DNA of 64,000 nt from Fimbriimonadaceae bacterium. GTDB lineage: Bacteria; Armatimonadota; UBA10988. The stretch lies in assembly GCA_020850355.1 (NCBI GenBank), contig JADZEX010000081.1, positions 131,113 to 195,112 on the forward strand, written 5' to 3'. The notes below the pieces were generated by a model. The model was not told the origin of the DNA, did no database searches, and saw nothing but the letters and a program-made list of their open reading frames with translations. Shown here piece after piece: positions 1-64,000 of the stretch (positions within the stretch are counted from its first letter, which is position 1; every line of letters starts with the position of its first letter). The position numbers and the translations under genes were made by a program.

Positions 1-442
1 GTAGCTCCGGGCCGAACAGGCAGTTGAACCAGCCCTCGCCCATCCGGGCGTAGAGCGCGGCGTAGACCTGGCGCTTCGGCGCCGCGATCACCGCGCAGAC
101 CGGCTGCCGTTCGTTCAGCGGCGCGGCCGCCGCCAGGGTCTGCAGGCTGCTGATGCCCAGCAGCGGCAGGTCAGCGGCCAGCACCAGCCCTTTGGCGGTG
201 GCCAGCCCGACCCGCAGGCTGGTGAACGAACCCGGCCCCAGCCCGACGGCGACCGCCCCAAGGTCGGCGCAGCGCAGGTCGACCTGCCGCAACAGCGCGG
301 CGATCGCCGGCGTGAGCTGCTCGGCCATCGTGCGGCGGGCCGTGAAGGTCAGTTCGGCGACCAGGTGCCCCTCTCGCAGCAGCGCCAGGGAGGCGTGGTC
401 GGCGGCGGTCTCGATCGCCAGCAGGGGAGCGGCAGCGGTCAC
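1..442 (-). CDS. tsaB: tRNA threonylcarbamoyladenosine biosynthesis protein TsaB (YeaZ), 3'-partial at window edge
   Basis: Minus-frame translation gives VTAAAPLLAIETAADHASLALL...GLGPGSFTSLRVGLATAKGL, typical of the inactive Kae1 paralog TsaB. GTG start overlaps the tsaE stop (GTGA). Confidence 0.75.
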   Translation of the reverse strand, partial: MTAAAPLLAIETAADHASLALLREGHLVAELTFTARRTMAEQLTPAIAALLRQVDLRCADLGAVAVGLGPGSFTSLRVGLATAKGLVLAADLPLLGISSLQTLAAAAPLNERQPVCAVIAAPKRQVYAALYARMGEGWFNCLFGPEL

Positions 443-894
443 CACGGCAGTCCTTCCAGCCAGCGCGCCAGGCTGGGCGCGGCGAGCTCGGCGGTGCGGC
501 CAACCGGCCGCGGTGTCAGCGTGACGGTTAGCGTCTCGGCCGGCAGCAGGCTGGCGATCCGGTCGGCCCACTCGACCACCGTGACGCCGTCGCCCGGCAG
601 CAACTCGTCCAGGCCGATGCTCCAGGCCTCTTGCGCGTCACCCAGCCGGTAGGCGTCGGCATGGGCCAGCGCCAGCCGGCCCTGGTACTGGCGCAGCAGC
701 ACGAAGGTCGGGCTGGGCACCGGCCCGACCACCCCCAACGCCGCCGCGAGGCCATGCATCAAGGTCGTCTTGCCGGCGCCCAGCGGCCCCAGCAGCGCAA
801 TCACGTCGCCCGCGGCGGCAACCCGACCGAGCTGTCGACCCAGCGCCACGGTGGCGGCCTCGTCGGGCAGATGCAGAGTGCGAGTCTCGCTCAT
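439..894 (-). CDS. tsaE: tRNA t6A37 ATPase TsaE (YjeE)
   Basis: ORF 439..939; internal start MSETRTL. P-loop LLGPLGAGKTT. ATGA overlap with the mreD stop. Confidence 0.8.
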   Translation of the reverse strand: MSETRTLHLPDEAATVALGRQLGRVAAAGDVIALLGPLGAGKTTLMHGLAAALGVVGPVPSPTFVLLRQYQGRLALAHADAYRLGDAQEAWSIGLDELLPGDGVTVVEWADRIASLLPAETLTVTLTPRPVGRTAELAAPSLARWLEGLPW

Positions 895-1379
895 CGCGCC
901 AGTCCGTCCTCCTCGATTGGCAACCGCGCCACCGCCCACGACACGAACGGGGCCAACGGCGCGTTGAGCAGCACCCGACAGCCGACCCGCGTGGCCCAGT
1001 CGGCGTGTTGCAGCACCGCCGGCCGCAGCGCGGCGAAGGCCAGCTCGCAGGCCAGCGTGCCGAGCATCACCGCCACCACCTGCACCACCAGGTTGTCACG
1101 CGACCAGCGGTTGCGCAGGCTGACCAGCCAGAGCGCCGTGAGCAGGCGCGAGAGCACGAACGCCAGCCCGCCGGCCGGTGCTGCCAGCGCCAACAGCAGC
1201 CCGCCACTGAGGGCGGCGGCGAGCCCGGCATCGAGCCCGCCGGCCAGCGCCGTGAGGACGATCACCACCAGCACCAGGTCGGGCCACTCGCCGCCCAGCG
1301 GCAGGCTCGGTAGCCAGGTGGTCTGCAGCCAGGCGGCCAGCATCACCAGCAGCACCGGCCAGCCCAGCCCGCGGCTCAT
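891..1379 (-). CDS. mreD: rod shape-determining protein MreD
   Basis: 162 aa, multi-TM hydrophobic protein starting MSRGLGWPVLLVMLAAW. Lies immediately downstream of mreC with a 4-nt overlap. Confidence 0.7.
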   Translation of the reverse strand: MSRGLGWPVLLVMLAAWLQTTWLPSLPLGGEWPDLVLVVIVLTALAGGLDAGLAAALSGGLLLALAAPAGGLAFVLSRLLTALWLVSLRNRWSRDNLVVQVVAVMLGTLACELAFAALRPAVLQHADWATRVGCRVLLNAPLAPFVSWAVARLPIEEDGLAR

Positions 1380-2242
1380 CGTCCCGGCTCCGCCGGCGGG
1401 GCCAGCTCCACCGCGGTCGGCAACAGCACCAGCACCTCTTCGGCGGCATCGGGATCGGCCGCCGGCTGCAGCCGCACCAGCAACGACGACTGGTCGGGTC
1501 GGCGTTCGACCAGGACGACATGTCCGAGCAGCAGACCGGCTGGGAAGAGGCTGCCGTGCTCCTCGCCCGCGGTGACCACGGCATCGCCGGCCCGCACCTC
1601 GGCGCCGGCGTTGGAGTAGGTCAGCAGACACCGCCCGCTGCCGTCGCCCTTGGCCACACCAACCACCTGCCGGGCCCGCTCGGGCTGCAGGCGGGCCCCC
1701 ACGCTGCCCAGCCGGTCGCTGACGCAGATCACCCGACAACTGGCGTAGGAGACCTCGAAGACCTGCCCCAGCAGACCCTCGGGAGCCATCACCGCGGCGC
1801 CGACCTGGACGCTGTCACGCCGGCCGGCGTTGACGGTGAGGGTGCGGAACCAGGGGCTCGGCCCGCGGCCGACGACCCGCGCGGTGACGGCGCGGCGGGT
1901 GACCTGCTCCCGAATCGCCAGCAGCCCGCGCAGCCGTTCGACCTCCAGCTTCCACTCGGCCAACTGCTCGCTCTGCGCCTGCGTCTGCCGCAACTGCTGC
2001 TGCAGCCGCTGGTTCTGGCGATGCAGGTCGCCGAGGCCGGCGACCAGGCTCCAGCCCCCCGCCACGCCGCGCCCGACGCGCGAGAGCGCCGATTGCGCTG
2101 GCTGGCTGGCGGTGCTGACCATCTCGACCGGCCAGCCCCGTGGCCCGCGCGCGGCAGGCGGCGACTGCATTCCGGCCACCAGGCAGGCGACCAGAATCAG
2201 CACATACCACCAACGCCGGGACCCACGGGACCGCGAGACCAT
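1376..2242 (-). CDS. mreC: rod shape-determining protein MreC
   Basis: N-terminal TM segment, coiled-coil (RLQQQLRQTQAQSEQLAEWKLEVERLRG), then beta-rich domain GDAVVTAG...FPAGLLLG typical of MreC. Confidence 0.8.
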   Translation of the reverse strand: MVSRSRGSRRWWYVLILVACLVAGMQSPPAARGPRGWPVEMVSTASQPAQSALSRVGRGVAGGWSLVAGLGDLHRQNQRLQQQLRQTQAQSEQLAEWKLEVERLRGLLAIREQVTRRAVTARVVGRGPSPWFRTLTVNAGRRDSVQVGAAVMAPEGLLGQVFEVSYASCRVICVSDRLGSVGARLQPERARQVVGVAKGDGSGRCLLTYSNAGAEVRAGDAVVTAGEEHGSLFPAGLLLGHVVLVERRPDQSSLLVRLQPAADPDAAEEVLVLLPTAVELAPPAEPGR

Positions 2243-2320
2243 CGCGGCGGCACTCCTGATGCAAGGATACCAAGCCGTCTGCGGATCGCCAAGGCGCCGG
2301 GCCGCCCGGGCAGCGTCGGC

Positions 2321-3007
2321 TCAGCGACAGCCGTCGGCCGTGAAGGTGCCGGCCAGGCAGCTCTTTTCGGCGTCGTCGAAGCAGAGCAGCAGCCGGCCGC
2401 GCAGGCCCGGGGCGCCGGCGGTCTGGGTCGAGCCACGCTGCGCGTCGATCCGCAGGTAGAGCGCAAACTCGGCCGAGCAGGTCAGCGGCGCGCCGTCGGC
2501 CTGCTCGATCACGAACCAGGCGTCGTTGCCGGCCGGGCGGGGCGCGGTCAGCGCCCGGACCAGCTCGCCGGCGGCGCTGGGCTGGTGCCACTCGATCGTC
2601 ACGGCGTCGTCGTCCAGCTCGAACGCGCTCGGCGAACCCGCGGCGCGGTTGGAGAGACGCAGCCGGTAGACCGGCAGCCCGGCCTCGACGACCGAGCTGA
2701 CGGTGGCCCGGCGGCAGATGAAGTCGCGACCGCGCAGGCGGCCAGAGACCGGCTGCTCGGGCACCGCGGCGGCGGTCGGCTCGGCGGTCCAGGGGGGTGC
2801 CTGCGCGGCGGCCGCAACCGGCTGCGCGACCGGCTTTTCGAGCGGTGCCGAGCTGATGTAGCGGGTCGTCCCGACGGCCTGCAACCGGGCGGCCTCGTCG
2901 GCGGCCTGGGCGGCTTCGGCGCTGGCTGGCGCCGGCGTCGGCGGGGGCTCCTGGCGGCCACAGGCCGTCAGCAGCCAGAGTGCCAGCAGACAGCCCGCTC
3001 GGCGCAC
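2321..3007 (-). CDS. lipoprotein of unknown function
   Basis: GTG start preceded by GGAGG. N-terminus VRRAGCLLALWLLTAC has a lipobox-like LTAC. Pro/Ala-rich linker then a beta-rich domain. Confidence 0.6.
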   Translation of the reverse strand: MRRAGCLLALWLLTACGRQEPPPTPAPASAEAAQAADEAARLQAVGTTRYISSAPLEKPVAQPVAAAAQAPPWTAEPTAAAVPEQPVSGRLRGRDFICRRATVSSVVEAGLPVYRLRLSNRAAGSPSAFELDDDAVTIEWHQPSAAGELVRALTAPRPAGNDAWFVIEQADGAPLTCSAEFALYLRIDAQRGSTQTAGAPGLRGRLLLCFDDAEKSCLAGTFTADGCR

Positions 3008-3017
3008 GTGCAACCTC

Positions 3018-4907
3018 CTAGCCGTGGCGCTCCAGGACCAGCAGTTGCCGGTCGGCGGCGCGCAGGTCGTCGTACCAGCGGCGGACCCTGGGAGCCTCGT
3101 CGGCGGCGACCTCGGGGCGCAGCCAGGAAACCTCGCGCTGGTACTCCAGCGTATCACCCCGCAGGCGATACGTCACGCGGAACGCGGCGAAGCTCTCCGC
3201 CCGCTCACGATCGGCCGGCACCTCGCGCACCTGCAGCCCTGGCGCCAGCCGCAGGCTGATCCGGTTGACGGTCCGCTCGGGCGCGGGGACCAGCCGCAGC
3301 GGCGTGCGGCGCGGCAACTGCACCAGCCCGGCGGGCAGCTCGGCCCGGTCGAGCACGGCCGGCAAGACCAGCAGCAGGTGCTGCGTGCGCAACGGGTAGC
3401 TCGGCGCGCGGAAGCGGTAGCGCAGGCTGAACGGCGTCGCCAGCGCGGCGGTCGGGCTGACCTGCAAAGAGGCCTCGTCGAAGTCGACGTCGTCGATCAC
3501 CTGGGCCAGGGCACTGGCCACCTCACGGGCCGCAGCGGCCGGCGGCAGGCCGTGGAAGCGGTAGCGCAGCGACTGCTCGAAGGCTCCACGCGCTGCGATG
3601 TTGACCTCGCCGGCCAGCGCGCCATCGGCCGCCAGGCTGCACTCCGCGCTGCGCTCCAGCAGGTTGGCGGTGACCGGGAAGGTCGGCAGCGTGGCCCACT
3701 GGCTGCCCTCCGGCGGCACCAGCAGCGCGCGGCAGCCCTGGATGTCGGGCGGCAGGTAATCGGCCGGGCCAAAGCTCCAGGTCGGGTCGAACCAGCGCCA
3801 GCGGCCACCCGCCTGCGGGACCGCCACCACGACGTGGTCGAACTGCGGCAGGGCCGGCAGTTGCTCGGCCACCGGACCGCTGACATTGCGTCGCAACAGG
3901 GCCGGCTGCGAGCGGATGCCGAGGGCCGTCAACAAGGTGATCAGCAGCGTCGCCTGGTCCTTGCAGTCGCCCAGCCGCTGGCGCCAGGTTTCGTAGGCCG
4001 GCCGGGGCTCGATTCCCGGCAGCCGGCTCTCGAACCCGCCAAAGGCGTAGCGCACGCGGGTGGCCACCAGTTCGTACGCCGCGCGGGCCGGGTCGACCGC
4101 GCCGGCCAGGCCCGCTGCGGCCTGCTGCAGCGCACTGGTCGCGATGTAGTGCGGGGTCGCCGCCTCCCGGTAGGCCGCGGCGATGCTGTCCCAACTCGGC
4201 TGCGAACTGACCAGTACGCTCCAGGCCAGCCGCGCGTCGTCGGGCCGTTGCGGTTCGTTGGGCAGCGCCGGCAGGTCGCGCGCGGTCCAGGTGGTCTCCA
4301 ACAGGCCGTTGCGCTGGCTGACCGTCGGCGGGGCCACCGGCCCAAGGACTTGCTGCTCCAACGGCGCGCCGCTCGGCTGGCGGACGGTGTAGCGCGCCAC
4401 CTGCACCGGTTCGGCCAGTTGCAGCGTGCCCTGGTCGCTGAAGCCGTGCGGCTGCGTGGGCCGGGTGTCGGCGATGCTGACGGCATAGTCGAGCACCGTG
4501 CCGGGCTCGACATAGGGGAAGTTCAGCCGCCAGCGGCGCAGTTCGCCGGCCACTTCGCCGAATCGCCCCGGTGGCAGCAACTCGGGGGCCAGGTCGGTCG
4601 CGTCGACCAGCCGCTCGCCGCCGATCACCACCCGCGCGGCTTGGAAGGTGACGGTCTGCTGGGGCGTCGTCCAGGGCAGATAGAGACTCCGGTAGCGGCG
4701 ACCGGCCTCTTGCAGCACCAAAATCGTCTGGCGTAGCTCGACCGTCGAGCGGCCGCTGGCGTCGATGCTGAAGGTCCGCTCGTGCCGCAGGTAGCAGGCT
4801 GCGGCGCCGGGCAGGTCCTCAGCGCGCGGTGCCGCCGCCAGCAGTTGGTCGAGGTCGGCCGGCAGGTCGGCGGTCAGCAGCGTCAGCAGCAGCGCCAGGG
4901 TGCTCAC
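3018..4907 (-). CDS. transglutaminase-like / DUF3857 domain protein (secreted)
   Basis: 629 aa. Signal-like N-terminus MSTLALLLTLLTA. Transglutaminase-core Cys motif RLGDCKDQATLLITLL. 4-nt overlap with the upstream gene. Confidence 0.65.
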   Translation of the reverse strand: MSTLALLLTLLTADLPADLDQLLAAAPRAEDLPGAAACYLRHERTFSIDASGRSTVELRQTILVLQEAGRRYRSLYLPWTTPQQTVTFQAARVVIGGERLVDATDLAPELLPPGRFGEVAGELRRWRLNFPYVEPGTVLDYAVSIADTRPTQPHGFSDQGTLQLAEPVQVARYTVRQPSGAPLEQQVLGPVAPPTVSQRNGLLETTWTARDLPALPNEPQRPDDARLAWSVLVSSQPSWDSIAAAYREAATPHYIATSALQQAAAGLAGAVDPARAAYELVATRVRYAFGGFESRLPGIEPRPAYETWRQRLGDCKDQATLLITLLTALGIRSQPALLRRNVSGPVAEQLPALPQFDHVVVAVPQAGGRWRWFDPTWSFGPADYLPPDIQGCRALLVPPEGSQWATLPTFPVTANLLERSAECSLAADGALAGEVNIAARGAFEQSLRYRFHGLPPAAAAREVASALAQVIDDVDFDEASLQVSPTAALATPFSLRYRFRAPSYPLRTQHLLLVLPAVLDRAELPAGLVQLPRRTPLRLVPAPERTVNRISLRLAPGLQVREVPADRERAESFAAFRVTYRLRGDTLEYQREVSWLRPEVAADEAPRVRRWYDDLRAADRQLLVLERHG

Positions 4908-5881
4908 GGTGGGTCCACCACGACGGCCGTGGCGACCGCCTGCAGCCGGCCGGTCAGCGGCGGCAACAACGGCCTGCCAGCGGCCGTCACCAGGGCGCTC
5001 ATCGTGTGGCTGTCGAGCGCCAGCGCGTCGACCACGCCGTGCTCCAGCAGCAGGGCCGCCCAGCGCTCCAGGCTGAAGCCCCCGCCCGCGGCGCTCCCGG
5101 CGCCCATCGCCAGCACGACGCTGCCCGCAGCGGTCAGCCCGAGCGCCGAGCGCGCCGTGACCGAGTCGGCGACGTCGGGTCGAAACCGCTCCAGCTCCTT
5201 GGTGACCTCCACGCGGCCGCCCCGCAGCAGCCGCGGCCCGGCGCCGAGCAGGTCGCCCTCGACCGCCGGCGCCGTTTGCAGCAGCACCTGCGGGGTGCCC
5301 GGCAGCGGGTCAGGCGTGTGGACCGTCAGGCCGCCGCCGGCCGGCGTGGCGACCAGCCCGCTGAAGCGTTGCCGCGGGAACCGCCGACTGGTGACGGCGC
5401 AGCGGCAGCCCGCGGGCGGGGTCCGGTTGAACCACTCGATGGCCCGCCGCTGGCCGCCGCTGCGGACCTCGCCGCGCCACGCCAGCGCCTCGATCCGCGG
5501 CGGGCCGTGCGACGGCAGGACCAGCGCGGTGCGCCCGTAGAGCGGCATCGCGATCCACTCGCCGGCCAGCCGCAGCGCACCCAACGGCGCGCCACTGGCG
5601 ACATCGAAGTAGCCGCCGTTGACCGCCGCGGTGGCGCCGGGGGCCAGCTCGGGCAGCGGCGCGGTGCCCAGAAACGGCCGCCCGGCCGAGACAATCCGGA
5701 CCCGTCGCTGGGCGCGGGCGGCGACCACCACCAAGACGGCCCGCTCCGCGCCGCGGGAGTAGTCGATCTGCGAGACGTCCGGGTCGAGCAGCGTGGTCAC
5801 CAGCCGCTGCCGCTCGCCGCAGCCGCCCAGCAGCCACCCGGCCAGCAGCGCCAGCAGCGCCGGCCGGGCTGCCGCTAGCAC
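4904..5881 (-). CDS. phosphodiester glycosidase family protein (DUF2233), lipoprotein
   Basis: GTG start with lipobox LLAGWLLGGCG. AAVNGGYFD motif typical of NAGPA/DUF2233 phosphodiester glycosidases. Confidence 0.65.
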   Translation of the reverse strand: MLAAARPALLALLAGWLLGGCGERQRLVTTLLDPDVSQIDYSRGAERAVLVVVAARAQRRVRIVSAGRPFLGTAPLPELAPGATAAVNGGYFDVASGAPLGALRLAGEWIAMPLYGRTALVLPSHGPPRIEALAWRGEVRSGGQRRAIEWFNRTPPAGCRCAVTSRRFPRQRFSGLVATPAGGGLTVHTPDPLPGTPQVLLQTAPAVEGDLLGAGPRLLRGGRVEVTKELERFRPDVADSVTARSALGLTAAGSVVLAMGAGSAAGGGFSLERWAALLLEHGVVDALALDSHTMSALVTAAGRPLLPPLTGRLQAVATAVVVDPP

Positions 5882-6753
5882 GTGATGTCTTTCCGCACGA
5901 ATCGCCACCAGCCGATTCCCGTGAAGACTGCGATGCTGACGCCGCAGACCTTCAACATCCAGATCACCTGGTCCCAGGGCACCTGCAACGCCAGGGTCTC
6001 GGGGTCGAAGTTCGTCGGCATCACCTGCGGTGCCTGCGCCAGTTGCGAGGTGAACAGGTAAGGCCGCACCGTCTCGGCCCACTCGAACGGCAGGCCCATC
6101 GCAATCTGGAGCACAATCACCAGCCCCAATGCCACGAAGCCAGGGACCAGCCCGTTGTCGAAGAAGCTCCCCAGCGCCAGGCCGAGCGACGACGTCACGA
6201 AGACCGCCAGGGCCAGAAGCAGGTAGGCCAGCGCCAGGAACCGCAGCGCCTCGGCCTCGGTGAAGATCACCACCCGGCCGGCCTGCAGGGCTTCGAACTC
6301 GAAGAGCTGGCCCCAGCCGAAAGCCAGCCAGCCGAGCAGCAGGCTGACCCCCATCGTGAAGGCACAGAGCAACAGCGTGTAGGCCGCGGCGGCCAGGAAC
6401 TTGGCGCCGAACACGGCGCTGCGGGAGCGCGGTCGCGTCAGCAAGGCCCGCAGCGTGCCGCTGCCGCCCTCGGCGCCGAGGATCTCACCGGCCACAACCG
6501 GCGCCAGGTAGGGCAGCAACAGCGCCAGCGACTTCAGCACGAACTGGCAGATCAGCAGGCCGTTGAGCATGTTGCCGACGACCTGCACGTCGTTCAGCTT
6601 GCGCTCCGCGCGAGCGCCGCTGAAGATGCCAGGCGGATCGTAGTAGAACCCCAGCACGACCATCAGAATCAGCGCCGTGATCGCCAGCAGCACCACGTAG
6701 GGGGTCACCCGCCGGGCCAGTCGGGCCAACTCGTGGCGCAACAGCAAGATCAT
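5875..6753 (-). CDS. ABC-2 family transporter permease
   Basis: 292 aa, six predicted TM helices. ATGA overlap with the upstream ATPase gene. Confidence 0.7.
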   Translation of the reverse strand: MILLLRHELARLARRVTPYVVLLAITALILMVVLGFYYDPPGIFSGARAERKLNDVQVVGNMLNGLLICQFVLKSLALLLPYLAPVVAGEILGAEGGSGTLRALLTRPRSRSAVFGAKFLAAAAYTLLLCAFTMGVSLLLGWLAFGWGQLFEFEALQAGRVVIFTEAEALRFLALAYLLLALAVFVTSSLGLALGSFFDNGLVPGFVALGLVIVLQIAMGLPFEWAETVRPYLFTSQLAQAPQVMPTNFDPETLALQVPWDQVIWMLKVCGVSIAVFTGIGWWRFVRKDITC

Positions 6754-7685
6754 TGGCCGTCTCCGGTGAGCGCCAGGAAGAGCTCCTCCAGCGAGTGCTG
6801 CTGCGGCACCAGGCGATGCACGGCGACGCCGCCGGCGACCAGTCGCCGGTTGACCTCGGCGGCACTGGCCGCGGTCTGCAGCAGCAGCGACTGCTCGCCT
6901 TGTGACCGCACCTGGACCCAGCCGGGCGGCTCCTGCAGCAGCTCCAGGGCGCGTTCGACCGGGTCGCAGCCGACCTCCAGGCTGGTCTCGCCCTGTTCGG
7001 CCAGCAGCGTCGAGACGGCCCCGTGGACCACCAGGCGGCCCTGATTGATGATCGCAACCTGGTCGCAGATCTGCTGCACCTCGGCCAGCAGGTGGCTCGA
7101 GATGAAGATGGTGATGCCCTCCTCGTGGGCCAACTGCCGGACCAGCTCGCGGACCTCCTTCATGCCCTGCGGGTCCAGCCCGTTGGTGGGCTCGTCCAGA
7201 ATCAAGAAGCGGGGCTGCGGCAAGAGTGCCTGCGCCAGGCCCAGCCGCATCCGCATGCCCTGGCTGTAGGTCCGCACCTTGTCGCCCTCGCGGCCCTTCA
7301 GGCGGACCCGCCGCAAAGTCTCCTCGATGTCGTCGCGGCCGACCGGTCCCGACAGGCTGCCCAGCATCATCAAGTTGCGGTAACCGCTGAGGTACGTGTA
7401 GAAGGCTGGCGCCTCGACCTGCGCCCCGACCTGCCGCAGCGCGCCGAGCCGGTCGCGGGCGAGATCGTGCCCCATCAACCGGACGCTGCCTGCGGTGGGG
7501 CGGATCAGGCCCAGGATCATCCGGATGGTGGTGCTCTTGCCTGCGCCGTTAGGCCCCAGAAAGCCAAACACGTCGCCCTCGCGGACGGTCAGGTCAAGCT
7601 GGTCGACCACCCGGCGGCGACCGTAGTTCTTGGTCAGCCCCGTCGTCTCCAGGACGACCGGTCGCGCCACGGCCGGCTCGCTCAC
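6750..7685 (-). CDS. ABC transporter ATP-binding protein
   Basis: Walker A GPNGAGKST. Signature-like LSGGQRMR... and Walker B ILDEPT. GTGA overlap with the upstream hydrolase gene. Confidence 0.85.
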   Translation of the reverse strand: MSEPAVARPVVLETTGLTKNYGRRRVVDQLDLTVREGDVFGFLGPNGAGKSTTIRMILGLIRPTAGSVRLMGHDLARDRLGALRQVGAQVEAPAFYTYLSGYRNLMMLGSLSGPVGRDDIEETLRRVRLKGREGDKVRTYSQGMRMRLGLAQALLPQPRFLILDEPTNGLDPQGMKEVRELVRQLAHEEGITIFISSHLLAEVQQICDQVAIINQGRLVVHGAVSTLLAEQGETSLEVGCDPVERALELLQEPPGWVQVRSQGEQSLLLQTAASAAEVNRRLVAGGVAVHRLVPQQHSLEELFLALTGDGQ

Positions 7686-9646
7686 GGCTTCTTCCAGTCC
7701 AATGCCGCGGGATCGAGCTGCCAGTCGGGCGACAGAAAGCCGCCGACCAGGTACTGGTTGGCGCCGTCCAGGCCAGGCTCGTCGTTGTAGACCAGCAGGT
7801 CAGGCAGCAGGTCGAACTGGTGGTTGATGGGCAACCCCTGCCCGTAGACCTGACCACTCAGCCACAACACCAGCCGCTGCGGCGTCACGGGGTGGGGCGT
7901 CAGCAGCACCATCCCGAGGTTATCGCCCTCGAAGGTCTTCCCCGCCACGGTGTACTGCCCGGCCCGCAGCGTGACGCCGGCTGGTAGCACTCGGCCGGCG
8001 TCCGGCACACCGGGCAGCCGGACGGTCTGCGGCTCACCGCAGATCACCAGATTGTGGTTGGCCAGCAGGTCGGGGGTCAGCGAGCTGTCGGGCAGGACCG
8101 TGCAGATGCCCTCGGCAAAGCCCCACCAGATCTGTTGCAGCCGGTTGGCAACGGCCTTGTTGTAGCGTGCCCGCGCCTCGTCGCCGCCGGTTGCGTGGAC
8201 TACCAGGAAGGCGTCGTTGAAGACCTCGCGGGCCGGTCCGACCCGTGGCCGGGCAGCGGGCGGTTCGCCCTTGCTGACGGTCGCGGCGCCGGTCGCGCTG
8301 AGCAGCACCCGGTGCGGCCCGGCCGCCACCGGGCCAACCGCCTGGCCGTTCAGGCGCAGTTCCAGCGCCTGCGGCGCCAGCGCGGCCGGCAGATCCAGCC
8401 ACAGCTCGGCGACGTTGCTGCTGCTGACGGTGACCGCCCCGCCGGCGACCTCGGCGGTGATGTCGGCCGGCGGCCCCCAGCGCTGCAGGCGGCGCACGTC
8501 GACCCACCAGCAGCGACCCTGCTTCGGCGTGAAGGTCCGCCAGCGCAGCTTCGCCGGCGCCGTCGGCCGGCGCTTGCCGACGCAGAAGTCGAACAGCCGT
8601 TCGAAGGTGGCGTCCTGCCAGTAGATGAAGTGCTCTTCTTTGGCGAGTTCATCGTAGCGCAGGTCGTAGCCCAGCTCCTTCATGACCGGGGCGATCAGTT
8701 GCGAATGGACCACCGGCACCAGGCTGTCGAGCGCGCCGTGCTGCACGTACATCGGCAGATGCTGCGCGTTGGGGGCCAGGTCGAGAGGGTTATTCTGCAG
8801 GATGCACCAGCTCTTGAAGGCCGTCTCGTCGCGGTCGCGCTTCTCCCAGGTGAAGAAGTCGGTCTGCCCCGACATCAGCCCCAGCGCCGCGAAGCGGTCG
8901 GGGTGGCGCAGACCAATCGCCCAGCCGCCATAGCCGCCCATGCTGCAGCCGGTCAGCACGATGCGGTCGGGATCGACCGGGTACCAGCGTTGCAGCTCCT
9001 CGATCACTCGCAGCACATCGACCTCGCCGATGCCCAGGAAGTCGCTGTTGCGGCGGCCGTGCGGCAGGCACAGCAAGAAGCCCCGTTGCGCGGCGAGGTC
9101 CCACTGCGTGGCGGGCAGCACCCACGGGTTGATCTTCGAGGTCTCGGCGACATAGCCGTGCAGGAAGATCACCACCGGCAGCGGCTTGGCCTGGTCGTAG
9201 TCGGCGGGCAGTCGCAGGTAGTAGGGCTGCGGGCTGCCATCGGTGCGACAGAAGTAGGCCCGCTCGAAGTAGCCCTGGTCACCTGCCCCAGTCTCGCCGC
9301 GGTGGGCCGGCTCGCCGGCCAGACAGCGCCGCAACGCGGCCTCGGCGCGGTCACGGCCGGCGGCCTGATCAGCCTCCAACGCCGGATCGGCGACCGCTCC
9401 GGCCGCCGCCGCACGCAGTTGCAGCCGCTCAATCTCCAGGGCTGCCAGAGGCAGGTTGCTGTCGCGGGCGGCCGGGTCGAGGTCGGTCCGGCGGCGGGCC
9501 GCGGCCAGCTCGCCGGTCAAGTTCTCGGCGATCACGCCCCAGTTGGGCCGCGTCGTGGCGGGCGGGGGCGGCGGATCGTCGCCCTGCCCGCGGCACGCTG
9601 GACAGGTCAGCAGCAGTCCCAGTAGCAGCAGGCGCGGTGTGCTCAC
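7682..9646 (-). CDS. secreted alpha/beta hydrolase (S9/esterase-like) with C-terminal beta-rich domain
   Basis: GTG start after GGAGAGG. Signal peptide VSTPRLLLLGLLLTCPAC. Nucleophile elbow GCSMGGYGG (GxSxG). Motif HGALDSLVP. Confidence 0.7.
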   Translation of the reverse strand: MSTPRLLLLGLLLTCPACRGQGDDPPPPPATTRPNWGVIAENLTGELAAARRRTDLDPAARDSNLPLAALEIERLQLRAAAAGAVADPALEADQAAGRDRAEAALRRCLAGEPAHRGETGAGDQGYFERAYFCRTDGSPQPYYLRLPADYDQAKPLPVVIFLHGYVAETSKINPWVLPATQWDLAAQRGFLLCLPHGRRNSDFLGIGEVDVLRVIEELQRWYPVDPDRIVLTGCSMGGYGGWAIGLRHPDRFAALGLMSGQTDFFTWEKRDRDETAFKSWCILQNNPLDLAPNAQHLPMYVQHGALDSLVPVVHSQLIAPVMKELGYDLRYDELAKEEHFIYWQDATFERLFDFCVGKRRPTAPAKLRWRTFTPKQGRCWWVDVRRLQRWGPPADITAEVAGGAVTVSSSNVAELWLDLPAALAPQALELRLNGQAVGPVAAGPHRVLLSATGAATVSKGEPPAARPRVGPAREVFNDAFLVVHATGGDEARARYNKAVANRLQQIWWGFAEGICTVLPDSSLTPDLLANHNLVICGEPQTVRLPGVPDAGRVLPAGVTLRAGQYTVAGKTFEGDNLGMVLLTPHPVTPQRLVLWLSGQVYGQGLPINHQFDLLPDLLVYNDEPGLDGANQYLVGGFLSPDWQLDPAALDWKKP

Positions 9647-9708
9647 AGCCAACCTCTCCAGGAGCCGCCCGGCGGCAGTATGCGGGCCGCCGGGGTGGGG
9701 TGTCAAGC

Positions 9709-11295
9709 TCAGAACCCCGCCGCCTGGCCATCGCCGCGGGGGTCGGCCCCGGCGGCCAGGCCGTGCTGGTCGAGCGTGATCACCTGCGCATGGCCACAGG
9801 TGCCGCTCCGCTCGCCGAGCCGCTCGACCGGATGCCCCAGGCGACGCAGCCCGTCGATCACGGCGTCGCCCAGGCGGTCCTCCAGTTGGACGCACGGCCC
9901 GCGGTCGGTGTGCCCGTGAACCCAACGCGGCAGCTCAATCGCCTGCTGCGGGTTGAGGCGATGGTCGATCAGCGCGGTCAGGATCTGGAACAGAATCTGC
10001 GGCTGCCCATCGCCGCCCATCGTCCCCGGCACGATCACCGGCCGGCCGTCGCGGAGGACCATTGCGCTGACCAGCGTGTGGGCCGTCCGCTTGCGCGGCG
10101 CGAGGGCGTTGACATGCTGCTCATCGAGGCTGAAGTAGCCACCGCGGTTTTGCAGGAACAGCCCGCTGGAGCCGGCCACGAAGCCCGATCCGAAGCCGTG
10201 GTAGAGGCTTTGGATCACCGACAGCGCGTTGCCCGCCGGGTCGACCACCGCAAAGTAGGTGGTGTCGCCGTCGGGCCGCCCGGGACTCGGGTCGGGCATC
10301 GCGTGCTCGGCACTGAGCAACTGCCGCCGCCGCGCGACATAGGTGGGGTCGAGCAGCCGGCGCACGTCCAGCGGGAGCGCGGTCGGGTCGGTGTTGTAGG
10401 CGTCGCGGTCGGCAAAGGCCAGCCGTTTGGCCTCAATCCCCAGGTGCACGGCGGCCACGCCGGCCGGCGGCAAGCGCCCGAAGTCGTGGTCTGCGATCAG
10501 CGACAGCATCAGCGGCAGCGTCCAGCCCTGCGAGTTCGGACCGTGGACCAGCACCTCGTAGCCGCGGTAGGTGGTCCCGACCGGCGCGCTCCATTCGCCG
10601 CGGTGGGCCGCCAGGTCGTCGCGCGTCAGCAGGCCGCCGGCGGCGGCCACCGCGCGGGCGATCTCCGCGCCCAGGTCGCCCTCGTAGAGCGCCCGCCGGC
10701 CCTCGGCAGCGAGCAGCTCCAAGGTCGCCGCGAGGTCCGGCTGGCGGAGCCGCTGCCCCGCCCGTGGGGCGTGGTTGTCCGGCAGTACGGCATGGGTCGA
10801 CGCCGGCCACTGCCGCAGCCGCTCCTGCGCGCCGCGGATCCAGCCCGCCAGGTTGTCGCTGACGGGGTGACCGTCGCGCGCATAGCCAATCGCGGGGGCG
10901 AACAGCTCGCGCCAGGGCAGCCGGCCAAAGCGTTGGTGCAGCGCCTCCCAGCCGTCCAACATGCCCGGCACGTTGACGCTCAGCGGGCCGTACAGGGGCA
11001 TCGTCTGGTGGCCGCGCTCACGCAGCGCCGCGATGCTGGCGTCCGCCGGGCTGCGGCCCGAGGCGTTGTAGGCGTGCAGCGTGCCGCTGGCCGCGTCCCA
11101 GTACAAGATGAAAGCGTCGCCACCCACCCCGCAGCAGGGGACCTGCGTGACGTTCAGCGCCAGGTTGACCGCCAGGCCGGCATCGACCGCCGTGCCGCCG
11201 TCGCGCAGCAGCGCCAGGCCGGCCTGCACCGCCAGGGGATGCGCCGCGGCAATCATCGCGCGGGGGGCCCGCACCACCGGCCGACCTGTCAGCAT
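9709..11295 (-). CDS. ggt: gamma-glutamyltransferase
   Basis: 529 aa. Motifs AAHPLAVQAGLALLRDGGTAVDA and the autoprocessing-site region PGTMGGDGQ...TTHFSV-like (TTYFAVVD). Confidence 0.85.
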   Translation of the reverse strand: MLTGRPVVRAPRAMIAAAHPLAVQAGLALLRDGGTAVDAGLAVNLALNVTQVPCCGVGGDAFILYWDAASGTLHAYNASGRSPADASIAALRERGHQTMPLYGPLSVNVPGMLDGWEALHQRFGRLPWRELFAPAIGYARDGHPVSDNLAGWIRGAQERLRQWPASTHAVLPDNHAPRAGQRLRQPDLAATLELLAAEGRRALYEGDLGAEIARAVAAAGGLLTRDDLAAHRGEWSAPVGTTYRGYEVLVHGPNSQGWTLPLMLSLIADHDFGRLPPAGVAAVHLGIEAKRLAFADRDAYNTDPTALPLDVRRLLDPTYVARRRQLLSAEHAMPDPSPGRPDGDTTYFAVVDPAGNALSVIQSLYHGFGSGFVAGSSGLFLQNRGGYFSLDEQHVNALAPRKRTAHTLVSAMVLRDGRPVIVPGTMGGDGQPQILFQILTALIDHRLNPQQAIELPRWVHGHTDRGPCVQLEDRLGDAVIDGLRRLGHPVERLGERSGTCGHAQVITLDQHGLAAGADPRGDGQAAGF

Positions 11296-11497
11296 CACCG
11301 CTCTCCCCACCACCGGCCACGGGGTGGTGCCGGGAGCGTAGCATACCGGCCGCGGTGGCGTACAGTCGCCCAGCCGGGCGCCGGCCGCAGGGCGGTACCT
11401 GAACCGAATATAACATCGGCCTCTCGCGGGATTCGCCCGCCGCCACCGATTGTCTCTGCGGGGCCGGTAGTTCCGGCTGGGGACCAAGGAGCGAGCG

Positions 11498-12301
11498 GTG
11501 GAGAAGCGGTGGCTGACCGATGTCTCGGAGGGGGCTCCGCAGGCGCAGAGCGCGATTCTGGAAGCGGCCGACGCGCGGCTGCTGCGAGCGCTGCCAACCC
11601 CGACTCTGATCACCGACCGGCATGGCGCCCTGATGCAGTGGAATGGCGCCATCGAGCAGTTGTTCATCGACGAAACGATGCCCGGCCTGGACAGCTCGCA
11701 GAGCATGGCGGGCCTGATTCTGCTGGCCGCCGAGGTGACCGACCGCGCCGCTGGGGGAGCGACGCACAGCTCGATCGAGATCCTGACCGTGCAGGGGCCC
11801 CGCGTGGTGCGGGCCTTCGCGGCACCGCTCGGGCCGAACGCCGACCGGCCCCACGGCTGGATCATCCAGCTCCAGGACATCAGCGAGGAGCGGCGCCTGG
11901 AGGAGGCGTTGCGCACCACCACCGAGCTGCTGGCGCAGGAAATGCAGTTGCCGCCGCAGCTCGCCGAGGCGGTGGAGCAGCCGCTCTTTGTGGTCGACGA
12001 ACGGGGCGCCGTGACGCTCTGCAACCGCGCTTTTGCGGCCGGCGTGCTGGGAGTCGAGCCGTTCGAACTGATCGGCCGGCGGTTCGACGAGTTGCCGGGC
12101 AGCATCCCGCTGGCCGCCGCGGCGATCTGTCAGGGCGAGGTGGACGACCTGTTGACCGTCGAGATCTCGGGACTCGGCCGGCGGATCTGTTGGGAGCTGT
12201 GCCGCTTCCCGGTCTTTGGCGCCAACGAGCTGGTGGCGGCGACCTTGGTGGTACTGCGCCCGTCTGACGAGGTCGGCCAGATGGCGGCGCGGCTGGCCTG
12301 A
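11498..12301 (+). CDS. PAS domain-containing protein (tandem PAS, no output domain)
   Basis: GTG start after AAGGAGCGAGCG. Two PAS-like segments (LITDRHGALMQWNGAIEQLF and LFVVDERGAVTLCNRAFAAGV). Confidence 0.65.
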   Translation: MEKRWLTDVSEGAPQAQSAILEAADARLLRALPTPTLITDRHGALMQWNGAIEQLFIDETMPGLDSSQSMAGLILLAAEVTDRAAGGATHSSIEILTVQGPRVVRAFAAPLGPNADRPHGWIIQLQDISEERRLEEALRTTTELLAQEMQLPPQLAEAVEQPLFVVDERGAVTLCNRAFAAGVLGVEPFELIGRRFDELPGSIPLAAAAICQGEVDDLLTVEISGLGRRICWELCRFPVFGANELVAATLVVLRPSDEVGQMAARLA

Positions 12302-12362
12302 GCGCAGACAACTCGCCGCCGATGCGCTACACTGCCGGCGAACGGACAGCCGGGAGGGTCTC

Positions 12363-13469
12363 GTGGCGGCGGTTGACTTTGCGCTGATTGGTGGGTTTCT
12401 GGGGGCCGGCAAGACCACCACCTGCCTCGCTGTCGGGCGGCTGCTGGCGGCCCAGCAGCGACGCGTCGCGGTGATCACCAACGACCAGGCCGCCGACCTG
12501 GTCGACACCGCGCAGGCCGCGGCGGCCGGGTTGCCGGTCCACGAGATCGCCGGCGGCTGCTTCTGCTGCCGGTTTCAGGAGTTCACCCGCCGCTGCGACG
12601 AGATCCTGGACGAGATCCGGCCGGACGTGCTGCTGGCCGAGCCAGTCGGCAGTTGCGCCGACCTCTCGGCCACCGTGCTGCAGCCGCTCAAGAAGTTCTA
12701 CGGCAGCCGCCTGCGGCTGCGCCCCTACAGCGTGCTGGTCGATCCGCAGCGCCTCAGCAGCCATCTTTGGGGCCCGCTGGCGGCCTCGCCGGTGGGGTAC
12801 CTGTTCCGCAAGCAGCTCGAGGAAGCCGACCTCCTGGTGCTCAACAAGGTAGACACCCTGGCCGCGGCGACGCGGGCTGAGTACCTGGCGCGGCTGGCCG
12901 CGGAGTGGCCCAACACCGCGGTGCAGTCGTTCTCGGCCACCACCGGCGAGGGCTTCGCGGCGTGGTGGGAGCAGGTTGCCAGCAGCAACTCCTGCGGCCT
13001 GCGACTGCTGGAGATCGACTACGACCGCTACGCCGCGGCCGAGGCGGCGCTGGGCTGGCTGAACGCCCGGATCGGCCTCCGCGCGGTGGGCGGGTTCGAT
13101 GGGCGGGAGTTCGCCAACGCCTGGCTGGCCGCCTTGCGCCACGCGGCGGTCCGCGCCGGCGCCGAGATCGGGCACCTCAAGCTGTGGCTGACCAGCCCCG
13201 CCGGCAGCCTCCGCGGCAGTGTCACCGCGGCGGCGGGAGCGGTGCAGTTGAGCGGCGACCCGCTGCCCGCGATTACCGCCGCCGAGGCGATTCTCAACGC
13301 CCGCGTCTGCCTCGATCCGGAGTCGCTGACCGACACCGTCGCCCGCAGCGTGCGGCGGCTCGGCAACGAGCGCCAGGTGACGGTCGAGGTGCGCCGCGTG
13401 CAGGCCTTCCGGCCGGGCTACCCCGAGCCCGAGGCCCGCTTCGACGTGGTCTTCCCCGGCGGCCTCTGA
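12363..13469 (+). CDS. CobW/HypB/UreG-family (G3E) GTPase
   Basis: GTG start after GGGAGGG. P-loop IGGFLGAGKTT. Motifs GGCFCC (CxCC) and LLVLNKVD (NKxD). Confidence 0.8.
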   Translation: MAAVDFALIGGFLGAGKTTTCLAVGRLLAAQQRRVAVITNDQAADLVDTAQAAAAGLPVHEIAGGCFCCRFQEFTRRCDEILDEIRPDVLLAEPVGSCADLSATVLQPLKKFYGSRLRLRPYSVLVDPQRLSSHLWGPLAASPVGYLFRKQLEEADLLVLNKVDTLAAATRAEYLARLAAEWPNTAVQSFSATTGEGFAAWWEQVASSNSCGLRLLEIDYDRYAAAEAALGWLNARIGLRAVGGFDGREFANAWLAALRHAAVRAGAEIGHLKLWLTSPAGSLRGSVTAAAGAVQLSGDPLPAITAAEAILNARVCLDPESLTDTVARSVRRLGNERQVTVEVRRVQAFRPGYPEPEARFDVVFPGGL

Positions 13470-13476
13470 ACCGCTC

Positions 13477-16425
13477 TCAACGCTCGCTGCCGGGTACGGT
13501 CAGGCGCCGCTGGCCGGCCCGCCGCGTGACCCGCCGCAGGCCGCTGCTGGCCGCCAGGTCGAAGGCGCTCAACTGCAACGCCCGCCGGTAGGCGTCGGCC
13601 GCCTCGTCGGGGCGGTCGCTCAGCTCACAGGCCAGGCCGTAGGCTGTCAGCACGGCGTTGTTGGTGGCCGCCGGCTGCCGGCCGGGCAGCGGTGGGCTGT
13701 TGAGCATCGCCAAGAGGCCCGCGCGAGCCTCGGCGGCCGCGCCGTCCTGGTCGTAAGCGCGGACCAGCTCCAGGTAGGCGGTCGGACTCTGCGGGTTCAG
13801 CGCCAGCAGCCGCCGCAGCGTCGCCTGGGCGCGCTCGTCCGCCCCAATCGCCTGCTGCTGCCGGGCCAGACCGCTGGTCGCGCCGACATCACGCGGGCTC
13901 AACCGGACCGCCTGCTCGTACGCCCGGAGCGCGGCCGGCAGGTCGCCTGCGGCCTCGGCCACGGTCCCCAGGCGCCGCTGCCAGAGCGCGTCGCCGGGTT
14001 GCTGCTGCGCCAACTCGCGATAGTACCCCAGCGCGTCACCGCCGTTGACGCCGGTGGCCAGGCCCTGCGTGTCGCGCAGGCTGCGGGTCGGCCGGCGGGT
14101 TAGCAGCTCGTCGACCCGGCGGCCCAGCAGCGGCAGCTCGCCCGCCGCCTGCGCCGCGCTGACAACTGCCTCACCGAGCGCAGCGCTGTGCGGCCGCTGC
14201 CCCAGCAGTTGCAGCCCGCTCTCCAGGCCGAGCGCCCCCTGGCCCTCGGCGGCGAAGGTGCCGAGCCATTGCTGGTAGAGGTAGTTCGATTCTGGCAGCC
14301 GGTCGAGCAGTTCGCGGTACCAGCGCCGCGCCTCGGCCGGCCGACCGGCCTGGGCGGTCGCCTCGGCGAGGGCCAGGCGGTTGGCGTTGGAGGCGACATC
14401 ACGCTGCACGGCGGCGGTGTACTCGGCGACCGCCTCGGCCCACTTGCCCTGTGCCGCGTAGGCGTCGCCCAGCCGGGCGTGCAGGGCGGCCGAGTTGGGC
14501 TGCCGCTGCAGGCCCTCCAGCCAGGTCGCGATGGCGGCGTCGAGCTGTTGCTGCGCCGCCTGCATGTCGCCAGCCTCCAGCAGCGCCGTGCCGTTGCGGG
14601 GGTCGGCCGCCGCCAGTTGGCGGTACCAGTCGTAGGCCTCGCTCAGCCGGCCCTGTTGCTGGGCCGCCAGCCCGAGACTGCGCAGCGCCAGCGGATTGCC
14701 AGGAGCCAGCCCGAGGACCTGCTGGAAGACCCGGCTGGCGCCCTCGAAGTCGTTGGAGTTGCCCAGCGCGCGGCCGTAGGCAATCAGCGTCGGGACGTGT
14801 TTCGGGTAACTGCTGAGCAGCCGCCGACAGAGGCTCGCGGCGGCCACCTGGTTGCCCATCTTCTCGTACTGCCGCACCACGTTGAGGTACAGCAGCGGCT
14901 GCCGCGAGCCAACCGCAATCCGTTCGAAAATGGCGGCGGCCTGCGGGTAGAGCCCGGTCCGTTCGCACGACCAGGCCAGCGCGTAGGCGGCGTCGGGGCT
15001 GATCTGCCGGCGCTCGATCAGCGGGCTGAGCAGCTCCACGACGCGCTCCCAACGGCCGGCGCGGAAGGCCACCGCGGACAGCTCGTGGCGCGGAATCGGA
15101 TCGTTGGGATCGCTACGGTGCAGCGCCTCCAGCAGCGCGATGGCGGCCTGGTCGCGGCCCAGGCGGCGGTAGATCTGGAAGAGCAGGTAACGCAGCGGCC
15201 GCAGTCGCGGGTCGCTGCCGGCGGCGGCCTCCAGGAAGCTGACCGCCTCGGTCAGCCGGCCGTGCGCCAGGAAGCCCTGGGCCAGCGGCCCGGCCAGCTG
15301 CGGGCGGTCGGGCCAGCGCCGCACCAGCTCCAGGGCAACCCGCCGCGCGGTGGCCCAGGAGCGGCTGCGCAGGCAGATGTCGAAGAGCTGCATGCGGAAC
15401 CCGACATGCTCTGGCTGCAGCGCCACCAGCGCCCGCGCGGCGCCCAGGGCAGCGCCCCAGAGCGAGCCGCGGACGGCGAACTGCAGCACCATCAGCCGCG
15501 GCGGCAGCAGGTTCGGCTGCAGCTCGACCAGCCGCTGCGCGTAACCCACCGCCGCGGCGAAGCGCTGCTGGCTGGCCTGATAGGGCGCCAGGAAGCCGAG
15601 CGCCGGCAGCAGCAGGCGCGGGTCGGTGGTCAGCGGCAGCACCCGCGCAAAGACCGCCGCCGCCGCGGCCGGTTGGCGGATCCGTACCAGCAGCCCCGCC
15701 AGGCCCAGCATCAAGCGCGGATTGCGCGGCTCCTGCGCGACCAACTGCCGCCCCAGCTCGACCGCCTCGGCTTCGTAGCCGTGCGCCGCGTAGAGGTCTG
15801 CCAGGACCACCACCACCTGCAGGTCGGAGGGCCGCTGGTCGACGTACTTCCGCAACGCCTTGATGGCCTGCGCCGGCTGCTGCTGCAAGAGGTAAAGCTG
15901 CCCCAGCAGCTTGTGCGGCGTGGGGTCGTCGGGATTCGTGCGGAGCGCGGTGGCCAGCGCCTTCTCGGCTTCGCCGTAGCGCTTCTGGGCCAGCAGACTG
16001 AGCGCCAGGACCTGCCGTGCCTCGCGATCGCCCGGCCGCTTGGCCAACACCGCACTGGCGCTCCGCTCGGCCTCGCGGGGCTGCCCCGCCTGCAACACCA
16101 ACTGCGCGAAGAGCGTCTGCGCCGCGAGGTTGGCGCCGTCCTTCGCCAACACGGCTTTGACCTGCTCCAGCGCCGGCAGGCCCATCCCGCGGCCGAGCAG
16201 CGCGCGCGCCAGGCCGAGCCTGGCGGAGGCCCGGTCGGCCTGCCGCGAGAGGCTCTTCTCGTAGTTCGGAATCGCCGCCTCGAAGCAGCCCCAGCTCGCG
16301 AAGCAGTCGCCGACATTTTGGTAGTAGGCCGCGGCCCTGGTGTCGTCAGCCGGCACCACCGATGGTGGTGGCACCACCCGGGTGGCCGTCAGGCCGAGCG
16401 CCCAGAGCCAGCAGACCAGGGTCAT
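13477..16425 (-). CDS. secreted tetratricopeptide-repeat (TPR) protein
   Basis: 982 aa, N-terminal signal peptide, numerous TPR-like A/L-rich repeats. Confidence 0.75.
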   Translation of the reverse strand: MTLVCWLWALGLTATRVVPPPSVVPADDTRAAAYYQNVGDCFASWGCFEAAIPNYEKSLSRQADRASARLGLARALLGRGMGLPALEQVKAVLAKDGANLAAQTLFAQLVLQAGQPREAERSASAVLAKRPGDREARQVLALSLLAQKRYGEAEKALATALRTNPDDPTPHKLLGQLYLLQQQPAQAIKALRKYVDQRPSDLQVVVVLADLYAAHGYEAEAVELGRQLVAQEPRNPRLMLGLAGLLVRIRQPAAAAAVFARVLPLTTDPRLLLPALGFLAPYQASQQRFAAAVGYAQRLVELQPNLLPPRLMVLQFAVRGSLWGAALGAARALVALQPEHVGFRMQLFDICLRSRSWATARRVALELVRRWPDRPQLAGPLAQGFLAHGRLTEAVSFLEAAAGSDPRLRPLRYLLFQIYRRLGRDQAAIALLEALHRSDPNDPIPRHELSAVAFRAGRWERVVELLSPLIERRQISPDAAYALAWSCERTGLYPQAAAIFERIAVGSRQPLLYLNVVRQYEKMGNQVAAASLCRRLLSSYPKHVPTLIAYGRALGNSNDFEGASRVFQQVLGLAPGNPLALRSLGLAAQQQGRLSEAYDWYRQLAAADPRNGTALLEAGDMQAAQQQLDAAIATWLEGLQRQPNSAALHARLGDAYAAQGKWAEAVAEYTAAVQRDVASNANRLALAEATAQAGRPAEARRWYRELLDRLPESNYLYQQWLGTFAAEGQGALGLESGLQLLGQRPHSAALGEAVVSAAQAAGELPLLGRRVDELLTRRPTRSLRDTQGLATGVNGGDALGYYRELAQQQPGDALWQRRLGTVAEAAGDLPAALRAYEQAVRLSPRDVGATSGLARQQQAIGADERAQATLRRLLALNPQSPTAYLELVRAYDQDGAAAEARAGLLAMLNSPPLPGRQPAATNNAVLTAYGLACELSDRPDEAADAYRRALQLSAFDLAASSGLRRVTRRAGQRRLTVPGSER

Positions 16426-16487
16426 CGCGAGGGCCTATCCAGCAGCCGCGGCAAGTGCCTGGTCGGCCCGGCCGGAGCCAGTCCGCC

Positions 16488-17702
16488 TCACCACGCGCCC
16501 GCCTTCGGACCAGCAAACTGCGACGGCGAGGTACCGTCGTCGAGCAACTCTGGTAAGTTCCGGTAGGACAGGAAGTCGTCGAGCGCGATGCCGGCGAACC
16601 CGGCGGTCCGGGCGTGCCGGGCCAAGACCTGCGCGATGGTCGATTCCAAGAAGACCTCGTCCCGGCGGTGGAGCGAGATCAACGCTGGCACCGGCCGCGG
16701 GGGCAGCCCGAGCTCGAGGCGCAGCACCACCAGCTTGCCGGCCTGCCCGGCGTACTGCATCGTGGCGTCGGCCGCCGCCGCGATCTCCGTGGTGGCCGCC
16801 GGCAGATTGTGCAGCAGCAGCAGATCGCAGAGGTCGGCGAAGTGGTCGCTGGCGGGCTTCAACTGGCCTTGCCAGGAGACCTGACCGCGCAGCCAGGCGG
16901 GCAAGGCGACACCGATCCGAAGGTTGCCCAGGGCGCGGCTGCTACCGAGCCGGGCCGCGTTCTGGAGGTAGCTGCTGAACCCGCTCAACTGCTCCAGGAA
17001 GCTGCGCACCACGAGCTGCGAGTTGAGGTCAGCCGGCGACAGCAGCGCCCCGTTCCGATTGTCGTCGCTCGGCAGGCTCTCCGGGCGGGTCGGCCAGAGC
17101 AACGGTGGCTCGGTCAACAGCGGATCGAGGGCCGGGGAGGGACCCACGCTGTCCGGCGCCAGCGTGCCGGTCTGGTCGACGGCGCGGGCTGGTGTCGCCG
17201 CCACCTCACCGCCGCGCAAGGGAGTCAACTGCGACAGCGCGGGATACTCGACGACCACCCCGTCGAGCCCGCCGCCGGGCCAGCCCTGGCGGTGGATCGC
17301 CAGCAGTTCGTCGGCCCAGCGCAGAGCCTGGCCGACGTCGCGCGACCAGCTCAGGTCACCCGCCAGGGCCCACACCGCGAGACCTTGCTGGTGGGCCCGA
17401 CGACTCAGCAAGACCCACTGGCTACGCCGCTGCAACCGCAGGTCGGAAGCCGCGGCGGGCGTCGGGAAGGCCAGCAGCACGACGCCCACGTCCTTCTGGC
17501 GGCAGAACACCAGCAGCTCTTCGACACGGCGCAAGAAGTCGGTTTCCCGCCACATCGAGAGGTCGCGCACGACCAGCACGCGGCGGGCCTGTTGCAGCGC
17601 GAAGGCGGCGCGGTTCTCGGCGCGGAGGCCGCTGGCAGTGACGTCGGCGCCGCTGACGCCAGCGAGGTGAAGTATCACGAGCAGGCCGCAGAGGCGTCGC
17701 AT
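16488..17702 (-). CDS. secreted hypothetical protein (possible glycoside-hydrolase-like TIM barrel)
   Basis: 404 aa. Signal peptide MRRLCGLLVILHLAGVSGA. No catalytic motif recognised by eye. Confidence 0.45.
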   Translation of the reverse strand: MRRLCGLLVILHLAGVSGADVTASGLRAENRAAFALQQARRVLVVRDLSMWRETDFLRRVEELLVFCRQKDVGVVLLAFPTPAAASDLRLQRRSQWVLLSRRAHQQGLAVWALAGDLSWSRDVGQALRWADELLAIHRQGWPGGGLDGVVVEYPALSQLTPLRGGEVAATPARAVDQTGTLAPDSVGPSPALDPLLTEPPLLWPTRPESLPSDDNRNGALLSPADLNSQLVVRSFLEQLSGFSSYLQNAARLGSSRALGNLRIGVALPAWLRGQVSWQGQLKPASDHFADLCDLLLLHNLPAATTEIAAAADATMQYAGQAGKLVVLRLELGLPPRPVPALISLHRRDEVFLESTIAQVLARHARTAGFAGIALDDFLSYRNLPELLDDGTSPSQFAGPKAGAW

Positions 17703-17773
17703 GGTATCCCTTTCCGACCGGGCGAGTTGGGACAGTGGTGGTATGCTTAGGAGTCTAGCACAAGGAGCCGGCG

Positions 17774-19621
17774 GTGTCCAACGAACGGATCGCCCTCTGG
17801 CCGTTGTTGCTGGCCGGCCTGCTGGCCGCCAGCAGCGGCTGGCAGCGGATCGGCACCGAGCGTGCCAATGGTGCGGTCTGCCTGGTCGTCGACTACGGCG
17901 AGGTCCTGGCCCTGGCCCGCTACGCCAACCAGCCGCCGGCTGCGCTGTTCGCCGAACTGCGGGCCGCTGGCGTGCGCGGCGTGGCGATCGAAGAGCCGCA
18001 GGTTGAGGATCTGGTGCAGGCGGGGCTGCTGCGGGCTTCGGCCACCAGTCAGGGCGTGCTGCTCAGCGGCACGGCCGGCTGGGCGCTCGCAGCCGTCGCG
18101 CGGCAGTACCAACTGCCCCGCAGCGACCCGCTCTTCGTGCCCGTCGGCTGGGCCAACCTGAAGCTGGCCGGCGGCGGCCTGGACCCGGCAGCGGCCGAGG
18201 CCGTGCGGCTGGCTGGCCTGGCGCCGGTGGCGCGGCTACGCAATAACTCCGGCCTCGACGCCGCCACCCTCGGCGCGGCGCTCGACAGCGTGGTGGCGCT
18301 CGGCGCCCGGCAGGTGATCTTCGCCGGCGACGAGGCCCTCGGCTACCGCGGGCTGCTGCCGGCCACCGCCCAGGCGCTGGTCGCGCGTGGCCTGGTCTGG
18401 GGCCGCGTCGAGTTCTCGCAGCAAAAGGGCGAGCAGCGTCTCGCCGAGGAGCTGTTGCAGCCGCCGCTGAACGCCTCCTACGCGCGGGTCCATAGCATCA
18501 CCGAGGGCGAGATGGCCAAGCTCGCCCCGGCGCTGTGCGTCGAGCGCTTCCGGCGCGCCGCCGTCGAGCGCAACATCCGGATCTGCTTCGTGCGGCTGAT
18601 CCTCGACCCCGATCCGCAGATCCTGGCGACCAACACCCGCTTCGTCGGCGACATCGCCGGCGCCCTGACGCGGGCCGGGCTGACCCTTGGGACCGCCACG
18701 CCGTTCCCGCGGTTCACCGTCCACCTGCGCCGGCTGCTGGTCGGTCTGCTGGGGTCCGTCGCGGCTGCGGCCTGGCTGCTGACCATCTTGCGCGGCCCCT
18801 TCCAGCGCCGCCGCTGGGCCGCGACCTGGTTGCTCGGGGCCGCTCTGGGTCTGCTGCTGTGGCTGCTCTCGGACTCCCTGTTCGCCAAGCTGGCGGCCCT
18901 CGGCGGTGGCACGGCGGTCCTCTTGCTGGCCGCGCGCTGGGTTTGGTACCGGCTCAGCGTGGCGCCGCCCCAGAGCCTCGGCGGCGCCTGTGCGGTGCTG
19001 CTGGGCGGTGTGGGCTGGGCGCTGCTGGGCGCCGCCCAGCCGGTGGGCCTGTTGTCGGCCACGCCCTACCTGTTGTCGCACGCCATCTTCAGTGGGGTCA
19101 AGCTGACCCAGGCCGTGCCGCTGCTGGCCGGCGGTCTGCTGCTGGCGACCGGCTGGACCCTGCCCGGCGTGGACCTCGCCACCGCCCGCCAGCGGTTGCG
19201 GCAGTGGTGGCAGCAGCCCGTGCTGACGGCGCACGTCGTGCTGGCGGGCGTCGGCCTGGTGCTGCTGCTGGTGCTGCTGGTCCGCAGCGGCAACGAGGGC
19301 GTCGAGATCAGCGAGACCGAGCTGCGGCTGCGGGCGCTGCTCGAAAACGTCTTCGGGGCGCGGCCACGGACCAAAGAGATGCTGCTCGGCCACCCGGCCC
19401 TGCTGCTGGCCGCCCTGGCCGCCTGGCGGGGCCGCCGCCACTGGCTGCCCGTGCTTTACCTGGGCGGCCTGGTCGGCCTGGTCTCGACCTTCAACACCTT
19501 CTGCCACCTGCACACCCCGCTGACGCAGTCGCTGCTGCGGACCTTCCACGCCGTCTGGATCGGCGCGTTGCTGGCCCTGCTGGCCGGCGGCGCGCTGGGG
19601 TTGCTGAGGCGGCGGTCGTGA
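17774..19621 (+). CDS. DUF5693 family membrane protein (CsaB-associated)
   Basis: 615 aa. N-terminal extracytoplasmic domain then about 8 TM helices. Translationally coupled (GTGA) to csaB downstream, the conserved DUF5693-CsaB pair. Confidence 0.65.
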   Translation: MSNERIALWPLLLAGLLAASSGWQRIGTERANGAVCLVVDYGEVLALARYANQPPAALFAELRAAGVRGVAIEEPQVEDLVQAGLLRASATSQGVLLSGTAGWALAAVARQYQLPRSDPLFVPVGWANLKLAGGGLDPAAAEAVRLAGLAPVARLRNNSGLDAATLGAALDSVVALGARQVIFAGDEALGYRGLLPATAQALVARGLVWGRVEFSQQKGEQRLAEELLQPPLNASYARVHSITEGEMAKLAPALCVERFRRAAVERNIRICFVRLILDPDPQILATNTRFVGDIAGALTRAGLTLGTATPFPRFTVHLRRLLVGLLGSVAAAAWLLTILRGPFQRRRWAATWLLGAALGLLLWLLSDSLFAKLAALGGGTAVLLLAARWVWYRLSVAPPQSLGGACAVLLGGVGWALLGAAQPVGLLSATPYLLSHAIFSGVKLTQAVPLLAGGLLLATGWTLPGVDLATARQRLRQWWQQPVLTAHVVLAGVGLVLLLVLLVRSGNEGVEISETELRLRALLENVFGARPRTKEMLLGHPALLLAALAAWRGRRHWLPVLYLGGLVGLVSTFNTFCHLHTPLTQSLLRTFHAVWIGALLALLAGGALGLLRRRS

Positions 19622-20682
19622 CGGTGGTGCCCCAACGGGTCGTGCTGTCGGGCTATTACGGCTACGCCAACCTGGGCGACGACGCCATCCTGCTGGCCCT
19701 CTGCAGCGCGCTCCGAGCGGCCGGCGTGGCCGAGATTCTGGTGCCGGCCGGGCCGCGGCCACCCGCCGTCGGGCCGCCGGTGCGCTGGCTGCCGCGCTAC
19801 GACTGGCGCGCCGTCCGCGCCGCCCTGGCCGACGGCGGCGTGCTGCTGAGCGGCGGTGGGGGGCTGTTCCAGGACTCCACCAGCCTGCGCTCGCTGGGTT
19901 ACTACCTCGGCCACCTCTGGCTGGCGCAGCGCGCCCGGCGGCCGGTGGCAGTCGTCGCGCAGAGCATCGGACCGTTGCGGCGACCGCTGGCGCGCTGGCT
20001 GGTCGCGCGGGCCCTGCGGCGGGTGCAGGTCCTGACGGTCCGCGACCAGGGCTCGCTGGCCACCATCGCCGACCTTGACGTCCGGACGCCGCCGGCGCGG
20101 GTCTTGCCCGATCCCGCCTTCGGCCTGCCGGCGCCGTCGCCCGCGGCCATCGCCGCGGCCCGCGCCCAACTCGGGCCAGGCCCGCGGGTCCTCTGGTGGC
20201 TGCGCCCCACGGCGCACACCGCCACGGTGCTCGAAGCCGTGCGCGGGGCGCTGCCGCAGCTCACCGGGGCACAGCACCAGGCCGTCGCCTGTCAGGCCTG
20301 CGACCAGGCCGTCCACGAGGCCCTGTCCGCAGTTTGGTCGGCCGCGCCGCTGCCGCCGCCCAGCGTCAGCGAGGCGCTGGCGCTGATCGCGGTGGCCGAC
20401 CTGGTGGTGGCGGAGCGACTCCACCCGCTGATCTTCGCGGCCCGGGTCGGGACGCCGGCGGTGGCGATCCAGTACGACCCGAAGGTGGCCGGGCTGGCGG
20501 CCGACGCCGGGCTGCCGGTCGCCGGCCACGACGCCAGCCTGACCGCCGCGGCGCTGCAGCAGGCGGTGGCCGCCGCCTGGTCCGCCCGCGAGCCCGCCGC
20601 CGCGCGGCTCCGCGACTGGGGTCAGACCGCCCACGAGGCCCTCGCGCGCGACCTCCGGGAGCTGCTCGCCAGCCTTGCCTGA
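19618..20682 (+). CDS. csaB: polysaccharide pyruvyl transferase CsaB
   Basis: Motif VVLSGYYGYANLGDDAIL typical of PS_pyruv_trans / CsaB. GTG start overlaps the upstream stop. Confidence 0.8.
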   Translation: MTVVPQRVVLSGYYGYANLGDDAILLALCSALRAAGVAEILVPAGPRPPAVGPPVRWLPRYDWRAVRAALADGGVLLSGGGGLFQDSTSLRSLGYYLGHLWLAQRARRPVAVVAQSIGPLRRPLARWLVARALRRVQVLTVRDQGSLATIADLDVRTPPARVLPDPAFGLPAPSPAAIAAARAQLGPGPRVLWWLRPTAHTATVLEAVRGALPQLTGAQHQAVACQACDQAVHEALSAVWSAAPLPPPSVSEALALIAVADLVVAERLHPLIFAARVGTPAVAIQYDPKVAGLAADAGLPVAGHDASLTAAALQQAVAAAWSAREPAAARLRDWGQTAHEALARDLRELLASLA

Positions 20683-20757
20683 CCGACTCCGCGGTGCTAT
20701 ACTCGGACCAGTTTGGGAGCCCTCGCGCAGCCGCCTGCACGGACGTCGGAGAAACCG

Positions 20758-21669
20758 ATGGCAAACACCCGCCGCTACACTTACGACGAGGAATCGGGTT
20801 CGTCGCAGAACCTCTGGATCATCGTGCTGTTCGTGGCCGCCGCGGTTGGGGCGTTCATGTTTGGCCGCTTCGTGCTCGGCGTCCACCTGCGGGGCAGCGC
20901 CTCCGAGGTCAAGAACGCCGGCCCGCTGGGGGCCTCCACCGTCGAAGCGCCGCCCGCCGTCAGCACCGATCCGGCGGCGGCCATCTCGGCGGTCGAGGTG
21001 GTCCCCGGCACGCCGCCCGCCGCCAGCCCCGTGACCGTGGTGCCTGGCGAAGCCAGCGTGGCGAGCGTCGCTCCGGCCACCCCGGCGCCTGCCGACGGGC
21101 CGCTGACCACCGCCATCGAGGGCGCCGCCGCGCCGCCGGCCAGTCCCACCGTGACCGAGCCGAAGCGCGATCCGGAAGCCGAGGCGAAGCAGCGCGAAGC
21201 AGACCAGAAGAAGCGCGAGGCGGCCGAGAAGATCAAGAAAGAACGCGCCGAGGCGGCCAAGAAGCGCGACGCCGAGCGCCGCGAGGCGGCCAAGAAGCGC
21301 GAGGCCGAGGCGAAGAAAGGGACGGCCCGGCCGGCCGAGCCGAGCAAGCGGGAGTCGACCAAGAAGCCGGCCCCGCCGCCCGCCGCCGGGCCGAAGCCGC
21401 AGCCGAAGCCGGCGACCGCTCCCACCGGCGGGGGCAGCGGCAAGCTGGTGCGGCTGCAGGCGGGCCGTTACGACAGCGAATCCGACGCCCAGAAGCGGCG
21501 CGAGGAACTCGGCAAGGCCGGCCAGGACGCCTTCGTGCGGGCGCGCAGCGTCGACGGCAAGAAGGTCTACGAAGTGCAGGTCGGCGCGTACGAAGACGCC
21601 GCCAATGCCAAGGCGCAAGCCGACAAGCTGAAGGCCAAGGGCATCGACGCCGCCGTCGCCGAAGACTAG
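20758..21669 (+). CDS. SPOR domain-containing protein
   Basis: Single N-terminal TM. Pro/Ala-rich and KR/E-rich linker. C-terminal SPOR domain (GKLVRLQAGRYDSESDAQKRREEL...YEVQVGAYEDAANAKAQADKLKAKG). Confidence 0.8.
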   Translation: MANTRRYTYDEESGSSQNLWIIVLFVAAAVGAFMFGRFVLGVHLRGSASEVKNAGPLGASTVEAPPAVSTDPAAAISAVEVVPGTPPAASPVTVVPGEASVASVAPATPAPADGPLTTAIEGAAAPPASPTVTEPKRDPEAEAKQREADQKKREAAEKIKKERAEAAKKRDAERREAAKKREAEAKKGTARPAEPSKRESTKKPAPPPAAGPKPQPKPATAPTGGGSGKLVRLQAGRYDSESDAQKRREELGKAGQDAFVRARSVDGKKVYEVQVGAYEDAANAKAQADKLKAKGIDAAVAED

Positions 21670-21678
21670 CAGGGAGCC

Positions 21679-22173
21679 ATGGCGAAGACAGCCCCGGCCC
21701 GCGCCGGCGACGACAGCCGGCTCGTCGTGCAGCGCAACCGCAAGGCCTACCACGACTACCTGATCGAAGACACCCTCGAAGCCGGGCTGGCCCTGACCGG
21801 TACCGAGGTGAAGTCGGTGCGGGCCGGCCAGGTCACGCTGACCGGCGGTTTCGTCGTGATCGAAGAAGGCCAGGCCTGGCTGCGCGACGTCTACATCGCG
21901 CCGTACGAGCAGGGCAACCTGATGAATGTCGAGCCGCTCCGCCGCCGCAAGCTGCTGCTGCACCGCAGCGAGATCAACAGGCTGGCCCGCCGGACCCACG
22001 AGGCCGGCTGGACCCTGGTGCCGCTGCAGGTCCACTTCCGTCGCGGCCGCGCCAAGCTCGAGATCGGCATCGCCCGCGGTAAGCGCAGCTACGACAAGCG
22101 CGAATCCCTCCGCAACCGCGAGGCCGAACGTGACAAGGCCCGCGCCCTGGCCGCCCGCCGCCGCGAGGACTGA
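21679..22173 (+). CDS. smpB: SsrA-binding protein SmpB
   Basis: Motifs NRKAYHDYLIEDTLEAGLALTGTEVKS and KLEIGIARGKRSYDKRE. Classic SmpB. Confidence 0.9.
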   Translation: MAKTAPARAGDDSRLVVQRNRKAYHDYLIEDTLEAGLALTGTEVKSVRAGQVTLTGGFVVIEEGQAWLRDVYIAPYEQGNLMNVEPLRRRKLLLHRSEINRLARRTHEAGWTLVPLQVHFRRGRAKLEIGIARGKRSYDKRESLRNREAERDKARALAARRRED

Positions 22174-22262
22174 GTGCCCCGGCGCGACCAGGTTGGCGTC
22201 GTCACGAGCCGCCACCATCGCGCGCCCGATCCAGCCCCACGGGCTGAGCTGCCCGCCAGCGC

Positions 22263-23384
22263 TCAGCCGGCCAGCAGTTGGTTCGGGTTGAGGGGCGTCA
22301 GGTCGGGGACAACGAACAGCCCGTCGCGGCGGACCAGTTCGCCGTCGAAGTAGATCGCGCCGCCGCCGTGGGCGGGGTCTTGCAGCAGGACGAGGTCCCA
22401 GTGGACCTGGCTGCGGTTGCCGTTGTCGGCTTCGTCGTAGGCGTTGCCGGGCGTGAAGTGGATGCTGCCGGCGATCTTCTCGTCGAACAGGATGTCGCGC
22501 ATCGGGCGGGTGATCAGCGGGTTGACACCAATCGCGAACTCCCCGACATAACGCGCGCCGGGGTCGGTGTCGAGGATCTCGTTGAGCCGCGCGGTGTCGC
22601 TGCCGGTCGCCTCGACGATCTGCCCGGCGCGGAAGGTCAGCGTGATGTTGTCGAACCCGACGCCGTGGTAGATGGTCGGCGCGTTGAAGGCGATGGTGCC
22701 CTCGACGCTGTCGCGGACCGGGGCCGTGAAGACCTCGCCGTCCGGGATATTGTACTCACCGCCGCAGAGAATCGCCGGGATGTCGCGGACCGAGAAGCGC
22801 AGGTCGGTGCCCGGTCCAACCAGCCGCACCTGGTCGGTGCGCTGCAGGCGGTCGACCAGCGGCTGCATCGCGGTGGTCAACCTGGCGTAGTCGACGGTGC
22901 AGACCTCGAAGAAGAAGTCGGTGAAGGCCGCGGTGCTCACGCCAGCCAACTGCGCCATGCTGGGCGTCGGCCAGCGCAGCACCACCCAGCGGCCGCGGGG
23001 CACGCGCAGGTCGAAGTGGACCGGCTTCGCGACGTGCTCGGTGTAGAGCCGCATCGCTTCGGCCGGCACGTCGCTCAGCTCGCTGATGTTCCAGCCGGCA
23101 CGCAGCCCGATGTAGGCGTCGACGCGGCTCATGCGGTCGACCTCGATGGCGCCGGTCAGCCGCATCAGCGGTTCGCTGCCCAGCAGCAGCAACTGCCGCT
23201 GCACGGCCTGCGAGCGTTGCGCAACGTACGGCACGGCGCCGGCCGCGCCAATCCGGGCGACCATCGCGGCAACCACGGCGTCGTCGGCGTCGGTCGCTTC
23301 GAGCAGTACCGACTCGCCGGGCTGCAGGCGCAGCGAGTGCTGCACCAGGATGTCGGCCAGGCGGTTGACTCGCGGGTCCACCAT
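22263..23384 (-). CDS. aminopeptidase (M29 / AmpS-PepS family)
   Basis: 373 aa. Motifs GEFAIGVNP...IHFTPGNAY typical of thermophilic aminopeptidase family M29. Confidence 0.7.
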   Translation of the reverse strand: MVDPRVNRLADILVQHSLRLQPGESVLLEATDADDAVVAAMVARIGAAGAVPYVAQRSQAVQRQLLLLGSEPLMRLTGAIEVDRMSRVDAYIGLRAGWNISELSDVPAEAMRLYTEHVAKPVHFDLRVPRGRWVVLRWPTPSMAQLAGVSTAAFTDFFFEVCTVDYARLTTAMQPLVDRLQRTDQVRLVGPGTDLRFSVRDIPAILCGGEYNIPDGEVFTAPVRDSVEGTIAFNAPTIYHGVGFDNITLTFRAGQIVEATGSDTARLNEILDTDPGARYVGEFAIGVNPLITRPMRDILFDEKIAGSIHFTPGNAYDEADNGNRSQVHWDLVLLQDPAHGGGAIYFDGELVRRDGLFVVPDLTPLNPNQLLAG

Positions 23385-23410
23385 CGGCGTTGCCTCCTAC
23401 GGTGCGGCCC

Positions 23411-24238
23411 TTAGCGGGCGCGCTCGTCGACCACCCGCAGCCCGAGCCGGCGCATCGCTTCGGCGAGGCCCTCCCGCAAGGTGGCGTAGGTGGTGATGGG
23501 CTGCATGTCGACGCCCAGGTGGACAATCGTCTGGGCCACTTCGGGGGAGACCCCGACAATCCAGCACTGCGCCCCGAGCAACTCGGCGGCCCGAATGGTG
23601 CGCATCAACTGGGCGATCACGGCGGTGTTGATGGAGCCGAGGCCGGTGATGTCGAGCAGCACGAAATCGGACTGCGTGGCCACGATGTTGCTGAGCAGTT
23701 CTTCGGTGACCTGTCGCGAACGCCCGTCGTCGACGTCGCCGATCAGCGGCAGGGTCAGGATGCCTTCCCAGATGCTGATGACTGGCGTCGAAAGCCGGCG
23801 CATGGCGGCCTCTTTGCGCGCCATGAGGTCTTCTTGCATCGCCCAGTAGCCGCCGGCCCAGAGCGTGGCGAGGCGTTGCAGGCCGCGGCGGAGCTGGTCG
23901 GCGGCAGCCTGGCGGGTGGTGTCATCGCCGGCCCAGACGCGCCGCATGATTGGCACGACGCTCTCCCCGAGCAGGAAGATCGCCTCCATCACCTCTTCGA
24001 GCCGGAACCCCTGGGGTACTCGCAGGCGGCACAGCCCGTGAACGTAATCGCGGGCTTCGACATCGCCGGGGTTCTCGCTGAGGGCTACCACCAGGCTCAG
24101 CGAACGGCGGATGTTGCCTTCCAGCTCGTCGGTCGAGACGGTGCTGTAGTGCCCGCTGGAGGCGCGGATCGCCGCCGTGTAGTCGGCCACGATGGCGTCC
24201 TCGTGTTCGCTGAACAACTGCAGCAGCGTCTGAGCCAC
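23411..24238 (-). CDS. RsbR-like stressosome-type protein (N-terminal sensor + C-terminal STAS domain)
   Basis: GTG start after GGGAGTGAG. C-terminal STAS segment ILTLPLIGDVDDGRSRQVTEELL...VLLDITGLGSINTAVIAQLMRTIRAAELLGAQCWIVGVSPEVAQTIVHLG. Confidence 0.65.
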   Translation of the reverse strand: MAQTLLQLFSEHEDAIVADYTAAIRASSGHYSTVSTDELEGNIRRSLSLVVALSENPGDVEARDYVHGLCRLRVPQGFRLEEVMEAIFLLGESVVPIMRRVWAGDDTTRQAAADQLRRGLQRLATLWAGGYWAMQEDLMARKEAAMRRLSTPVISIWEGILTLPLIGDVDDGRSRQVTEELLSNIVATQSDFVLLDITGLGSINTAVIAQLMRTIRAAELLGAQCWIVGVSPEVAQTIVHLGVDMQPITTYATLREGLAEAMRRLGLRVVDERAR

Positions 24239-24316
24239 GACTCTCACTCCCGGCTTGTCAGCGTACGCGCAGGGAGCGCTGCAAGTCAAGCTGTTGACCG
24301 CCGTCCGTCCAGCCGC

Positions 24317-25591
24317 CTAGCGGCCGCGCTCCTGCTCGGCCCGGCGGCTGGCGGCGGCGCGTTGGCGGGCTTTGGCGGCTTCCAGGCGGCGCTGCTGCTC
24401 CTGCATGTCGGCGACCGCCGGGTTCTCGATGCGGCGGTCCCGCGGGGCGCTGCCGCTGGCCGGGGTGGTGGTGTCGTCGGGCGTCACCTCCGGCGCGGGC
24501 GCCGACGGGTCGCTCGGGTTGCGCGGCTTGACCTCGACCCGGACGGCGCTCCCGGCGCTGCCACCGCCCCCGCCCTGGTCGGCGGAGCCGCCGATGGTCG
24601 TGGCGCTGGGCCGGCTGGCCGGGCGGTCCGGCGGATTGAGCTGTTCGTAACTGTCGGGCGTCCGCGGCACGGCGCGCGGCGCGGGCTGGCGCAGGCGGTC
24701 GAGGTAGGTTGGGTCGTAGCCCACCAGCGGCCGTGGCTGCGGGCTGTAGGTGCGCGGCTGCACGGCGCTGCCGGTGCCGCCGGGCACCACCGGGGCGACC
24801 CGCGCCGAGGGGCTGGGCAGGCTGCCGAGGCTGCTGGCGCGGCGGTCGGGCAGGCCGCTGGCCGGTGGCGGGTAGGCCGCCGGGGCGCCGGCGCTGGCGG
24901 GTGCCCCCGCCGGCGGGCGGATGGCCGGCTGCACCACCACCGGCGCCGGCGCGACCGGCGCGGCCGGGGTGCCAGCGGCCGGCGTGGCCGGGGCGGGCGG
25001 CTGCGCCGTGCCGTCCAGGAAAGCCTTCGAGCGAGCGTAGATCTGCTTCGCTTCGTTGTTGTCGGGATCGGCCTTGAGGACCCGCGCGGCAGCTTCCAGG
25101 GCAATCTCGTAGCGTCCCTGCTGGAACGCCTCGCGGGCTGTTTCGAGGTCCTGCTCGGCGTTGGCGGCGGCCACCAGCGGCGTGTTGCGGACGCCGTTGA
25201 TGGCCCCGTTGGCCCAGCGTGCCACCGCCAGGAAGCCGATCAGCACGACCAGCCCGGCGCACACCGCGAGGGTCGTGATGATGCGGTTGGAGCGGACGTC
25301 GGGGTCGACCATCGGCGGCGAGCCCTGGCCGCGGAGCCGGCGCAGCGTGTCGCGCTCGGCTTCGCTCTCCGGGTTCTGCGTCAGCACCAGCCCGATTTCG
25401 CTGGAGGCCTCGCCCAGGCGACCCTCGCGCTCGTAGAGCAGCCCCATCAGCGAGTGCGCGGTGCTGCTGTCGGGGTTCAGCGCCAAGGCCTCGCGGCAGC
25501 CGCGCCGCGCCGCCTCGTCGTCGCCCCGCTCAAACGCCTGGAACGCTTCGTCCAGGAGTCGCTTCACCTGCAAGTCCGGATCACTTCGCAT
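24317..25591 (-). CDS. TPR-repeat membrane protein with Pro-rich C-terminal region
   Basis: TPR motifs flank one TM helix (IITTLAVCAGLVVLIGFLAV). Long low-complexity P/A-rich tail. Start ambiguous (ATG at 25591 or GTG at 25654). Confidence 0.55.
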   Translation of the reverse strand: MRSDPDLQVKRLLDEAFQAFERGDDEAARRGCREALALNPDSSTAHSLMGLLYEREGRLGEASSEIGLVLTQNPESEAERDTLRRLRGQGSPPMVDPDVRSNRIITTLAVCAGLVVLIGFLAVARWANGAINGVRNTPLVAAANAEQDLETAREAFQQGRYEIALEAAARVLKADPDNNEAKQIYARSKAFLDGTAQPPAPATPAAGTPAAPVAPAPVVVQPAIRPPAGAPASAGAPAAYPPPASGLPDRRASSLGSLPSPSARVAPVVPGGTGSAVQPRTYSPQPRPLVGYDPTYLDRLRQPAPRAVPRTPDSYEQLNPPDRPASRPSATTIGGSADQGGGGGSAGSAVRVEVKPRNPSDPSAPAPEVTPDDTTTPASGSAPRDRRIENPAVADMQEQQRRLEAAKARQRAAASRRAEQERGR

Positions 25592-25657
25592 GGCCGTCTC
25601 ACTCACTCTACGCACGCCGCTCGGCGACTTGTTTACCCGGCGCCCGGCAAGCACAAA

Positions 25658-26698
25658 CTAAACGCTCTCGAACAGCCCTGGCTGCCCGCCAGTCACCGGC
25701 GGGATCCGCCCGAGATGCCGATAGGCCGCCGCCGAGGCCAGCCGGCCGCGCGGCGTGCGCTGGACGAACCCGACCAGCATCAGGAACGGCTCGACGACAT
25801 CTTCGAGTGTGTCGCGCTCTTCGTTGAGCGCGGCCGCCAGGGTCTCCACCCCGACCGGCCCGCCCTCGAACTTGTCGATCACCGTTTCGAGGTACCGCCG
25901 GTCCAACGGATCCAGCCCCAGCGCGTCGATCCCCATGCCGGCCAGGGTCTCGTCGGCGGTGGCCTGGTCGACCCGGCCCTGGGCGCGGACTTGGGCGTAG
26001 TCGCGGACGCGCCGCAGCAGGCGGTTGGCGATCCGCGGCGTGCCCCGACTACGGCGCGCGATCTCACGGGCGCCGCCCCTTTCCACTGGGACGCCCAGCA
26101 CCCCGGCGGTGTTCTCGACAATCTGCTGCAGTTCAGCCTGGCCGTACAGATCGATGTGCTGCATCACCCCGAACCGGTCACGCAGCGGCGAGGTCAGCAG
26201 TCCGACGCGGGTCGTCGCGCCGATCAGCGTGAACGGCTGCACCGGCAACCGGAGTGACCGCGCCCCAGGCCCCTTGCCGATCATCACATCGATCTGAAAG
26301 TCCTCGAGGGCCGGATAGAGCACTTCCTCGACGACTCGCGACAGGCGGTGGATCTCGTCGATGAACAGCACGGTGCGCGGCTCGAGGTTGCTGAGGATGG
26401 CCGCCAGATCGCCCGGTCGTTCGATCGCCGGGCCGCTGGTGGCGCGCAGGAAGCAGCCCATCTCGGCGGCGATGATGTGCGCCAGGGTGGTCTTGCCGAG
26501 GCCGGGCGGGCCGTGCAGCAGCACGTGGTCGAGCATCTCGCCGCGGTAGTCGGCCGCTTCCAGGGCGATCTGGAGCTGTTCCTTGACCTGCGGCTGGCCG
26601 ACGAAGTCGCGCAGCCGGGCCGGCCGCACGGACCGTTCGGCGCCGCTCTCGTCGTCACGCTGGCCGGGATCCAGTTCGTCGCTGCCGCGCATCGTCAC
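25658..26698 (-). CDS. ruvB: Holliday junction branch migration ATPase RuvB
   Basis: Motifs [30 protein letters not shown] and the RuvB C-terminal winged helix. Confidence 0.95.
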
Positions 26699-26699
26699 C

Positions 26700-27296
26700 T
26701 CAGCCTTCGTGCAGGCGTCGCAGCGCTTCTTTCAGCAAGGCCTCCAGCGCCGCGCCGTCGCCGAGGTGCAATAGCGCCGCGCGCGCCGCGCGCCGGGCCT
26801 CGACGGTGCTGAAGCCCAACCCGGTCAGCGCCTCGAGCAGTTCGGCCGGCGCCGCGCCGCCCGCCGGATCGCCGGCCGCGACGCTCCAGGCCTGCTTCCC
26901 GACGCGCTCGGAGAGTTCCACAATCAGCCGTTGCGCGAGCTTCTTGCCGACCCCCGGCAGGCCGACCAGCCGGGCCTCGTCGCCGCGGGCCAGCGCCTCG
27001 ACGAGTTGGGCCGGCGGGATCGCGCTGACGGCGCCCTGGGCGACCTTCGGGCCGACCCCGCTGACGGTCAGCAACTCCTCGAAGAGCGCCTTCTCGTCGT
27101 CGCTGCCGAACCCGTAGAGCAGCATCGCGTCTTCGCGCACGGCGAGGTAGACCGGCAGGCGCAGCGGGCTGCCGACGGCCGGCAGCCGCGCCACGGTGGC
27201 GCCGGCCAGCAGCACCAGGTAGCCGACGCCGCCGCATTCGATCACCGCGCGGTCTTCGCGCAACAGCGTCAGCGTGCCGTTGAGGTGGGCAATCAT
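26700..27296 (-). CDS. ruvA: Holliday junction DNA helicase RuvA
   Basis: MIAHLNGTL...GVGYLV...HhH motifs [16 protein letters not shown]. Lies immediately upstream of ruvB. Confidence 0.9.
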
Positions 27297-27874
27297 GGGG
27301 TCTCCAGCCGGGCCCGGTGCGCCGCCTGGGCGCGGTCGTCGGCCGCCAGGGCCGCCGCCAGACGGTCGCTGCCGGCACTCGGTTGGGCCGGCCCGGCGGT
27401 GCGGCTGAGCCCGCTGGGGAGGTGGCAGACGCACAGCGCCAGGGCGTCGGCGGCGTGGTCGGGGCGGGGCGGGGCGGGTAGCGCCAGCAGCCGCTGCACC
27501 ATGAACTGGACCTGCGCCTTGTCGGCCTGGCCGTGCCCGACCAGGGTCAGCTTGACATGGGTCGGCGTGTACTCGGCGATGTCCAGCCCGGCCTGCGCCG
27601 CCGCCAGTCGGACGACGCCGATGGCCTGCCCGACAGCCAGCCCGGTGGACCCGTCACGGAGCTGGTAGAGCCGCTCCATGACCACCGTCGCGGGACGCTG
27701 CTCGCGCAGCAGGGCGGACATCTGATCGTGAATGTGGAGCAGGCGATCCCCCAACGGCAGCCGCGCGGCGGTCCGCCAGCAGCCGTAGCGCAACGCCTGG
27801 TAGCGCCCGTGCGCCGCCGCCACCACCGCATAGCCGGTGGCCGCCAGACCGGGATCGATCCCCACCAGGACCAC
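27293..27874 (-). CDS. ruvC: crossover junction endodeoxyribonuclease RuvC
   Basis: GTG start after GGGAGGCGGG. VLVGIDPGLAATGYAVV catalytic-Asp N-terminus. ATGA overlap with ruvA. Confidence 0.85.
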   Translation of the reverse strand: MVLVGIDPGLAATGYAVVAAAHGRYQALRYGCWRTAARLPLGDRLLHIHDQMSALLREQRPATVVMERLYQLRDGSTGLAVGQAIGVVRLAAAQAGLDIAEYTPTHVKLTLVGHGQADKAQVQFMVQRLLALPAPPRPDHAADALALCVCHLPSGLSRTAGPAQPSAGSDRLAAALAADDRAQAAHRARLETP

Positions 27875-27934
27875 GCCCGCCTCCCGCCGCAGTGTAGCAC
27901 GCCGCCCCGCCTGAAACAAGCGTTTGCGCAGGCG

Positions 27935-28498
27935 TCAGGCGGTTCGCCGCTGCGCGGCCCACTCCTCGCGCCGGATCCGCATCAGGTGCAGGTCGTGGCA
28001 CTGCCCGCGGTGGTAGAACGCCTCGCGGCGCGTGCTGGCGACCCGCAGACCGGCCTTCTCGTAGACCCGCTGCGCGGCGAGGTTGGTGGTGAAGACCTCG
28101 AGTTCGACGCGCTGCAGGGCGAGGTCGTCGAACAGGAACTCCAGCAGCAGGCGCACCGCGGCGGTGCCGTGGCCCTGATTCCAGCAATCCCGCTCACCAA
28201 TCGCCAGGCCGATCGTCGCCCGTTGATTGGGGAGATCGAGGTAGTCGGTGCCGGCGGTGCCGATGGGCAGCCATTGCGCGTCGTGGCAGACCTCGACGAT
28301 GAACAGGCGGTTGCTGGGGTCGGCGATCTGGTCGGCGTACCAGTGCTGCTCCTCGGCCGCCGTGAGCGGCGCGAACAGCCCAAGGTTGCCGCGCACCACG
28401 GGGTCGCCGTACCAGCGCAAGAGGTGCGCCAGGTCGCTGGCCAGGGCGCGCCGCAGCCGCCGCGGGGCGGCCGTCAGAACGGTCCGTTCAGCGGCCAT
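27935..28498 (-). CDS. GNAT family N-acetyltransferase
   Basis: 187 aa. Acetyl-CoA binding region QGHGTAAVRLLLEFLFDDLALQRVELEV. Confidence 0.75.
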   Translation of the reverse strand: MAAERTVLTAAPRRLRRALASDLAHLLRWYGDPVVRGNLGLFAPLTAAEEQHWYADQIADPSNRLFIVEVCHDAQWLPIGTAGTDYLDLPNQRATIGLAIGERDCWNQGHGTAAVRLLLEFLFDDLALQRVELEVFTTNLAAQRVYEKAGLRVASTRREAFYHRGQCHDLHLMRIRREEWAAQRRTA

Positions 28499-30252
28499 CA
28501 GCGGCCCGCGAGGTAAGCGTCGGCATGTTGCTTCATCTGGTCCCACGGCCAACCGGCCGGGTCGGGTTTGCCCCGCAGGCCGCCGGCGAAGTCCTTGTGG
28601 TAGACCACGCCCTCCACGAAGGACTCTCGGGGGATGTGACGCAGCGGAATAGCCTGGCGACGACATATATCCGCCACCAGGCGCCCGACCGACCGAATCT
28701 GGCCGGCCGTGAAGTCCCAGCCGTTGGCGACGATCTCGATGCCGATGGTCTCGGAGTTGAAGTCGTAAATCGGCCCGGTGTTGCGCCACTGCCCGGTGCC
28801 GGCGTGGCGCGTGATGGTCTGCTCTTCGGCCAACTGCAAGACGGTGCCGGCGCGCAGCACCAGATAGTGCACGCCGATGGTGCTCGGCTCGGGCAGCACC
28901 TGCGCGCCGGGGGTGATGTCCTGGTAGAGCTTCGAGAGCAGCCCGTCGCTGGAGCTGGTCAGCGCGTTCAGCGAGCCGCCATCGCTCTGGGTGGCGGTGT
29001 GGTGCAGGACCACCCAGCGGGGCCAGCTCGGACGCTGCCAGCGCATCGTGCCGGGCCGCGTGTCGTGGATGGCACGGCCGTCCGGCCGCGGGCGCTGGCG
29101 CCCTGCGAAGGCCATCGCGGCGCTATCGAAAACCACGCCGCTGGGGCCGACATTGCGTCCGCGGCGGGTCACGCGGCAGGTCTTGCCGGCGACGTTGACG
29201 GCGGTGGTTTGGACCAGGTCGCGGTCGTCGATGCCAAAGCGGTCGGTGCGGCCGAGGCTGGTTGCCCAACTGCGGCCGTCGGGCGCGGCGACCGGGGCCG
29301 GCGCCAGCCAGTCGGGCGATGGCCGCAGCGGCACCCGGCTGTCGATGGTCGCCAGCAGCGTGTGCTCGCCGCTGGCCAGGGCGGTCTGCCAGAGCCCCGT
29401 CTGGCCCTCGCGCCGGGCCAGGTAGAGCGCCTGACCGTCGCGCCAGCCGACCAGCGACTCGGTCGGTCCGGCCAACGGCCAGCCCTTGACGACCTCGCCG
29501 TTGGGCCGCCGCTGCTGCGCCCAGGGGCCGTCGGGCTCGGCGGTCTGAATCCAGATGGTTTCGCCCGCCCAACTCGCGCCGAGCACCTGGCAGTCGGGCT
29601 GGGCCGGATAGGCGAAGGTCGGCGCGGCGGTGGGCTGGGCCGCTTGGAAGACCAGCAGTTGCTGCCCGAGGCGCGCGGCGACCAGGCCGTTCGGACCGGG
29701 CCAGACGCCGTCCAGGCCGGCCATCGTCACGACGCGCTGGGGGGCGCCGGCGGGCGGAAGCTGCCACAGACCGCTCGTCTCGCCCTGCGGCACGGTCACC
29801 CAGAGCAGGCCCGCGGCGTCCCAGGCGAAGCTCTGGCGCGTGCGCGGCGTGATGGCGCCGACCCGCAAGGGAGCGCTGAGCAGCCTGGCGTCGGCAGCCT
29901 GCCAGACGCCCACCGCGCCCTGGCCGTCGCTGCCGCCCTGCAAGTAGGCGATCCGCGTGCCATCAGGTGAGGCCTGCCCGCAGCCGAAAGCGCCAGGGCC
30001 GCCCCACAGCCGGGCCGCCGCGGTGCGCACGTCGATGGTGTAGAGCGGCCCGAGCGGGGCGGCGTTGAGGCGGTCATGGTGCGACTCGAGGTGCAGCCGC
30101 GGGCCGTCGCCCGACCAGACCGGCTGGCCCCCCGGCCCGAGCCAGCGCAGACTGGGCGCACCAGGGGTGTAGAGGTGGACGCCGGCGGTGCGCACGAGAG
30201 GTTCGCCCGCCAGCAGGCCGGCGCAGGTCAGCAGAACGACGAGGTTGCCCAA
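28498..30252 (-). CDS. secreted beta-propeller (TolB/WD40-like) protein fused to C-terminal N-acetylmuramoyl-L-alanine amidase (Amidase_2/PGRP) domain
   Basis: TTG start after GGAGGG. Signal peptide LGNLVVLLTCAGLLAG. Repeated W/G-rich blades. C-terminal LHHTAT...GVHYLV...IGIEIVANG amidase_2 motifs. Overlaps GNAT start by 1 nt (TGATG). Confidence 0.65.
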   Translation of the reverse strand: MGNLVVLLTCAGLLAGEPLVRTAGVHLYTPGAPSLRWLGPGGQPVWSGDGPRLHLESHHDRLNAAPLGPLYTIDVRTAAARLWGGPGAFGCGQASPDGTRIAYLQGGSDGQGAVGVWQAADARLLSAPLRVGAITPRTRQSFAWDAAGLLWVTVPQGETSGLWQLPPAGAPQRVVTMAGLDGVWPGPNGLVAARLGQQLLVFQAAQPTAAPTFAYPAQPDCQVLGASWAGETIWIQTAEPDGPWAQQRRPNGEVVKGWPLAGPTESLVGWRDGQALYLARREGQTGLWQTALASGEHTLLATIDSRVPLRPSPDWLAPAPVAAPDGRSWATSLGRTDRFGIDDRDLVQTTAVNVAGKTCRVTRRGRNVGPSGVVFDSAAMAFAGRQRPRPDGRAIHDTRPGTMRWQRPSWPRWVVLHHTATQSDGGSLNALTSSSDGLLSKLYQDITPGAQVLPEPSTIGVHYLVLRAGTVLQLAEEQTITRHAGTGQWRNTGPIYDFNSETIGIEIVANGWDFTAGQIRSVGRLVADICRRQAIPLRHIPRESFVEGVVYHKDFAGGLRGKPDPAGWPWDQMKQHADAYLAGR

Positions 30253-30477
30253 GGAGCCCTCCGCAGGCAGGATGCAGCAGCGGTCGGGTGGCGTCAAGGC
30301 GGGCGACGGGGGGCGCAGGCCCAACAGCAGACCCGACGAGGGCCCCAGTGAGCGCCATCCGCGCCACGGACGCAGCAGCTCCGAGCGTCCAGCTTGACGG
30401 CGCTCGCCACGACCTGCTACTCTCCAACTGCGTCGCCCAACCAGCCGAAGGGTTTGCCGAGCGGAGCCAGGCCAACA

Positions 30478-30909
30478 ATGCCAGCCAAGGAGTACCATCA
30501 GCTTCCAAGATGCCCATGCAAGAAGCTGCGGTACCGCTATGATCCTTGTGAGGGTCGAACGAAGCACAAGTGGCGTGAAGGTGCGGCGGGCTTTGCGCCT
30601 GTGGGCAAGTTCATTGTTGGCAAGTGTCCTTGCGGCATGTCCAATGCCGAGGCCGAGGCCATCCTCAACAGCGGGATGGGCGAGTATGACCCGGGTGACG
30701 AGCACCCAAAGAAGATCTACGCGGTGCATAATGGCGTTGTCTACATAGCTATGCGGAACAACGACGGCAACGCGTATCATGGCTATCCAGCAACTCGGCG
30801 TGATGTTGTCGGCAGCGCATACCGGTACGTGCTAGAAATGGCTGACCGCGACCAGTGTATGCAAGCCGCCAAAGCGTGGCTGAAGGAGCACCGCGGTGGC
30901 AACGGATAG
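30478..30909 (+). CDS. small Cys-rich hypothetical protein (2x CPC motifs; possible zinc ribbon / HNH-like core)
   Basis: 143 aa. Motifs PRCPCKK...C...GKCPCG then YAVHNGVVYIAMRNNDGNAYHGY. Low-GC codon usage. 14-nt overlap with the downstream gene. Confidence 0.55.
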   Translation: MPAKEYHQLPRCPCKKLRYRYDPCEGRTKHKWREGAAGFAPVGKFIVGKCPCGMSNAEAEAILNSGMGEYDPGDEHPKKIYAVHNGVVYIAMRNNDGNAYHGYPATRRDVVGSAYRYVLEMADRDQCMQAAKAWLKEHRGGNG

Positions 30910-32329
30910 TGGATTCTCCATAGACATTGACTTCAGTCAGGATGTTGATGCCGGATCCCGCCAGCGACCTTTGGACGGGGGCCTCGTCCTCAAGATTGGA
31001 CGGTGGTTGCCGTGGAATGAGCAGGATGAGCGGGGCCAGCCCGTTCCAGACCAAGACTGCTGGCGAAGTCTGCTTGAGTGGATGAGTGACGCCTGGTTGT
31101 ACCTTCGGCACGACACCACAGAACCGTTGCGGCTACTAGGCAAGCCACTGTCCAATAACCCCGCGCTCTGGTGGGATGAGGCTCTCGACCGCTGGGATAG
31201 TCCCGACTACGACTCGGACCGGGCCTCGAAAGAGGAAAGCGATCTAGTTGATTGGCTGAACAATCACGACATCTCGTGCGGTTTGCCCGAGAAGTGCGGT
31301 GCACGTGTAGTGTTTCTTCGGGTGGGTGCCCAGTGCATGGTAAGTTGCCCGGATGGGTCTGTGACGTTGGGGCTGGAAGAGGCCTTGACGGAGCTAACTC
31401 GGTGTGGGGATACCTTGGCCGAGAGGTTGCGGGGCTCGACGCTGCCGGCCGACCAGGCCCTTGTGGCACGATGGAAGAGCCGGGACAACACGTCAGTGGA
31501 GGGCCGCTTGGCGGCCTTCGGCGCCAACGTTCAGGTTCTTCGTGCGCTGAGGTCCAGCGAAGCCTTGGCGACATGGTCCCTCGAGCTGGATGCCGTCGAT
31601 CCCAATGCCAATCCTCTGCTGTTGGCGGCTCGGGCATGTCAAGATGAGCTGCCTACCGACATCCTGAGTAAGCTGCTGGCCCAGATCAGAGAGATCCGTG
31701 AGAGGCCCACCCCTGTGGTGGATGAGTTGGCTCGCAAGGTAACGGCAAGTCTGCGTCGATCCAGCCGTACCAAACCGTTCAGGCAGGGGTACATGGCGGC
31801 CGCGACCTTGCGTTCTCGGCTCGGTGCTGCAACTGGTGCAATCGATCCGGTCGAGCTGTTGGACCGTTGGAACGTAGCGGTGCAGCACCTCCAGCTTGGA
31901 ACGGAGGTCATTGATGCGGTGGCCTGCTGGGGAGGTGGCTACGGGCCGGTGATCCTAGTGAATGACGACGGTCGGCACGCTCAGGGTACTAACGGTCTGC
32001 GTGCAACACTCGCGCACGAGATCGGCCACCTCATGGTGGACCGCTGGGATTGCGTGCCTGTTTGCGATGTGAGCGGGCTCCGCTCTCGTCTGCCCCACGA
32101 GCAACGCGCCAATGCCTTCGCTGCTGAGCTGCTCGTGCCGCAGGACGAGATCAAGCGACGACTCATACCGGGGTGCCAGGTGACTGCGGTCGTCACCGAC
32201 CTGGCTGCTGAGTACGGCGCGAGTCGGCAGCTCGTGGCTTGGCACGCCACCAACTCGGCGACCGAACTGGATTCCCGCGCCAAGGGCGCGCTCCGCGATC
32301 TCTGTGACGAGGACGATACCTGGAGTTGA
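30896..32329 (+). CDS. ImmA/IrrE-family (COG2856, DUF955) zinc metallopeptidase-domain protein with about 270-aa N-terminal domain of unknown function
   Basis: GTG start 7 nt after AAGGAG. C-terminal motifs ATLAHEIGHLMVD (HExxH) and ANAFAAELLVP, diagnostic of ImmA/IrrE peptidases. Confidence 0.75.
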   Translation: MATDSGFSIDIDFSQDVDAGSRQRPLDGGLVLKIGRWLPWNEQDERGQPVPDQDCWRSLLEWMSDAWLYLRHDTTEPLRLLGKPLSNNPALWWDEALDRWDSPDYDSDRASKEESDLVDWLNNHDISCGLPEKCGARVVFLRVGAQCMVSCPDGSVTLGLEEALTELTRCGDTLAERLRGSTLPADQALVARWKSRDNTSVEGRLAAFGANVQVLRALRSSEALATWSLELDAVDPNANPLLLAARACQDELPTDILSKLLAQIREIRERPTPVVDELARKVTASLRRSSRTKPFRQGYMAAATLRSRLGAATGAIDPVELLDRWNVAVQHLQLGTEVIDAVACWGGGYGPVILVNDDGRHAQGTNGLRATLAHEIGHLMVDRWDCVPVCDVSGLRSRLPHEQRANAFAAELLVPQDEIKRRLIPGCQVTAVVTDLAAEYGASRQLVAWHATNSATELDSRAKGALRDLCDEDDTWS

Positions 32330-32339
32330 TGGCGACTGG

Positions 32340-32624
32340 CGCGGCCAGCCCGGGGATCCGGTCAGTTGGATCAGCGTGCAGTCGGCCCCGCCGCTGCTGC
32401 CACCCTACAGCTCGGGCAGCTTCCAGAGCCGGCTGCTGCCATTGCTGCAGGCCGGCCACGGCGGCACCCGCCTGGCCGCCGCCGAACTGCGCACCTTGGC
32501 CACCTGGCTGGACCTGCTGGTGCCCTACTGCGGCGACTACACCGAGGCGCACGCCTGGAGCCCGGAAGAGGTCGCCAAGTACCAGCACTTCAGCGACAAG
32601 CGCCGCCGCCTGGCAACGCCGTAG
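32340..32624 (+). pseudogene. 5'-truncated gene remnant (C-terminal fragment of unknown protein)
   Basis: High-GC ORF resuming exactly where the low-GC islet ends. Coding-like periodicity (…LVPYCGDYTEAHAWSPEEVAKYQHFSDKRRRL) but no start context and no N-terminal part anywhere upstream. Confidence 0.35.
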
Positions 32625-32663
32625 CCGCGCCGGTGAGTCAGGCTGGTTCGTCGGCGCCGCCCG

Positions 32664-34133
32664 CTAGCGCACGCGGTCGCGGAGCCAACCGGCGACTTCG
32701 TCCTTGGCCAGCCGGACCTGCTGCATCGTGTCGCGGTCGCGGATGGTGACCTTGCCGTCGTCGTCGATGGTCTGGTGGTCGACGGTGATGCAGTAGAGCG
32801 TGCCGATCTCGTCCTGCCGACGGTACAGCTTGCCGATGGCGCCGGTGTCGTCGTACTGCACGCTGAAGTCCTCACGAAGCTCGGCGGCCAGGGCGCGGGC
32901 GGTGGCGACGAGGTCTTCGCGGTTGCCGGCCAATGGCAGCACGGCGGCCTTGATGGGGGCCAGGGTGGGGTGCAGGCGAAGCAGCGTACGGGTCGCCTTG
33001 CCGCCCTTCTGGTCGGTGTACTCTTCCTCGGTGTAAGCCTCGGTCAGGAACGCCAGCACGTTGCGGTCGACCCCGGCCGACGGCTCGACGACGTGCGGCA
33101 CGACGCGGCGCTCGGTCTTGGTGTCGAAGTAGTCGAGCGTCTTGCCGCTGAACTCGGCGTGCTGCGACAGATCGAAGTCGGTCCGGTTGGCAATGCCCTC
33201 GAGCTCGGCGAAGCCGATCGGGAAGCGGTAGAGGATGTCCACGGTGCGCGTCGAGTAGTGCGAGCGCTTGTGGTCGGGGTGCTCGTAGAGGTCGAGATTC
33301 TCGCGGGCGATGCCGAGCCGGGTGTACCAGGCGATCCGCGCGTCGATCCACTCCTGGTGCTTCTCGGCCGACTGCTCCGGCCAGCAGAAGTACTCGATCT
33401 CCATCTGCTCGAACTCGCGGGTCCGGAAAGTGAAGTTGCCGGTCACGATCTCGTTCCGGAAGGCCTTGCCGACCTGGGCGATGCCGAACGGCAGCTTGCG
33501 GCGCATCGTCGTCAGGACGTTGTCGTAGTTCACGAAGATGCCCTGGGCGGTTTCGGGGCGGAGGTAGGCGATGCTGCCTTCGACCGGCCCGACCTGCGTC
33601 TGGAACATCATGTTGAAGGCCCGCGGCTCGGTGAACGACCCGGCGGCGCCGCACTTCGGGCAGACCTGCGGGGTGCCCTCCGCGGCGTCGATCACCATCG
33701 GCGCGGCGCTGACTTCCCAGCGCTTGCCAATCTGGTGCAGCTCGCGGCCCTTGCTCAGCGCCTCGTCCTCTTCGCCGGCCTCCACCGCGTACTGCTTGCT
33801 CTCGTCGCGGTGCGTCGCGGTGAGGCACCAGAGGTGATCGGCGCGGAATCGCGCTTTGCATTCCTTACAATCGACCAGCGGGTCGTTGAAGACCGCGACG
33901 TGGCCGGACGCCTCCCACACCCTGGGGTGCATCAGGATGCTGGCGTCGAGCGGTTCCATGTCGTCGCGCTGCTGCACGACGGCCTTCCACCACTGGGCCT
34001 TGATGTTGTTCTTGAGCAACGTCCCGAGGGGGCCGTAATCGTAGGTGCTCTGGAAGCCGCCGTAGATCTCGCTGGACGGGAAGATGAACCCGCGACGCTT
34101 GCAGAGCGAGACCAGCTTGTCCATGGTGACCAT
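32664..34133 (-). CDS. glyQS: glycine--tRNA ligase (single-chain alpha2 type)
   Basis: Motifs MDKLVSLCKRRGFIFPSSEIYGG and class II aaRS motifs. ATG preceded by AGGAGG 8 nt upstream. Confidence 0.9.
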   Translation of the reverse strand: MVTMDKLVSLCKRRGFIFPSSEIYGGFQSTYDYGPLGTLLKNNIKAQWWKAVVQQRDDMEPLDASILMHPRVWEASGHVAVFNDPLVDCKECKARFRADHLWCLTATHRDESKQYAVEAGEEDEALSKGRELHQIGKRWEVSAAPMVIDAAEGTPQVCPKCGAAGSFTEPRAFNMMFQTQVGPVEGSIAYLRPETAQGIFVNYDNVLTTMRRKLPFGIAQVGKAFRNEIVTGNFTFRTREFEQMEIEYFCWPEQSAEKHQEWIDARIAWYTRLGIARENLDLYEHPDHKRSHYSTRTVDILYRFPIGFAELEGIANRTDFDLSQHAEFSGKTLDYFDTKTERRVVPHVVEPSAGVDRNVLAFLTEAYTEEEYTDQKGGKATRTLLRLHPTLAPIKAAVLPLAGNREDLVATARALAAELREDFSVQYDDTGAIGKLYRRQDEIGTLYCITVDHQTIDDDGKVTIRDRDTMQQVRLAKDEVAGWLRDRVR

Positions 34134-34212
34134 GCCGAGAGCCTCCTGAGGCGTTGGCATTGTAGGGGCCAACGCGGGGATGGTCAACGGCGGGGGAGGA
34201 CCCCAACCGGCC

Positions 34213-34239
34213 GACGGACCGCGGGGTCTGCGGTCCGTC
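34213..34239 (-). promoter_or_regulatory. perfect 10-bp-stem hairpin between sugar-transferase gene end and glyS start
   Basis: gacggaccgc-ggggtct-gcggtccgtc. No U-tract on either strand. Could be a U-less terminator or leader structure. Confidence 0.35.
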
Positions 34240-34266
34240 GCAGGTCAGCAGGGTGGCAGTGGCGGC

Positions 34267-35001
34267 CTACTGCGCGCCGCGCCCGGTGAACATCACGGCG
34301 ACGGTCGACCAGCAGATGGCCAGGTCGAGAACCAGGGAGCGGCGCTGAATGTACTCCAGGTCGTGCTGCAGCTTGCGCTTGACGTCCTCCAGGCAGGTGT
34401 CGTAGCCCTGCCGGATCTGCGACAGGCCGGTGATGCCCGGGGTCACCAGGTGCCGGTCGCTGTAGCCTTCAATCTGCTGCACGAACTGCTTCACGAACTC
34501 GGGCCGCTCGGGCCGCGGGCCGACCAGGCTCATCTCGCCTAGCAGCACGTTCCAGAGCTGGGGCAGCTCGTCCAGGCGGGTCTTGCGCAGCAGGCGACCG
34601 GTGCGGGTGACGCGGGGGTCGTTTTCCTGGGCCCAGACCGGACCGCTGGCGGCCTCGGCGTCGGAGCGCATGGTGCGGAACTTGACCATCTCGAAGACCG
34701 GCCCCCCGACGTCGCGGCGGCGGAGGTCAAGGCGGTAGACGTTGCCGAACAGCCGCAGGCTGCGGCCGCCAGCGCGGCGGCGGTTGCGGCCGACCCGCCG
34801 CTGGCGATAGAACACCGGGCCGCGGCTGTCGAACTTGATGGCCACCGCCACCAGCGCAAACAGCGGCAGGAGGCCCAGCAGCGCCACGGCGGCGATCCAG
34901 CACTCCAGCCCGCGGCGCAGGAACTCATAGCGCCGGAACGACGGCGTGGCCACCTTCGTGGCGGGTGCGACTGGATTGTGGATGGGGCGATGCTGCTGCA
35001 T
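34267..35001 (-). CDS. bacterial sugar transferase (polyprenyl-phosphate hexose-1-phosphate transferase, WbaP/EpsL-like C-terminal domain)
   Basis: One TM then FRTMRSDAE...[26 protein letters not shown], diagnostic of the Bac_transf family. Confidence 0.85.
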
Positions 35002-35274
35002 GGCGCTCTTCTCTGCTGGGCTATTCCTGGCCAGGCACTGCTGCAAGCCGCGTGCCAAATAGCCCGTTTTGTCTATCGCCTCTGCCCTAAAGGATGCGGC
35101 CTCCCGGATCCCTGGCAAGGGTTCCTACCATCCGCCGGCCCGATTCGGCGTAACGGCCTAGTTACTCTTAGCTATGCCATCAGCCGACTGCCAGGTCGGT
35201 TGATGCTCTTGGGCAGCCTGCTGCCGCGAACCCTAGCGAAGTTGAACAGCCCTCGGGGCGGCCGTCTGCGGAGG

Positions 35275-35325
35275 CCCAAAAAGAGCGACCGGACCGGCTC
35301 GCAGAGCCGCTCCGGTCGCGCTGGG
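35275..35325 (-). terminator. rho-independent terminator downstream of the CBM/GH gene
   Basis: Minus strand: 16-bp near-perfect stem (gcgcgaccggagcggctc / gagccggtccggtcgctc) followed by CTTTTTGGG. Confidence 0.6.
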
Positions 35326-35344
35326 TCGAGACCCTGAGAAGGTT

Positions 35345-38092
35345 CTAGCGGAGTGTTTCGAGGGCCCGCAGGAGGGTCACCCGGACGCCTTCGAGGGCTT
35401 GCCAGGAGCGCTCATAGTCGGTCACCCCGCGGACCGCTGGCCGTGCCAGTTGCGCGAGGTGCTCTTGCGCCGCCGCCGGTGTCAGGCCCTTGGCGATCAG
35501 CCGCTGACGCAGCTCCAGGAGCAGTTCGGCCTCCTCCAGGCCGTCCCGCTCGGACTCGTAACGCAGCGAGCTGTTGGCGATGGTGGTGGTGGAGGGCCAG
35601 ACGATGTACTGGTCGCCCGGACTCTCCAGACTGGTCAGCGGGATGTCCCACCAGTTCAGCGCCCAGTGCAGGTAGCCGGTCGTCTCGCCGAGGGCGTTCA
35701 ACCAGTGCAGGACCCGCGGCTTGAGGGCGCTGCTGTCGATCATCCGGTTCGGGAAGGCGCCCTGCGGGACCCAGGCGACATAGAACCAGACCTCCCGGCC
35801 GGCCGCCTGTTGGGCCCGGAAGGCGTCGCGCCACTGCATGAAGTAGTTGAGCTGCGGCACCTGGATCTCCAGGTCCTCGCCCAGGTCGGGGACATGAATC
35901 GCGTCGATCCGCCGCAGCTTCGGGGCCGCCGCCTTGACCTGCCGCGAGAGCTGGCGCCAGGAGTCGATGTTGCGCGGAATCGGCTCATCGGCGACATGCA
36001 CCGCGAACTGGTCGGTCCACCCACGCTGGTCGACGTGCGCCGCCACCGGGGCCAGCACGTCGAGCGTCCGCAGCGCGACCGGCTCGCCGTTGGCCAGCTT
36101 GTGCGCCGTGAAGCCATGGGCGACGAACGTCGGGCACTCCCAGTCGCCGGTCTCCCGGCCGCCGATGTGGCTGAGGCAGAACAGCCGATCGACCCCGGCG
36201 CTGCGCATCGTGTCGACAAAGCGGTCGAAGGCGGTGAAGTCGCATTCCAGGCCACCGTCGTCGCGGACCCAGACGCGCACCAGGCTCAGCGGCACGATCA
36301 CCGTGTTCTGATGGTAGCTGGTCATCAACTGCCCGAGCCGCCGCAGCACCTGCCAGCCATCGGCCGACTGCGGCTCGACGCCCCAACGCTTGCACACGGC
36401 GTCCCACTGAAACCAGTAGACAAATCCCAGCTTGCGCACCGCCGGCAGCTCGGCGGTCGAGACGGTCAGCTCCAGCGGCCACTCCTGGCGACCCTGGACG
36501 CTCTCGACCCGCAGGCTGCCGCGGTAGATGCCGGGCGAAGTGTCGCGCGGCACGGTCACCCGCAGGTAGATCGGCTGGACCTGCCCGGCCGGCAGCTCCC
36601 GTTCGCGGTCGTCGCTCAGCTCGTCGGGGTAGTCGGCCGGGCCCTTCCAGACCAGCTCCTCGGCCGGGGTGGCGCGGCTGTTCTTCTCGATGGCAACGTA
36701 GTTGACGAAATGGGTGCCAATCCAGTGGGCGGCCAGCCGACCGTCGCCGCCGACCTGGCGCAGGTCGCTGGGCACCGCGCGGAGCCGCTCCACCGGGGCG
36801 GTGGTGCGCAGCAGGATCTGCCGGCCCTCGGTCTCGCCGCGCAGCGCGACGAGCTGCAGCGCGGTCAGCCCGGTCGGCAGGCTGGCGGCGTCCCGCGGCA
36901 CCTGCGCGTGCGGGTCGGCCAGCGCCGCCTGCCACGGCCCCGGCCCGGCGGCGGTCAGCGCCGCGGCCACCGGCACCGCCAGGTCATCGCTCCGTTGGCC
37001 GTTGCGGCCGACCGCGCGGACGGTCAAGGTGGTCGCCGCCGTGGTCACCGTGGCGGTCGCCCAGGGCGCCGTGCAGGGCAGCGGTCGCGGCGCCCGCCAG
37101 GCGGCGCTGAGGTCGACGGTCTGCAGCACCTGATCCCCAGCCGCGATCTCGAGGCTGGCGACCTCCTCGTCCAGCAGGTGCGGCGACCAGCCGACCGTCA
37201 CCGCGGCGCCGGCTCGCTCGGCCCAGGCCAGACCGGGCCGCGGCCGGCGACGGTCGGCCGCCGTGGGCGTCGCCGCCGCCGACAGCGGTGACTGCCGGGC
37301 GTCGCCGTCGACCACCGCGCAGCGGATCTGATAGGCCGTGCCAACCTGCAGGCCGGGCAGCGTCAGGCCGCCGGCCAAGACGTCCGCCACGGCGTTCGGG
37401 GCGCGGCCGGCGGTCGTCTCGAAGGGCGTCGGCGAGACCCAGGCCAGCAGCCGGATGCCGCCCCCAGCGGCGGTCTGGGCGGCGTCCCAGGTGACCCGCA
37501 GCTCGCCCGCGGCGCGGTCGGGGGAGGTGACCGAAACAGTCGGGGCCGGCGGTGGGCCGGCAGCGTTCGGGAGCCGTTCCATGGCAACCTCGTCGTACCA
37601 GACCGTGCCCTGGTTGGGCTGTGCCGTCAACAGGTCGAAGTGTACCGAGCGCGCCTCGAAGGGGGCCTCGAAGACCTGCTCGACGAACTGCCAGTCCTGC
37701 GTGCCGGTGACCTCGCCAACGCCATCGCCGCGCATCCACGGCCCGTCGTGGCGCATCCACTCCACCAGGATGCCGGCGTTGCCGGTCAGCTTCTCACAAC
37801 GGACCCAGCCGCTGACGCGGTACCGGCCGGGGCTGCACGCCACGAGCTGCATCGCGATGCCGCGCTTGCCGCCGCCGACGATCTTCAGGGCGTGGCTGCC
37901 CTCACGCCCTTCGCCTGGCGCCACGACCACCGAGCTGGTTCCGCTGCCAGGCGGCTGGGCGTACCAGGCGTGATCCAAGATCCAGCCGCTGCTGCCGGCC
38001 TCGAAGTCGCCATTGCGCAGCAGCGAGGCGCCGTCAGCGGGCGCTGTCAGGCTCAGGGCCAGCACCGTCAGCAGCAGTCCGCAGCGAACCAT
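35345..38092 (-). CDS. secreted carbohydrate-active enzyme: N-terminal CBM4/9-like sugar-binding module + Fn3-like repeats + C-terminal DUF4091 / GH-like domain
   Basis: ATG after GGGGAGAAG. Signal peptide MVRCGLLLTVLALSLTAPA. LRNGDFEAGSSGWIL CBM4_9 motif. C-terminal DUF4091-like region (WFYVAWVPQGAFPNRMID). Confidence 0.6.
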   Translation of the reverse strand: MVRCGLLLTVLALSLTAPADGASLLRNGDFEAGSSGWILDHAWYAQPPGSGTSSVVVAPGEGREGSHALKIVGGGKRGIAMQLVACSPGRYRVSGWVRCEKLTGNAGILVEWMRHDGPWMRGDGVGEVTGTQDWQFVEQVFEAPFEARSVHFDLLTAQPNQGTVWYDEVAMERLPNAAGPPPAPTVSVTSPDRAAGELRVTWDAAQTAAGGGIRLLAWVSPTPFETTAGRAPNAVADVLAGGLTLPGLQVGTAYQIRCAVVDGDARQSPLSAAATPTAADRRRPRPGLAWAERAGAAVTVGWSPHLLDEEVASLEIAAGDQVLQTVDLSAAWRAPRPLPCTAPWATATVTTAATTLTVRAVGRNGQRSDDLAVPVAAALTAAGPGPWQAALADPHAQVPRDAASLPTGLTALQLVALRGETEGRQILLRTTAPVERLRAVPSDLRQVGGDGRLAAHWIGTHFVNYVAIEKNSRATPAEELVWKGPADYPDELSDDRERELPAGQVQPIYLRVTVPRDTSPGIYRGSLRVESVQGRQEWPLELTVSTAELPAVRKLGFVYWFQWDAVCKRWGVEPQSADGWQVLRRLGQLMTSYHQNTVIVPLSLVRVWVRDDGGLECDFTAFDRFVDTMRSAGVDRLFCLSHIGGRETGDWECPTFVAHGFTAHKLANGEPVALRTLDVLAPVAAHVDQRGWTDQFAVHVADEPIPRNIDSWRQLSRQVKAAAPKLRRIDAIHVPDLGEDLEIQVPQLNYFMQWRDAFRAQQAAGREVWFYVAWVPQGAFPNRMIDSSALKPRVLHWLNALGETTGYLHWALNWWDIPLTSLESPGDQYIVWPSTTTIANSSLRYESERDGLEEAELLLELRQRLIAKGLTPAAAQEHLAQLARPAVRGVTDYERSWQALEGVRVTLLRALETLR

Positions 38093-40439
38093 CGCGCTTC
38101 TCCCCGGCCGTCCACGCGGCCAGCAGCAGAGCCACTCCGAGCAGTCCCGCGAACAGGCCGACCCGCACACTGGTCGGGGCAAAGACCCACTGCACCCGCT
38201 GGTCGGCGAACCCTCCGCCCGCGGCCAGCGCCATGTTGGGCACGAACCGGCCCTGGTCGTAGGGCGGCTGGAACGGCGCCCGAATCCAGGCCGCCGGCTG
38301 CAGCGCCGGGCTGGCCAGCGGGCCGAGGTAGACTCGCCAGCCGGGCGCTGCGCTGTCCAGCAGCAGCGAGGAGACTGGCGGCAACCGCCAGGCCGCGCGG
38401 TTCACCCCGTCGTAGAGCGTCCGCTGCACCGCCGGCCGCGGGGGTTGGCCGTCGATCACCGCAAAGCAGCGCGCCGTGGCCGCCGGTCGCGCCGACCAGA
38501 CCTCGGGCGTCCCGCTCGGCAGCGCCCCAAGCGGCCGCTCCCGGCTCAACACCTGGCTGACCGCCCCGGCCACTCGCCGCGGGTCGACGTCGCCCAGCAG
38601 CAGCATGTTGCCGTTGATGGCAGGCGCCGGCTGGCGCCCGCCGGCGGCCCACGACATCGCCTGCTTGGCCGCCGCCGGCAACAGCGAGTCGTACCCGCCC
38701 ACGTCGCGCAGCCCGGCCGCGGTGGCCAGGTTGGGCGGCAGCAACAGCCCCTCGGGCGGGTGGTAGAAGCCCCACCGCGCTGGCGGGTCGAGCGCCAGCA
38801 GGCGCGTGCCATCGCGCTCCAGGCGCTGCGCCAGCGGTGCCAGTCGGGCCGGTCGGGGATCCAGCAGAGCGCGCTCGCAGGTCGGGTTGAAACCGTACCC
38901 GAACCAGAGCAGCTCGACCGCCGCCAGCGCCACCACCAGCGCCGGCCGTCGGCGCAGCGCCAGCGCCGCCAGCAACAGGCCCAGCGCCGCGGTCAGGGCG
39001 GTCAACTGCCCGTACCAGGTGACCTCGAGCAGGGCGCCCAGCCGCGCCGCCAGGGCGGCCCGGGTCAGCAGCACCAGGCCCACCAGCACCACCCCGGCCA
39101 CCGCCCCGAGCTGCCAGCCGCGCCGCGCCGGCAGAGCGGCCAGGCGGTCGACCCCGCAACCGGCGGCGATCGCCAGGCCGAGGGTCCAGACCAGCGCCAG
39201 CCGGCACGGCCCGGCGCCCGCGCTGTAGCCAGGCAGCGCCCAGTAGAGCAGCCGGTTCGGCGGGCCGCCGAGCGCCAGCAGCAGGGCCAGCAGGGCCAGC
39301 CCCAGGTAGCCTCGCGCCGGCTGCCCACGCGCGCCGCGACCGAGCAGCAGGGCGGCCGCCAGCAGCGGCAGGAGGCCGCCGAAGAGGTTGAACTCGGTGT
39401 AGTCGCCCGGCGAAATCGCCCCGCGGCGGTCGCTGCCCCAGTACGCGCCGTCGGCCGCCTGCCGCAACAGCGCTGCGGGCGGCGCTGCGGGGTCCACCGT
39501 GCCGCGCGCCGGGTCGCCGTAGAAGCGCGGCAGCGCCAGCGTGACCAGGCGATCCAGCGGGATCGCCCGCCCCCCGAAGGCCTCGTAGCCGGCCGCCGAG
39601 CGGCCCGGCGGGCGGTGACTGCGCGGTGCCAGCTCCAGCAGCGGCAGCACCATCGGCGCGGCGACCAGGCCAGCGGTCACGGCGCAGGCCAGCCAGACGA
39701 GCACCCGCCGGCGGCCGAACCGCCAGGCGGCAACCGCCAGGGTGGTCACCGCCACGTAATGAAACACCTGCGGGTGCCCGGCCAGGCCAGCCAGCCCGAC
39801 GCAGCCGCCGGCCCAGACCGCGTGCCGCCAGCGGCCGGTGGCGCTGGCCCGCTCGACCTGCCAGAGGGCCCACGGCAGCCAGGCGGCGCTGCTGACCAGC
39901 GTTGGCAGCAGCAGCCAGGTGACGTTGAACCCGCCCAGCCCGTAGACCAGCCCCGCCAGCAGCGCGCCGGGGCGGCCCGCGCCAAGTTGTCGCGCCAGCA
40001 GCCAGGCGCCGGTCGCCGCCAGCCAGAGATGCAGCACGGCGGTCAGCCGGAAGCCGTCCGCGACGGGCAGCAGTCCGAAGCAGAGCCAGTTGGGCGGGTA
40101 CCAGAGCGCTGACTGCCCGTTGCCGCAGAAGGCGTAGCCGTTCAGTTGGTAGGGATTCCAGAGCGGCAGGCAGTTGTTGCGCAGCCCATCGGCCAGCAGC
40201 GTCCGCCACGGCCAGTACTGCCCGACCGCGTCGTACCAGAGCGCGTTCCAGGCCGTCCGCGGCGCCTGCCCAGCGGCCCACGGCGCGAACCAGCGCAGGT
40301 AGTCGGGCAGCGGCGCCCGACCCGCCACGACGGGCGCCAGCAGGAGGCCCACCGCCAGCAGCAGCAGGGCCGGACCCGCCGCTCCGGCGACCCGCCGTCG
40401 ACTGCTCCGCGGCGCGTCGGCCTGTGCGGCAGCGCTCAC
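38034..40439 (-). CDS. YfhO/GT-C-like polytopic membrane protein (putative glycosyltransferase)
   Basis: 801 aa, more than 12 TM helices, YfhO-like organisation. 3' end overlaps the downstream gene start by about 59 nt. Confidence 0.55.
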   Translation of the reverse strand: MSAAAQADAPRSSRRRVAGAAGPALLLLAVGLLLAPVVAGRAPLPDYLRWFAPWAAGQAPRTAWNALWYDAVGQYWPWRTLLADGLRNNCLPLWNPYQLNGYAFCGNGQSALWYPPNWLCFGLLPVADGFRLTAVLHLWLAATGAWLLARQLGAGRPGALLAGLVYGLGGFNVTWLLLPTLVSSAAWLPWALWQVERASATGRWRHAVWAGGCVGLAGLAGHPQVFHYVAVTTLAVAAWRFGRRRVLVWLACAVTAGLVAAPMVLPLLELAPRSHRPPGRSAAGYEAFGGRAIPLDRLVTLALPRFYGDPARGTVDPAAPPAALLRQAADGAYWGSDRRGAISPGDYTEFNLFGGLLPLLAAALLLGRGARGQPARGYLGLALLALLLALGGPPNRLLYWALPGYSAGAGPCRLALVWTLGLAIAAGCGVDRLAALPARRGWQLGAVAGVVLVGLVLLTRAALAARLGALLEVTWYGQLTALTAALGLLLAALALRRRPALVVALAAVELLWFGYGFNPTCERALLDPRPARLAPLAQRLERDGTRLLALDPPARWGFYHPPEGLLLPPNLATAAGLRDVGGYDSLLPAAAKQAMSWAAGGRQPAPAINGNMLLLGDVDPRRVAGAVSQVLSRERPLGALPSGTPEVWSARPAATARCFAVIDGQPPRPAVQRTLYDGVNRAAWRLPPVSSLLLDSAAPGWRVYLGPLASPALQPAAWIRAPFQPPYDQGRFVPNMALAAGGGFADQRVQWVFAPTSVRVGLFAGLLGVALLLAAWTAGEKRDGSLRTAADGAGPEPDSAR

Positions 40440-40448
40440 CGGCCTACC

Positions 40449-41372
40449 TCACGCCATGTGGATGGCGACGTCGTCGGCCACTTCACCCAAGAAGGTGTAG
40501 TCGGTGCCGGCGAGCTGTAGCAGCGAGCCGGGGACGTGCGCGTTGACCGGGCCGTAGGCCACCAGCCGGCCGATGAAGGCCTGCCAGGAGTCACTGCCCG
40601 GGAACGCCCCGTCCAGCCAGAAACTACGCGCCCGCGCCGCGAGAATGTCGCGCGGCCCGATGGTGTTGGCCATCGGCGCCACCCGCGACCAGTCACCGCG
40701 GAAGCTGTGCAGGGCGTTCTGCATGATGGTCATCGGGTGCAGATCCACCAACTGCGCACCCTGCGACTTCCACTCCTCGAAGTCGGGGTACTTGTCGGCG
40801 AGGTGCGGGTCCCAGAAGGCAATGTGCCCGCACCAGCCGATCCCGCCGTAGCAGACATCGGCCTCGCCGGCATCCTGCAACCGCTTGCTGTAATCGGCGA
40901 TGCGGTCCTTGGTCGGAAAGTTGATCTGGCTGGCCGGCGGCCGCAGCGCCGGGTCGAGCTTGCCGAAGAACTGCGCCATCATGGTGTACTGGAAGCTGCC
41001 CGGCCAGTCCGCCGGCGCGGTGTTGCCGTCCTGGTCGGCGTACTCGTCCATGTTGAACGAAACCAGGTGCGAGCAGTCCAGCCGCAGCTTGTTGATGATG
41101 TCGGCGGCCACCGCAAACTGTGGCACCGGGCCCACCGGGAAGATGATCACGCACTTCCGGCGCTCGTCGCGCGCCTGTTGCAGGCGGCCGATGATATCGA
41201 GCGCGAAAGCCCGGTAGAAGTCGGCCCGCTGGTCGATCACACGGATCTTGAAGTCCGGGTTGGGATGCTCCCCGGCCTCCAGCTGCGCCCGCGTGATGCT
41301 GCGCGCCTTGGCGCACGCCGCGCTGTCGCGGAACGGCAGAAACCCGGCCATCTGGGTGATGAAGTCGGACAC
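40449..41372 (-). CDS. glucosamine-6-phosphate deaminase/isomerase-like (NagB/Pgl family) protein
   Basis: GTG after GAGGAGG. Segments ...KCVIIFPVGPVPQ...SFNMDEYAD... typical of the NagB superfamily. Confidence 0.6.
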   Translation of the reverse strand: MSDFITQMAGFLPFRDSAACAKARSITRAQLEAGEHPNPDFKIRVIDQRADFYRAFALDIIGRLQQARDERRKCVIIFPVGPVPQFAVAADIINKLRLDCSHLVSFNMDEYADQDGNTAPADWPGSFQYTMMAQFFGKLDPALRPPASQINFPTKDRIADYSKRLQDAGEADVCYGGIGWCGHIAFWDPHLADKYPDFEEWKSQGAQLVDLHPMTIMQNALHSFRGDWSRVAPMANTIGPRDILAARARSFWLDGAFPGSDSWQAFIGRLVAYGPVNAHVPGSLLQLAGTDYTFLGEVADDVAIHMA

Positions 41373-41906
41373 GCGAACCTCCTCGCCACCCCGACACCAC
41401 CGCGACGGGGCCTCAACGCGGCGAGGTGTACCATGCCGCGTGGGTGGTGTCAACGGGGTGACCGCGGCCGCGCAGCCCTGGCGGGCTGCTCACCGTGGTC
41501 GCCGCAGCACCGCCGCGACCGGCGCCCCGGCCAGCTCGCCCGTTCCGGCGCCCGTTCCGCCCTCGCCGACCAGGTCATCAGCGTCGCCACGCAGGTGCCC
41601 ACCTCCCCGCCGACCTGAACCTGACACCGGTATAGACGGCGTGGTGGAGTACCTGGCCGACGCGCTCGGCCCCGGTCGTGTGCCCTACGAGACCGACTCT
41701 CCGATGCGCGATCCCCGCCCGCAGGTGGCCTGGGTCGTCTTCTGCCGGCTGCCCGCGATGGACCACGGCAACGCGCTCTGCAAGGGGCGTAGGGGGAAGG
41801 ACCGCTCCCGCCGAGCCCAACCACGGCTGCCGAACGCGCGGGCGCCGACCGGCCAGGCCGTCCTGGCACGATCCGCCTGGTCGTGATTTCGGCTTGCCTG
41901 CCCGCT

Positions 41907-44900
41907 TCAACGCTCCTCGGCCAACGCTCCCGGCGGCGTCACCGTGAAGCGGATGGTCTCCTCGGCGGTGCCGAAGTAGCCGCCCCAGCCAACCTCCAGT
42001 TGGATCACCGCGGCCTGGTTGACCTGTTCGGGGCCGGTGCCGTCGCCGAACTTCTGGAACCGCTCCCAGGGGATCTGGCTGACCCGCCAGCCGGGGTGGT
42101 TCAGCAGGCGACCGGCGGGCGCCAGGTAGCGCTGGCCGTCGGCGGTGGTCAGGAAGCAGTACAGCGTTGCTGCCGAGGTCTGGCCGGCCGGCACGCCGGT
42201 CTCGATCCGCAGCGCCGCGGTGCGGCTCAGGTCGAGCGGGGTGGGGTACTTGAAGATCGCGAACTGGAACGTGTCGACCGCGCTCTTGGTGATCCGGCCC
42301 TGCAGCTCCCAGGCCGCGCGCCCATCGGGGAGGGTGACCGCCTGCACCGGCGCGGCTTGCACGAACTGCCCGCCGCCTGAGGTCGGGGCGACGGTCGGCA
42401 GGGACACGGGCTGACCCAGCAACAGCAGCCCCGGTGCGGGCTGCTGGCGGGTCCGGGCCGTCGCGCTGGCGTAGCGCAGGATCACGCCGCGGTAGGGCGG
42501 CAGGTCCAAGGTCACCGGGCCGGCGGGCACGGTGCGGCGGGTGCCGTCGACCGGGTTGCAGAGCTCGCCAGGTCCGCTGCCGGCCAGAGTTAGCTCACCG
42601 CGCCACGGGGCGTTGCTGTCGTTGATCACGAAGTAGACGTCGTGCTCGTCGATCCGCCGGTGCGTCGTCCTGAGCGGCGCGCCTCGGGGGACCGCCACGT
42701 CGCGGGTCAGCAGCGCGTCGAGCGCCGTCGGCAGCAGCGACTCGCTGCCGCTGGGCAGCCACACCGCCCGGGCGCCATGCGGGCCGCTGACGATGCCGGC
42801 CTGCTCGCTGGGCGGCCCCAGGAGCTGCGTCGCGAGCGCCTGCGCCGCCGGGCTGGGGAACTCGCTGGCGCTGTTGCGCGGCCGCTTGCCGAGCACGATG
42901 ATGGCCCCGCCGGCCTGCCAGAACTGCGCCACGCGCTCCCACGCAGCGGCCGGCAGGGTCTCCGCGCCGGGCAGCAGCAGCACCTGCCAGGCGAGTTGCC
43001 GATGCACCAGCCGCGGGCCGTCAACGTGGCTGTCGACCAGCGCCTTGGCGTCCACGATGGTGGCGTCGCGACCCGACTTGAAGATGCTCTCGAGGCTGCT
43101 GTTGTAGGCCTGCTCGATGGCCAGCGAATCGGGATCGGGGCTGCCGACGCCCTTGGCCGGCGCGGTGTGCGGCCAGAGGCTGTTGACGGGGTAGAGCACC
43201 GCCAGGTCGGCCACCTGCACGCCGCCACGCAGCGCTGTGCCGATTCGGCCGACGTACTGGTTCAGCGCCTCCATCTGCCCGGCGTCGAGACCGGCGAAGC
43301 TGTAGTAGCTGGTGAAGGTGTTGATCCCACCGACGGCCTGCCGGTTGATGGTGCCGCAGATGTCGTCGAAGGTGACCTGCACCGGGGGACGTTGGTCGCC
43401 GGGCGGCCGGTAACGCTGCGCGTGGTCGGACGTCTCACTCATCGTCAGCAGCCGGCCCTCCAGCTCTGCGACGCTGCTGATAGTCCTCGCAATCGCCCAG
43501 GGCACCTGGCTGGGCAGGCTGGTGAGGCAGTCAATACTCGGCGCGTCAAGCCCGCGGACGCAGGCCATCAAGTCGCCGTACAACTGCACGTGGCCACGAA
43601 AGCTCTCTTCCATCAGCAGGTGCCCGCCGGCTGGCACACCTAGCTCGCGACAGCGGCGCTGAATCTGGCCGAAGTAGTTCTCGCTGACCAGCTCGGCGAT
43701 GGTCTGCCAGAAGTCGTACCGCACCTTCGCCGCCGGCGGGCCGCCGTCGGCCACCACGGCCGCAAGCTGCGGCCCCAGGTCGTAGCCGCGACGGCGCCGG
43801 AACTCGGGAGCCAGGTTCTCCGACCAGGGCAGCACGGCGTACGGCATCGGCCGCAGAAAGCAGCTCATCAAGCTCGGCTCGTCGGTGAAGGTCGCCTTGA
43901 AGTGCGGCCGCAAGTCGCCCAGCTCGCGCGCGTAGGCGTCGTGAGTCAGCTCGATGAAACGCTTCGTCGGCTCCGGCAGCAGCAGATTCGTGTAGGGCTG
44001 GTGCACGAAGACGTTCAGCGAGGCGTGGGTGCCCTCGTAGATCTTGTCACGGGTCACCAGGGCCACCTGCCAGCGGCCCGCGCCCGGCGGAGTCCAGCGC
44101 AGCTTGCCGTCCGCCAGGTGGCCGCGCAGGTCGACGCCCCGGCTCAGGTCCTCGCCGGGCCAGGCCTGCGCCAACTGCAGCTTGCCCGGCGGTACCGCCA
44201 GCTCAACCGCCTCGCCCTGGCTGCTGGCGCGAGCCACCAGCAGACCCTCCGCCTCCCACTCGGGATGGCCCTTGAGGACCTGCATCCCGGCCGTGCCGGA
44301 GGGGTAGCCCATCTCGTCGTACAGCCAGACCGTCATCTGCAGCCGGCTGGCCGCGGCCAACACGCGGCGCAGTTGCTCCCAGTGCGGCTTGCTCTGTAGA
44401 TACTGCTCGTTCCACGGCCCGACATTCGTGGCGAACCCGCCGAAGCCCAGGGCGCGGAGCTCGTTGACCGCCTCGGCTTCGGCCTCGGCGCTGAGCGGCC
44501 AGGAGTGCATGATCTTGAGGATCCGCGTGCTGCCAGGCGGGTCGGCGAAGCGCTCTTCGAAAGGACGATCCTCGGATGGCAAGGGAGTGACCACGAGACT
44601 CTCCTCGGGCAACAGGCTCAGCCGCGGGCCGTCGATGCCGCCGGGGCCGCCGCCGTCGGTCACCTCGATGGCGATCACGTTCGGCGCACCAAAGCGCACC
44701 AGCTCCGCCGGCAACGGGTAGCGCCGGACCGTCTGCACGTCCTTCACCGCGCCGACCTGTTGCCCGTTGAAGAAGGTCCGATCCTGGTCGTCCACCCGTC
44801 CGAGCAACAACACCAGCGGCTTGCCTCGCCAGGCCTCCGGGATCACGACGCTACGGCGATACCAGGCGACGCCGTCGTAGTCGGTCCACGGCATCTTGCC

Positions 44901-45128
44901 TTTCGGCTGCGGCGGCTGCCCCGGCCGCGGCTCGGTGACGCCCTGCGGCTCCCACGATCCCGGCACCCGCAGCTCGCGCCAGCCAGCGTCGTCAAACTCC
45001 GGCCGCGCCCAACCAGCCGCCAGCCCGGCCGCCGTCGGATCGGTCGCAAAGCGCCAGGCGCCATTGAGATTGCCCAGCCGCGGCTCCAACGGCGCGGCGG
45101 TCAGCAGAGCCAGCCAGAGGGTCAACAT
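41907..45128 (-). CDS. large secreted glycoside hydrolase (GH2-type N-terminal sugar-binding domain + TIM-barrel)
   Basis: 1073 aa. Signal peptide MLTLWLALLTAAP. N-terminal galactose-binding-like domain (WRFATDP...GSWEPQG...DYDGVAWYRR) as in GH2/beta-galactosidases. Confidence 0.6.
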   Translation of the reverse strand: MLTLWLALLTAAPLEPRLGNLNGAWRFATDPTAAGLAAGWARPEFDDAGWRELRVPGSWEPQGVTEPRPGQPPQPKGKMPWTDYDGVAWYRRSVVIPEAWRGKPLVLLLGRVDDQDRTFFNGQQVGAVKDVQTVRRYPLPAELVRFGAPNVIAIEVTDGGGPGGIDGPRLSLLPEESLVVTPLPSEDRPFEERFADPPGSTRILKIMHSWPLSAEAEAEAVNELRALGFGGFATNVGPWNEQYLQSKPHWEQLRRVLAAASRLQMTVWLYDEMGYPSGTAGMQVLKGHPEWEAEGLLVARASSQGEAVELAVPPGKLQLAQAWPGEDLSRGVDLRGHLADGKLRWTPPGAGRWQVALVTRDKIYEGTHASLNVFVHQPYTNLLLPEPTKRFIELTHDAYARELGDLRPHFKATFTDEPSLMSCFLRPMPYAVLPWSENLAPEFRRRRGYDLGPQLAAVVADGGPPAAKVRYDFWQTIAELVSENYFGQIQRRCRELGVPAGGHLLMEESFRGHVQLYGDLMACVRGLDAPSIDCLTSLPSQVPWAIARTISSVAELEGRLLTMSETSDHAQRYRPPGDQRPPVQVTFDDICGTINRQAVGGINTFTSYYSFAGLDAGQMEALNQYVGRIGTALRGGVQVADLAVLYPVNSLWPHTAPAKGVGSPDPDSLAIEQAYNSSLESIFKSGRDATIVDAKALVDSHVDGPRLVHRQLAWQVLLLPGAETLPAAAWERVAQFWQAGGAIIVLGKRPRNSASEFPSPAAQALATQLLGPPSEQAGIVSGPHGARAVWLPSGSESLLPTALDALLTRDVAVPRGAPLRTTHRRIDEHDVYFVINDSNAPWRGELTLAGSGPGELCNPVDGTRRTVPAGPVTLDLPPYRGVILRYASATARTRQQPAPGLLLLGQPVSLPTVAPTSGGGQFVQAAPVQAVTLPDGRAAWELQGRITKSAVDTFQFAIFKYPTPLDLSRTAALRIETGVPAGQTSAATLYCFLTTADGQRYLAPAGRLLNHPGWRVSQIPWERFQKFGDGTGPEQVNQAAVIQLEVGWGGYFGTAEETIRFTVTPPGALAEER

Positions 45129-45269
45129 GCCGTGCTCCCAAAGGGGTCAGGACCATTTTTCGGGGCCGCCGCCGCGGACGGTCTGGCGCGGCGGCGTGGG
45201 TCATGCGCTGTGGCGACGCGACTTCGGGCCGCAGTGGGCCATTCCTGCCGCGCTATCGGCGGCCGGCGC

Positions 45270-45485
45270 TGGCCCGCCGGACACGGCGTCCGCGCCAACT
45301 GCGTCTCCCCCGGCCCGGTGTTGACCCGCCCCGAGATGGCCAACATGACCACTCGCCTCGGCCGCGCCGCCGCGCCCGACGAGATCGTCACGATGATCCC
45401 CTACCTCTGCTCCGACGACGACGCCTTCGTCACTGGCCAGAACTTCGTGATCGACGGCGGACGGAGCGTTGGGGCGATGGAGTAG
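45270..45485 (+). pseudogene. 3' fragment of a short-chain dehydrogenase/reductase (SDR) gene
   Basis: Encodes only the SDR C-terminus (GVRANCVSPGPVLTRPEM...PDEIVTMIPYLCSDDDAFVTGQNFVIDGG). The N-terminal about 190 aa including the Rossmann TGxxxGxG are absent upstream. Confidence 0.55.
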
Positions 45486-45648
45486 GACTCGCTCTCGGGT
45501 TCGGCTTCGTCCTTTGGAGGAAGGGGTCGCTTGCTGGCGAAGCAGGCGGTCGGGACTGAGCCGTCTGCGGCCGTGCGACGGGTCGGGGAGGCTGCCGCAG
45601 CCGGCGGACGTGGAGCCGCCGACTTGGCGATGGTCAGGGATTGGGGAT

Positions 45649-47067
45649 ATGAGGACAGTCAAGCTCAAGGACCAGGGCGTCGGCCTACCCGAGACTCTGA
45701 AGGTGCTCGACGACCCGCGAGTTGGCGGCGAAGCCGAGGTGTTCTTCACCGCCGATGAGCGTTACGCAGTCAAGGCTTACACCAAGCCCGCCGCCGACCG
45801 CGAGCAGTCGCTACGGCAGGTTCGCAAACTCTTTGGCGACCTGTCGCACGAACAGGCGGAGTTCATCGTGCCGCCGCTGGCCCTGCTCCAGAGCATTGAC
45901 GGTCAGCCGCGCGTCGGGTTTGTGATGCGCCGAGTCCCGCCCAGCTACCAGAACCTCAGTGCGGTGATGCACAGCCCAACCGAGGCCGCATCCCAGTTCA
46001 GGAAACACCGTTCATGGGCCGACTACCTGCGTCTGGCACGCAACGTCGCCTCCTGCCTCAGCGTGCTGCACTGCAAGGGCTGTTCGCACGGGGACATCCA
46101 CCCACGCAACTTCATGGTGGACCTGCCACAGGGCAAAGCCGTGATGCTGGAGGTCGATGGCGTCATCGTACCGGGCTTCCTGAAGCCCCAGGTCGACGGA
46201 ATGCGCGGCTACATGGCCCCGGAAGTAGTCCGTGGTGAGGCGCAGCCGTCGAAGCAGACTGACCTTCACAGCCTGGCGGTGCTGCTGCTGCACACCCTGT
46301 TGTTTCGGAATGTGATGAACCCGCTGGTTGAGTTCTCGACCGACGCTGAAGAGAGCGAGCGGCTCGGCTGGGGCCGCGAGGCGGTCTTCAGCGAGCATCC
46401 CCAGATCCGCACTAACCGCCCGCGCCACCTTGGGACACCGCTGTACCGAAAAGGCGCGCTGAGCTGCCGGGCCCTGGGGCCACGGTTGGAGAAGTTGGCG
46501 CATCGGGCGTTGGTTGAGGGCCTGCACGATCCAGCCAGCCGGCCCCAGGCCGACGAGTGGGTGGAAGCGCTGACTGCGGCCCGCGATGAGCTCTACTACT
46601 GCGCAGTGTGCCATCAGCAGCCAATCTACCCGTACTGGGAACAGCCCCTTGCGCGCCGCTCCTGTGCATTCTGCGGCAATCGTCTGCAGGGGGCGCCAGC
46701 GGTTCTGGAGTTGTACGAGGAGCGGCAGCGGGGTTCCTTCCACCCAATCGGCCGGCCGGTCGTGCTTGCGGCGGGGTTCAAGGTGTTCCCGGACCTCGCC
46801 AACCGCCGCGGTCCCTTGCGCTGGGAGCCGCGTAGCGACCAGCAGCCGGTAGCCGAGTGTCGTGCCAGGCCAGGCTCGGCCGAGCTGGAACTGGTCAATC
46901 GGAGCACCACCGAGTGGGCGGTGCGCCGGACAGATGGCTCGCGCGGCGAGGCCGTCAAGCCGGGCCAGGCGGTGCCGCTGGCTTCGGGTCTCGGAGTGCA
47001 GTTGGGCCCAGACGGGCGCTTGCTGTGGGTGCAGGAAGCGCCCACTCCGACCGTGCAGAGGAGGTAG
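45649..47067 (+). CDS. atypical Ser/Thr protein kinase with C-terminal zinc ribbon and beta-rich domain (TerY-P-type kinase)
   Basis: ATG start. Kinase motifs ERYAVKAY (beta3 Lys), HGDIHPRNFMVD (catalytic loop), GYMAPE. Then CAVCHQQ...CAFCGN zinc ribbon. Confidence 0.75.
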   Translation: MRTVKLKDQGVGLPETLKVLDDPRVGGEAEVFFTADERYAVKAYTKPAADREQSLRQVRKLFGDLSHEQAEFIVPPLALLQSIDGQPRVGFVMRRVPPSYQNLSAVMHSPTEAASQFRKHRSWADYLRLARNVASCLSVLHCKGCSHGDIHPRNFMVDLPQGKAVMLEVDGVIVPGFLKPQVDGMRGYMAPEVVRGEAQPSKQTDLHSLAVLLLHTLLFRNVMNPLVEFSTDAEESERLGWGREAVFSEHPQIRTNRPRHLGTPLYRKGALSCRALGPRLEKLAHRALVEGLHDPASRPQADEWVEALTAARDELYYCAVCHQQPIYPYWEQPLARRSCAFCGNRLQGAPAVLELYEERQRGSFHPIGRPVVLAAGFKVFPDLANRRGPLRWEPRSDQQPVAECRARPGSAELELVNRSTTEWAVRRTDGSRGEAVKPGQAVPLASGLGVQLGPDGRLLWVQEAPTPTVQRR

Positions 47068-47071
47068 GCTC

Positions 47072-47761
47072 GTGTCTGACTTTGACATTCAGGTGGCGGT
47101 GGGTGAGGGTGTCCGGCGTCTGCCGGTCTATCTGTTGCTGGACTGCAGCGGCAGCATGCAGGGCGCGCCGATCGAGGCGGTGCGCCACGGCGTTGAGCTG
47201 TTCGCCCGCGAGGTGCTGGGCGATGAGTTCGCCGCTCAGACCGTGCATGTCGCGGTGATCCTGTTCGGTGGCGAGGCTCGCATGGTTACCAGTGGATTGG
47301 TGCCCATGGACCAGTTCCAGCCACCTGCGCTGGAAGCTCGCGGCGGCACTCCGCTGGGCGGGGCCCTGCGCCTGCTTAACGAGTCCCTGACCCGCGACCT
47401 GCGTCCCAACGTGCCGGGGCAGCCGAAGGGCGACTGGAAGCCGATGGCCTTCATCATGACCGACGGCGCCGCGACGGACGACTGGCGCGGGCCCCGCGAG
47501 GCCATCATCAACCGGCAGACGGGCCGTCTGCTGAACATCTGCACGGTCGGTTGCGGCCCCGGTGTCGATGAAGCGTTACTCAAGGAGATTGCCGTCGGAC
47601 CGGCCTTCAAGATGGATGACAGCGAGGTCTCGTTCAAGCAGTTCTTCCAGTGGGTCACCGCCAGTGTGCGGGCCGTCAGCGTGTCGCTGAGCCAGCCCAG
47701 CGGGCCGGGCGGCCCGGTCGACCTGCCGCAGCCGCCGCCCGTGTTGCAGTACATCGACTGA
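47072..47761 (+). CDS. vWA domain protein (TerY-like)
   Basis: GTG start 4 nt after the kinase stop. MIDAS motif LLLDCSGSM...TPLGGAL...FIMTDGAATD. Confidence 0.8.
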   Translation: MSDFDIQVAVGEGVRRLPVYLLLDCSGSMQGAPIEAVRHGVELFAREVLGDEFAAQTVHVAVILFGGEARMVTSGLVPMDQFQPPALEARGGTPLGGALRLLNESLTRDLRPNVPGQPKGDWKPMAFIMTDGAATDDWRGPREAIINRQTGRLLNICTVGCGPGVDEALLKEIAVGPAFKMDDSEVSFKQFFQWVTASVRAVSVSLSQPSGPGGPVDLPQPPPVLQYID

Positions 47762-47784
47762 GGCCGCTGCCCGCGGAGGTGACC

Positions 47785-48813
47785 ATGGAAGCGCGCTGGG
47801 TGGAGGGTGACACGCTGTTGGCCAGTGCCGGCAGCCGGCACCCGGATCAGGTCTGGCTGCACCAGGCCCACGGGCCGTGGCAGATCCTCGGAGCCAGCGC
47901 CGTTGGGCAGGCCCATCGTCGTGACGACACCCCGCGCGACGATGCGCTCTGCGCTGGTGGCGCCGGGCCGTGGTTGGTGGCCGCCGTCGCGGACGGCGCT
48001 GGCTCGGCGGCCCTGTCGCGGTTCGGGGCCACCACCGCCGTGCGGACCGCCGTCGAAGTGCTACTCGACAGTCTGCCCATGCCGCCGGGCGACGAGAACC
48101 AGGTCGCCGGGCTGCCCGACTGCCTGACCGTGGCTCGCCAGCGTAACGTCCGCTATGACGCCGACCAGCCGACCGAGGTGTTACGGGCGACCTTCCAGCA
48201 GGTCCACCGGCAGGTTGGCCGGGCGGCCGAAGCCATGCAGGCGCCAGCGTCCAAGCTGCACTGCACGCTGCTGGTGGCGGCCCTGCAAGTCGAGAGTGGG
48301 CAACTGCTGGTGGGACAGGTCGGTGACGGCGCGATCGTCTACCATGACCCGGCCAATGGCGGCGGACGCCTGCTCCTACAACCTCCGAGTAGTAGCCAGG
48401 CTGGCGAGACCTACTTCATCACGCAGCCCGATTGGCCCGCGCGGTTCGACGCGCAGGCCATCGAGGCGGTTGCTGCGGGCGGGATCCTCCTGCTCACCGA
48501 TGGCATCGCCGACGATGTCACCTGTCCGCCGCCCGATGATGTGCTGACCCGGTTCAGCGGCCAGATGACCGCCCAGTTGCTGCGCCCGCTACCGCCCGCG
48601 GAGCGGGCGGCTGCCCTGCTGCGATGGGTGGACGGCTACCGCGCCTCGGGTTCGTTCGACGACCGAACCATGCTGGCACTGCTCCGCGCGGCCCCACCTG
48701 TGCCGTTCCCAGCGCTTGTAGATGGCGCGCAAGCGGATCCCGGTGCGGAATCAGCGCCACAGCCGACTTGCGATCAGCCAGCGGACGACCAGCAACGGGA
48801 TGGGGTTGACTGA
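47785..48813 (+). CDS. PP2C-family protein serine/threonine phosphatase
   Basis: Motifs AVADGAGS, VGDGAI and LLTDGIADD spaced as in bacterial PP2C (SpoIIE/PPM) phosphatases. Confidence 0.75.
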   Translation: MEARWVEGDTLLASAGSRHPDQVWLHQAHGPWQILGASAVGQAHRRDDTPRDDALCAGGAGPWLVAAVADGAGSAALSRFGATTAVRTAVEVLLDSLPMPPGDENQVAGLPDCLTVARQRNVRYDADQPTEVLRATFQQVHRQVGRAAEAMQAPASKLHCTLLVAALQVESGQLLVGQVGDGAIVYHDPANGGGRLLLQPPSSSQAGETYFITQPDWPARFDAQAIEAVAAGGILLLTDGIADDVTCPPPDDVLTRFSGQMTAQLLRPLPPAERAAALLRWVDGYRASGSFDDRTMLALLRAAPPVPFPALVDGAQADPGAESAPQPTCDQPADDQQRDGVD

Positions 48814-48816
48814 GCT

Positions 48817-51462
48817 ATGGCGACGTCGCCGTTGACGCCAGAGCAGGCCGCCGCGCTCTCTTCAGCGCTCGCCTGGCTAGCTGAGAACTCGGTCGGCAGC
48901 ACCGAGTTGACGGTCGACAGGGCCGAGATCGGACTGCTGGCGCAAGGCCTGGATCCCGAACCGACGCTGATTCAGGAGATGCAGCGCTGTTTCAGTCTGC
49001 TGCGGCGGGCGGCCGGATCTGCTGATCCGGACCTCCACCAGATGGTGCAACGGGCGCTGCAGGACCGGGGCGCCTCTGAGGCTGCCGCCTTGCTGGCAGT
49101 GGACCGAGTGGCCGCACATCCTTCGCCGCCGGCAGCCACTGCGGCGACGGCGCAACCCGCCGGATTGCAGTGTGCGCCCATCACGGTGGACCGCCCGGCG
49201 ATCGTCTGGGCGGCGCTCGCTCCCAAGACCGGCGCGGAACACCAGCTCCGAGTCAGCGGAGGCCCGGGCCAGGTGGTTGCCTTTCCGGAGGACCGGATCG
49301 CAGTGGCGCCGGTGGAGTTTGGGCCCCAGCCGACGACGCTCACGGTCATGCTGACCGGCGGCCTGCCAGGCGAACTGCTGTGGGGGCACCTCTCGCTGAC
49401 AAGTCGTCAGGAAGAGGTCCAGGTTGAGATCTCCGCTCATTGGCCAGCCCCTCGCCTCTCGCCGAGCAGCCCGTCGGAGCACAACGAGGAGCGACCCTCG
49501 GCGTCGCCGCTGCGGGTGGCCAAGGAGGAGCGTCGGCGAAAGGCCCGACAGCAAGACGACGCGCCGGCCGAGCCCGCAACTCCCGCCACCGGTTACCCGC
49601 CCGACGGCCCCGCACCGCCCGGCTGGCCGTCTTACATCCCCTGGCCGCCGGCCCGGCTGCCGGAGCTGCGGTTCCGGGTCTGTGAGATCGACGCCATGCC
49701 GCAGGTGCTGATCCCGGCCGGGGAGTTCCTGATGGGAAGCCCAGCGAGCGAGGCAGGGCGGTTCGACGACGAAGGGCCGCAGAAGCGCGTGTACCTGAAC
49801 GGGTACTGGCTGGACCTGCACGCGGTGACGAACAGGCAATACGCGCAGTTCGCCGAGGCGACACGGCGGACCAATGCAGAGTGGGAGCAGTGGAACCACG
49901 ACACCTACCGGCGGCATCCAGCTACTTACGCGAGTTGGGAGGAGGCGACGGCGTATGCGGCGTGGGCGGGGCGGGAGCTGCCGACGGAAGCACAGTGGGA
50001 AAGAGGGGGGCGGGGCGGCACGACTACCGCGTACCCGTGGGGGAAGCGGGGGGAACTTGGGCGAGCGAATGGGGACTGGGACGCAGACCGTGTCAGCTCG
50101 CACGCAAACGCAGTGAAGTACTGTCAGGAGGTTGGCCAGCACCCCCCGAACGGTTTCGGGCTCTACGACATGATCGGCAACGTATGGGAGTGGTGCCGCG
50201 ATTGCTACGATGCCGGCTGGTACTCCAAGATGCCCAGGGCCGAGCCACAGAATGCCGCGAACGACGGCTCTCGCGTGTACCGGGGTGGCTCTTGGGGCAG
50301 CGGACCGCGGTACCTGAGGGTGGCGGGCCGCTTCAGAAACTCGCCGGACTTCCGGGGCAGCAACCTGGGCTTCCGCTGCGCCGCGCCCGGACCTCCCGGA
50401 GCCCCAGCCAGCGCGCCATCGCCCGTGTCAGTGGCGGCGGTCCTGTTCCCGAAGGCGCGAACGGCCCCAAGCTCGGCAGCGACGCCGCCTGGCCCGGCCA
50501 AGGCGGCATCGGGCCCCTCCGCTGCGGCAACACCGCAGCCGTCGCCGACGCCAGCCAGAGTGGTCGCACCACAGCCAGCGCCTTCCACGCCGCCGCCGCA
50601 GCCGCCGGTCGCGCTGACCGAGGGCCACCCCGACGGCCCGGCACCGCCCGGCTGGCCGTCTTACATCCCCTGGCCGCCCGCACGGCTGCCGGAGCTGCGG
50701 TTCCGGGTCTGTGAGATCGACGCCATGCCGCAGGTGCGGATCCCGGCGGGGGAGTTCCTCATGGGGAGCCCGGAGAGCGAGGCGGGGCGGGTCAGCAACG
50801 AGGGCCCGCCTCAGCGGGTTCACTTGAGCGCGTACTGGCTCGACCTGCACGAGGTTACGAACGAACAGTGGCGTCGGTTCCTGACGGCAAGCCGCCGCAG
50901 CAGCATGTGGGGGCGCCTATCGGCGCTGTGGCGAACCAACACCCAGTGGGCACAGTGGGACCAGGATACAGGGCCTCGGCACCCGGCGGTCTTCATCAAC
51001 TGGGAGGAGGCCAGAGCGTATGCGCTGTGGGCCGGTCGGGAGCTGCCGACGGAGGCGCAATGGGAGATGGCGGCGAGAGCTGGAACGACAACCACCTACC
51101 CCTGGGGAGAACAGCCTAGCTGTGGTCGGGCAAACGGGAACTGGGAAGGTGATCGAAGCTACTCGTACCAGAGCGCGGTGACGCACTGCTCGTGGGTGGG
51201 AGCATATGACCCGAACGGGTTTGGAGTCTATGATGCGATTGGCAATGTGTGGGAGTGGTGCCGGGACTCCTATGGTGACAAATGGTCCCGCCAGTTGGCG
51301 CCGGCGGATAGCTTCATTGCAGTACCGAGCGGTGAGCGCGTAATACGCGGGGGCTCGTGGATCAGCTCCGGCGGTCACCTGCGAGTGGCGGATCGTCTCG
51401 GGATTGCACCAGCCGGTCGGTTCGGTCATCTCGGCTTCCGCTGCGCATCGCCGGCGCGTTGA
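48817..51462 (+). CDS. protein with N-terminal unknown domain and two tandem FGE-sulfatase (SUMF1/formylglycine-generating-enzyme-like) domains
   Basis: Each repeat has IPAGEFLMGSP...WEWC...RGGSW...LGFRCA hallmark motifs. ATG overlaps the PP2C stop region (4-nt spacer). Confidence 0.75.
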   Translation: MATSPLTPEQAAALSSALAWLAENSVGSTELTVDRAEIGLLAQGLDPEPTLIQEMQRCFSLLRRAAGSADPDLHQMVQRALQDRGASEAAALLAVDRVAAHPSPPAATAATAQPAGLQCAPITVDRPAIVWAALAPKTGAEHQLRVSGGPGQVVAFPEDRIAVAPVEFGPQPTTLTVMLTGGLPGELLWGHLSLTSRQEEVQVEISAHWPAPRLSPSSPSEHNEERPSASPLRVAKEERRRKARQQDDAPAEPATPATGYPPDGPAPPGWPSYIPWPPARLPELRFRVCEIDAMPQVLIPAGEFLMGSPASEAGRFDDEGPQKRVYLNGYWLDLHAVTNRQYAQFAEATRRTNAEWEQWNHDTYRRHPATYASWEEATAYAAWAGRELPTEAQWERGGRGGTTTAYPWGKRGELGRANGDWDADRVSSHANAVKYCQEVGQHPPNGFGLYDMIGNVWEWCRDCYDAGWYSKMPRAEPQNAANDGSRVYRGGSWGSGPRYLRVAGRFRNSPDFRGSNLGFRCAAPGPPGAPASAPSPVSVAAVLFPKARTAPSSAATPPGPAKAASGPSAAATPQPSPTPARVVAPQPAPSTPPPQPPVALTEGHPDGPAPPGWPSYIPWPPARLPELRFRVCEIDAMPQVRIPAGEFLMGSPESEAGRVSNEGPPQRVHLSAYWLDLHEVTNEQWRRFLTASRRSSMWGRLSALWRTNTQWAQWDQDTGPRHPAVFINWEEARAYALWAGRELPTEAQWEMAARAGTTTTYPWGEQPSCGRANGNWEGDRSYSYQSAVTHCSWVGAYDPNGFGVYDAIGNVWEWCRDSYGDKWSRQLAPADSFIAVPSGERVIRGGSWISSGGHLRVADRLGIAPAGRFGHLGFRCASPAR
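49601..49761 (+). repeat. intragenic direct repeat copy 1 (about 160 bp, about 93% identical to copy 2)
   Basis: ccgacggccccgcaccgcccggctggccgtcttacatcccctggccgcc...gagatcgacgccatgccgcaggtg recurs at 50630. Confidence 0.85.
50630..50790 (+). repeat. intragenic direct repeat copy 2
   Basis: Same linker + start of FGE domain (DGPAPPGWPSYIPWPPARLPELRFRVCEIDAMPQV). Nucleotide identity far higher than the rest of the two FGE domains. Confidence 0.85.
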
Positions 51463-51536
51463 GCTGTCCAGCGCTGCGACAACCTATTGGCTACCCGGCG
51501 TGGCGCCAGCGCCGGAATCGGTGCGAGGAGATCACC

Positions 51537-52697
51537 ATGCCGCACCCCTGCCGCATTGGCATTCTGATGGACACCACGGACCTCGGCCTTGGCCTGCATG
51601 GGATGCATGTCGCGTTTCGGGGTCTGCCGGGGGTTGAGGTGGTCGGGCTGGCCGACTCCAATCCGCGCGGACTGGAGGAGCGGTTGGCGGTCAGCGGGGC
51701 GCGGCGGGTGTATCCGAGCCTGGCGGCGCTGTTGGCCGACGCGGCGCCGGAGGTGATGGTGCTGGCGAACCGCAGCCCGGACGACCACCTGGCCCAGATC
51801 CAGGCCTGTCTCGAGGCGGGGTGCCACCTCTACTGCGAGAAGCCGCTGGCGGCGCGGCTGACCGAGGTGGATCAGATCATCGCGTTGGCCGAGCGGCACG
51901 GCCGGCAGATCGCGCTGGCGCATCCTTGCCGGCAGGCGCCGGTCTGGCGGACGTTGCGGCGGATGGTCGCCGACGGGGCGATCGGGCGGCCGTTGACGGT
52001 CTACGGGCGGGGCAAGGAGGACCACCGCGGCGGCGGGGAGGACCTGATTGTGCTGGGCACGCACGTCCTGGACTTTCAGGCGGCGCTGTGTGGCCAACCG
52101 CGGCAGGTCTATGCCGAGGTGACGCAGGACGGGCGCCCGATTGTCGCGAGCGACCGGTTGCCGACGGTGGAGCCGGTCGGGCCGGTGGCCGGTGACGCGA
52201 TCTTCGCGACGTTGCAGTTCGACGGCCAGGTGCGCGGGTTGTTTGAGAGCCGGCGCGGGTTGTCGACCTGGGGCCGCGGGCTGGCGCGGATGGGGATCAC
52301 GGTCTGCGGCACGGCCGGGTCGCTGACGTTGCGCTTCTGGGATGGTCCGCCGCCGGCAGCGACGTTGCGCTGGAGTCAGGTCGCGGGCGCTCCTGAGGAT
52401 GACCTGAGCTACCAGGAGGTGCCGGTGGTCGAGGAGCGGGTGATCCCGGGCGCGGAGCCGCTCGACTACGGTCTGCTCGGCCGCGAGAACGTGCCGCAGG
52501 CAGCGCTCTTCATGGAAGCTGGCCGGTTTGCGGCGTGGGACCTGCTGGAGGCCATCGGCGCCGGCCGGCCGCCCGAGTGCAGTGCGGTCGACGCGCGCCG
52601 GACGCAGGAGATGCTGCAGGGGATCTACGCCGCGGCGCTGGCCGGCCGGCCGGTGGCGCTGCCGCTGGTCGAGCGGCGGCATCCGCTGGAGGTGTAG
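51537..52697 (+). CDS. Gfo/Idh/MocA family oxidoreductase
   Basis: N-terminal Rossmann IGILMDTTDLGLG...VVGLADSN and EKPLA motif. Confidence 0.8.
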   Translation: MPHPCRIGILMDTTDLGLGLHGMHVAFRGLPGVEVVGLADSNPRGLEERLAVSGARRVYPSLAALLADAAPEVMVLANRSPDDHLAQIQACLEAGCHLYCEKPLAARLTEVDQIIALAERHGRQIALAHPCRQAPVWRTLRRMVADGAIGRPLTVYGRGKEDHRGGGEDLIVLGTHVLDFQAALCGQPRQVYAEVTQDGRPIVASDRLPTVEPVGPVAGDAIFATLQFDGQVRGLFESRRGLSTWGRGLARMGITVCGTAGSLTLRFWDGPPPAATLRWSQVAGAPEDDLSYQEVPVVEERVIPGAEPLDYGLLGRENVPQAALFMEAGRFAAWDLLEAIGAGRPPECSAVDARRTQEMLQGIYAAALAGRPVALPLVERRHPLEV

Positions 52698-52711
52698 CCG
52701 GCGCGCCGAAC

Positions 52712-53734
52712 TCAGGGGGTGGGCGGGCCCAAGCGGCGGTCGAACGCGGCCAGGAAGGCGGCGACGGCCGGTGCGGCGAGATCGGTGAGGCGGATCAGCC
52801 GCAGGCTGCTGGCGGGGTGGGCGGCGAGGTGAGCCAGCGCGGCCTGGACCAGGATGGTGGCAGACTGCTCCAGCGGGAACCCGCCGCGGCCGGCACCGAG
52901 GGCGGGCAGCGACAGCGAGTCGAAGCCCTCGCGCGCGGCGCGGTCGAGCGCCGCGCCGGCGACGGCGGCGAGGGCGGCAGGTGCCGTCGGTTGGCCGCCC
53001 TGCCAGACCGGCCCGACGACGTGGATCACCGCGCGGCAGGGCAGCGCGCCGGCGCCGGTCAGAGCCACCTCGCCGGCGGCCAGCGGGCCGTGCTGGCGCA
53101 TCCAGGCGTCGCTCTCCTGCTGCACCACGGCGCCCCCGCGCCGCACGATGGCGCCGGCGACGCCCCCGCCGTGGGCCAGCCGGGCGTTGGCGGCGTTGAC
53201 GATGGCGGCGGTGGTCTCGCTGGTCAGATCGCCGTGGGCGACCTCCAGCCGCCGGCCGTCGGGCAGCGTGACGCGGCGCCGCAGGGTGGCCTGGAGGCTC
53301 TCCCAGGGGGCCAGCCCCAGATGCACCGCCAGCCGCTGCCGGCAGCCAGCCGGGTCGGCCGTCAGGTCGGCCTCCCACAGCTCCAGCAGCCGCCAGCCCC
53401 AGCGCGTCGCGAGGCGCTGCAGGGCGGCGTCCTGGACCCGTTTGCGGCGCTGGCTGTGGTTCAGGCGGTCGGGCGGGCAGGTCGCCGGGTCGCCATGGTA
53501 CCAGGTGCCCTGGACCTCGATCCAGAGCCGCGCCGCGGGCACTGCGAAGTCGACCGCCAGGGTCGGCGTCAGGGGATACTGCGCCACCGCGACGATGTCC
53601 AGCTCGGCCAGCCAGCCGGCGACGGTGCGCTCGGGCGCGGTGTCGCGCCACGGCGCGGCCGGTCGTGGCGGCGGCGTTCGTTGGCGTAAGCGGCGTTGCA
53701 GGTCGCGCAGACTGTCGTGCGGGCGGCGGATCAC
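52712..53734 (-). CDS. DUF559 (Vsr-like endonuclease fold) - Macro domain fusion protein
   Basis: GTG after GGGAGG. N-terminal DUF559-like region (AVDFAVPAARLWIEVQGTWYHG...QRRKRVQDAALQRLATRWGWRLLELWEADL). C-terminal Macro signature IVNAANARLAHGGGVAGAI...GEVALTGAGALPCRAVIHVVGP. Confidence 0.7.
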   Translation of the reverse strand: MIRRPHDSLRDLQRRLRQRTPPPRPAAPWRDTAPERTVAGWLAELDIVAVAQYPLTPTLAVDFAVPAARLWIEVQGTWYHGDPATCPPDRLNHSQRRKRVQDAALQRLATRWGWRLLELWEADLTADPAGCRQRLAVHLGLAPWESLQATLRRRVTLPDGRRLEVAHGDLTSETTAAIVNAANARLAHGGGVAGAIVRRGGAVVQQESDAWMRQHGPLAAGEVALTGAGALPCRAVIHVVGPVWQGGQPTAPAALAAVAGAALDRAAREGFDSLSLPALGAGRGGFPLEQSATILVQAALAHLAAHPASSLRLIRLTDLAAPAVAAFLAAFDRRLGPPTP

Positions 53735-56103
53735 CAGGTTCCTCCCGCCCGCAAGAAGGCCAGTTGCCGGGCGGTTGCCCCGAGTGCGGCGGCGGTCAGG
53801 GGCAGCGCCAGCAGCAGCAGCAGGCCGTTGGCCCAGAGCATCCCGGTGGGCGGCCCGACGGCCTGCGGGAGGGCCTGCGACCAGAGGATCCGTAGCAGCT
53901 CGAGCGTGGCGATGGCCGCCAGGCCCTGGCCGCGCCACTCGCGCCGGACCGTGCCGGCCAGCGTCAGCGCGGGCAGCAGCAAGATCACCGCGAGCCAGTG
54001 ACAGAGCCCCGCGGTGGTGACCCAGGGCTGCCCGACCCAGTGGCCGGCGAGCGCCACGGGGAGGGCGGTCAGCAGCCAGAAGAAGCCGAACGGCAGCGTC
54101 ACGCCGAGGTAGCGCGAGAGCACGATCTGGCGCACCGAGAGCGGTGTCAGCCACCAGGCGTCGAGCCGTCCGGCGGCATGGTCGCGGGCGAAGCAGCGGA
54201 CGCCGGCGAGGCCGGCCGGGTGGAGCAGCAACTGCAGCCCGATCGCGGCCATCGCCATCGACGGCAGCGCCGCGGCCGGGTCGCCAGCGGGGAGGTAGTT
54301 GCGGTGCCACAGGAACAGCGAAATGGCGTCTCGCAGGGAGGCCTCGACCATCGGCCCGAGGCGGAAGTAGAAGGCCCCCAGGACCGGCCCCAGGAGCATC
54401 GCGAACGGCGACAGCAGCCAACCGCGGCGGTGCAGCAGCAGCAGGTCGAGGTGCAGCACCGGCGTGCTGACCGGCGCCGGCCGCGCGGCTCGGGCGCGGC
54501 GCAGGCCTGGGCGCAGGCCGCGTTGCAGCACGACCGCCGCCAGCGCCCCAATCGTCAGGGCCACGGCGAGCTGCACCGCAACCGCCTGTGGCCACGGCCC
54601 GGGCAACGGCAGATCGCTGGTGTTGCCGAGGCCGGTGCCGGCGTCAGGGGGTAGCCAGAGCGCCACCGAGAAGGGCGAGCAGGCGCTCACGGCAGTGCCC
54701 AGCGGGTGCTTCCACTGCCCCAGAAAGGGACCGGCCAGGGCGGGCAAGACCAGCGCCAGACTGAGCAGCTCGCGTCGCGTGGTGCGCCAGGCGGCGGTCA
54801 CCAGCAGGCCCAGCAGGTAGGCCCCCGCGGCGGCCACGACGGCCACCCAGACGGCCGCCGCGCGGCCCAGGAACGGCCCTCCCGCCGCGCTCAGCGGCCA
54901 GCCGCCGAGCTGCAGGCAGAGGGCGGTGACCAGCCACGGCAGGAGCCCGGCCCAGGCGACCGCGCGCCAGTAGGGCCAGAGCGCCGCGGCCGTGGGCAGC
55001 CGCTCGTCGCCGTCGGTGGTGCCGCTGCGCAGCCCGCAGCGGAGCGCGGCAGCGTAGCCGGCAAAGACCACTTGCGGCAGCGCGGCCCAGAGCAGCAGCG
55101 TCAGCAGCAACTGCGCGGCCGTCTGCCGGTCGGCGCTGAGGTCCCACCACAACGGCAGCGCGAAGCGGGCCAGGCCGTGCTCCCAGGTGAAGCCGACCAG
55201 CAGCAGCGCGGCGCTGACGTACGTCGCCTGGCTGCCGCGAACGACGAGCTGGGCGAGCGCTGGCGTCTCGCCGTAGATGGTGGTCGCCAGCCCGGCCAAC
55301 TGGCGCCGCGCCCAGGGCACGGCCGGCAGCGCCAACAGCAGATAGGGCAGGCGCAGGCCGAACCACGGACCAACGCCGCCGCAGAGCAGGCCCAACTGCT
55401 GGCCGCTGCGGAAGGTCAGCAGCACCGCCAGGAAGATCCACAGCGGGTTGAGGAAGGCCGCCGTGAGGGTCCGGACGTTGAAGATCAGGTCCGACCAGTC
55501 CTCGAGGCTGGCGTGCCGGGTGCGCACCGCCGCGGCGCCCGCGGCGGCGCTCAGCAGCAACGCATAGAGGGCCACGCCAGCCAGCACGACGGCCACGCCG
55601 CCCAGCGCCGGGGCCGGCGGACCGGGCAGCAGGCGCAGCGCCAGGTAGACCGGCAGGCCGCACAGGATCATCCGCAGACCGGCCCCGGCCGCCGGTAGGG
55701 CCCGCCCGGAGAGGGCCTCCAACGGCCGCAGGCGGGTCAGCGCCAGCGCGGTGGCGTTGCCCTCGTGTTGCAGATCGGCCGACAGGCGCCAGGCCGGCAG
55801 GCCCGTGGCGACCGCGACCAGCAGCGCGTGGAGGGCCACGATGGGGTTCCAGATAGTCATCCCAAAGGGCCATCCGGCGAGCGCGTCGCGGCTGGCGAAG
55901 CGCTGCCAAACGAGCGCCGCGAGCACCACGAAGGCGGCCGCCGGGACCCAGCCAGCCGCGTCCCCGCGCCGCCGCAGCCGGCGGGCCTCGAGTTGCAGAA
56001 ACAGATTGTCGACGACCCACCACGCGGCGCGGGCCGGCGGTGCGGGCGGCGCTGCAACCGTACACATCGCCGCCATGATACCCGCTGCCGCGGCGGCTGA
56101 CAC
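53731..56103 (-). CDS. large polytopic membrane protein of unknown function
   Basis: 790 aa, about 20 predicted TM helices. GTGA overlap with the DUF559-Macro gene. 18 nt downstream of the sensor kinase gene. Confidence 0.55.
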   Translation of the reverse strand: MSAAAAAGIMAAMCTVAAPPAPPARAAWWVVDNLFLQLEARRLRRRGDAAGWVPAAAFVVLAALVWQRFASRDALAGWPFGMTIWNPIVALHALLVAVATGLPAWRLSADLQHEGNATALALTRLRPLEALSGRALPAAGAGLRMILCGLPVYLALRLLPGPPAPALGGVAVVLAGVALYALLLSAAAGAAAVRTRHASLEDWSDLIFNVRTLTAAFLNPLWIFLAVLLTFRSGQQLGLLCGGVGPWFGLRLPYLLLALPAVPWARRQLAGLATTIYGETPALAQLVVRGSQATYVSAALLLVGFTWEHGLARFALPLWWDLSADRQTAAQLLLTLLLWAALPQVVFAGYAAALRCGLRSGTTDGDERLPTAAALWPYWRAVAWAGLLPWLVTALCLQLGGWPLSAAGGPFLGRAAAVWVAVVAAAGAYLLGLLVTAAWRTTRRELLSLALVLPALAGPFLGQWKHPLGTAVSACSPFSVALWLPPDAGTGLGNTSDLPLPGPWPQAVAVQLAVALTIGALAAVVLQRGLRPGLRRARAARPAPVSTPVLHLDLLLLHRRGWLLSPFAMLLGPVLGAFYFRLGPMVEASLRDAISLFLWHRNYLPAGDPAAALPSMAMAAIGLQLLLHPAGLAGVRCFARDHAAGRLDAWWLTPLSVRQIVLSRYLGVTLPFGFFWLLTALPVALAGHWVGQPWVTTAGLCHWLAVILLLPALTLAGTVRREWRGQGLAAIATLELLRILWSQALPQAVGPPTGMLWANGLLLLLALPLTAAALGATARQLAFLRAGGTW

Positions 56104-56121
56104 GGTCAGTTGCCGGGATGC

Positions 56122-59109
56122 TCAGCCGCGTTCGGCGGCCGGCAGGTGGATCGTGATGGTGGTGCCGCTGCCCAACTCGCTGGCGCACTCGATCTGACCG
56201 CCGCAGCGCTGCACGGCGCCGTAGACCGCGGCCAGCCCCAGGCCCACCGCGGCTGTCGGGCCGTGGGTGCTGAAGAACGGCTCGAAGATCCGCCGGCGGG
56301 TGGCGTCGTCCATGCCGCGCCCGGTGTCCGCCACCCGCAGCACGACGTGCGGTCCCACCCGCAGGGCCGGGCGCGACGCAATGTCGGGCGGGCCGAGCAG
56401 TACGTTGGCCGTCTGAATGGTCAGCGTGCCGCCGTCGACGAGGGCTTCGTGGGCGTTCAGCACGAGGTTCGTGAGCAGCTCGTCGAGCTGCTGGTGGTCC
56501 GCCAGCACCGGCCACAGGTCCGGCGCCAGGTCGAGCTGCAGGGCGCTCGATTCGCCGAGCAGCGACTCGAACATCCGGCGCAGCTCGCGGATCACCTCGT
56601 TGACGTCCAACAGCCGCGGGCTGCTGAGCTGGCGGCGGCTGAAGTTGAGCAGCTTGGTGGTCAGATCCGCCCCGCGCCGGGCCGCCTGCCGCACGGCCTG
56701 CAGGTCGCGGACTCGCTCGTCCTGGGGGTCCAGGCTCTCGATCACGAAGTCGGTGTAGCCGGTGATCGCGGTCAGCAGGTTGTTGAACTCGTGAGCCACC
56801 CCGCCCGCCAGTTGCCCGACCGCGTGCAGCTTGCCGGTCTGGCGCAACGCCTCGTCCAGGGCGACCTCGCGGGTGACGTCGCGCTTCAGGCTGAAGAGGT
56901 TGGTGATCTGCCCCGCCGCGTCTCGCAAGGGGGCCAGCGTGAGGTCCTCCCAGTACAGCTCCCCATTGCGCCGCCGGCGCTGTACGCGGCGGGTCACCGG
57001 CTCGTCGAGGTCGGCCGGGTTGGGCTCTACCGGGAACAGGTCGGAGGCGTAGGTCTCGCTCGGCCGCCGGCCCAGCACCTCGGCTGCGGTCCAGCCGGTG
57101 AGCCGCTCGAAGCCGGCGTTGACGTAGCAGACCCGGTAATCGGCAGCGGTGATCACGACCCCGGCCTCGGACTGCTCGATCACCGCGCTGAGCAGCCGCA
57201 GCCGCTCCGCGGCGGCGACGCGGGCGGTGATGTCGCGGCTGACCGAACAGAATCCGGCCACCTGGCCGTCGGGATCGCGGTAGGGCGCCGCGCTGATCTC
57301 GACGGTCCGGCGGGCGCCGTCGGGCCGCAGCATCGTGTAGACCGTGGTCCGACCACGCTGTCCGCCCGACAGCATCGCCTCCACCCCCACGCGCGCCGCC
57401 GCCTGGTCTTCGGGGGCGATGAAGTCCAGGACGGCCCGGCCGACCAGGTCGCTGGCGTGGCGCAGCCCGCACAGCTCGACGGCCCGCGGCGACGCCACCA
57501 GCACGCGGCCGTCCCGGTCGGTGAACGTGATGGCATCGGGGGAGGCCGCCAGCACCACGCGATGCCGCGCCTCGGACGCCTGCAACGCCTCGGTGGCGCG
57601 GCGCCGCTCGATGATCTGGCCGAGCAGCGAGCAGTAGACTTGCAGGACCTCCTGCACATCGGGATCGGGCGGCCGGTCGCTGGTCCCGGCGTCGTTGAAG
57701 AACACGCCGATCGGTTCGTCGCCCGAGGTGATCAGGGTGGTCGCGATCCAACCTGTCGGGCCGTCGACAATGCGGGTCCCGTGGACCTCGGTCCGCGGGC
57801 CGACGGTGAGCTCGTACTGGCGCGTCCACTCCTCTTCTTTGGCGACGCGGCGCCAGTCTTCCTGCCAGGTGAAGACCAACTCGGATTCGTCGGTCGTGGC
57901 GCCGTCGAGGGCGGTGCCCCAGGTGCCCTGGAACTGGTTCCCCTCGGCCAGGTAGAGCGAGCCCCGGGCGACGCCGAGGCGCTCCCGCGCCAACTCGACG
58001 GCACGGCGACAGAGGTCGCGCAGGGTGCGGGCCTGGAGCAGTTCGTCGGCCACGCCGACCACTTCCGAGAGCAGCTCCCCGCGGCGCCGGTGGCGCAGCT
58101 CGCTGTCCTGCAGCGCCGTCTCGGCGGCCAGCCGTTCGGTGACGTCCTCCAGAAAGCCGTGCAGGCAGACCGGCGCCCCGAGCTCGTCGCGCAGCGCCTG
58201 CAGCGAGACGCGGGCGACGAAGGTCGAGCCATCGCGGCGCACCATCTGGGCGTAGGTCCGCGCCGCCGACCGCGCGGCCAGCGCCTCGGCGACCAGCGCG
58301 GAGCGCCGCGCCTCGTTGGCGAAGAGCTGGTCCAGCCCGGCCACGACCCGTTGCAGGTCGTCGGGTGAGGCGTAGCCGAAGAGCCGCGCCAGCGCGCTGT
58401 TGGCCTCTTCCAGGAACCCGCTCAGGGCCGCCCGGAAAAGGGCCAGGCTGGAGTTCAGGAAGATCCCGCGGTAGCGCGCTTCGCTCTCGCGGAGGGTCGC
58501 CGCGCCACGCTGTTGGGCGACCTGGGCGGCGTGCTGGCGGGAGGCCTCTTGCAGCAGCCGCTGTAGCGCGGCCTCGGGCGGCGGCTGCAGCGCGGCGGTG
58601 GAGGCGACCCACTGCGGATTGCCGCAGACCGCGCCGTGCACCGCCACTTGGGGCGACAGGCGGGCGCAGTCCAGCAGCATCGTGGCTGGGACCCGCTGCC
58701 GGTCGTAGAGGTGCAGCAGCGGCACGCCCGGCAGCTCGGCCGCCAGGGCCGCCACGAAGTCCAGCACCTGCGCCTGCCGCGCCGGCTCGGCGGCGCCAGC
58801 GGTGTGGTCGAGCAGCAGGCCGTAGCCGCCCGGCTGCAGCGGCAGGTCGCTGGCCAGGCGGTCGCGCAGCCAGGCGACCTGGGCGGCGCCGGAGTCACTG
58901 CGCCCGGCCCAGCCGGCCGGCAGGGCTTGCGCCGCCAGCAGCGGCGATTCGGCCAGCACCGCCGCGCGTGCGGCGGTGGCCTGACCAAGGTCGTGCAGCA
59001 AGCCCTGTCGGGCGGCGACGAGTTGCCGCAGGAACGGCCGCACCACCACCGCCCACTCCTCGGGGGAGGCGTACGCGGCGAAACACTGCGGTGGCGGGGC
59101 GATGGTCAC
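56122..59109 (-). CDS. multi-PAS sensor histidine kinase
   Basis: 995 aa. HisKA motif HEFNNLLTAITGYTDFV. HATPase_c motifs (NLVLNAHEA...DTGRGM...GLGLAAVYG). Several PAS/PAC blocks. No receiver domain. Confidence 0.85.
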   Translation of the reverse strand: MTIAPPPQCFAAYASPEEWAVVVRPFLRQLVAARQGLLHDLGQATAARAAVLAESPLLAAQALPAGWAGRSDSGAAQVAWLRDRLASDLPLQPGGYGLLLDHTAGAAEPARQAQVLDFVAALAAELPGVPLLHLYDRQRVPATMLLDCARLSPQVAVHGAVCGNPQWVASTAALQPPPEAALQRLLQEASRQHAAQVAQQRGAATLRESEARYRGIFLNSSLALFRAALSGFLEEANSALARLFGYASPDDLQRVVAGLDQLFANEARRSALVAEALAARSAARTYAQMVRRDGSTFVARVSLQALRDELGAPVCLHGFLEDVTERLAAETALQDSELRHRRRGELLSEVVGVADELLQARTLRDLCRRAVELARERLGVARGSLYLAEGNQFQGTWGTALDGATTDESELVFTWQEDWRRVAKEEEWTRQYELTVGPRTEVHGTRIVDGPTGWIATTLITSGDEPIGVFFNDAGTSDRPPDPDVQEVLQVYCSLLGQIIERRRATEALQASEARHRVVLAASPDAITFTDRDGRVLVASPRAVELCGLRHASDLVGRAVLDFIAPEDQAAARVGVEAMLSGGQRGRTTVYTMLRPDGARRTVEISAAPYRDPDGQVAGFCSVSRDITARVAAAERLRLLSAVIEQSEAGVVITAADYRVCYVNAGFERLTGWTAAEVLGRRPSETYASDLFPVEPNPADLDEPVTRRVQRRRRNGELYWEDLTLAPLRDAAGQITNLFSLKRDVTREVALDEALRQTGKLHAVGQLAGGVAHEFNNLLTAITGYTDFVIESLDPQDERVRDLQAVRQAARRGADLTTKLLNFSRRQLSSPRLLDVNEVIRELRRMFESLLGESSALQLDLAPDLWPVLADHQQLDELLTNLVLNAHEALVDGGTLTIQTANVLLGPPDIASRPALRVGPHVVLRVADTGRGMDDATRRRIFEPFFSTHGPTAAVGLGLAAVYGAVQRCGGQIECASELGSGTTITIHLPAAERG

Positions 59110-59148
59110 CGGAGATCATCCGTAGGTGTGCGAGCCGTCGGCGGTCGC

Positions 59149-59994
59149 TCAGCCGGCCAGGGCCTGCTCCCGGCATGCCCGCAGCCAGGCGAAGTCCTCG
59201 CGCGTCTGATCGACCAACTCGTCCACTGACATGTCGTACCAGGAGTGCCCGCCTTGATACTCGCTGTGTAACGACACCGTCCCGTCGAAGCCCAGCGCCG
59301 CGAGGCAGCGCCAGACGGCGGCCCAATCGACCATGCCCTGCGGCAACGGCACCATCTTGTCCTGCCACTGCCCGCTGCGGCCGACCGTCGGGTTGTAGCG
59401 CCAGGCCATCGCCTTGATCGCAACCAGGTTGATCCGCGGCCCGAGCAGCTCCAGGCCTTGTCGCCAGACATCCTTGCCGCCCTCGATCACCATGTGTCCC
59501 GGGTCGGCGTAGGCGCCCACCGCGGCGGGATCGAGGTCTTGCAGCAGCCACCACACAATCGCCGGGTTGGCGGTGATGAAGTTGTTGCTGTGGATGTGCA
59601 GGTTGACCCGCACGCCGGCCGCCGCGGCCGCCTGCGCGATGCCCGCCAGCTTGACCTTGGCGTCGTCCAGCGCGGGCCGGTACTCGCCGAACTTGCGGTA
59701 GGTCCAGTAGCCCAGCTTCAGTTCGCGGATCCCGCACTGCGCGGCGGTCTGCATCAACTGCACGCTGACCGGGTCGGCCGCGGTGATGTTGGTGGTCAGC
59801 ATCGGCACCCCGAGCCCCGCCCCGGCGGCGACCTGCACGGCCGCCGGCAGACCCGTCGGAGCGTCCTCGGGCAGCACGTAGCCACCGCCGCGCACCGTCA
59901 GGTCGAGCCCGTCGAACCCCATCGCCTTGACCTTCGCGCAGGCCTGCTCCAGCGGCCATTCCTGAAGGTGCTTCGTGAACATCACGTACTGCAT
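59149..59994 (-). CDS. sugar phosphate isomerase/epimerase (xylose isomerase-like TIM barrel)
   Basis: 281 aa, AP-endonuclease-2/TIM-barrel family pattern (GFDGLDL...NLHIHSNN...). Confidence 0.65.
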   Translation of the reverse strand: MQYVMFTKHLQEWPLEQACAKVKAMGFDGLDLTVRGGGYVLPEDAPTGLPAAVQVAAGAGLGVPMLTTNITAADPVSVQLMQTAAQCGIRELKLGYWTYRKFGEYRPALDDAKVKLAGIAQAAAAAGVRVNLHIHSNNFITANPAIVWWLLQDLDPAAVGAYADPGHMVIEGGKDVWRQGLELLGPRINLVAIKAMAWRYNPTVGRSGQWQDKMVPLPQGMVDWAAVWRCLAALGFDGTVSLHSEYQGGHSWYDMSVDELVDQTREDFAWLRACREQALAG

Positions 59995-60057
59995 CGCGGT
60001 GCTTCCTTCGTCGATCCGACTTCAGCGGCACCCTACGCCGCCGTCGCGCTGGTTCCT

Positions 60058-61177
60058 TCAGGCGTGTTCGCCGGCCGTCTGCCGCAGGTAGCTCTCGATG
60101 AACCGGTCGAGATCGCCGTCCAGCACCCCGTCGGTATCGCCGGTCTCGACGTTCGTGCGGAGGTCCTTCACCATGCGGTAAGGGTGCAGCACGTAGTTCC
60201 GCGTCTGGTTGCCCCAGGCGAAGTCCTCGACCTTGCCGCGCAGGTCAGCCAGCTTCTCGGCGCGCTGGCGCTGCATGATCTCGAACAGCTTGGCCTTCAG
60301 CACGGCCATCGCCGAGGCGCGGTTCTTGTGCTGGCTGCGCTCGTTCTGGCACGACACCACCAGCGGCCGGTCCAGCTCGGGCGGCTGATAGGTCAACCGC
60401 ACCGCGCTGTCGGTCTTGTTGACATGCTGCCCGCCGGCACCGCTCGAACGAAAGGTGTCGACCCGCAGATGCGCCTCGTCGATGTCGATGATCAGATCGT
60501 CGGCCACGTCCGGCATCACCACCACGCCGGCGAACGAGGTCTGGCGACGGTTGTTGCCGTCGAACGGCGAGATCCGCACCAGCCGGTGGACGCCGGCCTC
60601 GCCGCGCAACAGGCCGTAGGCGTTGCTGCCGCTGACCTTGATGGTGGCCGACCGGAGACCGGCCTCCTCCCCCTCGCTGACCTGCATCACCTCGGCTTTG
60701 AAGCCCTGCCGCTCGGCCCACCGCAGGTACATCCGCAGCAGCATCTCGGTCCAGTCGCAGGCATCGTTGCCCCCGGCGCCGGCGCTGAACTCGACGATCG
60801 CCCCATGGTCGTCGTACGGCCCGCTGAGCATCGCGGCGACTTCCAGCCGGGCCAGGGCCTGCTCCCCGGCTTCCAGCTCCGCCGCAGCCTCGCCGAGGGT
60901 CTCCTCGTCGCCCGCCTCGGCGGCCAGTTCGAGCATCACCTCAATGTCCTCGACGCGCTGCGCCAGCGCCCCCCAGGGCTCGACAAAGGCCCGCCCGCGG
61001 GCGAGCTCCTTGAGAATGTCCTGGGCCCGTTGCTGGTCGTCCCAAAAGGTCTGGGCCAAGGTCAGGGCGGTCAGCTCGTCGATCCGCTGGTGTCGGCTGG
61101 CGAGGTCAAAGATACCCTCCCATCTCCGTCGCCCGTCGTCGTAGCACCTCGAAGCGGTCCGTCAACTGGTCCAGCAT
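60058..61177 (-). CDS. prfB: peptide chain release factor 2, with programmed +1 ribosomal frameshift
   Basis: Main ORF carries SGAGGQHVNKTDSAVRLTY (GGQ). Upstream short frame MLDQLTDRFEVLRRRATEMGGYL* ends at CTT TGA C, preceded by the SD-like GGGAGG. The +1 shift joins the frames. Confidence 0.9.
61106..61111 (-). other. prfB: prfB +1 frameshift site (CTT UGA C)
   Basis: Minus strand reads GGGAGGGTATCTTTGACC. Canonical autoregulatory RF2 recoding signal. Confidence 0.85.
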
Positions 61178-61247
61178 GGTGGTTCTCCGGCTATCAACAA
61201 ACAGGCCGGCCGCCGTGGCAGCCGGCCTGTTCCAGCCATTCTGCGTC

Positions 61248-62012
61248 CTACAGCCCCAACGTGCGCAGGCAGCCGCGGCTCATCGACAAGGAGGCCCAGG
61301 TGGTGAGCTGCGTGCGGTCCTGTTCGTAGGTGATCCAGGTCGCGCCGGCGTCGAGGCAGGCCCGCAGGGCGCTCGCCAGGGGCACCGTCCCGCCGCCCAG
61401 CTCACAGAACCAGGGCTTGCCTTCGGCGTCCTTGCCGCCGTCCTTGAAGTGGAAGTACTCCGCCCGCGCGGCATACCGGGTGACGAAAGCGGCCGGGTCC
61501 TCGCCGCCGACATGCACCCAGTAGACATCGATGTTGAGGCCCACCAGCGCCGGGTCGGTGCCGCCGATCAACCGGTCGATGCCGCGGCTGCCATCGGGCA
61601 GGAGGTCAAACTCCCAGGCGTGGTTGTGATAGAGGAACTGCAGGCCCCGCTCCCGCGCCGCTCGGCCAGCGGCGTTGAACACCTCGCAGGAGGCGTCGTA
61701 CCCCGCCGCGGTGCGGTCGGCGGTGCCGCTGCAGATCACGTAGCGTCCACCAAAGGCCTGCACAAAGTCCAGCGCCTTGGCCAGCTTCGCGGGATCGGCG
61801 ATGTCGGCGTAGCCGTTGTGCGTCGCCGGCACCACCAGCCCGCGGTCGCAGAACCACTGCTTGACCTGCTCCGGCTCAAAGCGCAGGAAGTAGTTGACCG
61901 ACTCCACACCGCGGAAGCCAGCGTCGCGGACCTCGTCGAGGCAGCCCAGCGGGTCCTCGAACTTGCGGTCGCCGAAGATGATCGGCTGAATCCCTACCAT
62001 CGGCAATGCCAT
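61248..62012 (-). CDS. sugar phosphate isomerase/epimerase family protein (xylose isomerase-like TIM barrel)
   Basis: 254 aa. Second paralog of the 59149..59994 family in this neighbourhood. Confidence 0.6.
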   Translation of the reverse strand: MALPMVGIQPIIFGDRKFEDPLGCLDEVRDAGFRGVESVNYFLRFEPEQVKQWFCDRGLVVPATHNGYADIADPAKLAKALDFVQAFGGRYVICSGTADRTAAGYDASCEVFNAAGRAARERGLQFLYHNHAWEFDLLPDGSRGIDRLIGGTDPALVGLNIDVYWVHVGGEDPAAFVTRYAARAEYFHFKDGGKDAEGKPWFCELGGGTVPLASALRACLDAGATWITYEQDRTQLTTWASLSMSRGCLRTLGL

Positions 62013-62257
62013 CGACTGTCCCCTTCCGAGCGCCGCACTCGCCGCGGCCGCCCCGAACGCCTCACGATACCACGAAAGCGTTTGCCTGCGGACGCCCGCC
62101 GCCGCCGCGGCTCAGCCGGGTTGGCCCACGGCGACCCGACGCCCGCCGGGCCCAGCAGCCCGGACCGGGCGCCGCCAACGGAGCATGGTCCGGCTGTCTG
62201 CCGCGCCCTGTGCCAGGCCCCAACCGCTGGACCGGAGCGGCCGCGGCGCGGTCGGGG

Positions 62258-63799
62258 CTAGCGGTACTCGACCGTCACGTTGCCAGCGCGGAGCAGGCCG
62301 TGGGGCCAGTCGGCGTCGCTGGTCAGGCGCCGGCCGTTGATGATGACGTTTTCCAGGATGATCCGAATCGATCCGTCGCCCTCGGTCCGCAGCCGGGAAC
62401 GCAGCGGGGTGCCCTGCAGGTCGGCGACGTGCGGGCCCCACCAGGTGCCGCGTTCGGTACCGCTGAGGCTGACGTTGCGAAAGTGCAGCTCGACCGGTCG
62501 CAGCTTCACCTCGCCGGCCGGTCGGGTGGCCCAGGGGGTGGGGCGGTCCCAGTTGTCGATCGCCAGGAAGTTCAGCACGTCGCCCCAGACCTGCAAGTTC
62601 TCGATTTGGCAGTTGGTGAACTGCGTCCCCGTCGAGGCGGCCAGTCCGAACAGGCCGCGGGCCATGTTCTGCACCGTGGCGGTGTCGCGGACGACCCAGT
62701 TGTCGGCGAAGACATGGTCCTTGGTGGTGTAGGAGTAACCGTAGCCGAGCTGCACCAGCGCGGAGTTGTCCTGCTTCCAGATCACGCAGCGGCGGGTCTC
62801 GGAGGTCGGCGCCATCCAGCAGAAGACGTCGTCTTCGACCTTCAGGAAGCAGTCCAGGATTCGGTGGTGGGGTCCGGCGATGATGCCGTTGTTGTTGTAC
62901 AGGTCGCCGAGCAGCTTGAGATTCTGGAAGACCGCCCCGGACCCGTGGGTGCGGATCATGTAGAACGGCGACTCGATCACGGTGAGGCCTTCGAGGCGGA
63001 GATCCGTGGTCGTCGGGTCGGCGTAGATGGTCGCCCACTTGGCAGCGTACATGCGGTCGTGGTTGGGCTCCCAGGGGTTGGCCTGGCCGGCGGCCTTCGC
63101 GGCCAGCGCCGACTCCACGCGTTGCAGCATCAGCCGGCGGTCGGTCAGGATACCGCGGCCGCGGAGCCGGATCTGCGGGCCCTCGCAGTAGAGCGAGCCC
63201 TGGACCAGCGCGCCGCCTGCCAGGTAGACCGTCTGCCCCGCGCTGACGCGGTGCTGGAAGCCGATGTCGTGGACACCCGGCCCGTAGTACTGCACCCCGG
63301 GTGTGCCCGGCGCGGGGACATCGGTTTCGGGCGGGTTGGCGAACAGGAAGAAGGGGTGCTCGAAGTCGAACCGCTCGTGGCCGGCGACTTTCACCAGCAC
63401 GTAGTACTGCCCCGGCCGGCTGAGCTCCAGGCGGACCTTGCCATCGACGACGCTGGCGGCGATGCCGGTCGGGGCGGGCCGGAGCTCGACCCCCACGGCG
63501 CGGGCCTGCAAGGCCTCCAGCTCGACGGTCACCTGGCCGGCGAACGAGAAGCTCGCCCAGTGATTCTCGCGGGGGAAGAACTGCGCCGGCCACGGCCCGG
63601 GGAACTCGTGGTGCCAGATCGACCGCATCCGGTAGCAGAACGCCTCCTGCGCAGTTTCGCCCTGGGTCACCCGGACCCGGTACTGCGCCGAGCGGTACTC
63701 CTCCTGGCCCGGCGCCGGGTAGACCCAGAGCCCGGCGGCTGGGGGCTCCGCCGCGCTGGCGGCGGTCAGGACTGTGGTCAGCAGGATCACCCGTCGCAT
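62258..63799 (-). CDS. secreted right-handed beta-helix (pectate-lyase/GH28-GH49-like) protein
   Basis: Signal peptide MRRVILLTTVLTAASAA. Repeated parallel beta-helix coil motifs (NNGIIAGP..., NCQIENLQVWG...). Start +/-1 codon uncertain. Confidence 0.55.
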   Translation of the reverse strand: MRRVILLTTVLTAASAAEPPAAGLWVYPAPGQEEYRSAQYRVRVTQGETAQEAFCYRMRSIWHHEFPGPWPAQFFPRENHWASFSFAGQVTVELEALQARAVGVELRPAPTGIAASVVDGKVRLELSRPGQYYVLVKVAGHERFDFEHPFFLFANPPETDVPAPGTPGVQYYGPGVHDIGFQHRVSAGQTVYLAGGALVQGSLYCEGPQIRLRGRGILTDRRLMLQRVESALAAKAAGQANPWEPNHDRMYAAKWATIYADPTTTDLRLEGLTVIESPFYMIRTHGSGAVFQNLKLLGDLYNNNGIIAGPHHRILDCFLKVEDDVFCWMAPTSETRRCVIWKQDNSALVQLGYGYSYTTKDHVFADNWVVRDTATVQNMARGLFGLAASTGTQFTNCQIENLQVWGDVLNFLAIDNWDRPTPWATRPAGEVKLRPVELHFRNVSLSGTERGTWWGPHVADLQGTPLRSRLRTEGDGSIRIILENVIINGRRLTSDADWPHGLLRAGNVTVEYR

Positions 63800-64000
63800 C
63801 AGCGCTGCTCCGCAGGCCGGCCAACCGCCCATTGCGCTGCCTGCCAGGGATTCCTGCCGGGCGGAACCAGCCAAGAGCCGGGCCTGTCTGACGGTCGGGA
63901 GATCGCGGTGGTGCCCTGGATCGGAGTGCTGGCCCTGGTGACCCTGGCCGGCGGCGAGACACCCGCAGCGGCGGCCTTCACGCCCACCAGCCGTTACCAG

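Follow-up and report, generated by a model that had tools for sequence, protein, structure and literature searches.

Results and Discussion

Two Overlapping Genes Form a Low-G+C Islet

The sequence studied was a window of 64,000 nt from a Fimbriimonadaceae bacterium of the Armatimonadota (GCA_020850355.1, contig JADZEX010000081.1, positions 131,113-195,112), and the coordinates below refer to this whole stretch of DNA. With an amidase gene and glyS as its neighbours in the window, a low-G+C islet (30440-32335) contains only two genes, both on the plus strand and overlapping by 14 nt: ORF1 (30478..30909; 143 aa), a predicted toxin gene, and ORF2 (30896..32329; 477 aa), a predicted antitoxin/protease gene. 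A first-pass annotation of this DNA had pointed to an islet of about 1.9 kb with two overlapping genes of unusual composition, and both observations were borne out quantitatively. The G+C content of the islet was 0.611 compared with 0.716 for the whole window, and across all windows of this length (1896 nt) G+C averaged 0.715 (sd 0.028) and was lowest at 30451, so that the islet is the lowest-G+C 1.9-kb stretch (z = -3.7). The dip coincided with the two genes, and the compositional break sat in third codon positions and was sharp at both ends: third-codon-position G+C (GC3) was 0.667 in ORF1 and 0.697 in ORF2, compared with 0.90-0.93 in the neighbours of the islet and a mean of 0.873 (sd 0.053) in the 31 long ORFs of the window.

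The left border and the 5' region of ORF1 (30400..30477, plus strand) were delimited by G+C content in 100-nt steps, by GC3 in the amidase frame and by reading of the sequence. The G+C content dropped here from 0.69-0.75 to 0.57, and GC3 in the amidase frame was high only below approximately 30375. A GGAG at 30463-30466 precedes the start codon of ORF1 (ATG) by 11 nt. A search of the ORF1 5' region for a sigma-70 consensus promoter was negative, no consensus promoter or terminator was detected around the islet, and an Rfam search of 29500-33000 gave no match. The flanking resident gene (28498..30324, minus strand) encodes a cell-wall amidase with a C-terminal Amidase_2 domain (Pfam PF01510, E = 1.6e-21) and is transcribed away from the islet, in divergent orientation; its start codon is probably TTG 30252, which is preceded at -10 to -6 by GGAGG with a spacing of 5 nt, or else TTG 30324.

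The Right Border Cuts a Resident Gene

The right junction between islet and resident DNA was placed at 32325..32335, at the ORF2 stop codon (32327-32329), from codon-position G+C and the start of homology. The codon-position G+C pattern followed the ORF2 frame in 32250-32324 and the ORF3 frame in 32325-32399, and strong homology to the resident-gene family began at 32337-32340, a few bases from the ORF2 stop codon. The DNA beyond this junction (32325..32624, plus strand; called as the ORF 32304-32624, ORF3; GC3 0.927) was recognized as the 3' remnant of a resident gene by comparison with its homologues and by tblastn. The first-pass annotation had described a high-GC downstream ORF that lacks its 5' part, and this description was confirmed: ORF3 matched only the C-terminal ~90-100 residues of a protein family, and in all 48 metagenome loci with enough upstream DNA the homologous segment made up the final ~100-130 residues of proteins of 793-1187 aa. 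The family is about 860 aa long, so that with a remnant of about 95 residues some 740 codons are missing, and its full-length members carry an HZS_alpha domain and a cytochrome-c-like motif (Pfam). On the comparison with these homologues, ORF3 is a decapitated resident gene.

A search for the N-terminal remnant by tblastn of the whole window with eight full-length homologues detected none; matches were found only at ~32253/32337-32618. The extensions upstream of 32325, to 32253 and 32286, were rejected as chance similarity, because the codon-position G+C there fits the ORF2 frame and because ORF2 aligns with its own homologues up to the C-terminus.

ORF1 Resembles BECR-Fold RNase Toxins

The prediction of ORF1 as a toxin was based on NsnC profile matches and a structure model. 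[quoted passage not shown] Residues 50-111 of ORF1 aligned with positions 197-254 of a 263-position NsnC profile (E = 1.8e-6), and the 84 members of the ORF1 family gave 18 member-to-profile matches over three NsnC profiles (best E = 3.5e-8). In RNase toxins of the BECR fold, catalysis is assigned to conserved His, Arg, Lys, or Tyr residues. Y21, K29, H30, C50, Y89, H101, P104, and W134 were nearly invariant in the ORF1 family, with K29, H30, Y89, and H101 as candidate residues of this catalytic type. Searches with ORF1 retrieved no family in Pfam, NCBIfam, or PHROGs and no match in a PDB profile search. A word-indexed protein search returned only ORF1 itself; the family, with approximately 190 clusters at 50% identity, was found by exhaustive search. 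From its fold and its likeness to the NsnC effector region we infer that ORF1 is toxic, and it is most likely a small cytoplasmic toxin, a BECR-fold RNase.

ORF2 Appears to Combine an Immunity-like Domain with an ImmA/IrrE Protease

ORF2 was divided into three parts. Residues ~301-477 (31796..32329) form an ImmA/IrrE (Peptidase_M78) zinc metallopeptidase domain, recognized by its Pfam match and motif: PF06114 (Peptidase_M78; COG2856) matched residues 326-448 with 32.8 bits (cut-off 22) and was matched by all 24 members of the ORF2 family. The HExxH motif is present as HEIGH at residues 374-378 (encoded at 32015-32029), and H374, E375, H378, D382, and the downstream Glu ligand E402 were invariant in the 24 family sequences; judged from these residues, the active site of the protease is intact. 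The protease fold matched the structures of CapP and IrrE, and residues ~255-461, that is the protease part only, matched 13 PADLOC RmrA profiles (best E = 3.8e-12). Residues ~181-300 (31436..31795) form a helical linker region, according to the secondary structure of the model and the poorly conserved alignment columns. Residues ~1-180 (30896..31435) form an alpha+beta N-terminal domain in the model, which includes the invariant W67 within a family WxW motif; no HTH family was detected in residues 1-300 (Pfam, NCBIfam, and PADLOC). ORF2 also matched the Imm23-family immunity protein CdiI (5FFP_B), at the fold level only. Imm23 immunity proteins are characterised by an alpha+beta fold, a WxW motif, and a gene located beside that of a toxin. 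The match to CdiI probably stems from the N-terminal part of the model, which we provisionally call Imm23-like and predict to be the toxin-binding (immunity/antitoxin) part.

The invariance of the catalytic residues would also suit an arrangement with the roles reversed, in which the metallopeptidase does the harm and is held in check by the small ORF1 protein. A possible precedent is a zinc metalloproteinase/HTH-Xre pair of Brucella abortus that has been studied as a putative type II toxin-antitoxin (TA) system (PMC10538038), presumably with the proteinase as the toxin. However, ORF1 resembles toxin domains and not antitoxins, the fold match of ORF2 is an immunity protein, and in validated RosmerTA systems the ImmA-domain protein is the antitoxin (PMC10440598); we therefore regarded the reversed assignment as quite improbable, and retained ORF1 as the predicted toxin and ORF2 as its predicted antitoxin.

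The Gene Pair Recurs in Unrelated Bacteria

In nine of ten other loci, an ORF of the ORF1 family was located directly 5' of the ORF2-family gene, overlapping or abutting it; no ORF1-like ORF could be detected upstream of the ORF2-family gene at the remaining locus (L173). An eleventh, partial contig, which carries the closest ORF1 homologue, had the same arrangement and ended 141 codons into the ORF2-like gene, and no ORF1 matches were found in 1.9 Mb of control loci. The hosts included Armatimonadota, Alphaproteobacteria, Gammaproteobacteria, and Actinomycetota, and the contexts included three plasmids (those of Agrobacterium, pAt, and Thiodictyon among them) and a BREX defence locus, with classical TA pairs near the module in four loci. 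The G+C content of the pair was below that of its flanks in all eight of eight loci. The neighbour genes differed from locus to locus, and there was no conserved downstream cargo. The sole match in 50,697 phage records was a protease-domain match in one mycobacterial prophage, and a phage origin was rejected. These results demonstrated that ORF1 and ORF2 constitute a conserved, self-contained, mobile two-gene module.

The variable surroundings bear on the proposal that no toxin is involved and that the pair works as a protease/regulator switch of the ImmR/ImmA, DdrO/IrrE, or CapH/CapP kind, with ORF1 as a regulator or signalling protein cleaved by ORF2. Consistent with such a switch, the nearest relatives of the ORF2 protease domain are CapP and IrrE, proteases whose substrates are small partner repressors, and many pairs of this kind likewise begin with the small gene and overlap. 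However, profile searches of Pfam and NCBIfam found no HTH or other DNA-binding family in ORF1, the similarities of its core are to NsnC effector regions and toxin folds, and with neighbours that vary in every locus no conserved cargo is available for it to regulate. A switch of this kind is thus unlikely.

The best structural neighbours of the pair, which include a CDI toxin for ORF1 (5T87_E) in addition to the immunity protein for ORF2, might instead indicate an orphan polymorphic-toxin/immunity cassette. Such a CdiA-CT/CdiI-like relic would have been retained because it protects its host against competing bacteria, and not as an intracellular TA or defence switch. The two entries are not a cognate pair (5T87 is the CdiA-CT of Cupriavidus taiwanensis and 5FFP the Imm23-family CdiI of Burkholderia dolosa), and the likeness is at the fold level only, with 14-16% identity and no sequence-profile match. 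Unlike CDI systems, the module has no CdiA delivery protein. ORF1-family proteins are mostly ~125-145 aa long; among the 150 matches listed only some had 160-224 aa, with the match near the C-terminus, and none had a long delivery or repeat region. Moreover, no secretion-system genes were found beside the pair in any locus examined, and an immunity-like domain fused to an active protease is unexpected for simple immunity. We consider a relic of this type distinctly unlikely, and favour a toxin/antitoxin-type module.

The Islet Was Probably Acquired and Replaced Part of the Resident Gene

Horizontal acquisition of a cassette, as first suggested by the annotation, was supported by the GC3 break, by the recurrence of the pair among unrelated bacteria, with plasmids and a BREX locus among its sites, and by the distant relatives of ORF2, whose best homologue among 5.8 billion proteins was only 34% identical. 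None of the named ORF2 homologues came from another Fimbriimonadaceae, and the ORF1, ORF2, and ORF3 proteins were each singletons at 90% identity. The same annotation had attributed the truncation of the resident gene to an insertion or an associated deletion; the truncation itself stood, with the ~740 missing codons at the edge of the islet, but insertion alone would have left the 5' part of the gene on the far side of the islet, where it is absent, and is thereby excluded. Replacement, or an insertion combined with a deletion of at least ~2.2 kb, is therefore required.

The empty-site state, in which the amidase gene would adjoin an intact resident gene, was not found in the five closest genomes or in 82 metagenome loci. 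With GlyRS as the anchor, the five closest genomes (78-83% identity) shared no other gene of the window within 10 kb, and neither GlyRS, the amidase, nor other window neighbours occurred near the ORF3-family gene in the 82 loci. The direct repeats sought at the islet borders did not materialize: there was no target-site duplication, and the best pair (13/15 nt, at 30359 and 32275) was at chance level. No tRNA was detected in the window, and no integrase or transposase accompanied the islet, which is thus without the hallmarks of a classical genomic island or integrative element (mobility gene, tRNA/attachment site, and direct repeats).

The lack of an empty site, repeats, and mobility genes, together with the origin of the sequence from a metagenome-assembled genome, could be taken to mean that there was no acquisition, and that the locus holds either two ancestral genes of atypical composition or a join produced in assembly. 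We consider this very improbable: the GC3 gap exceeds 0.2 and places the islet genes 3-4 sd below resident genes, the DNA on either side is host-like and part of a 217-kb contig, the break in the resident gene falls precisely where the composition changes, and the module is patchily distributed across phyla and plasmids, with ORF2 identities of no more than 34%. Thus, we proposed, as the probable history of the locus, that the islet is a horizontally acquired toxin/antitoxin-type module that replaced a 5' portion of at least ~2.2 kb of the resident gene.

Relationship to Known Systems and a Proposed Mechanism

Among known systems, the phage-defence TA system RosmerTA (toxin RmrT and antitoxin RmrA) shares with the module an operon of two genes, in which the first encodes a small and variable toxin and the second a larger ImmA/IrrE (M78) protein, and a mobile occurrence near defence and TA genes. 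In RosmerTA, the ImmA-protease domain is an established antitoxin hub, the toxin gene comes first in 58% of pairs, and RmrA typically carries an N-terminal Xre-type HTH, which is frequent but not universal (PMC10440598). ORF2 differs from RmrA in that it has an alpha+beta domain of ~180 residues and a helical linker of ~120 residues and no HTH, and the absence of the Xre-type HTH may mean that its regulatory logic differs from that of RmrA. In CapH/CapP (CBASS), ImmR/ImmA (ICEBs1), and DdrO/IrrE (Deinococcus), the protease cleaves a separate HTH repressor that controls cargo genes. The module, by contrast, has neither an HTH partner nor conserved cargo; the partner is toxin-like, and in ORF2 the protease and its candidate substrate domain share one polypeptide. 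Menshen NsnC has a C-terminal effector region related to the ORF1 core, but ORF1 stands alone, without the inactive-PIN N-terminal domain of NsnC; in the three-gene Menshen system NsnA (ParB-DUF262) and NsnB (ABC ATPase) are located beside NsnC, and neither adjoins the islet in the window. Taken together, a RosmerTA-like toxin/antitoxin or abortive-infection module is the best reading of the pair.

In the mechanism that we propose for such a module, ORF2 would be translationally coupled to ORF1, and its N-terminal Imm23-like domain would bind and neutralise the ORF1 protein, with the C-terminal ImmA/IrrE zinc protease as a putative switch. If it behaves like ImmA, IrrE, CapP, and RmrA, the protease might be activated by stress or by phage infection and would degrade the neutralising part, either in cis or in trans; the freed toxin would stop growth, resulting in abortive infection or addiction. 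The binding of ORF1 by ORF2, the trigger of the protease, and its substrate are thus all predictions of this model. Tentatively, and as a possibility rather than a probability, the module may represent an undescribed defence/addiction family in which an immunity domain is tethered to an ImmA/IrrE protease and a signal leads to destruction of the protein itself or of its neighbour, with release of a BECR-type RNase.

No family in Pfam, PHROGs, or NCBIfam is dedicated to the pair, and the PADLOC matches cover each protein in part. Judged by the comparison of the ORF1 family with Pfam, PHROGs, and NCBIfam, the module type appears to be undescribed. With its sharp borders and a host gene cut at the incoming stop codon, the islet illustrates, on a small scale and cleanly, how a mobile module can replace part of a gene. 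The network of ImmA-protease TA and defence systems gains with it an uncharacterised pair whose antitoxin has an immunity-like domain where a DNA-binding domain is usual, and the pair links the effector domains of Menshen, contact-dependent inhibition, and TA systems. If the tethered-protease reading is true, ORF2 would unite antitoxin and sensor in a single polypeptide, a design that differs from the HTH-protease antitoxins of RosmerTA; and if the protease controls the release of the toxin, the module would provide a compact model of how ImmA/IrrE proteins couple a stress signal to a toxic output.

Composition and Borders of the Islet

Exact matches of its encoded proteins place the window on a 217,517-bp contig from a metagenome-assembled Fimbriimonadaceae bacterium (Armatimonadota). 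The G+C content of the islet at 30440-32335 was 61.1% compared with 71.6% for the window, and the islet was the G+C minimum of all 1896-nt windows (mean 0.715, SD 0.028; lowest at 30451). The dip matched in extent two overlapping plus-strand genes, ORF1 (30478-30909, 143 aa) and ORF2 (30896-32329, 477 aa), which share 14 nt; both the drop and its coincidence with these genes, as claimed in the first-pass annotation, were therefore borne out. The low G+C resided in third codon positions, with GC3 values of 0.667 for ORF1 and 0.697 for ORF2 against a mean of 0.873 (SD 0.053) for the 31 long ORFs of the window and 0.90-0.93 in the GNAT, ruvC, glyS, sugar transferase and 945-aa genes. Elsewhere in the window, 24400-25200 was very G+C-rich (0.79-0.83), and AT skew was strongly positive, up to +0.49, at 38800-40000.

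At the left border, G+C dropped at about 30400-30450, and host-like GC3 in the amidase frame was confined to below about 30375. The amidase gene (Amidase_2 at the C-terminus) does adjoin the islet as first described; its orientation had to be corrected, as the gene is on the minus strand and its transcription runs away from the islet. It probably starts at TTG 30252 (GGAGG 5 nt upstream, -10 to -6) or TTG 30324. At the right border, the codon-position signal shifted from the ORF2 frame (GC3 0.80) to that of the truncated ORF3 (0.84-0.96) between 32250-32324 and 32325-32399, and the switch fell on the ORF2 stop codon at 32327-32329. Deposited protein accessions run from MCC7495278.1 to MCC7495280.1 (locus tags IT204_23215 to IT204_23225).

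Truncation of the Resident Gene

ORF3 (32304-32624) was deposited as an 82-aa 'hypothetical protein', MCC7495280.1, and its GC3 of 0.927 is host-like. Its homologues showed 47-62% identity, and several reached further N-terminally. A metagenome scan recovered 80 loci of this family, 48 of them with enough upstream DNA. In all 48, the ORF3-like segment was C-terminal, beginning at residue 686-1068 of ORFs of 793-1187 aa (typically about 860 aa), and in 46 of the 48 it stopped 9-54 residues short of the ORF end, which confirmed the suggestion that this gene had lost its 5' part. Full-length members combined the Pfam domain HZS_alpha with a cytochrome-c-like CxxCH region. When eight full-length homologues were compared with the window by tblastn, the match was limited to 32337-32618, plus two low-quality extensions to 32253 and 32286, and no N-terminal remnant was found in the 64 kb. 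From the homologue lengths and this search, the loss amounts to about 740 codons (about 2.2 kb). Judged by its homologues, MCC7495280.1 is a 3' remnant of a ~860-aa gene, for which pseudogene fragment would be the better annotation. The ORF3 frame is open upstream to 32184, within ORF2, by chance. On two long contigs with ORF3-family genes, frameshifts (L007 3800-6339; L008 1-616), which may be sequencing errors or real decay, split the HZS_alpha/cytochrome-c-like gene into small called genes (e.g. P0037, P0038), and this accounts for some of the 'short' ORF3 homologues on long contigs.

An insertion or an associated deletion had been proposed for this truncation. Because the missing 5' part is absent from the far side of the islet, plain insertion was excluded, and replacement, or insertion plus deletion, is required. 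The short direct repeats sought at the borders were not found; with no integrase, tRNA or repeats, the islet is not a classical integrative island.

A Recurrent Module

An ORF1-family ORF was found directly upstream of the ORF2-family gene in 9 of 10 other loci (L001, L002/L003, L004, L005/L006, L169, L170, L171 and L172), usually overlapping it by 4-37 nt. In L172, gene calling had missed the ORF1-like ORF, whose open frame stops 3 nt before that of the ORF2-like gene. The exception was L173 (Modestobacter), where no ORF1-family ORF was detectable in the 550-bp uncalled gap upstream (3453-4001); the partner of this gene may be different or degraded. An ORF2-like gene also follows the closest ORF1 homologue (48% identical), with 141 of its codons before the contig end. 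Unrelated control loci totalling 1.9 Mb gave no ORF1-family match. Among the named hosts are Agrobacterium tumefaciens (plasmids), a Candidatus Thiodictyon (plasmid), Rhodoplanes, Candidatus Poriferisodalis and Modestobacter. In L001 (1-13401), the pair (5585-6004 and 6001-7401) lies within a BREX locus, with a PglX-like MmeI-type methyltransferase gene on one side and PglY/BrxC plus PglZ on the other. Classical type II toxin-antitoxin pairs (PIN/MazE, VapC/Phd, MazEF, PIN/PSK_trans_fac) adjoin the module or lie within about 2 kb in four independent loci (L005 2883-3540, L169 4115-4788, L170 9259-9806, L171 6285-6919), pointing to hot spots that such modules share. The G+C of the pair was 2.3-8.7 points lower than that of its flanks in 8/8 loci tested, and all three window proteins remained singletons in a 90%-identity clustering of 15 billion proteins.

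Thus, we concluded that the pair is a mobile module. Its recurrence, together with the compositional break, leaves horizontal acquisition as the only economical reading and supports the cassette first suspected here; ancestral genes or an assembly artefact are less well supported. In the five closest available genomes (L009-L013; GlyRS 78-83% identical), none of the genes of 26700-38182 was common within 10 kb of glyS, and no empty-site state was obtained. Gene order is poorly conserved in this lineage.

A Candidate Toxin and Its Protease Partner

Sequence searches of Pfam, NCBIfam, PHROGs and PDB gave no match for ORF1. An exhaustive HMMER search recovered 192 representative clusters, mostly of 125-145 aa, with a 'SYHG[YF]P' strand and nearly invariant Y21, K29, H30, C50, L63, P77, G86, Y89, H101, P104 and W134. 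Family homology begins at residue 17 when counted on the 143-aa form and covers the first three of these residues; this makes ATG 30478 the likely start, and MCC7495278.1 (102 aa, from GTG) appears to be an N-terminally truncated annotation. Residues 50-111 matched the C-terminal region of a PADLOC profile (positions 197-254 of 263; E = 1.8e-6) for NsnC, the Menshen anti-phage effector, and 84 family members gave 18 matches across three NsnC profiles (best E = 3.5e-8). Most C-terminal domains of NsnC are BECR RNases (PMC12065111). In the structural model (pLDDT 88.7), helix 56-65 precedes strands 67-69, 79-84, 87-93 and 99-104, the order described for the BECR core. Foldseek returned no significant match, with RelE toxins among the top rows. 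The fold evidence is modest, and the toxin assignment is therefore supported, not strong.

ORF2 contains Peptidase_M78 (ImmA/IrrE) above the Pfam threshold at residues 326-448. This part also matched PADLOC capP and thirteen RmrA profiles and, far below threshold, the NCBIfam 'spr1629 family repressor/antitoxin'. Only about 25 relatives of full-length type (identity <=34%) were detectable. H374, E375, H378, D382, E402, R404 and the 'NAFAAELL' segment were invariant or nearly so in the family alignment, and an active protease is predicted. In the model (pLDDT 85, pTM 0.86), the protease domain follows an alpha+beta N-terminal domain (about 1-180) and a helical linker (about 181-300). Imm23 is defined as an alpha+beta immunity domain bearing a WxW motif (PMC3482391). 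In the ORF2 family, a W-x-W followed by LLE-L is conserved where the first long helix begins; the second W (W67) is invariant, and the window copy reads C-W. The N-terminal domain is probably immunity-like, with the Imm23 assignment drawn from the fold level alone.

Proposed Mechanism and Known Systems

The islet carries a small gene coupled to a large one; the small protein has toxin-like sequence and fold relations, and the large one has an intact protease. Stress signals activate ImmA, IrrE and CapP, which then cleave partner proteins. In validated RosmerTA systems the antitoxin is an ImmA-domain protein, and in 58% of pairs the toxin gene precedes that of the antitoxin (PMC10440598). Because of what is established for this family, we proposed that ORF1 would be a cytoplasmic RNase toxin neutralised by binding of the ORF2 N-terminal domain, and that the protease would respond to a trigger; its activation would remove the neutralising domain and free the toxin, leading to abortive infection or post-segregational addiction. 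Beside the toxin-like relations of ORF1 and the ImmA-domain antitoxins of RosmerTA, a pure protease-regulator switch and a reversal of the two roles are less well supported. The same holds for an orphan polymorphic toxin/immunity cassette, in which an immunity-like domain joined to a protease would be unexpected.

The module would work most like RosmerTA; however, an HTH is frequent in that antitoxin family and absent from ORF2, which has the probable immunity-like domain where RmrA, ImmR-type partners and CapH have an HTH, and neither the candidate toxin nor the N-terminal domain of the module has a dedicated family model. The absence of NsnA and NsnB at the islet sets it apart from Menshen, and it is not a CBASS regulator pair. 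No description of this pairing was found in the literature searched on ImmA with BECR, Imm23, RosmerTA or Menshen. Taken together, a foreign islet truncating a gene is well supported and, as a genome-level finding, ordinary; the content of the islet is moderately interesting and tractable by experiment.

Follow-up and report, generated by a model that had tools for sequence, protein, structure and literature searches.

Two adjacent genes of a Fimbriimonadaceae bacterium probably form a horizontally acquired, self-contained toxin-antitoxin or defense module of the RosmerTA kind, in which an RNase toxin is combined with a protease-domain antitoxin. The first gene (30478–30909, + strand; all positions refer to the window, the 64-kb stretch of DNA that was analyzed) has an ATG start and a TAG stop, and encodes a 143-aa protein that is predicted to be a BECR-type (BECR-Tox2-like) RNase toxin of an unnamed family. 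The second gene (30896–32329, + strand) starts with GTG, overlaps the first by 14 nt, and encodes a 477-aa protein with an ImmA/IrrE-type peptidase domain.

The small reading frame and the motif strings quoted for it in the original prediction can both be read from the DNA exactly as described. The strings are P10-R-C12-P-C14-K-K, C24, G48-K-C50-P-C52-G, and Y81-AVHNGVVYIAMRNNDGNAYHG-Y103. Because an exhaustive HMMER search returned 192 homologs, we judge the 143-aa ORF to be a genuine gene rather than a chance ORF of a GC-rich genome; 66 of these homologs have E<1e-10, and the similarity spans residues ~17–138. The GenBank gene model comprises only 102 aa and starts at V42. Since this start cuts off the near-invariant K29-H30, the 143-aa ORF is the better gene model and corrects the truncated one. 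A Shine-Dalgarno-like GGAG (30463–30466, + strand) is found 11 nt 5' of the ATG. A scan for promoters and terminators gave no signal, and such a scan is uninformative for this organism.

The family has ~200–300 members, mainly in Alphaproteobacteria and on their plasmids, and every one is annotated "hypothetical". The 143-aa protein, 89 members of its family, and two consensus sequences of the family matched no entry in Pfam, NCBIfam, or PHROGs, in agreement with the earlier view that the family is unnamed. Sequence and profile searches of the PDB with the small protein were empty at E≤10, a tblastn search of phage genomes gave no match, and a scan of viral contigs found a single locus, whose contig is also a Humitalea rosea scaffold. 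A word-indexed protein search with the single 143-aa sequence returned only the protein itself.

Conservation was counted over 89 homolog sequences. K29 is kept in 84 and H30 in 87 of them; their codons (30562–30567, + strand), which fall outside the GenBank V42 model, specify a KH motif in the N-terminal extension and a predicted active site. H101, kept in 88/89 sequences, is encoded at 30778–30780 (+ strand) within the motif Y-H-G-Y/F-P and is the predicted second catalytic His, at the N-terminal end of the final core strand. C50 (codon 30625–30627, + strand; motif G-K-C-P) is present in all 89 sequences and is alone conserved among the five cysteines of the 143-aa protein; of three distantly related mini-versions, two have it as well. 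Y21, K29, H30, G86, Y89, H101, P104, and W134 each occur in at least 90% of the sequences.

The AlphaFold2 model of the 143-aa protein (pLDDT 87.8, pTM 0.82) consists of an N-terminal coil extension and an α + four-β core made of helix 56–65 and strands 67–69, 79–84, 87–93, and 100–104. A β-hairpin precedes the core helix, two helices (113–137) form the C-terminus, and residues 1–20 are low-confidence coil (pLDDT 59–74) with no secondary structure. K29-H30 is located in the coil N-terminal to helix 56–65, and H101 occupies the second position of the final strand, 100–104. In the model, the succession of coil extension, helix, and four strands resembles that of the BECR core as defined in PMC12065111. 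According to a bioRxiv preprint (10.64898/2026.08.28.747851), BECR-Tox2-like RNases are defined by a KH motif within an N-terminal extension and by a second His near the N-terminus of β4, spatially adjacent to the His of that motif, and one member is toxic in E. coli. As read from the alignment and the predicted fold, the family pattern of K29-H30 plus H101 at the last strand reproduces the sequence part of this signature exactly, and H30 and H101 would be neighbors in space.

[quoted passage not shown] The 143-aa protein matches a PADLOC NsnC model in its C-terminal effector region (E 1.8e-6), 21 of the 89 family members match NsnC models (best E 3.5e-8), and the family consensus matches four of these models over C-terminal 70–90 positions (E 3.6e-7, 3.1e-6, 2e-4, and 0.016). 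At the family level, PADLOC NsnC models are the sole matches, always in the C-terminal effector region. The matches are modest (E 1e-6 to 1e-8), and the matched models may carry any of the 15 NsnC C-terminal families. The C-termini of NsnC proteins are mostly BECR RNases (PMC12065111). We infer a BECR fold, RNase activity, and toxicity for the small protein. Membership in Menshen itself was considered and rejected: the protein has 143 aa and no PIN domain, and its neighbors are an amidase, a GNAT protein, GlyRS, and the ImmA peptidase.

Foldseek searches with the small-protein model found nothing at E≤0.001 in the PDB or in BFVD. Among the weak matches, the only recognizable small-toxin folds are RelE (3g5o_B, 2khe, 9g12_B) and HigB (6kml_C), and even the best RelE match is weak (E 0.35, probability 0.23, TM 0.22–0.35, rmsd 5 Å). 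The lack of a significant structural match to a solved RNase would suit a toxin that has an ImmA-domain antitoxin but is not an RNase, with C50, H30, and H101 forming a Cys/His catalytic or metal center (deamidase-, peptidase-, or transferase-like, or a His2Cys site). So would C50, the sole 100% invariant residue, which lies outside the published BECR-Tox2 signature. We nevertheless consider a non-RNase toxin unlikely. The only detectable homology of the family is to the C-termini of NsnC effectors, predominantly BECR RNases, and the KH...H pattern and predicted topology fit the BECR-Tox2-like group. Furthermore, one distant copy (L048), which may be decayed, has Arg where the others have this Cys.

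The original prediction had suggested that the small protein could be a compact nuclease or toxin controlled by the adjacent ImmA-like protease, with a 4-Cys zinc ribbon and an HNH-type core. Genomic context and remote homology support the general idea of a compact nuclease toxin tied to the protease, but neither structural element withstands comparison with the homologs. The reading calls for a compact HNH/ββα-Me nuclease with a zinc ribbon of C12, C14, C50, and C52 and a metal-dependent active site of H84, N85, N94, N95, and H101. In its favor, the motif strings are present, it is unusual to find two CPC tripeptides in a 143-aa protein, H101 is nearly invariant, and 46% of homologs have His at position 84. 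However, both CPC motifs are peculiar to the 143-aa protein and missing from the family (n=89): C12 and C14 are gapped in 55 and 41 of 89 homologs, respectively, and conserved in none, C24 is Gly in 57, C52 is replaced by Ser, Asn, Ala, or Lys, and just C50 is invariant. The proposed nuclease residues fare no better, with His at position 84 in 41/89 sequences and Tyr or Phe in 33, mostly Glu or Asp at N85, mostly Thr or Ser at N94, and a variable N95. In the model, H101 lies on strand 100–104 and the next helix begins only at 113, so that the hairpin lacks a helix at the right place. Searches of Pfam, NCBIfam, PHROGs, and PADLOC gave no HNH or zinc-ribbon match, and no HNH protein is among the Foldseek matches. 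On these grounds (conservation, model topology, and empty family searches) we reject the HNH nuclease and zinc ribbon readings, which the conservation data largely refute and which we regard as barely credible; at most, the 143-aa protein might have a Zn clip specific to its lineage.

The gene next door does encode the ImmA-like protease that had been proposed: the 477-aa protein is an ImmA/IrrE peptidase that matches Pfam Peptidase_M78 (E 6.7e-8) and carries HEIGH at aa 374–378. Its C-terminal ImmA/IrrE (M78, COG2856) zinc-peptidase domain (31847–32329, + strand) contains the HEIGH codons at 32015–32029 and the E402 codon at 32099–32101. H374, E375, H378, and E402 are invariant among 20 homologs and, as far as sequence can tell, the peptidase is catalytically intact. 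In PADLOC, the partner matches CapP (2e-13) and, by the peptidase part only, 12 RmrA models (best E 3.8e-12). The spr1629 antitoxin model gives only 27 bits, below its cut-off of 335. By structure, the peptidase domain matches CapP (7t5t, Foldseek E 1e-4) and IrrE/PprI, and by profile it matches IrrE (2.7e-8). All PDB profile and Foldseek matches of the partner are confined to this part.

The remaining ~310 aa form an N-terminal domain (30896–31825, + strand) with no known relatives, which we propose to be a toxin-binding and/or sensor domain. It is conserved over its full length, with L60, W67, H124, and R142 invariant in 20 homologs, and is modeled confidently over most of its length; helices lie at 184–265. 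Pfam gave no match for the domain, nor did profile and Foldseek searches of the PDB, and Pfam searches with the protein or the family consensus detected no HTH in the partner. A Shine-Dalgarno sequence, AAGGAG (30883–30888, + strand), is located within the end of the small gene, 7 nt 5' of the GTG with which the peptidase gene starts. Its position suggests that the two genes are translationally coupled.

The pairing is strongly conserved. Homologs of the small gene do adjoin COG2856 genes in other genomes: of the 42 loci that could be assessed, 41 encode a full-length homolog of the 477-aa protein (~450–520 aa across loci) directly downstream on the same strand. Gene overlaps or short gaps like the 14-nt overlap here also occur at homologous loci. 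The pair is also found on the Agrobacterium pAt and Thiodictyon plasmids. Distances among the toxins and among their partners co-vary (Mantel r 0.916, with 0/2000 permutations as high). In a distant peptidase clade, too, the gene ahead encodes a distant mini-version of the small protein (95–136 aa) that keeps the KH, CP, and WHGYP motifs. In two loci (L027 and L029), the partner is apparently frameshifted beside an intact toxin; both contigs bear the MFD label of one MAG series, and we suspect assembly errors.

At the sole locus that lacks a partner (L045), the toxin is truncated and its KH region is missing, which identifies this locus as a remnant of the module. The truncation also speaks against a reversed polarity, with the peptidase protein as the toxin and the small protein as its antitoxin. 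Makarova and colleagues reportedly predicted in 2009 that COG2856 is the toxin of Xre-COG2856 pairs, which would agree with such an arrangement. The small protein, however, resembles the effector domains of a defense system, and ImmA-domain proteins have been found experimentally to be the antitoxins of Rosmer systems (PMC10440598, PMC12795458); a reversed polarity is thus very improbable.

The two genes occupy a GC-poor island (30400–32330) with a GC content of 0.57–0.64, as compared with 0.70–0.76 in the flanks. The island is inserted between housekeeping genes on the opposite strand, which encode an Amidase_2-domain protein, a GNAT acetyltransferase, GlyRS, and a sugar transferase; by their translations, RuvA, RuvB, and RuvC also flank it. 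The 64-kb window contains no tRNA gene, and repeats around the island are limited to short, chance-level matches, with no att-like direct repeats. At other loci, the pair lies near integrases, transposases, a relaxase, ArdC, AbiJ, VapBC, and MazEF; neighbors differ from locus to locus, and only the pair is conserved. The best reading is that of a horizontally acquired, RosmerTA-like two-gene module.

The same surroundings bear on another role for the small protein, that of a substrate or regulator of the ImmA-like protease, comparable to ImmR, DdrO, and CapH, in a switch acting on other genes or on a mobile element. Wherever the mechanism of an ImmA/IrrE/CapP system is understood, the small gene beside the protease gene encodes the protein that is cleaved, and in the model the C-terminal helices 113–137 could be a cleavable tail. 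Yet Pfam searches revealed no HTH or other DNA-binding signature in the small protein. In the window, the pair is surrounded by housekeeping genes and has no obvious target of regulation; its neighbors change from locus to locus, and the small protein is homologous to effector domains. We consider such a regulatory switch quite improbable, and an ImmR-like repressor was rejected on account of the missing HTH and the effector-domain homology.

Returning to the toxin-antitoxin module, we infer both which partner neutralizes which and what the protease cleaves, and propose the following mechanism. The 143-aa protein would be the toxin, a BECR-Tox2-like RNase in which K29-H30 from the unstructured extension is expected to lie beside H101, where the last β-strand begins, an arrangement reminiscent of the His/Lys/His chemistry in RNase A and EndoU. 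The 477-aa protein, encoded downstream and probably translationally coupled, would act as antitoxin or controller, its ~310-aa N-terminal domain keeping the toxin inactive. The ImmA/IrrE-type peptidase domain would be the switch that frees or activates the toxin upon a stress or phage cue, through self-cleavage or through cleavage of a partner.

It is possible, though we doubt it, that the pair instead represents a distinct, undescribed protease-gated defense system, in which the ~310-aa sensor and the ImmA peptidase directly cleave or unmask a mini-toxin with a K-H/C/H active site unlike that of any characterized BECR family. The invariant Cys might, for example, act in catalysis or metal binding, and control would be exerted by proteolysis of a toxin complex rather than of a repressor, in contrast to the ImmA/IrrE/CapP paradigm.

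If the RNase toxin-antitoxin assignment holds, ~200–300 "hypothetical" proteins and their long ImmA-type partners would gain a name and a testable mechanism, and the RosmerTA paradigm would come to include an antitoxin that lacks an HTH and has a new N-terminal domain. The BECR-Tox2-like RNases, so far associated with Menshen and polymorphic-toxin loci, would then also be known as free-standing members of toxin-antitoxin pairs. Being small and strictly composed of two genes, the pair is a convenient model for finding out what the protease domain of a Rosmer-type antitoxin cleaves. The advance is incremental rather than surprising because toxin modules are already known to be swapped on ImmA antitoxins.

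Among known systems, the small protein shares with the type II toxins RelE, YafQ, and HigB its size, the proposed superfold, and metal-independent RNase activity (predicted here), but differs from them in sequence, to which it has no similarity, in its catalytic residues, and in a partner that is not a small DNA-binding antitoxin. With BECR-Tox2-like and NsnC effectors it has in common, as far as the model predicts, a small α + four-β core, a KH motif in an unstructured extension, and a second conserved His where the last strand begins. In contrast to NsnC, it is free-standing and has no inPIN/PIN N-terminal domain and, unlike in Menshen, neither NsnA (ParB-DUF262) nor NsnB (ABC ATPase + DUF3696) adjoins it, here or at homologous loci. 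It also departs from the BECR-Tox2-like group in having a long ImmA peptidase as its partner instead of a small BECR-Imm2 immunity protein, in adding an invariant Cys (G-K-C-P) to the signature, and in adding a β-hairpin ahead of the core helix and a pair of helices at the C-terminus; its model has no significant Foldseek match to a solved BECR structure in the PDB.

The partner has the same peptidase fold and active site as the proteases of ImmA/ImmR, IrrE/DdrO, and CapP/CapH, and as in these systems a functional partner is encoded in the adjacent gene. Unlike there, this neighbor is not an HTH repressor, and no regulated operon, ICE, or CBASS adjoins the pair in the window. In RosmerTA, experiments have confirmed that proteins with an ImmA domain act as antitoxins to a variety of toxins, and 58% of pairs have the toxin gene first (PMC10440598); a further ImmA-domain antitoxin is that of RipAB (Spr1630/Spr1629) in S. 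pneumoniae (PMC12795458). The pair departs from RosmerTA in that the small protein matches none of the named RmrT models of PADLOC, and in that the N-terminal part of the ~475-aa partner is a ~310-aa domain rather than the short Xre-type HTH that is frequent, though not universal, in RmrA. As in RosmerTA, however, the predicted toxin gene comes first in a two-gene operon and is overlapped by the adjoining gene for an ImmA/M78-peptidase partner with an intact HExxH, and the toxin appears as a swappable module that is found on plasmids and mobile islands and near other toxin-antitoxin and defense genes.

The small gene at 30478-30909 (+) runs from an ATG, with GGAG 11 nt 5' of it, to a TAG stop, and its 143-aa product contains exactly the strings on which the original prediction drew: PRCPCKK...C24, GKCPCG, and YAVHNGVVYIAMRNNDGNAYHGY. 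The GenBank version is 102 aa long and begins at V42 (GTG, position 30601), which drops the near-invariant K29-H30 and about 25 conserved residues. Because the match to homologues begins at about residue 17, this start is too short and the ATG ORF is the better model; the gene model should extend to the ATG at 30478. The partner gene (30896-32329, +) shares 14 nt with the small gene, has AAGGAG 7 nt 5' of its GTG start, and encodes a 477-aa protein with a Peptidase_M78/ImmA-IrrE domain bearing HEIGH, identical to a protein of a Fimbriimonadaceae MAG, which the window matches.

The 1.9-kb stretch holding both genes has a GC content of 0.57-0.64, versus 0.70-0.76 in the surrounding genome, and is flanked by housekeeping genes on the opposite strand (RuvB/A/C, GNAT, an Amidase_2-domain protein, GlyRS, and a sugar transferase). 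The window contains no tRNA, and no convincing repeats flank the two-gene stretch. A mechanical minus-strand ORF (28498-30780, 760 aa) overlaps the small gene but is recognizable as a gene only in its C-terminal part (Amidase_2 domain, E 1.2e-21); the GC profile suggests that the true Amidase_2 start lies before ~30400, and the overlap is probably a long-ORF artifact of high GC. Upstream of the GC-poor island, in the ruvB-ruvA-ruvC cluster (25658-27919, -), the mechanical RuvA and RuvC ORFs overlap by >100 nt, probably reflecting over-extended starts. A 335-nt spacer (32330-32663) of host-like GC (~0.70) separates the peptidase stop from the end of the GlyRS gene, and no terminator-like site was found in it; a 106-aa ORF there (32304-32624) has no Pfam match.

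A word-indexed protein search with the small protein returned nothing beyond the protein itself. Scanning 1.84 billion representatives exhaustively with HMMER retrieved 192 homologues (66 at E<1e-10); nearly all are free-standing and 125-190 aa long, and the matches cover query residues ~17-138. All 296 clusters from a profile search are "hypothetical" and lack Pfam domains, and the protein has no model in Pfam, NCBIfam, or PHROGs, nor as an RmrT toxin in PADLOC. In an alignment of 89 sequences C50 is invariant and Y21, K29, H30, L63, G86, Y89, H101, P104, A122, and W134 are at least 90% conserved, giving the family signature KH ... GKCP ... Y.A ... (Y/W)HG(Y/F)P. This signature is not that of the four-Cys zinc ribbon and HNH-type core originally proposed, because the cysteines other than C50, and H84, N85, N94, and N95, vary in the same alignment: C12 and C14 belong to an N-terminal stretch missing from most homologues, 57 of 89 sequences have Gly at C24, and the C52 position holds Ser, Asn, Ala, or Lys. 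At H84, 41 sequences have His and 33 have Tyr or Phe; Glu or Asp is the usual residue at N85 and Thr or Ser at N94, and N95 is variable.

The AlphaFold2 model of the small protein (108-sequence alignment; pLDDT 87.8, pTM 0.82) begins with 37 residues that lack regular secondary structure and carry K29-H30. A hairpin follows (38-42 and 45-50), ending at C50, then a helix (56-65), four strands (67-69, 79-84, 87-93, and 100-104), the last with H101 as its second residue, and two C-terminal helices. Conservation and secondary structure together essentially refute an HNH nuclease or zinc ribbon, which we regard as scarcely credible; what is left of that idea is a residual possibility of an orthologue-specific Zn clip, C12/C14-C50/C52, stapling the longer N-terminus to the hairpin.

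Across all libraries, the sole family-level matches are PADLOC models of NsnC, the Menshen effector, and they always fall within the C-terminal 60-90 profile positions. The small protein itself matches at E 1.8e-6, 21 of the 89 family members match (best E 3.5e-8), and the family consensus matches four different NsnC models (3.6e-7, 3.1e-6, 2e-4, and 0.016). NsnC joins an N-terminal PIN-like domain to a C-terminal effector domain, and nine of 15 NsnC effector families are BECR RNases, PB-BECR1 being the commonest (PMC12065111). A 2026 preprint defines the BECR-Tox2-like group, most of whose members are NsnC C-terminal domains, by a BECR core, a weakly structured N-terminal extension that provides KH, and another conserved His close to the beta4 N-terminus, and shows for one member a toxicity in E. 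coli that its neighbor neutralizes (10.64898/2026.08.28.747851). The small-protein family repeats this pattern residue for residue, with K29-H30 in its extension and H101 opening the last strand. Metal-independent RNases, RNase A and EndoU among them, classically rely on two His and a Lys for catalysis. From the C-terminal NsnC matches and the KH/second-His pattern we assign the small protein, with moderate confidence, to the BECR-Tox2-like group. Unlike the published signature, it adds an invariant Cys, an extra hairpin, and C-terminal helices; a toxin whose non-RNase chemistry centers on this Cys is an unlikely alternative, yet the foremost among those considered here. Menshen itself is ruled out, since NsnA and NsnB are absent at every locus.

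The partner's homologues (453-517 aa) align over their full length. The C-terminal ~160 aa form the ImmA/IrrE peptidase, with H374, E375, H378, and E402 invariant; PADLOC matches to CapP (2e-13) and twelve RmrA antitoxin models (best 3.8e-12) are confined to the peptidase part of those models. The partner profile matches IrrE at 2.7e-8, and the structural model (pLDDT 86) matches CapP 7t5t (E 1e-4), IrrE/PprI, and PrpR. The N-terminal ~310 aa are conserved, with invariant L60, W67, H124, and R142. Neither Pfam nor the PDB contains a relative of this region, and no HTH is detectable in it.

Homologues adjoin COG2856-type peptidase genes in other genomes as well. We scored 45 loci (nine from exact-protein look-ups, two from plasmids, and 34 from species-representative genomes, mostly Alphaproteobacteria) with HMMs of both proteins, and in 41 the small gene is immediately followed, on that strand, by a long peptidase gene; three stop at a contig edge and were left out of the pairing assessment. 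On the plasmids, Agrobacterium pAt and one from Thiodictyon, the genes overlap by 4 nt and RefSeq labels them "hypothetical protein" and "ImmA/IrrE family metallo-endopeptidase". The sole locus without a partner, in Mesorhizobium metallidurans STM 2683 (NZ_CAUM01000080.1, 271-675), holds a truncated copy without the KH region and with Met where the invariant Cys would be, as expected for a toxin remnant after antitoxin loss. Two of the 41 loci (L027, 4375-5824; L029, 4234-5499) have the partner broken up over two or three frames beside an apparently intact toxin gene; both contigs bear the MFD label of one MAG series, and we suspect assembly errors, though the frameshifts may be real decay. 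Across 33 non-redundant loci, toxin and partner distances correlate with a Mantel r of 0.916, reached by none of 2000 permutations (r 0.91 for the partner N-terminal part alone), which shows that the two genes are inherited as a unit but is not in itself proof of physical interaction. A divergent partner clade (21-23% identity; Rhodoplanes and metagenomes) is also preceded by mini-versions of the small protein, 95-136 aa long, that retain the KH, (L)CP, and WHGYP motifs (L046, 2598-3008; L049, 1252-1539; L048, ~2000-2439, where the gene is not called and Arg replaces Cys), so the coupling is old.

Only these two genes are conserved across loci; their varying neighbors include integrase, transposases, relaxase, ArdC, AbiJ, VapBC, and MazEF, a pattern typical of mobile TA or defense cassettes. 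The modules at L010 (3633-4306), L011 (8783-9330), and L006 (9435-10093) adjoin TA pairs (VapC/Phd, MazEF, PIN/PSK_trans_fac) as well as mobile-element genes (integrase, IS transposase, relaxase, ArdC, AbiJ). A pure regulatory switch, with the small protein as a cleaved regulator, is improbable: the protein has no DNA-binding signature, and nothing nearby awaits regulation. The family has no match in 50,697 phage genomes; its sole 'viral' occurrence, classed as such by IMG/VR (IMGVR_UViG_2734482251_000002), is the same contig as a 34.8-kb bacterial-genome scaffold of Humitalea rosea (NZ_QKYU01000034.1).

In RosmerTA, ImmA-domain proteins are the experimentally confirmed antitoxins of many toxins unrelated to one another, with the toxin gene leading the pair in 58% of cases (PMC10440598); in pneumococcal RipAB an XRE-ImmA protein neutralizes the upstream toxin (PMC12795458). 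By analogy with both, the 143-aa protein would be the toxin, presumably an RNase, and the 477-aa protein its antitoxin or controller; the reverse polarity, with the peptidase as toxin, seems very improbable. Binding and masking of the toxin would most plausibly fall to the partner N-terminal domain, and the intact peptidase domain is the best candidate for a trigger-responsive switch, whose cleavage target might be the partner itself, the helical tail of the toxin, or a third party. We consider a module of RNase toxin and ImmA-domain antitoxin/controller the probable reading overall, with most of the uncertainty in the RNase/BECR assignment and the direction of control rather than in whether a conserved two-gene conflict module exists. 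The original intuition of a toxin tied to the adjacent protease is supported in general terms, but the structural reading that went with it is not.

Neither BECR RNase toxins nor ImmA-domain antitoxins with interchangeable toxins are a new kind. What appears undescribed is the free-standing small-protein family with its invariant Cys, and its obligate pairing with an HTH-less ImmA protein of ~475 aa that bears a new N-terminal domain.

Follow-up and report, generated by a model that had tools for sequence, protein, structure and literature searches.

The metallopeptidases of the M78 family are known to act as switches by destroying HTH repressors, as in the case of ImmA, IrrE and CapP, and also as the antitoxin of RosmerTA. 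In the ImmA/ImmR, IrrE/DdrO and CapP/CapH systems, the protease responds to a signal of stress or infection, ssDNA for instance, by becoming active, and then cleaves its HTH partner. A GAF-like domain is present at the C-terminus of IrrE and CapP, and M78 domains are common in prophages. COG2856 has been linked with RelE and PIN toxins (PMC2701414), and the M78 proteases known so far cleave a specific partner protein (PMC2701414; PMC10440598). In RosmerTA, Zn-peptidase antitoxins pair with varied toxins, and an rmrA deletion mutant proved unobtainable, possibly because of toxicity (10.1101/2022.05.11.491447). ImmA is also a hub antitoxin domain in NetFlax (node D25), where toxin-first gene order was observed in 58% of the Zn-peptidase-antitoxin group; RmrA-type proteins often bear an N-terminal Xre HTH, whose cleavage has been suggested as a control step (PMC10440598). 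No description of the RosmerTA mechanism was present in the literature found. As for the effectors of the Menshen system, the C-termini of NsnC proteins are effector domains, mostly BECR RNases (PMC12065111).

The locus described here belongs to a family of modules in which an active M78 peptidase appears to be wired to a seemingly toxin-binding immunity domain, with no DNA-binding part. It is a widespread two-gene module with a likely RNA-cutting toxin, and its architecture seems to be previously undescribed in the literature searched. The literature on M78/COG2856 antitoxins and RosmerTA contained no description of this architecture, its coverage being incomplete and novelty unproven, and six accessions of family members were absent from the NetFlax supplements examined.

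The locus and its two genes

The window, that is, the whole stretch of 64,000 nucleotides that was analysed, comes from a Fimbriimonadaceae MAG and contains a 1.9-kb islet with the gene pair (Table 1), bordered on one side by an Amidase_2 gene, a GNAT gene and ruvCAB, and on the other by glyQS (identities read from ORF translations, Amidase_2 by Pfam). The GC content is 0.56-0.66 inside the islet versus 0.72-0.77 in the flanks (300-nt and 1-kb windows), and this drop points to horizontal transfer. No tRNA gene was found in the window, no convincing repeats, direct or inverted, where the GC content changes at the islet edges, no consensus promoter or terminator at the islet, and no integrase or phage genes among the neighbours examined (ORF list and Pfam).

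Table 1. Coordinates of the features of the gene pair within the window
Feature	Position	Strand	Details or basis
Low-GC islet	30400..32350	.	Two-gene module is its entire content
Small gene, predicted toxin, 143 aa	30478..30909	+	ATG 30478; GGAG at 30463-30466; stop TAG 30907-30909
Toxin N-terminal extension, aa 1-45, Y21...K-H-K-W motif, module-specific	30478..30612	+	Conservation in relatives
Predicted toxin core, aa 46-140: C50-P51, helix 56-65, four strands, [WY]-H101-G-[YF]-P104, two C-terminal helices	30613..30897	+	
Translational-coupling junction	30883..30909	+	AAGGAG 30883-30888, GTG 30896, TAG 30907-30909; 14-nt overlap; sequence reading
Large gene, 477 aa, MCC7495279.1, predicted antitoxin or switch	30896..32329	+	GTG start; ORF list and AF2
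N-terminal alpha+beta domain, aa 1-180, immunity-protein-like; invariant W67, H124, R142	30896..31435	+	
Helical linker, aa 181-315, poorly conserved, with indels	31436..31840	+	AF2 and alignment; lowest confidence at aa 210-240
M78 (ImmA/IrrE/CapP-type) metallopeptidase domain, aa 316-470	31841..32305	+	HEIGH 32015-32029; E402 32099-32101; NAFAAELLVP 32111-32140

The open reading frame of the large gene and its overlap with the small gene are exactly as the original prediction had them. The AAGGAG ends 7 nt before the GTG of the large gene, and in homologous loci the called genes overlap by 4-37 nt. The reading frame of the small gene is open from 30394, and its deposited annotation gives a protein of 102 aa starting at GTG 30601; the ATG listed in Table 1 is the most likely start, and the small gene was probably annotated too short in the deposited record.

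The M78 domain and the search for an HTH partner

The ImmA/IrrE signature that had been read in the C-terminal part of the large protein is present, HEIGH lying at aa 374-378 and NAFAAELLVP at aa 406-415, and Pfam Peptidase_M78 (PF06114) matches aa 326-448 above its cut-off (E 6.7e-8, 32.8 bits versus 22). A catalytic Glu downstream of HExxH was looked for and found in E402, the third zinc ligand; both elements (H374, E375 and H378; E402) are invariant in 24 homologues, as are D382, R404 and the A405-A410 stretch, in which N406 is kept in at least 90%. The AF2 model of the large protein (pLDDT 85.2, pTM 0.86) has in this region the fold of solved M78 members and, as far as its sequence can indicate, the domain is catalytically intact. 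Thirteen RmrA models match the large protein (best E 3.8e-12) in its peptidase part only (aa ~255-461), and there are also matches to PHROG 2439 and 87.

It had been claimed that no HTH partner accompanies the peptidase, and this held on both strands around the pair as well as inside the large protein. Ten more ORFs (69-215 aa), from either strand of 30074-32749, gave no HTH match at E<=1, and an Xre/ImmR gene missed nearby was accordingly not found in that interval. Within the large protein, aa 176-315 gave no Pfam match, HTH or other, at E<=10, and in an hhalign comparison with a canonical HTH-M78 protein aa 292-469 alone could be aligned, leaving the HTH of the canonical relative unaligned. 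As regards homologues, the ORFs of up to 160 aa within 800 nt of 53 modules were clustered and yielded no HTH and no conserved third gene, and the called neighbours in five loci carried no HTH Pfam. An Xre-type HTH partner, detected neither by the ORF scan and the linker scan nor by the profile comparison and the small-ORF clustering, was rejected.

Similarly to RosmerTA, the module consists of two genes, a variable toxin and a larger M78 partner whose peptidase part is recognised by RmrA models. It differs from RosmerTA in having no HTH, the place of which is taken by ~315 aa of immunity-like domain and linker; in addition, a PADLOC scan of the small protein gave NsnC alone and no RmrT model at E<=1. 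In ImmA/ImmR, IrrE(PprI)/DdrO and CapP/CapH, genes are de-repressed through cleavage of an Xre-type repressor that is a protein of its own, whereas the module has no repressor, and the large protein departs from the ImmA-, IrrE- and CapP-type proteins in that it ends shortly past the M78 core and bears an immunity-like fusion at its N-terminus.

The N-terminal domain and the linker

A 270-aa N-terminal extension had been described for the large protein. A long N-terminal part does exist, but it extends over ~315 aa and is made of two parts, an alpha+beta domain followed by a helical linker. A search of this region against domain families had been proposed, and no Pfam family was returned: the N-domain matched no family of Pfam, NCBIfam or PHROG, a Pfam search with 24 N-domains at E<=10 gave no match, Imm23 included, and the N-domain profile found no match among PDB sequences at E<=10. 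What emerged from the model was an immunity-protein-like fold. The best fold match was the CdiI 5ffp, of the Imm23 family, with the aligned residues not reported by the fold search, and the modelled N-domain appears to conform to the alpha+beta fold of this solved Imm23 member. A WxW motif (family consensus WxWxxLLEWL) is present in the family, of which the window protein keeps the second Trp only (C-W-R), the motif being of low information.

A mirror-tree comparison indicated that, among the parts of the large protein, the N-domain co-varies most with the toxin, keeping in mind that the pairs are non-independent and that rate differences may explain the result. The N-domain looks like a toxin-immunity fold in its model, and it probably binds and blocks the toxin directly; the immunity fold together with the strongest co-variation points to stoichiometric neutralisation rather than docking. 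All 24 homologues carry the immunity-like domain and an intact protease as one fused protein, and two-thirds of the large protein go unmentioned under the label "ImmA/IrrE family metallo-endopeptidase".

The best fold matches of the two proteins, to a CdiA-CT (5t87_E) for the small protein and to a CdiI (5ffp) for the N-domain, and the adjacency of the genes, toxin then immunity, resemble CDI/Rhs systems. There are however several differences: 5t87_E and 5ffp belong to two distinct CDI systems, no relation of the N-domain to Imm23 was found at the sequence level, and in the module the toxin is free-standing and presumably intracellular, with the immunity-like domain fused to a protease.

The small protein as a predicted toxin

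The small protein matched no family of Pfam, NCBIfam or PHROG, and its family profile gave no match among PDB sequences at E<=10. Its relatives number 533 among clusters formed at 90% and 588 among those formed at 50%, and the 120 relatives listed have no Pfam domain and "hypothetical" as their sole name. The PADLOC NsnC model PDLC03898 matches the small protein (E 2.8e-6) at the effector end of the model, and a family profile search placed the small-protein domain at the C-terminal end of four long proteins, one of which (P0287) has it behind RHS repeats while the other three (P0201, P0253 and P0264) match NsnC at E 1e-23 to 1e-27. Because its core matches the NsnC effector region and the same domain forms the end of one RHS-repeat protein and of other long proteins, the small protein is probably a toxin.

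In the AF2 model the core consists of a helix (56-65) followed by four strands (67-69, 79-84, 87-93 and 100-104), at pLDDT 76-91, which agrees with the core layout described for BECR domains, one helix then four strands (PMC12065111). From this modelled layout the toxin is probably an RNase, and we infer both its toxicity and its RNase activity; candidate catalytic residues are H30, K77/K78 and H101 (30778-30780), the last being the invariant His of the [WY]HG[YF]P motif. The likeness to Menshen NsnC comprises this helix and four strands and the match of the core to the effector end of one NsnC model. The small protein differs in that it has no inPIN N-domain, carries an N-terminal extension of its own and has an invariant Cys-Pro (C50-P51, 30625-30630), and neither NsnA (ParB-DUF262) nor NsnB (ABC ATPase) was found among the ORFs on either side of the window module.

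The N-terminal extension of the small protein is modelled at low confidence (pLDDT 44-66); its Y21 is invariant and its K/H/K residues are 82-93% conserved in the 269 relatives. The long proteins align to profile positions ~45-123 only, and the extension is not in the common stretch.

The small protein had been described as Cys-rich. The window copy does contain six cysteines, with a CPC...C...CPC arrangement among them, but this is no trait of the family, as C50 alone is conserved, in 269/269 relatives covering that column, and the designation as a defining trait was dropped. The invariant C50 is atypical for BECR RNases and counts against an RNase-toxin reading.

Conservation of the pair

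HMM searches over 154 loci found the N-domain+M78 protein in 57 of them, 53 being non-redundant and representing at least six phyla. About 45 of these 53, among them loci of Proteobacteria, Planctomycetota, Chlorobiota, Actinomycetota and Armatimonadota, have the homologous small gene immediately before the peptidase gene; small genes in module loci have their own starts, and in five loci with called genes a gene of 132-139 aa overlaps the start of the peptidase gene. Judged by these sequences, the two genes have been kept together as a strict pair, and the intact ORFs, the invariant catalytic residues and the cross-phylum conservation are signs of purifying selection. No neighbour family common to unrelated loci emerged from an all-against-all BLAST of 341 neighbour ORFs. 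A larger conserved system was rejected, since neither BLAST nor small-ORF clustering revealed a third conserved neighbour, large or small, in the 53 loci. The 1343-aa ORFs upstream of two loci (L002 and L009) were considered as a shared partner and proved unrelated, one being SMC/AAA-type and the other, from its sequence, presumably Mfd. A self-contained and horizontally mobile module is the best explanation of these observations.

In a few loci the large gene occurs without the small gene (L009, L020, L044, L048 and L049), which fits orphan antitoxins and also a function independent of the toxin.

Proposed mechanism and alternative readings

We hold it to be fairly probable that the module is a RosmerTA-like TA or abortive-infection unit with an immunity-type domain in place of the HTH and a protease that gates the release of the toxin. 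The first gene would encode a small intracellular toxin, probably an RNase, and the second, translationally coupled to it, the neutraliser, whose N-domain, of CdiI/Imm23-like fold, would bind and block the toxin while the variable helical linker would tether it to the intact M78 protease. By analogy with ImmA/ImmR, IrrE/DdrO and CapP/CapH, this protease would act as a trigger-responsive switch: its target, once it is activated, may be the immunity domain, the linker or the conserved N-terminal extension of the toxin, and cleavage there would free the toxin and arrest the cell. The HTH repressor of the canonical systems would in this way be replaced by neutralisation at the protein level. The original prediction of a non-canonical, protease-gated two-gene module, either TA-like or abortive-infection, is partly upheld, namely by comparative evidence as to the strict pair kept across phyla, the toxin-type domain and the immunity-like fold; the gating itself, together with the cleavage event and its trigger, is what we infer from those analogous systems.

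A more specific proposal, advanced here tentatively, is that of a repressor-free anti-phage or stress switch, in which the protease fused to an RNase-toxin immunity protein would itself sense the trigger (e.g. phage ssDNA or a phage protein) and cleave within its own immunity domain or linker, or sever the N-terminal tether of the toxin, the toxin thus being released inside a single polypeptide complex. Such a switch, of a class not recognised before, would be a post-translational, repressor-free counterpart of ImmA/ImmR, IrrE/DdrO and CapP/CapH, and would connect the immunity folds of polymorphic toxins to TA and defence systems. If the gated module is real, it would offer a simple two-protein system to study how M78 senses its cue and what it cuts, it would add a widespread family (588 clusters at 50% identity) to the TA/defence catalogue, and it would indicate that toxin and immunity folds of interbacterial competition are reused in intracellular modules.

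In a different arrangement of the two proteins, the toxin would be produced as a precursor, either inactive or tethered, and would become active when the M78 domain trims off its N-terminal extension (Y..KHKW); or else the M78 domain would degrade the toxin constitutively and so keep it harmless. The N-domain would then serve mainly for docking or as a sensor. The ~45 N-terminal residues, conserved only in module copies and modelled at low confidence, do resemble a recognition or cleavage segment, and cutting of a specific partner protein is what known M78 proteases do (PMC2701414; PMC10440598). However, the modelled fold of the N-domain is that of a dedicated immunity protein, this domain is the part that co-varies most with the toxin, and no cleavage site is known, so that activation of a pro-toxin appears unlikely.

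An ImmA/ImmR-like pair, in which the small protein would be a metal- or nucleic-acid-binding regulator cleaved under stress to control other genes, is decidedly doubtful. Canonical M78 partners are regulators, and the CPC...C...CPC of the window copy could bind zinc, as the invariant Y, H, C and H could act as ligands, but C50 is the only conserved cysteine, the core shares homology with the effector domains that end RHS and NsnC-type proteins, the surroundings of the pair contain no conserved target genes, and no DNA-binding family was matched in Pfam, NCBIfam or PHROG.

The resemblance of the toxin core to CdiA-CT, its position behind RHS repeats in one long protein, the likeness of the N-domain to CdiI and the existence of immunity-only loci could also denote an orphan polymorphic-toxin/immunity cassette, i.e. 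a Rhs/CdiA C-terminal toxin tip, left behind or relocated together with its immunity gene, that serves in interbacterial competition or as protection from it and not as an intracellular TA or defence module. We regard this as very unlikely: in the best 150 of the 588 50%-identity clusters nearly all small proteins are free-standing, about 60-220 aa long, the module copies have their own starts and the module-specific extension, no RHS or CdiA genes are among the 25 most frequent neighbour families, and the immunity-like domain is always fused to a protease, which ordinary immunity proteins do not need.

Finally, a functionless anti-repressor remnant of a degraded prophage or ICE, an origin that the original prediction had offered as an option and that could draw on the frequency of M78 domains in prophages, the PHROG 2439 and 87 matches, the many M78-only matches in viral contigs and the foreign GC content of the islet, is extremely improbable, given that the 66 matches in viral contigs include a single full-length one, which adjoins AbiV, that the window locus has no tRNA gene, boundary repeats, integrase or phage genes, that no integrase or transposase family is among the 25 most frequent neighbour families, and that the ORFs are intact, the catalytic residues invariant and the pair kept across phyla. 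The viral-contig scan, with its single full-length match, also led to the rejection of a prophage origin.

Returning to the RosmerTA-like reading, the module shares with RosmerTA a mobile, patchy distribution, sometimes in defence islands. One homologue (L001) lies inside BREX and another (L089) next to AbiV, and a scan of the neighbour proteins yielded two PIN proteins as well as matches to mad2 (four), mad3 (two), type I methylases (two) and AriA (two), which may overlap with one another. The neighbours are mostly housekeeping, and from these annotations the enrichment in defence islands appears modest.

Domain architecture of the large protein

The best-supported reading of the module is a toxin and a neutraliser in which an immunity-type domain is tethered to a protease. 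The large protein, identical to MCC7495279.1 (deposited from a Fimbriimonadaceae MAG as 'ImmA/IrrE family metallo-endopeptidase'), carries a Pfam Peptidase_M78 domain over aa 326-448 with a score above the gathering cut-off, and its C-terminal third is also matched by PADLOC CapP and thirteen RmrA (RosmerTA antitoxin) models, by PHROG 2439 and, well below the cut-off, by the NCBIfam spr1629 antitoxin. The ImmA/IrrE signature of the original prediction is present throughout, with HEIGH (aa 374-378), D382, E402 and RANAFAAELL; HExxH..D, the catalytic Glu E402 and R-A-x-A-F-A-A are invariant across 24 aligned homologues, and N406 is found in at least 90%. The noted lack of an Xre/HTH partner likewise held, as the ten additional ORFs searched in 30074-32749, counting both strands, have no HTH match at E<=1. 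Residues 176-315 searched alone matched nothing at E<=10, and the family profile aligns with a canonical HTH+M78 protein (P0024) over aa 292-469 only, the HTH of the latter having no counterpart in it.

The AF2 model (pLDDT 85, pTM 0.86) comprises three parts, listed in the table. Judging from domain size and secondary structure, the best fold match, the CdiI immunity protein 5ffp, would correspond to the N-terminal part; a PprI-ssDNA complex also figures among the fold matches of the large protein. Imm23, the family of this CdiI, has been defined as an alpha+beta immunity family bearing a WxW motif (PMC3482391), and the N-domain consensus reads WxWxxLLEWL. No sequence-level link to Imm23 or PDB entries was obtained at E<=10, with 24 N-domains searched against Pfam and the profile against PDB. 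Toxin divergence tracks the N-domain best (Pearson r 0.87, partial r 0.51, 36 toxin/large-protein pairs); for the linker and M78, the partial r over the same non-independent pairs is 0.16 and 0.19, respectively. Such covariation of sequences agrees with direct interaction between toxin and N-domain, though the comparison falls short of a rigorous test.

Features of the module and of the adjoining ORFs
Feature	Position	Strand	Remarks
Large gene	30896-32329	+	GTG start, 477 aa
AAGGAG	7 nt 5' of large-gene start	+	
Alpha+beta domain	aa 1-180 of large protein		AF2 model
Linker	aa 181-315		Helical, poorly conserved; lowest AF2 confidence at aa 210-240, indels in alignment
M78 domain	Third, C-terminal part of large protein		AF2 model
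GC trough	30400-32350		Sharp, filled by both genes; 56-64% vs 72-77% GC
760-aa ORF	28498-30780	-	Amidase_2 at aa 587-741
106-aa ORF	32304-32624	+	GC ~0.71 (host-like)

The locus and conservation of the pair

The window has ~72% GC. ORF translations identify the genes flanking the module as ruvCAB, a GNAT gene and an Amidase_2 gene to one side and glyQS to the other. Searches for a tRNA gene, for repeats at the boundaries and for a consensus promoter or terminator were all negative. The stop of the small upstream ORF at 30909 confirms the 14-nt overlap that had been noted between the two genes. The 760-aa ORF is antisense to the initial ~300 nt of the toxin gene; its 5' part is probably an over-extension of the sort common in high-GC DNA, the real start being more internal. 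The 106-aa ORF shares 26 nt with the 3' end of the peptidase gene and lacks a Pfam match; it may be a genuine small gene, the remaining end of a gene that the islet interrupted, or a chance reading frame.

Full-length homologues of the large protein have 450-520 aa and 25-34% identity. In each of five loci with deposited gene calls, a 132-139-aa gene with no Pfam domain overlaps the peptidase start by 4-37 nt. A scan in which each species was represented by a single genome yielded 80 loci. With an HMM built on aa 1-300, the N-domain+M78 architecture was recovered in 57 of 154 fetched loci (53 non-redundant); in ~45 of the 53, an HMM of the small proteins found a homologue whose 3' end lies at the start of the peptidase gene, which supports the proposed two-gene module. 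Toxin remnants only are left in L014 and L022, and L041 has a frameshifted toxin copy. Five large genes are orphans with no small gene upstream (L009, L020, L044, L048, L049), those of L009 (5872-7302) and L020 (5740-7392) lying directly 3' of genes read as mfd and rpoN, respectively. Hosts include Gamma-, Beta- and Alphaproteobacteria, Magnetococcales, Planctomycetota, Chlorobiota, Actinomycetota, Desulfovibrionaceae and the Armatimonadota MAG of the window. No neighbouring gene, be it a large or a small one, was found to be common to unrelated loci; the pair is conserved and stands on its own as a unit.

The small protein as a probable toxin

The small protein belongs to no family in Pfam, NCBIfam or PHROG. 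Its profile gathers 533 relatives in 90% clusters and 588 clusters in the 50% library, and none of the 120 matches listed of the 533 has a Pfam domain or a name beyond 'hypothetical'. In 269 sequences Y21, a K-H-K motif, C50-P51, A59, G86, [FY]89, A91 and [WY]100-H101-G-[YF]-P104 are (near-)invariant. The description 'Cys-rich' does not extend to the family, since C50 alone of the six cysteines of the window protein is conserved. The CPC...C...CPC arrangement of this orthologue (C12, C14, C24, C50, C52; aa 12-52, 30511-30633) is absent from its relatives and may be a lineage-specific metal site. The deposited gene (MCC7495278.1, 102 aa, GTG 30601) begins downstream of the conserved Y..KHKW motif; ATG 30478 (143 aa), with GGAG at 30463-30466, 11 nt upstream, is in better agreement with the homologues.

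The sole library match is to PADLOC NsnC PDLC03898 (E 2.8e-6, last third of the model), a Menshen effector whose C-terminal domains are polymorphic toxin domains, 9 of 15 families being BECR RNases (PMC12065111). A few long proteins among the profile matches bear the toxin domain C-terminally: after RHS repeats in P0287, after a region similar to PDC-M02B, a protein of a PADLOC candidate system, in P0218, and after N-terminal parts of no assigned family in P0201, P0253 and P0264, which the NsnC model matches at E 1e-23 to 1e-27. On the combined evidence the small protein is very probably a toxin, and RNase activity is plausible; structural evidence for this identity, taken alone, is weak. Another profile match, P0169 (599 aa), aligns eleven separate times with profile positions 86-104 (the WHGYP stretch); it probably has nothing to do with the module, being a repetitive or low-complexity protein.

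Proposed mechanism and relation to known systems

Stress cues activate the known M78 proteases, which then cleave a partner (ImmA/ImmR, IrrE: PMC10440598, PMC2701414), and for RosmerTA the antitoxin role of Zn-peptidase proteins is confirmed (PMC10440598, 10.1101/2022.05.11.491447). In the module, the protease to which the immunity-type domain of the neutraliser is tethered would be signal-responsive. As this family lacks the HTH target, the candidate substrates are the linker or immunity domain, or the N-terminal extension of the toxin. A cut in the linker or immunity domain, by which the neutraliser would inactivate itself, is preferred; the main rival is a cut in the toxin's extension, which is conserved and disordered.

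Pairs of a toxin and a Zn-peptidase antitoxin are an established kind (RosmerTA, NetFlax node D25, and the association of COG2856 with toxins of the RelE and PIN types). The module departs from the RosmerTA signature in both RmrT, the toxin, and the HTH, and membership tests rejected a Menshen, CBASS or ImmR-type identity. Neither the replacement of the HTH by an immunity-like domain nor the toxin family itself is covered in Pfam, NCBIfam, PHROGs or PADLOC, and no description of them was found in the literature searched, whose coverage was incomplete.

Genomic contexts of homologous modules

Contexts are mixed, and many homologous modules lie among housekeeping genes, as in the window. In L001 (4585-6401; JGI 3300042191, Ga0395778_0000482) the module is inside a BREX locus, between a PglX-type methylase and PglY/BrxC-PglZ. 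Of the viral-contig matches, a single one is full length (L089, 3295-5140; IMGVR_UViG_2523231027_000002); an AbiV (HEPN) gene follows it directly, ParB-like and DUF6035/CoiA-nuclease-like genes precede it, and the surroundings resemble a defence hot spot. Matches in a scan of 148 neighbour proteins included four to mad2, two each to mad3, type I methylases, AriA, PIN and SMC/AAA_15-type domains, and one to SLATT_6, some of which may share proteins.
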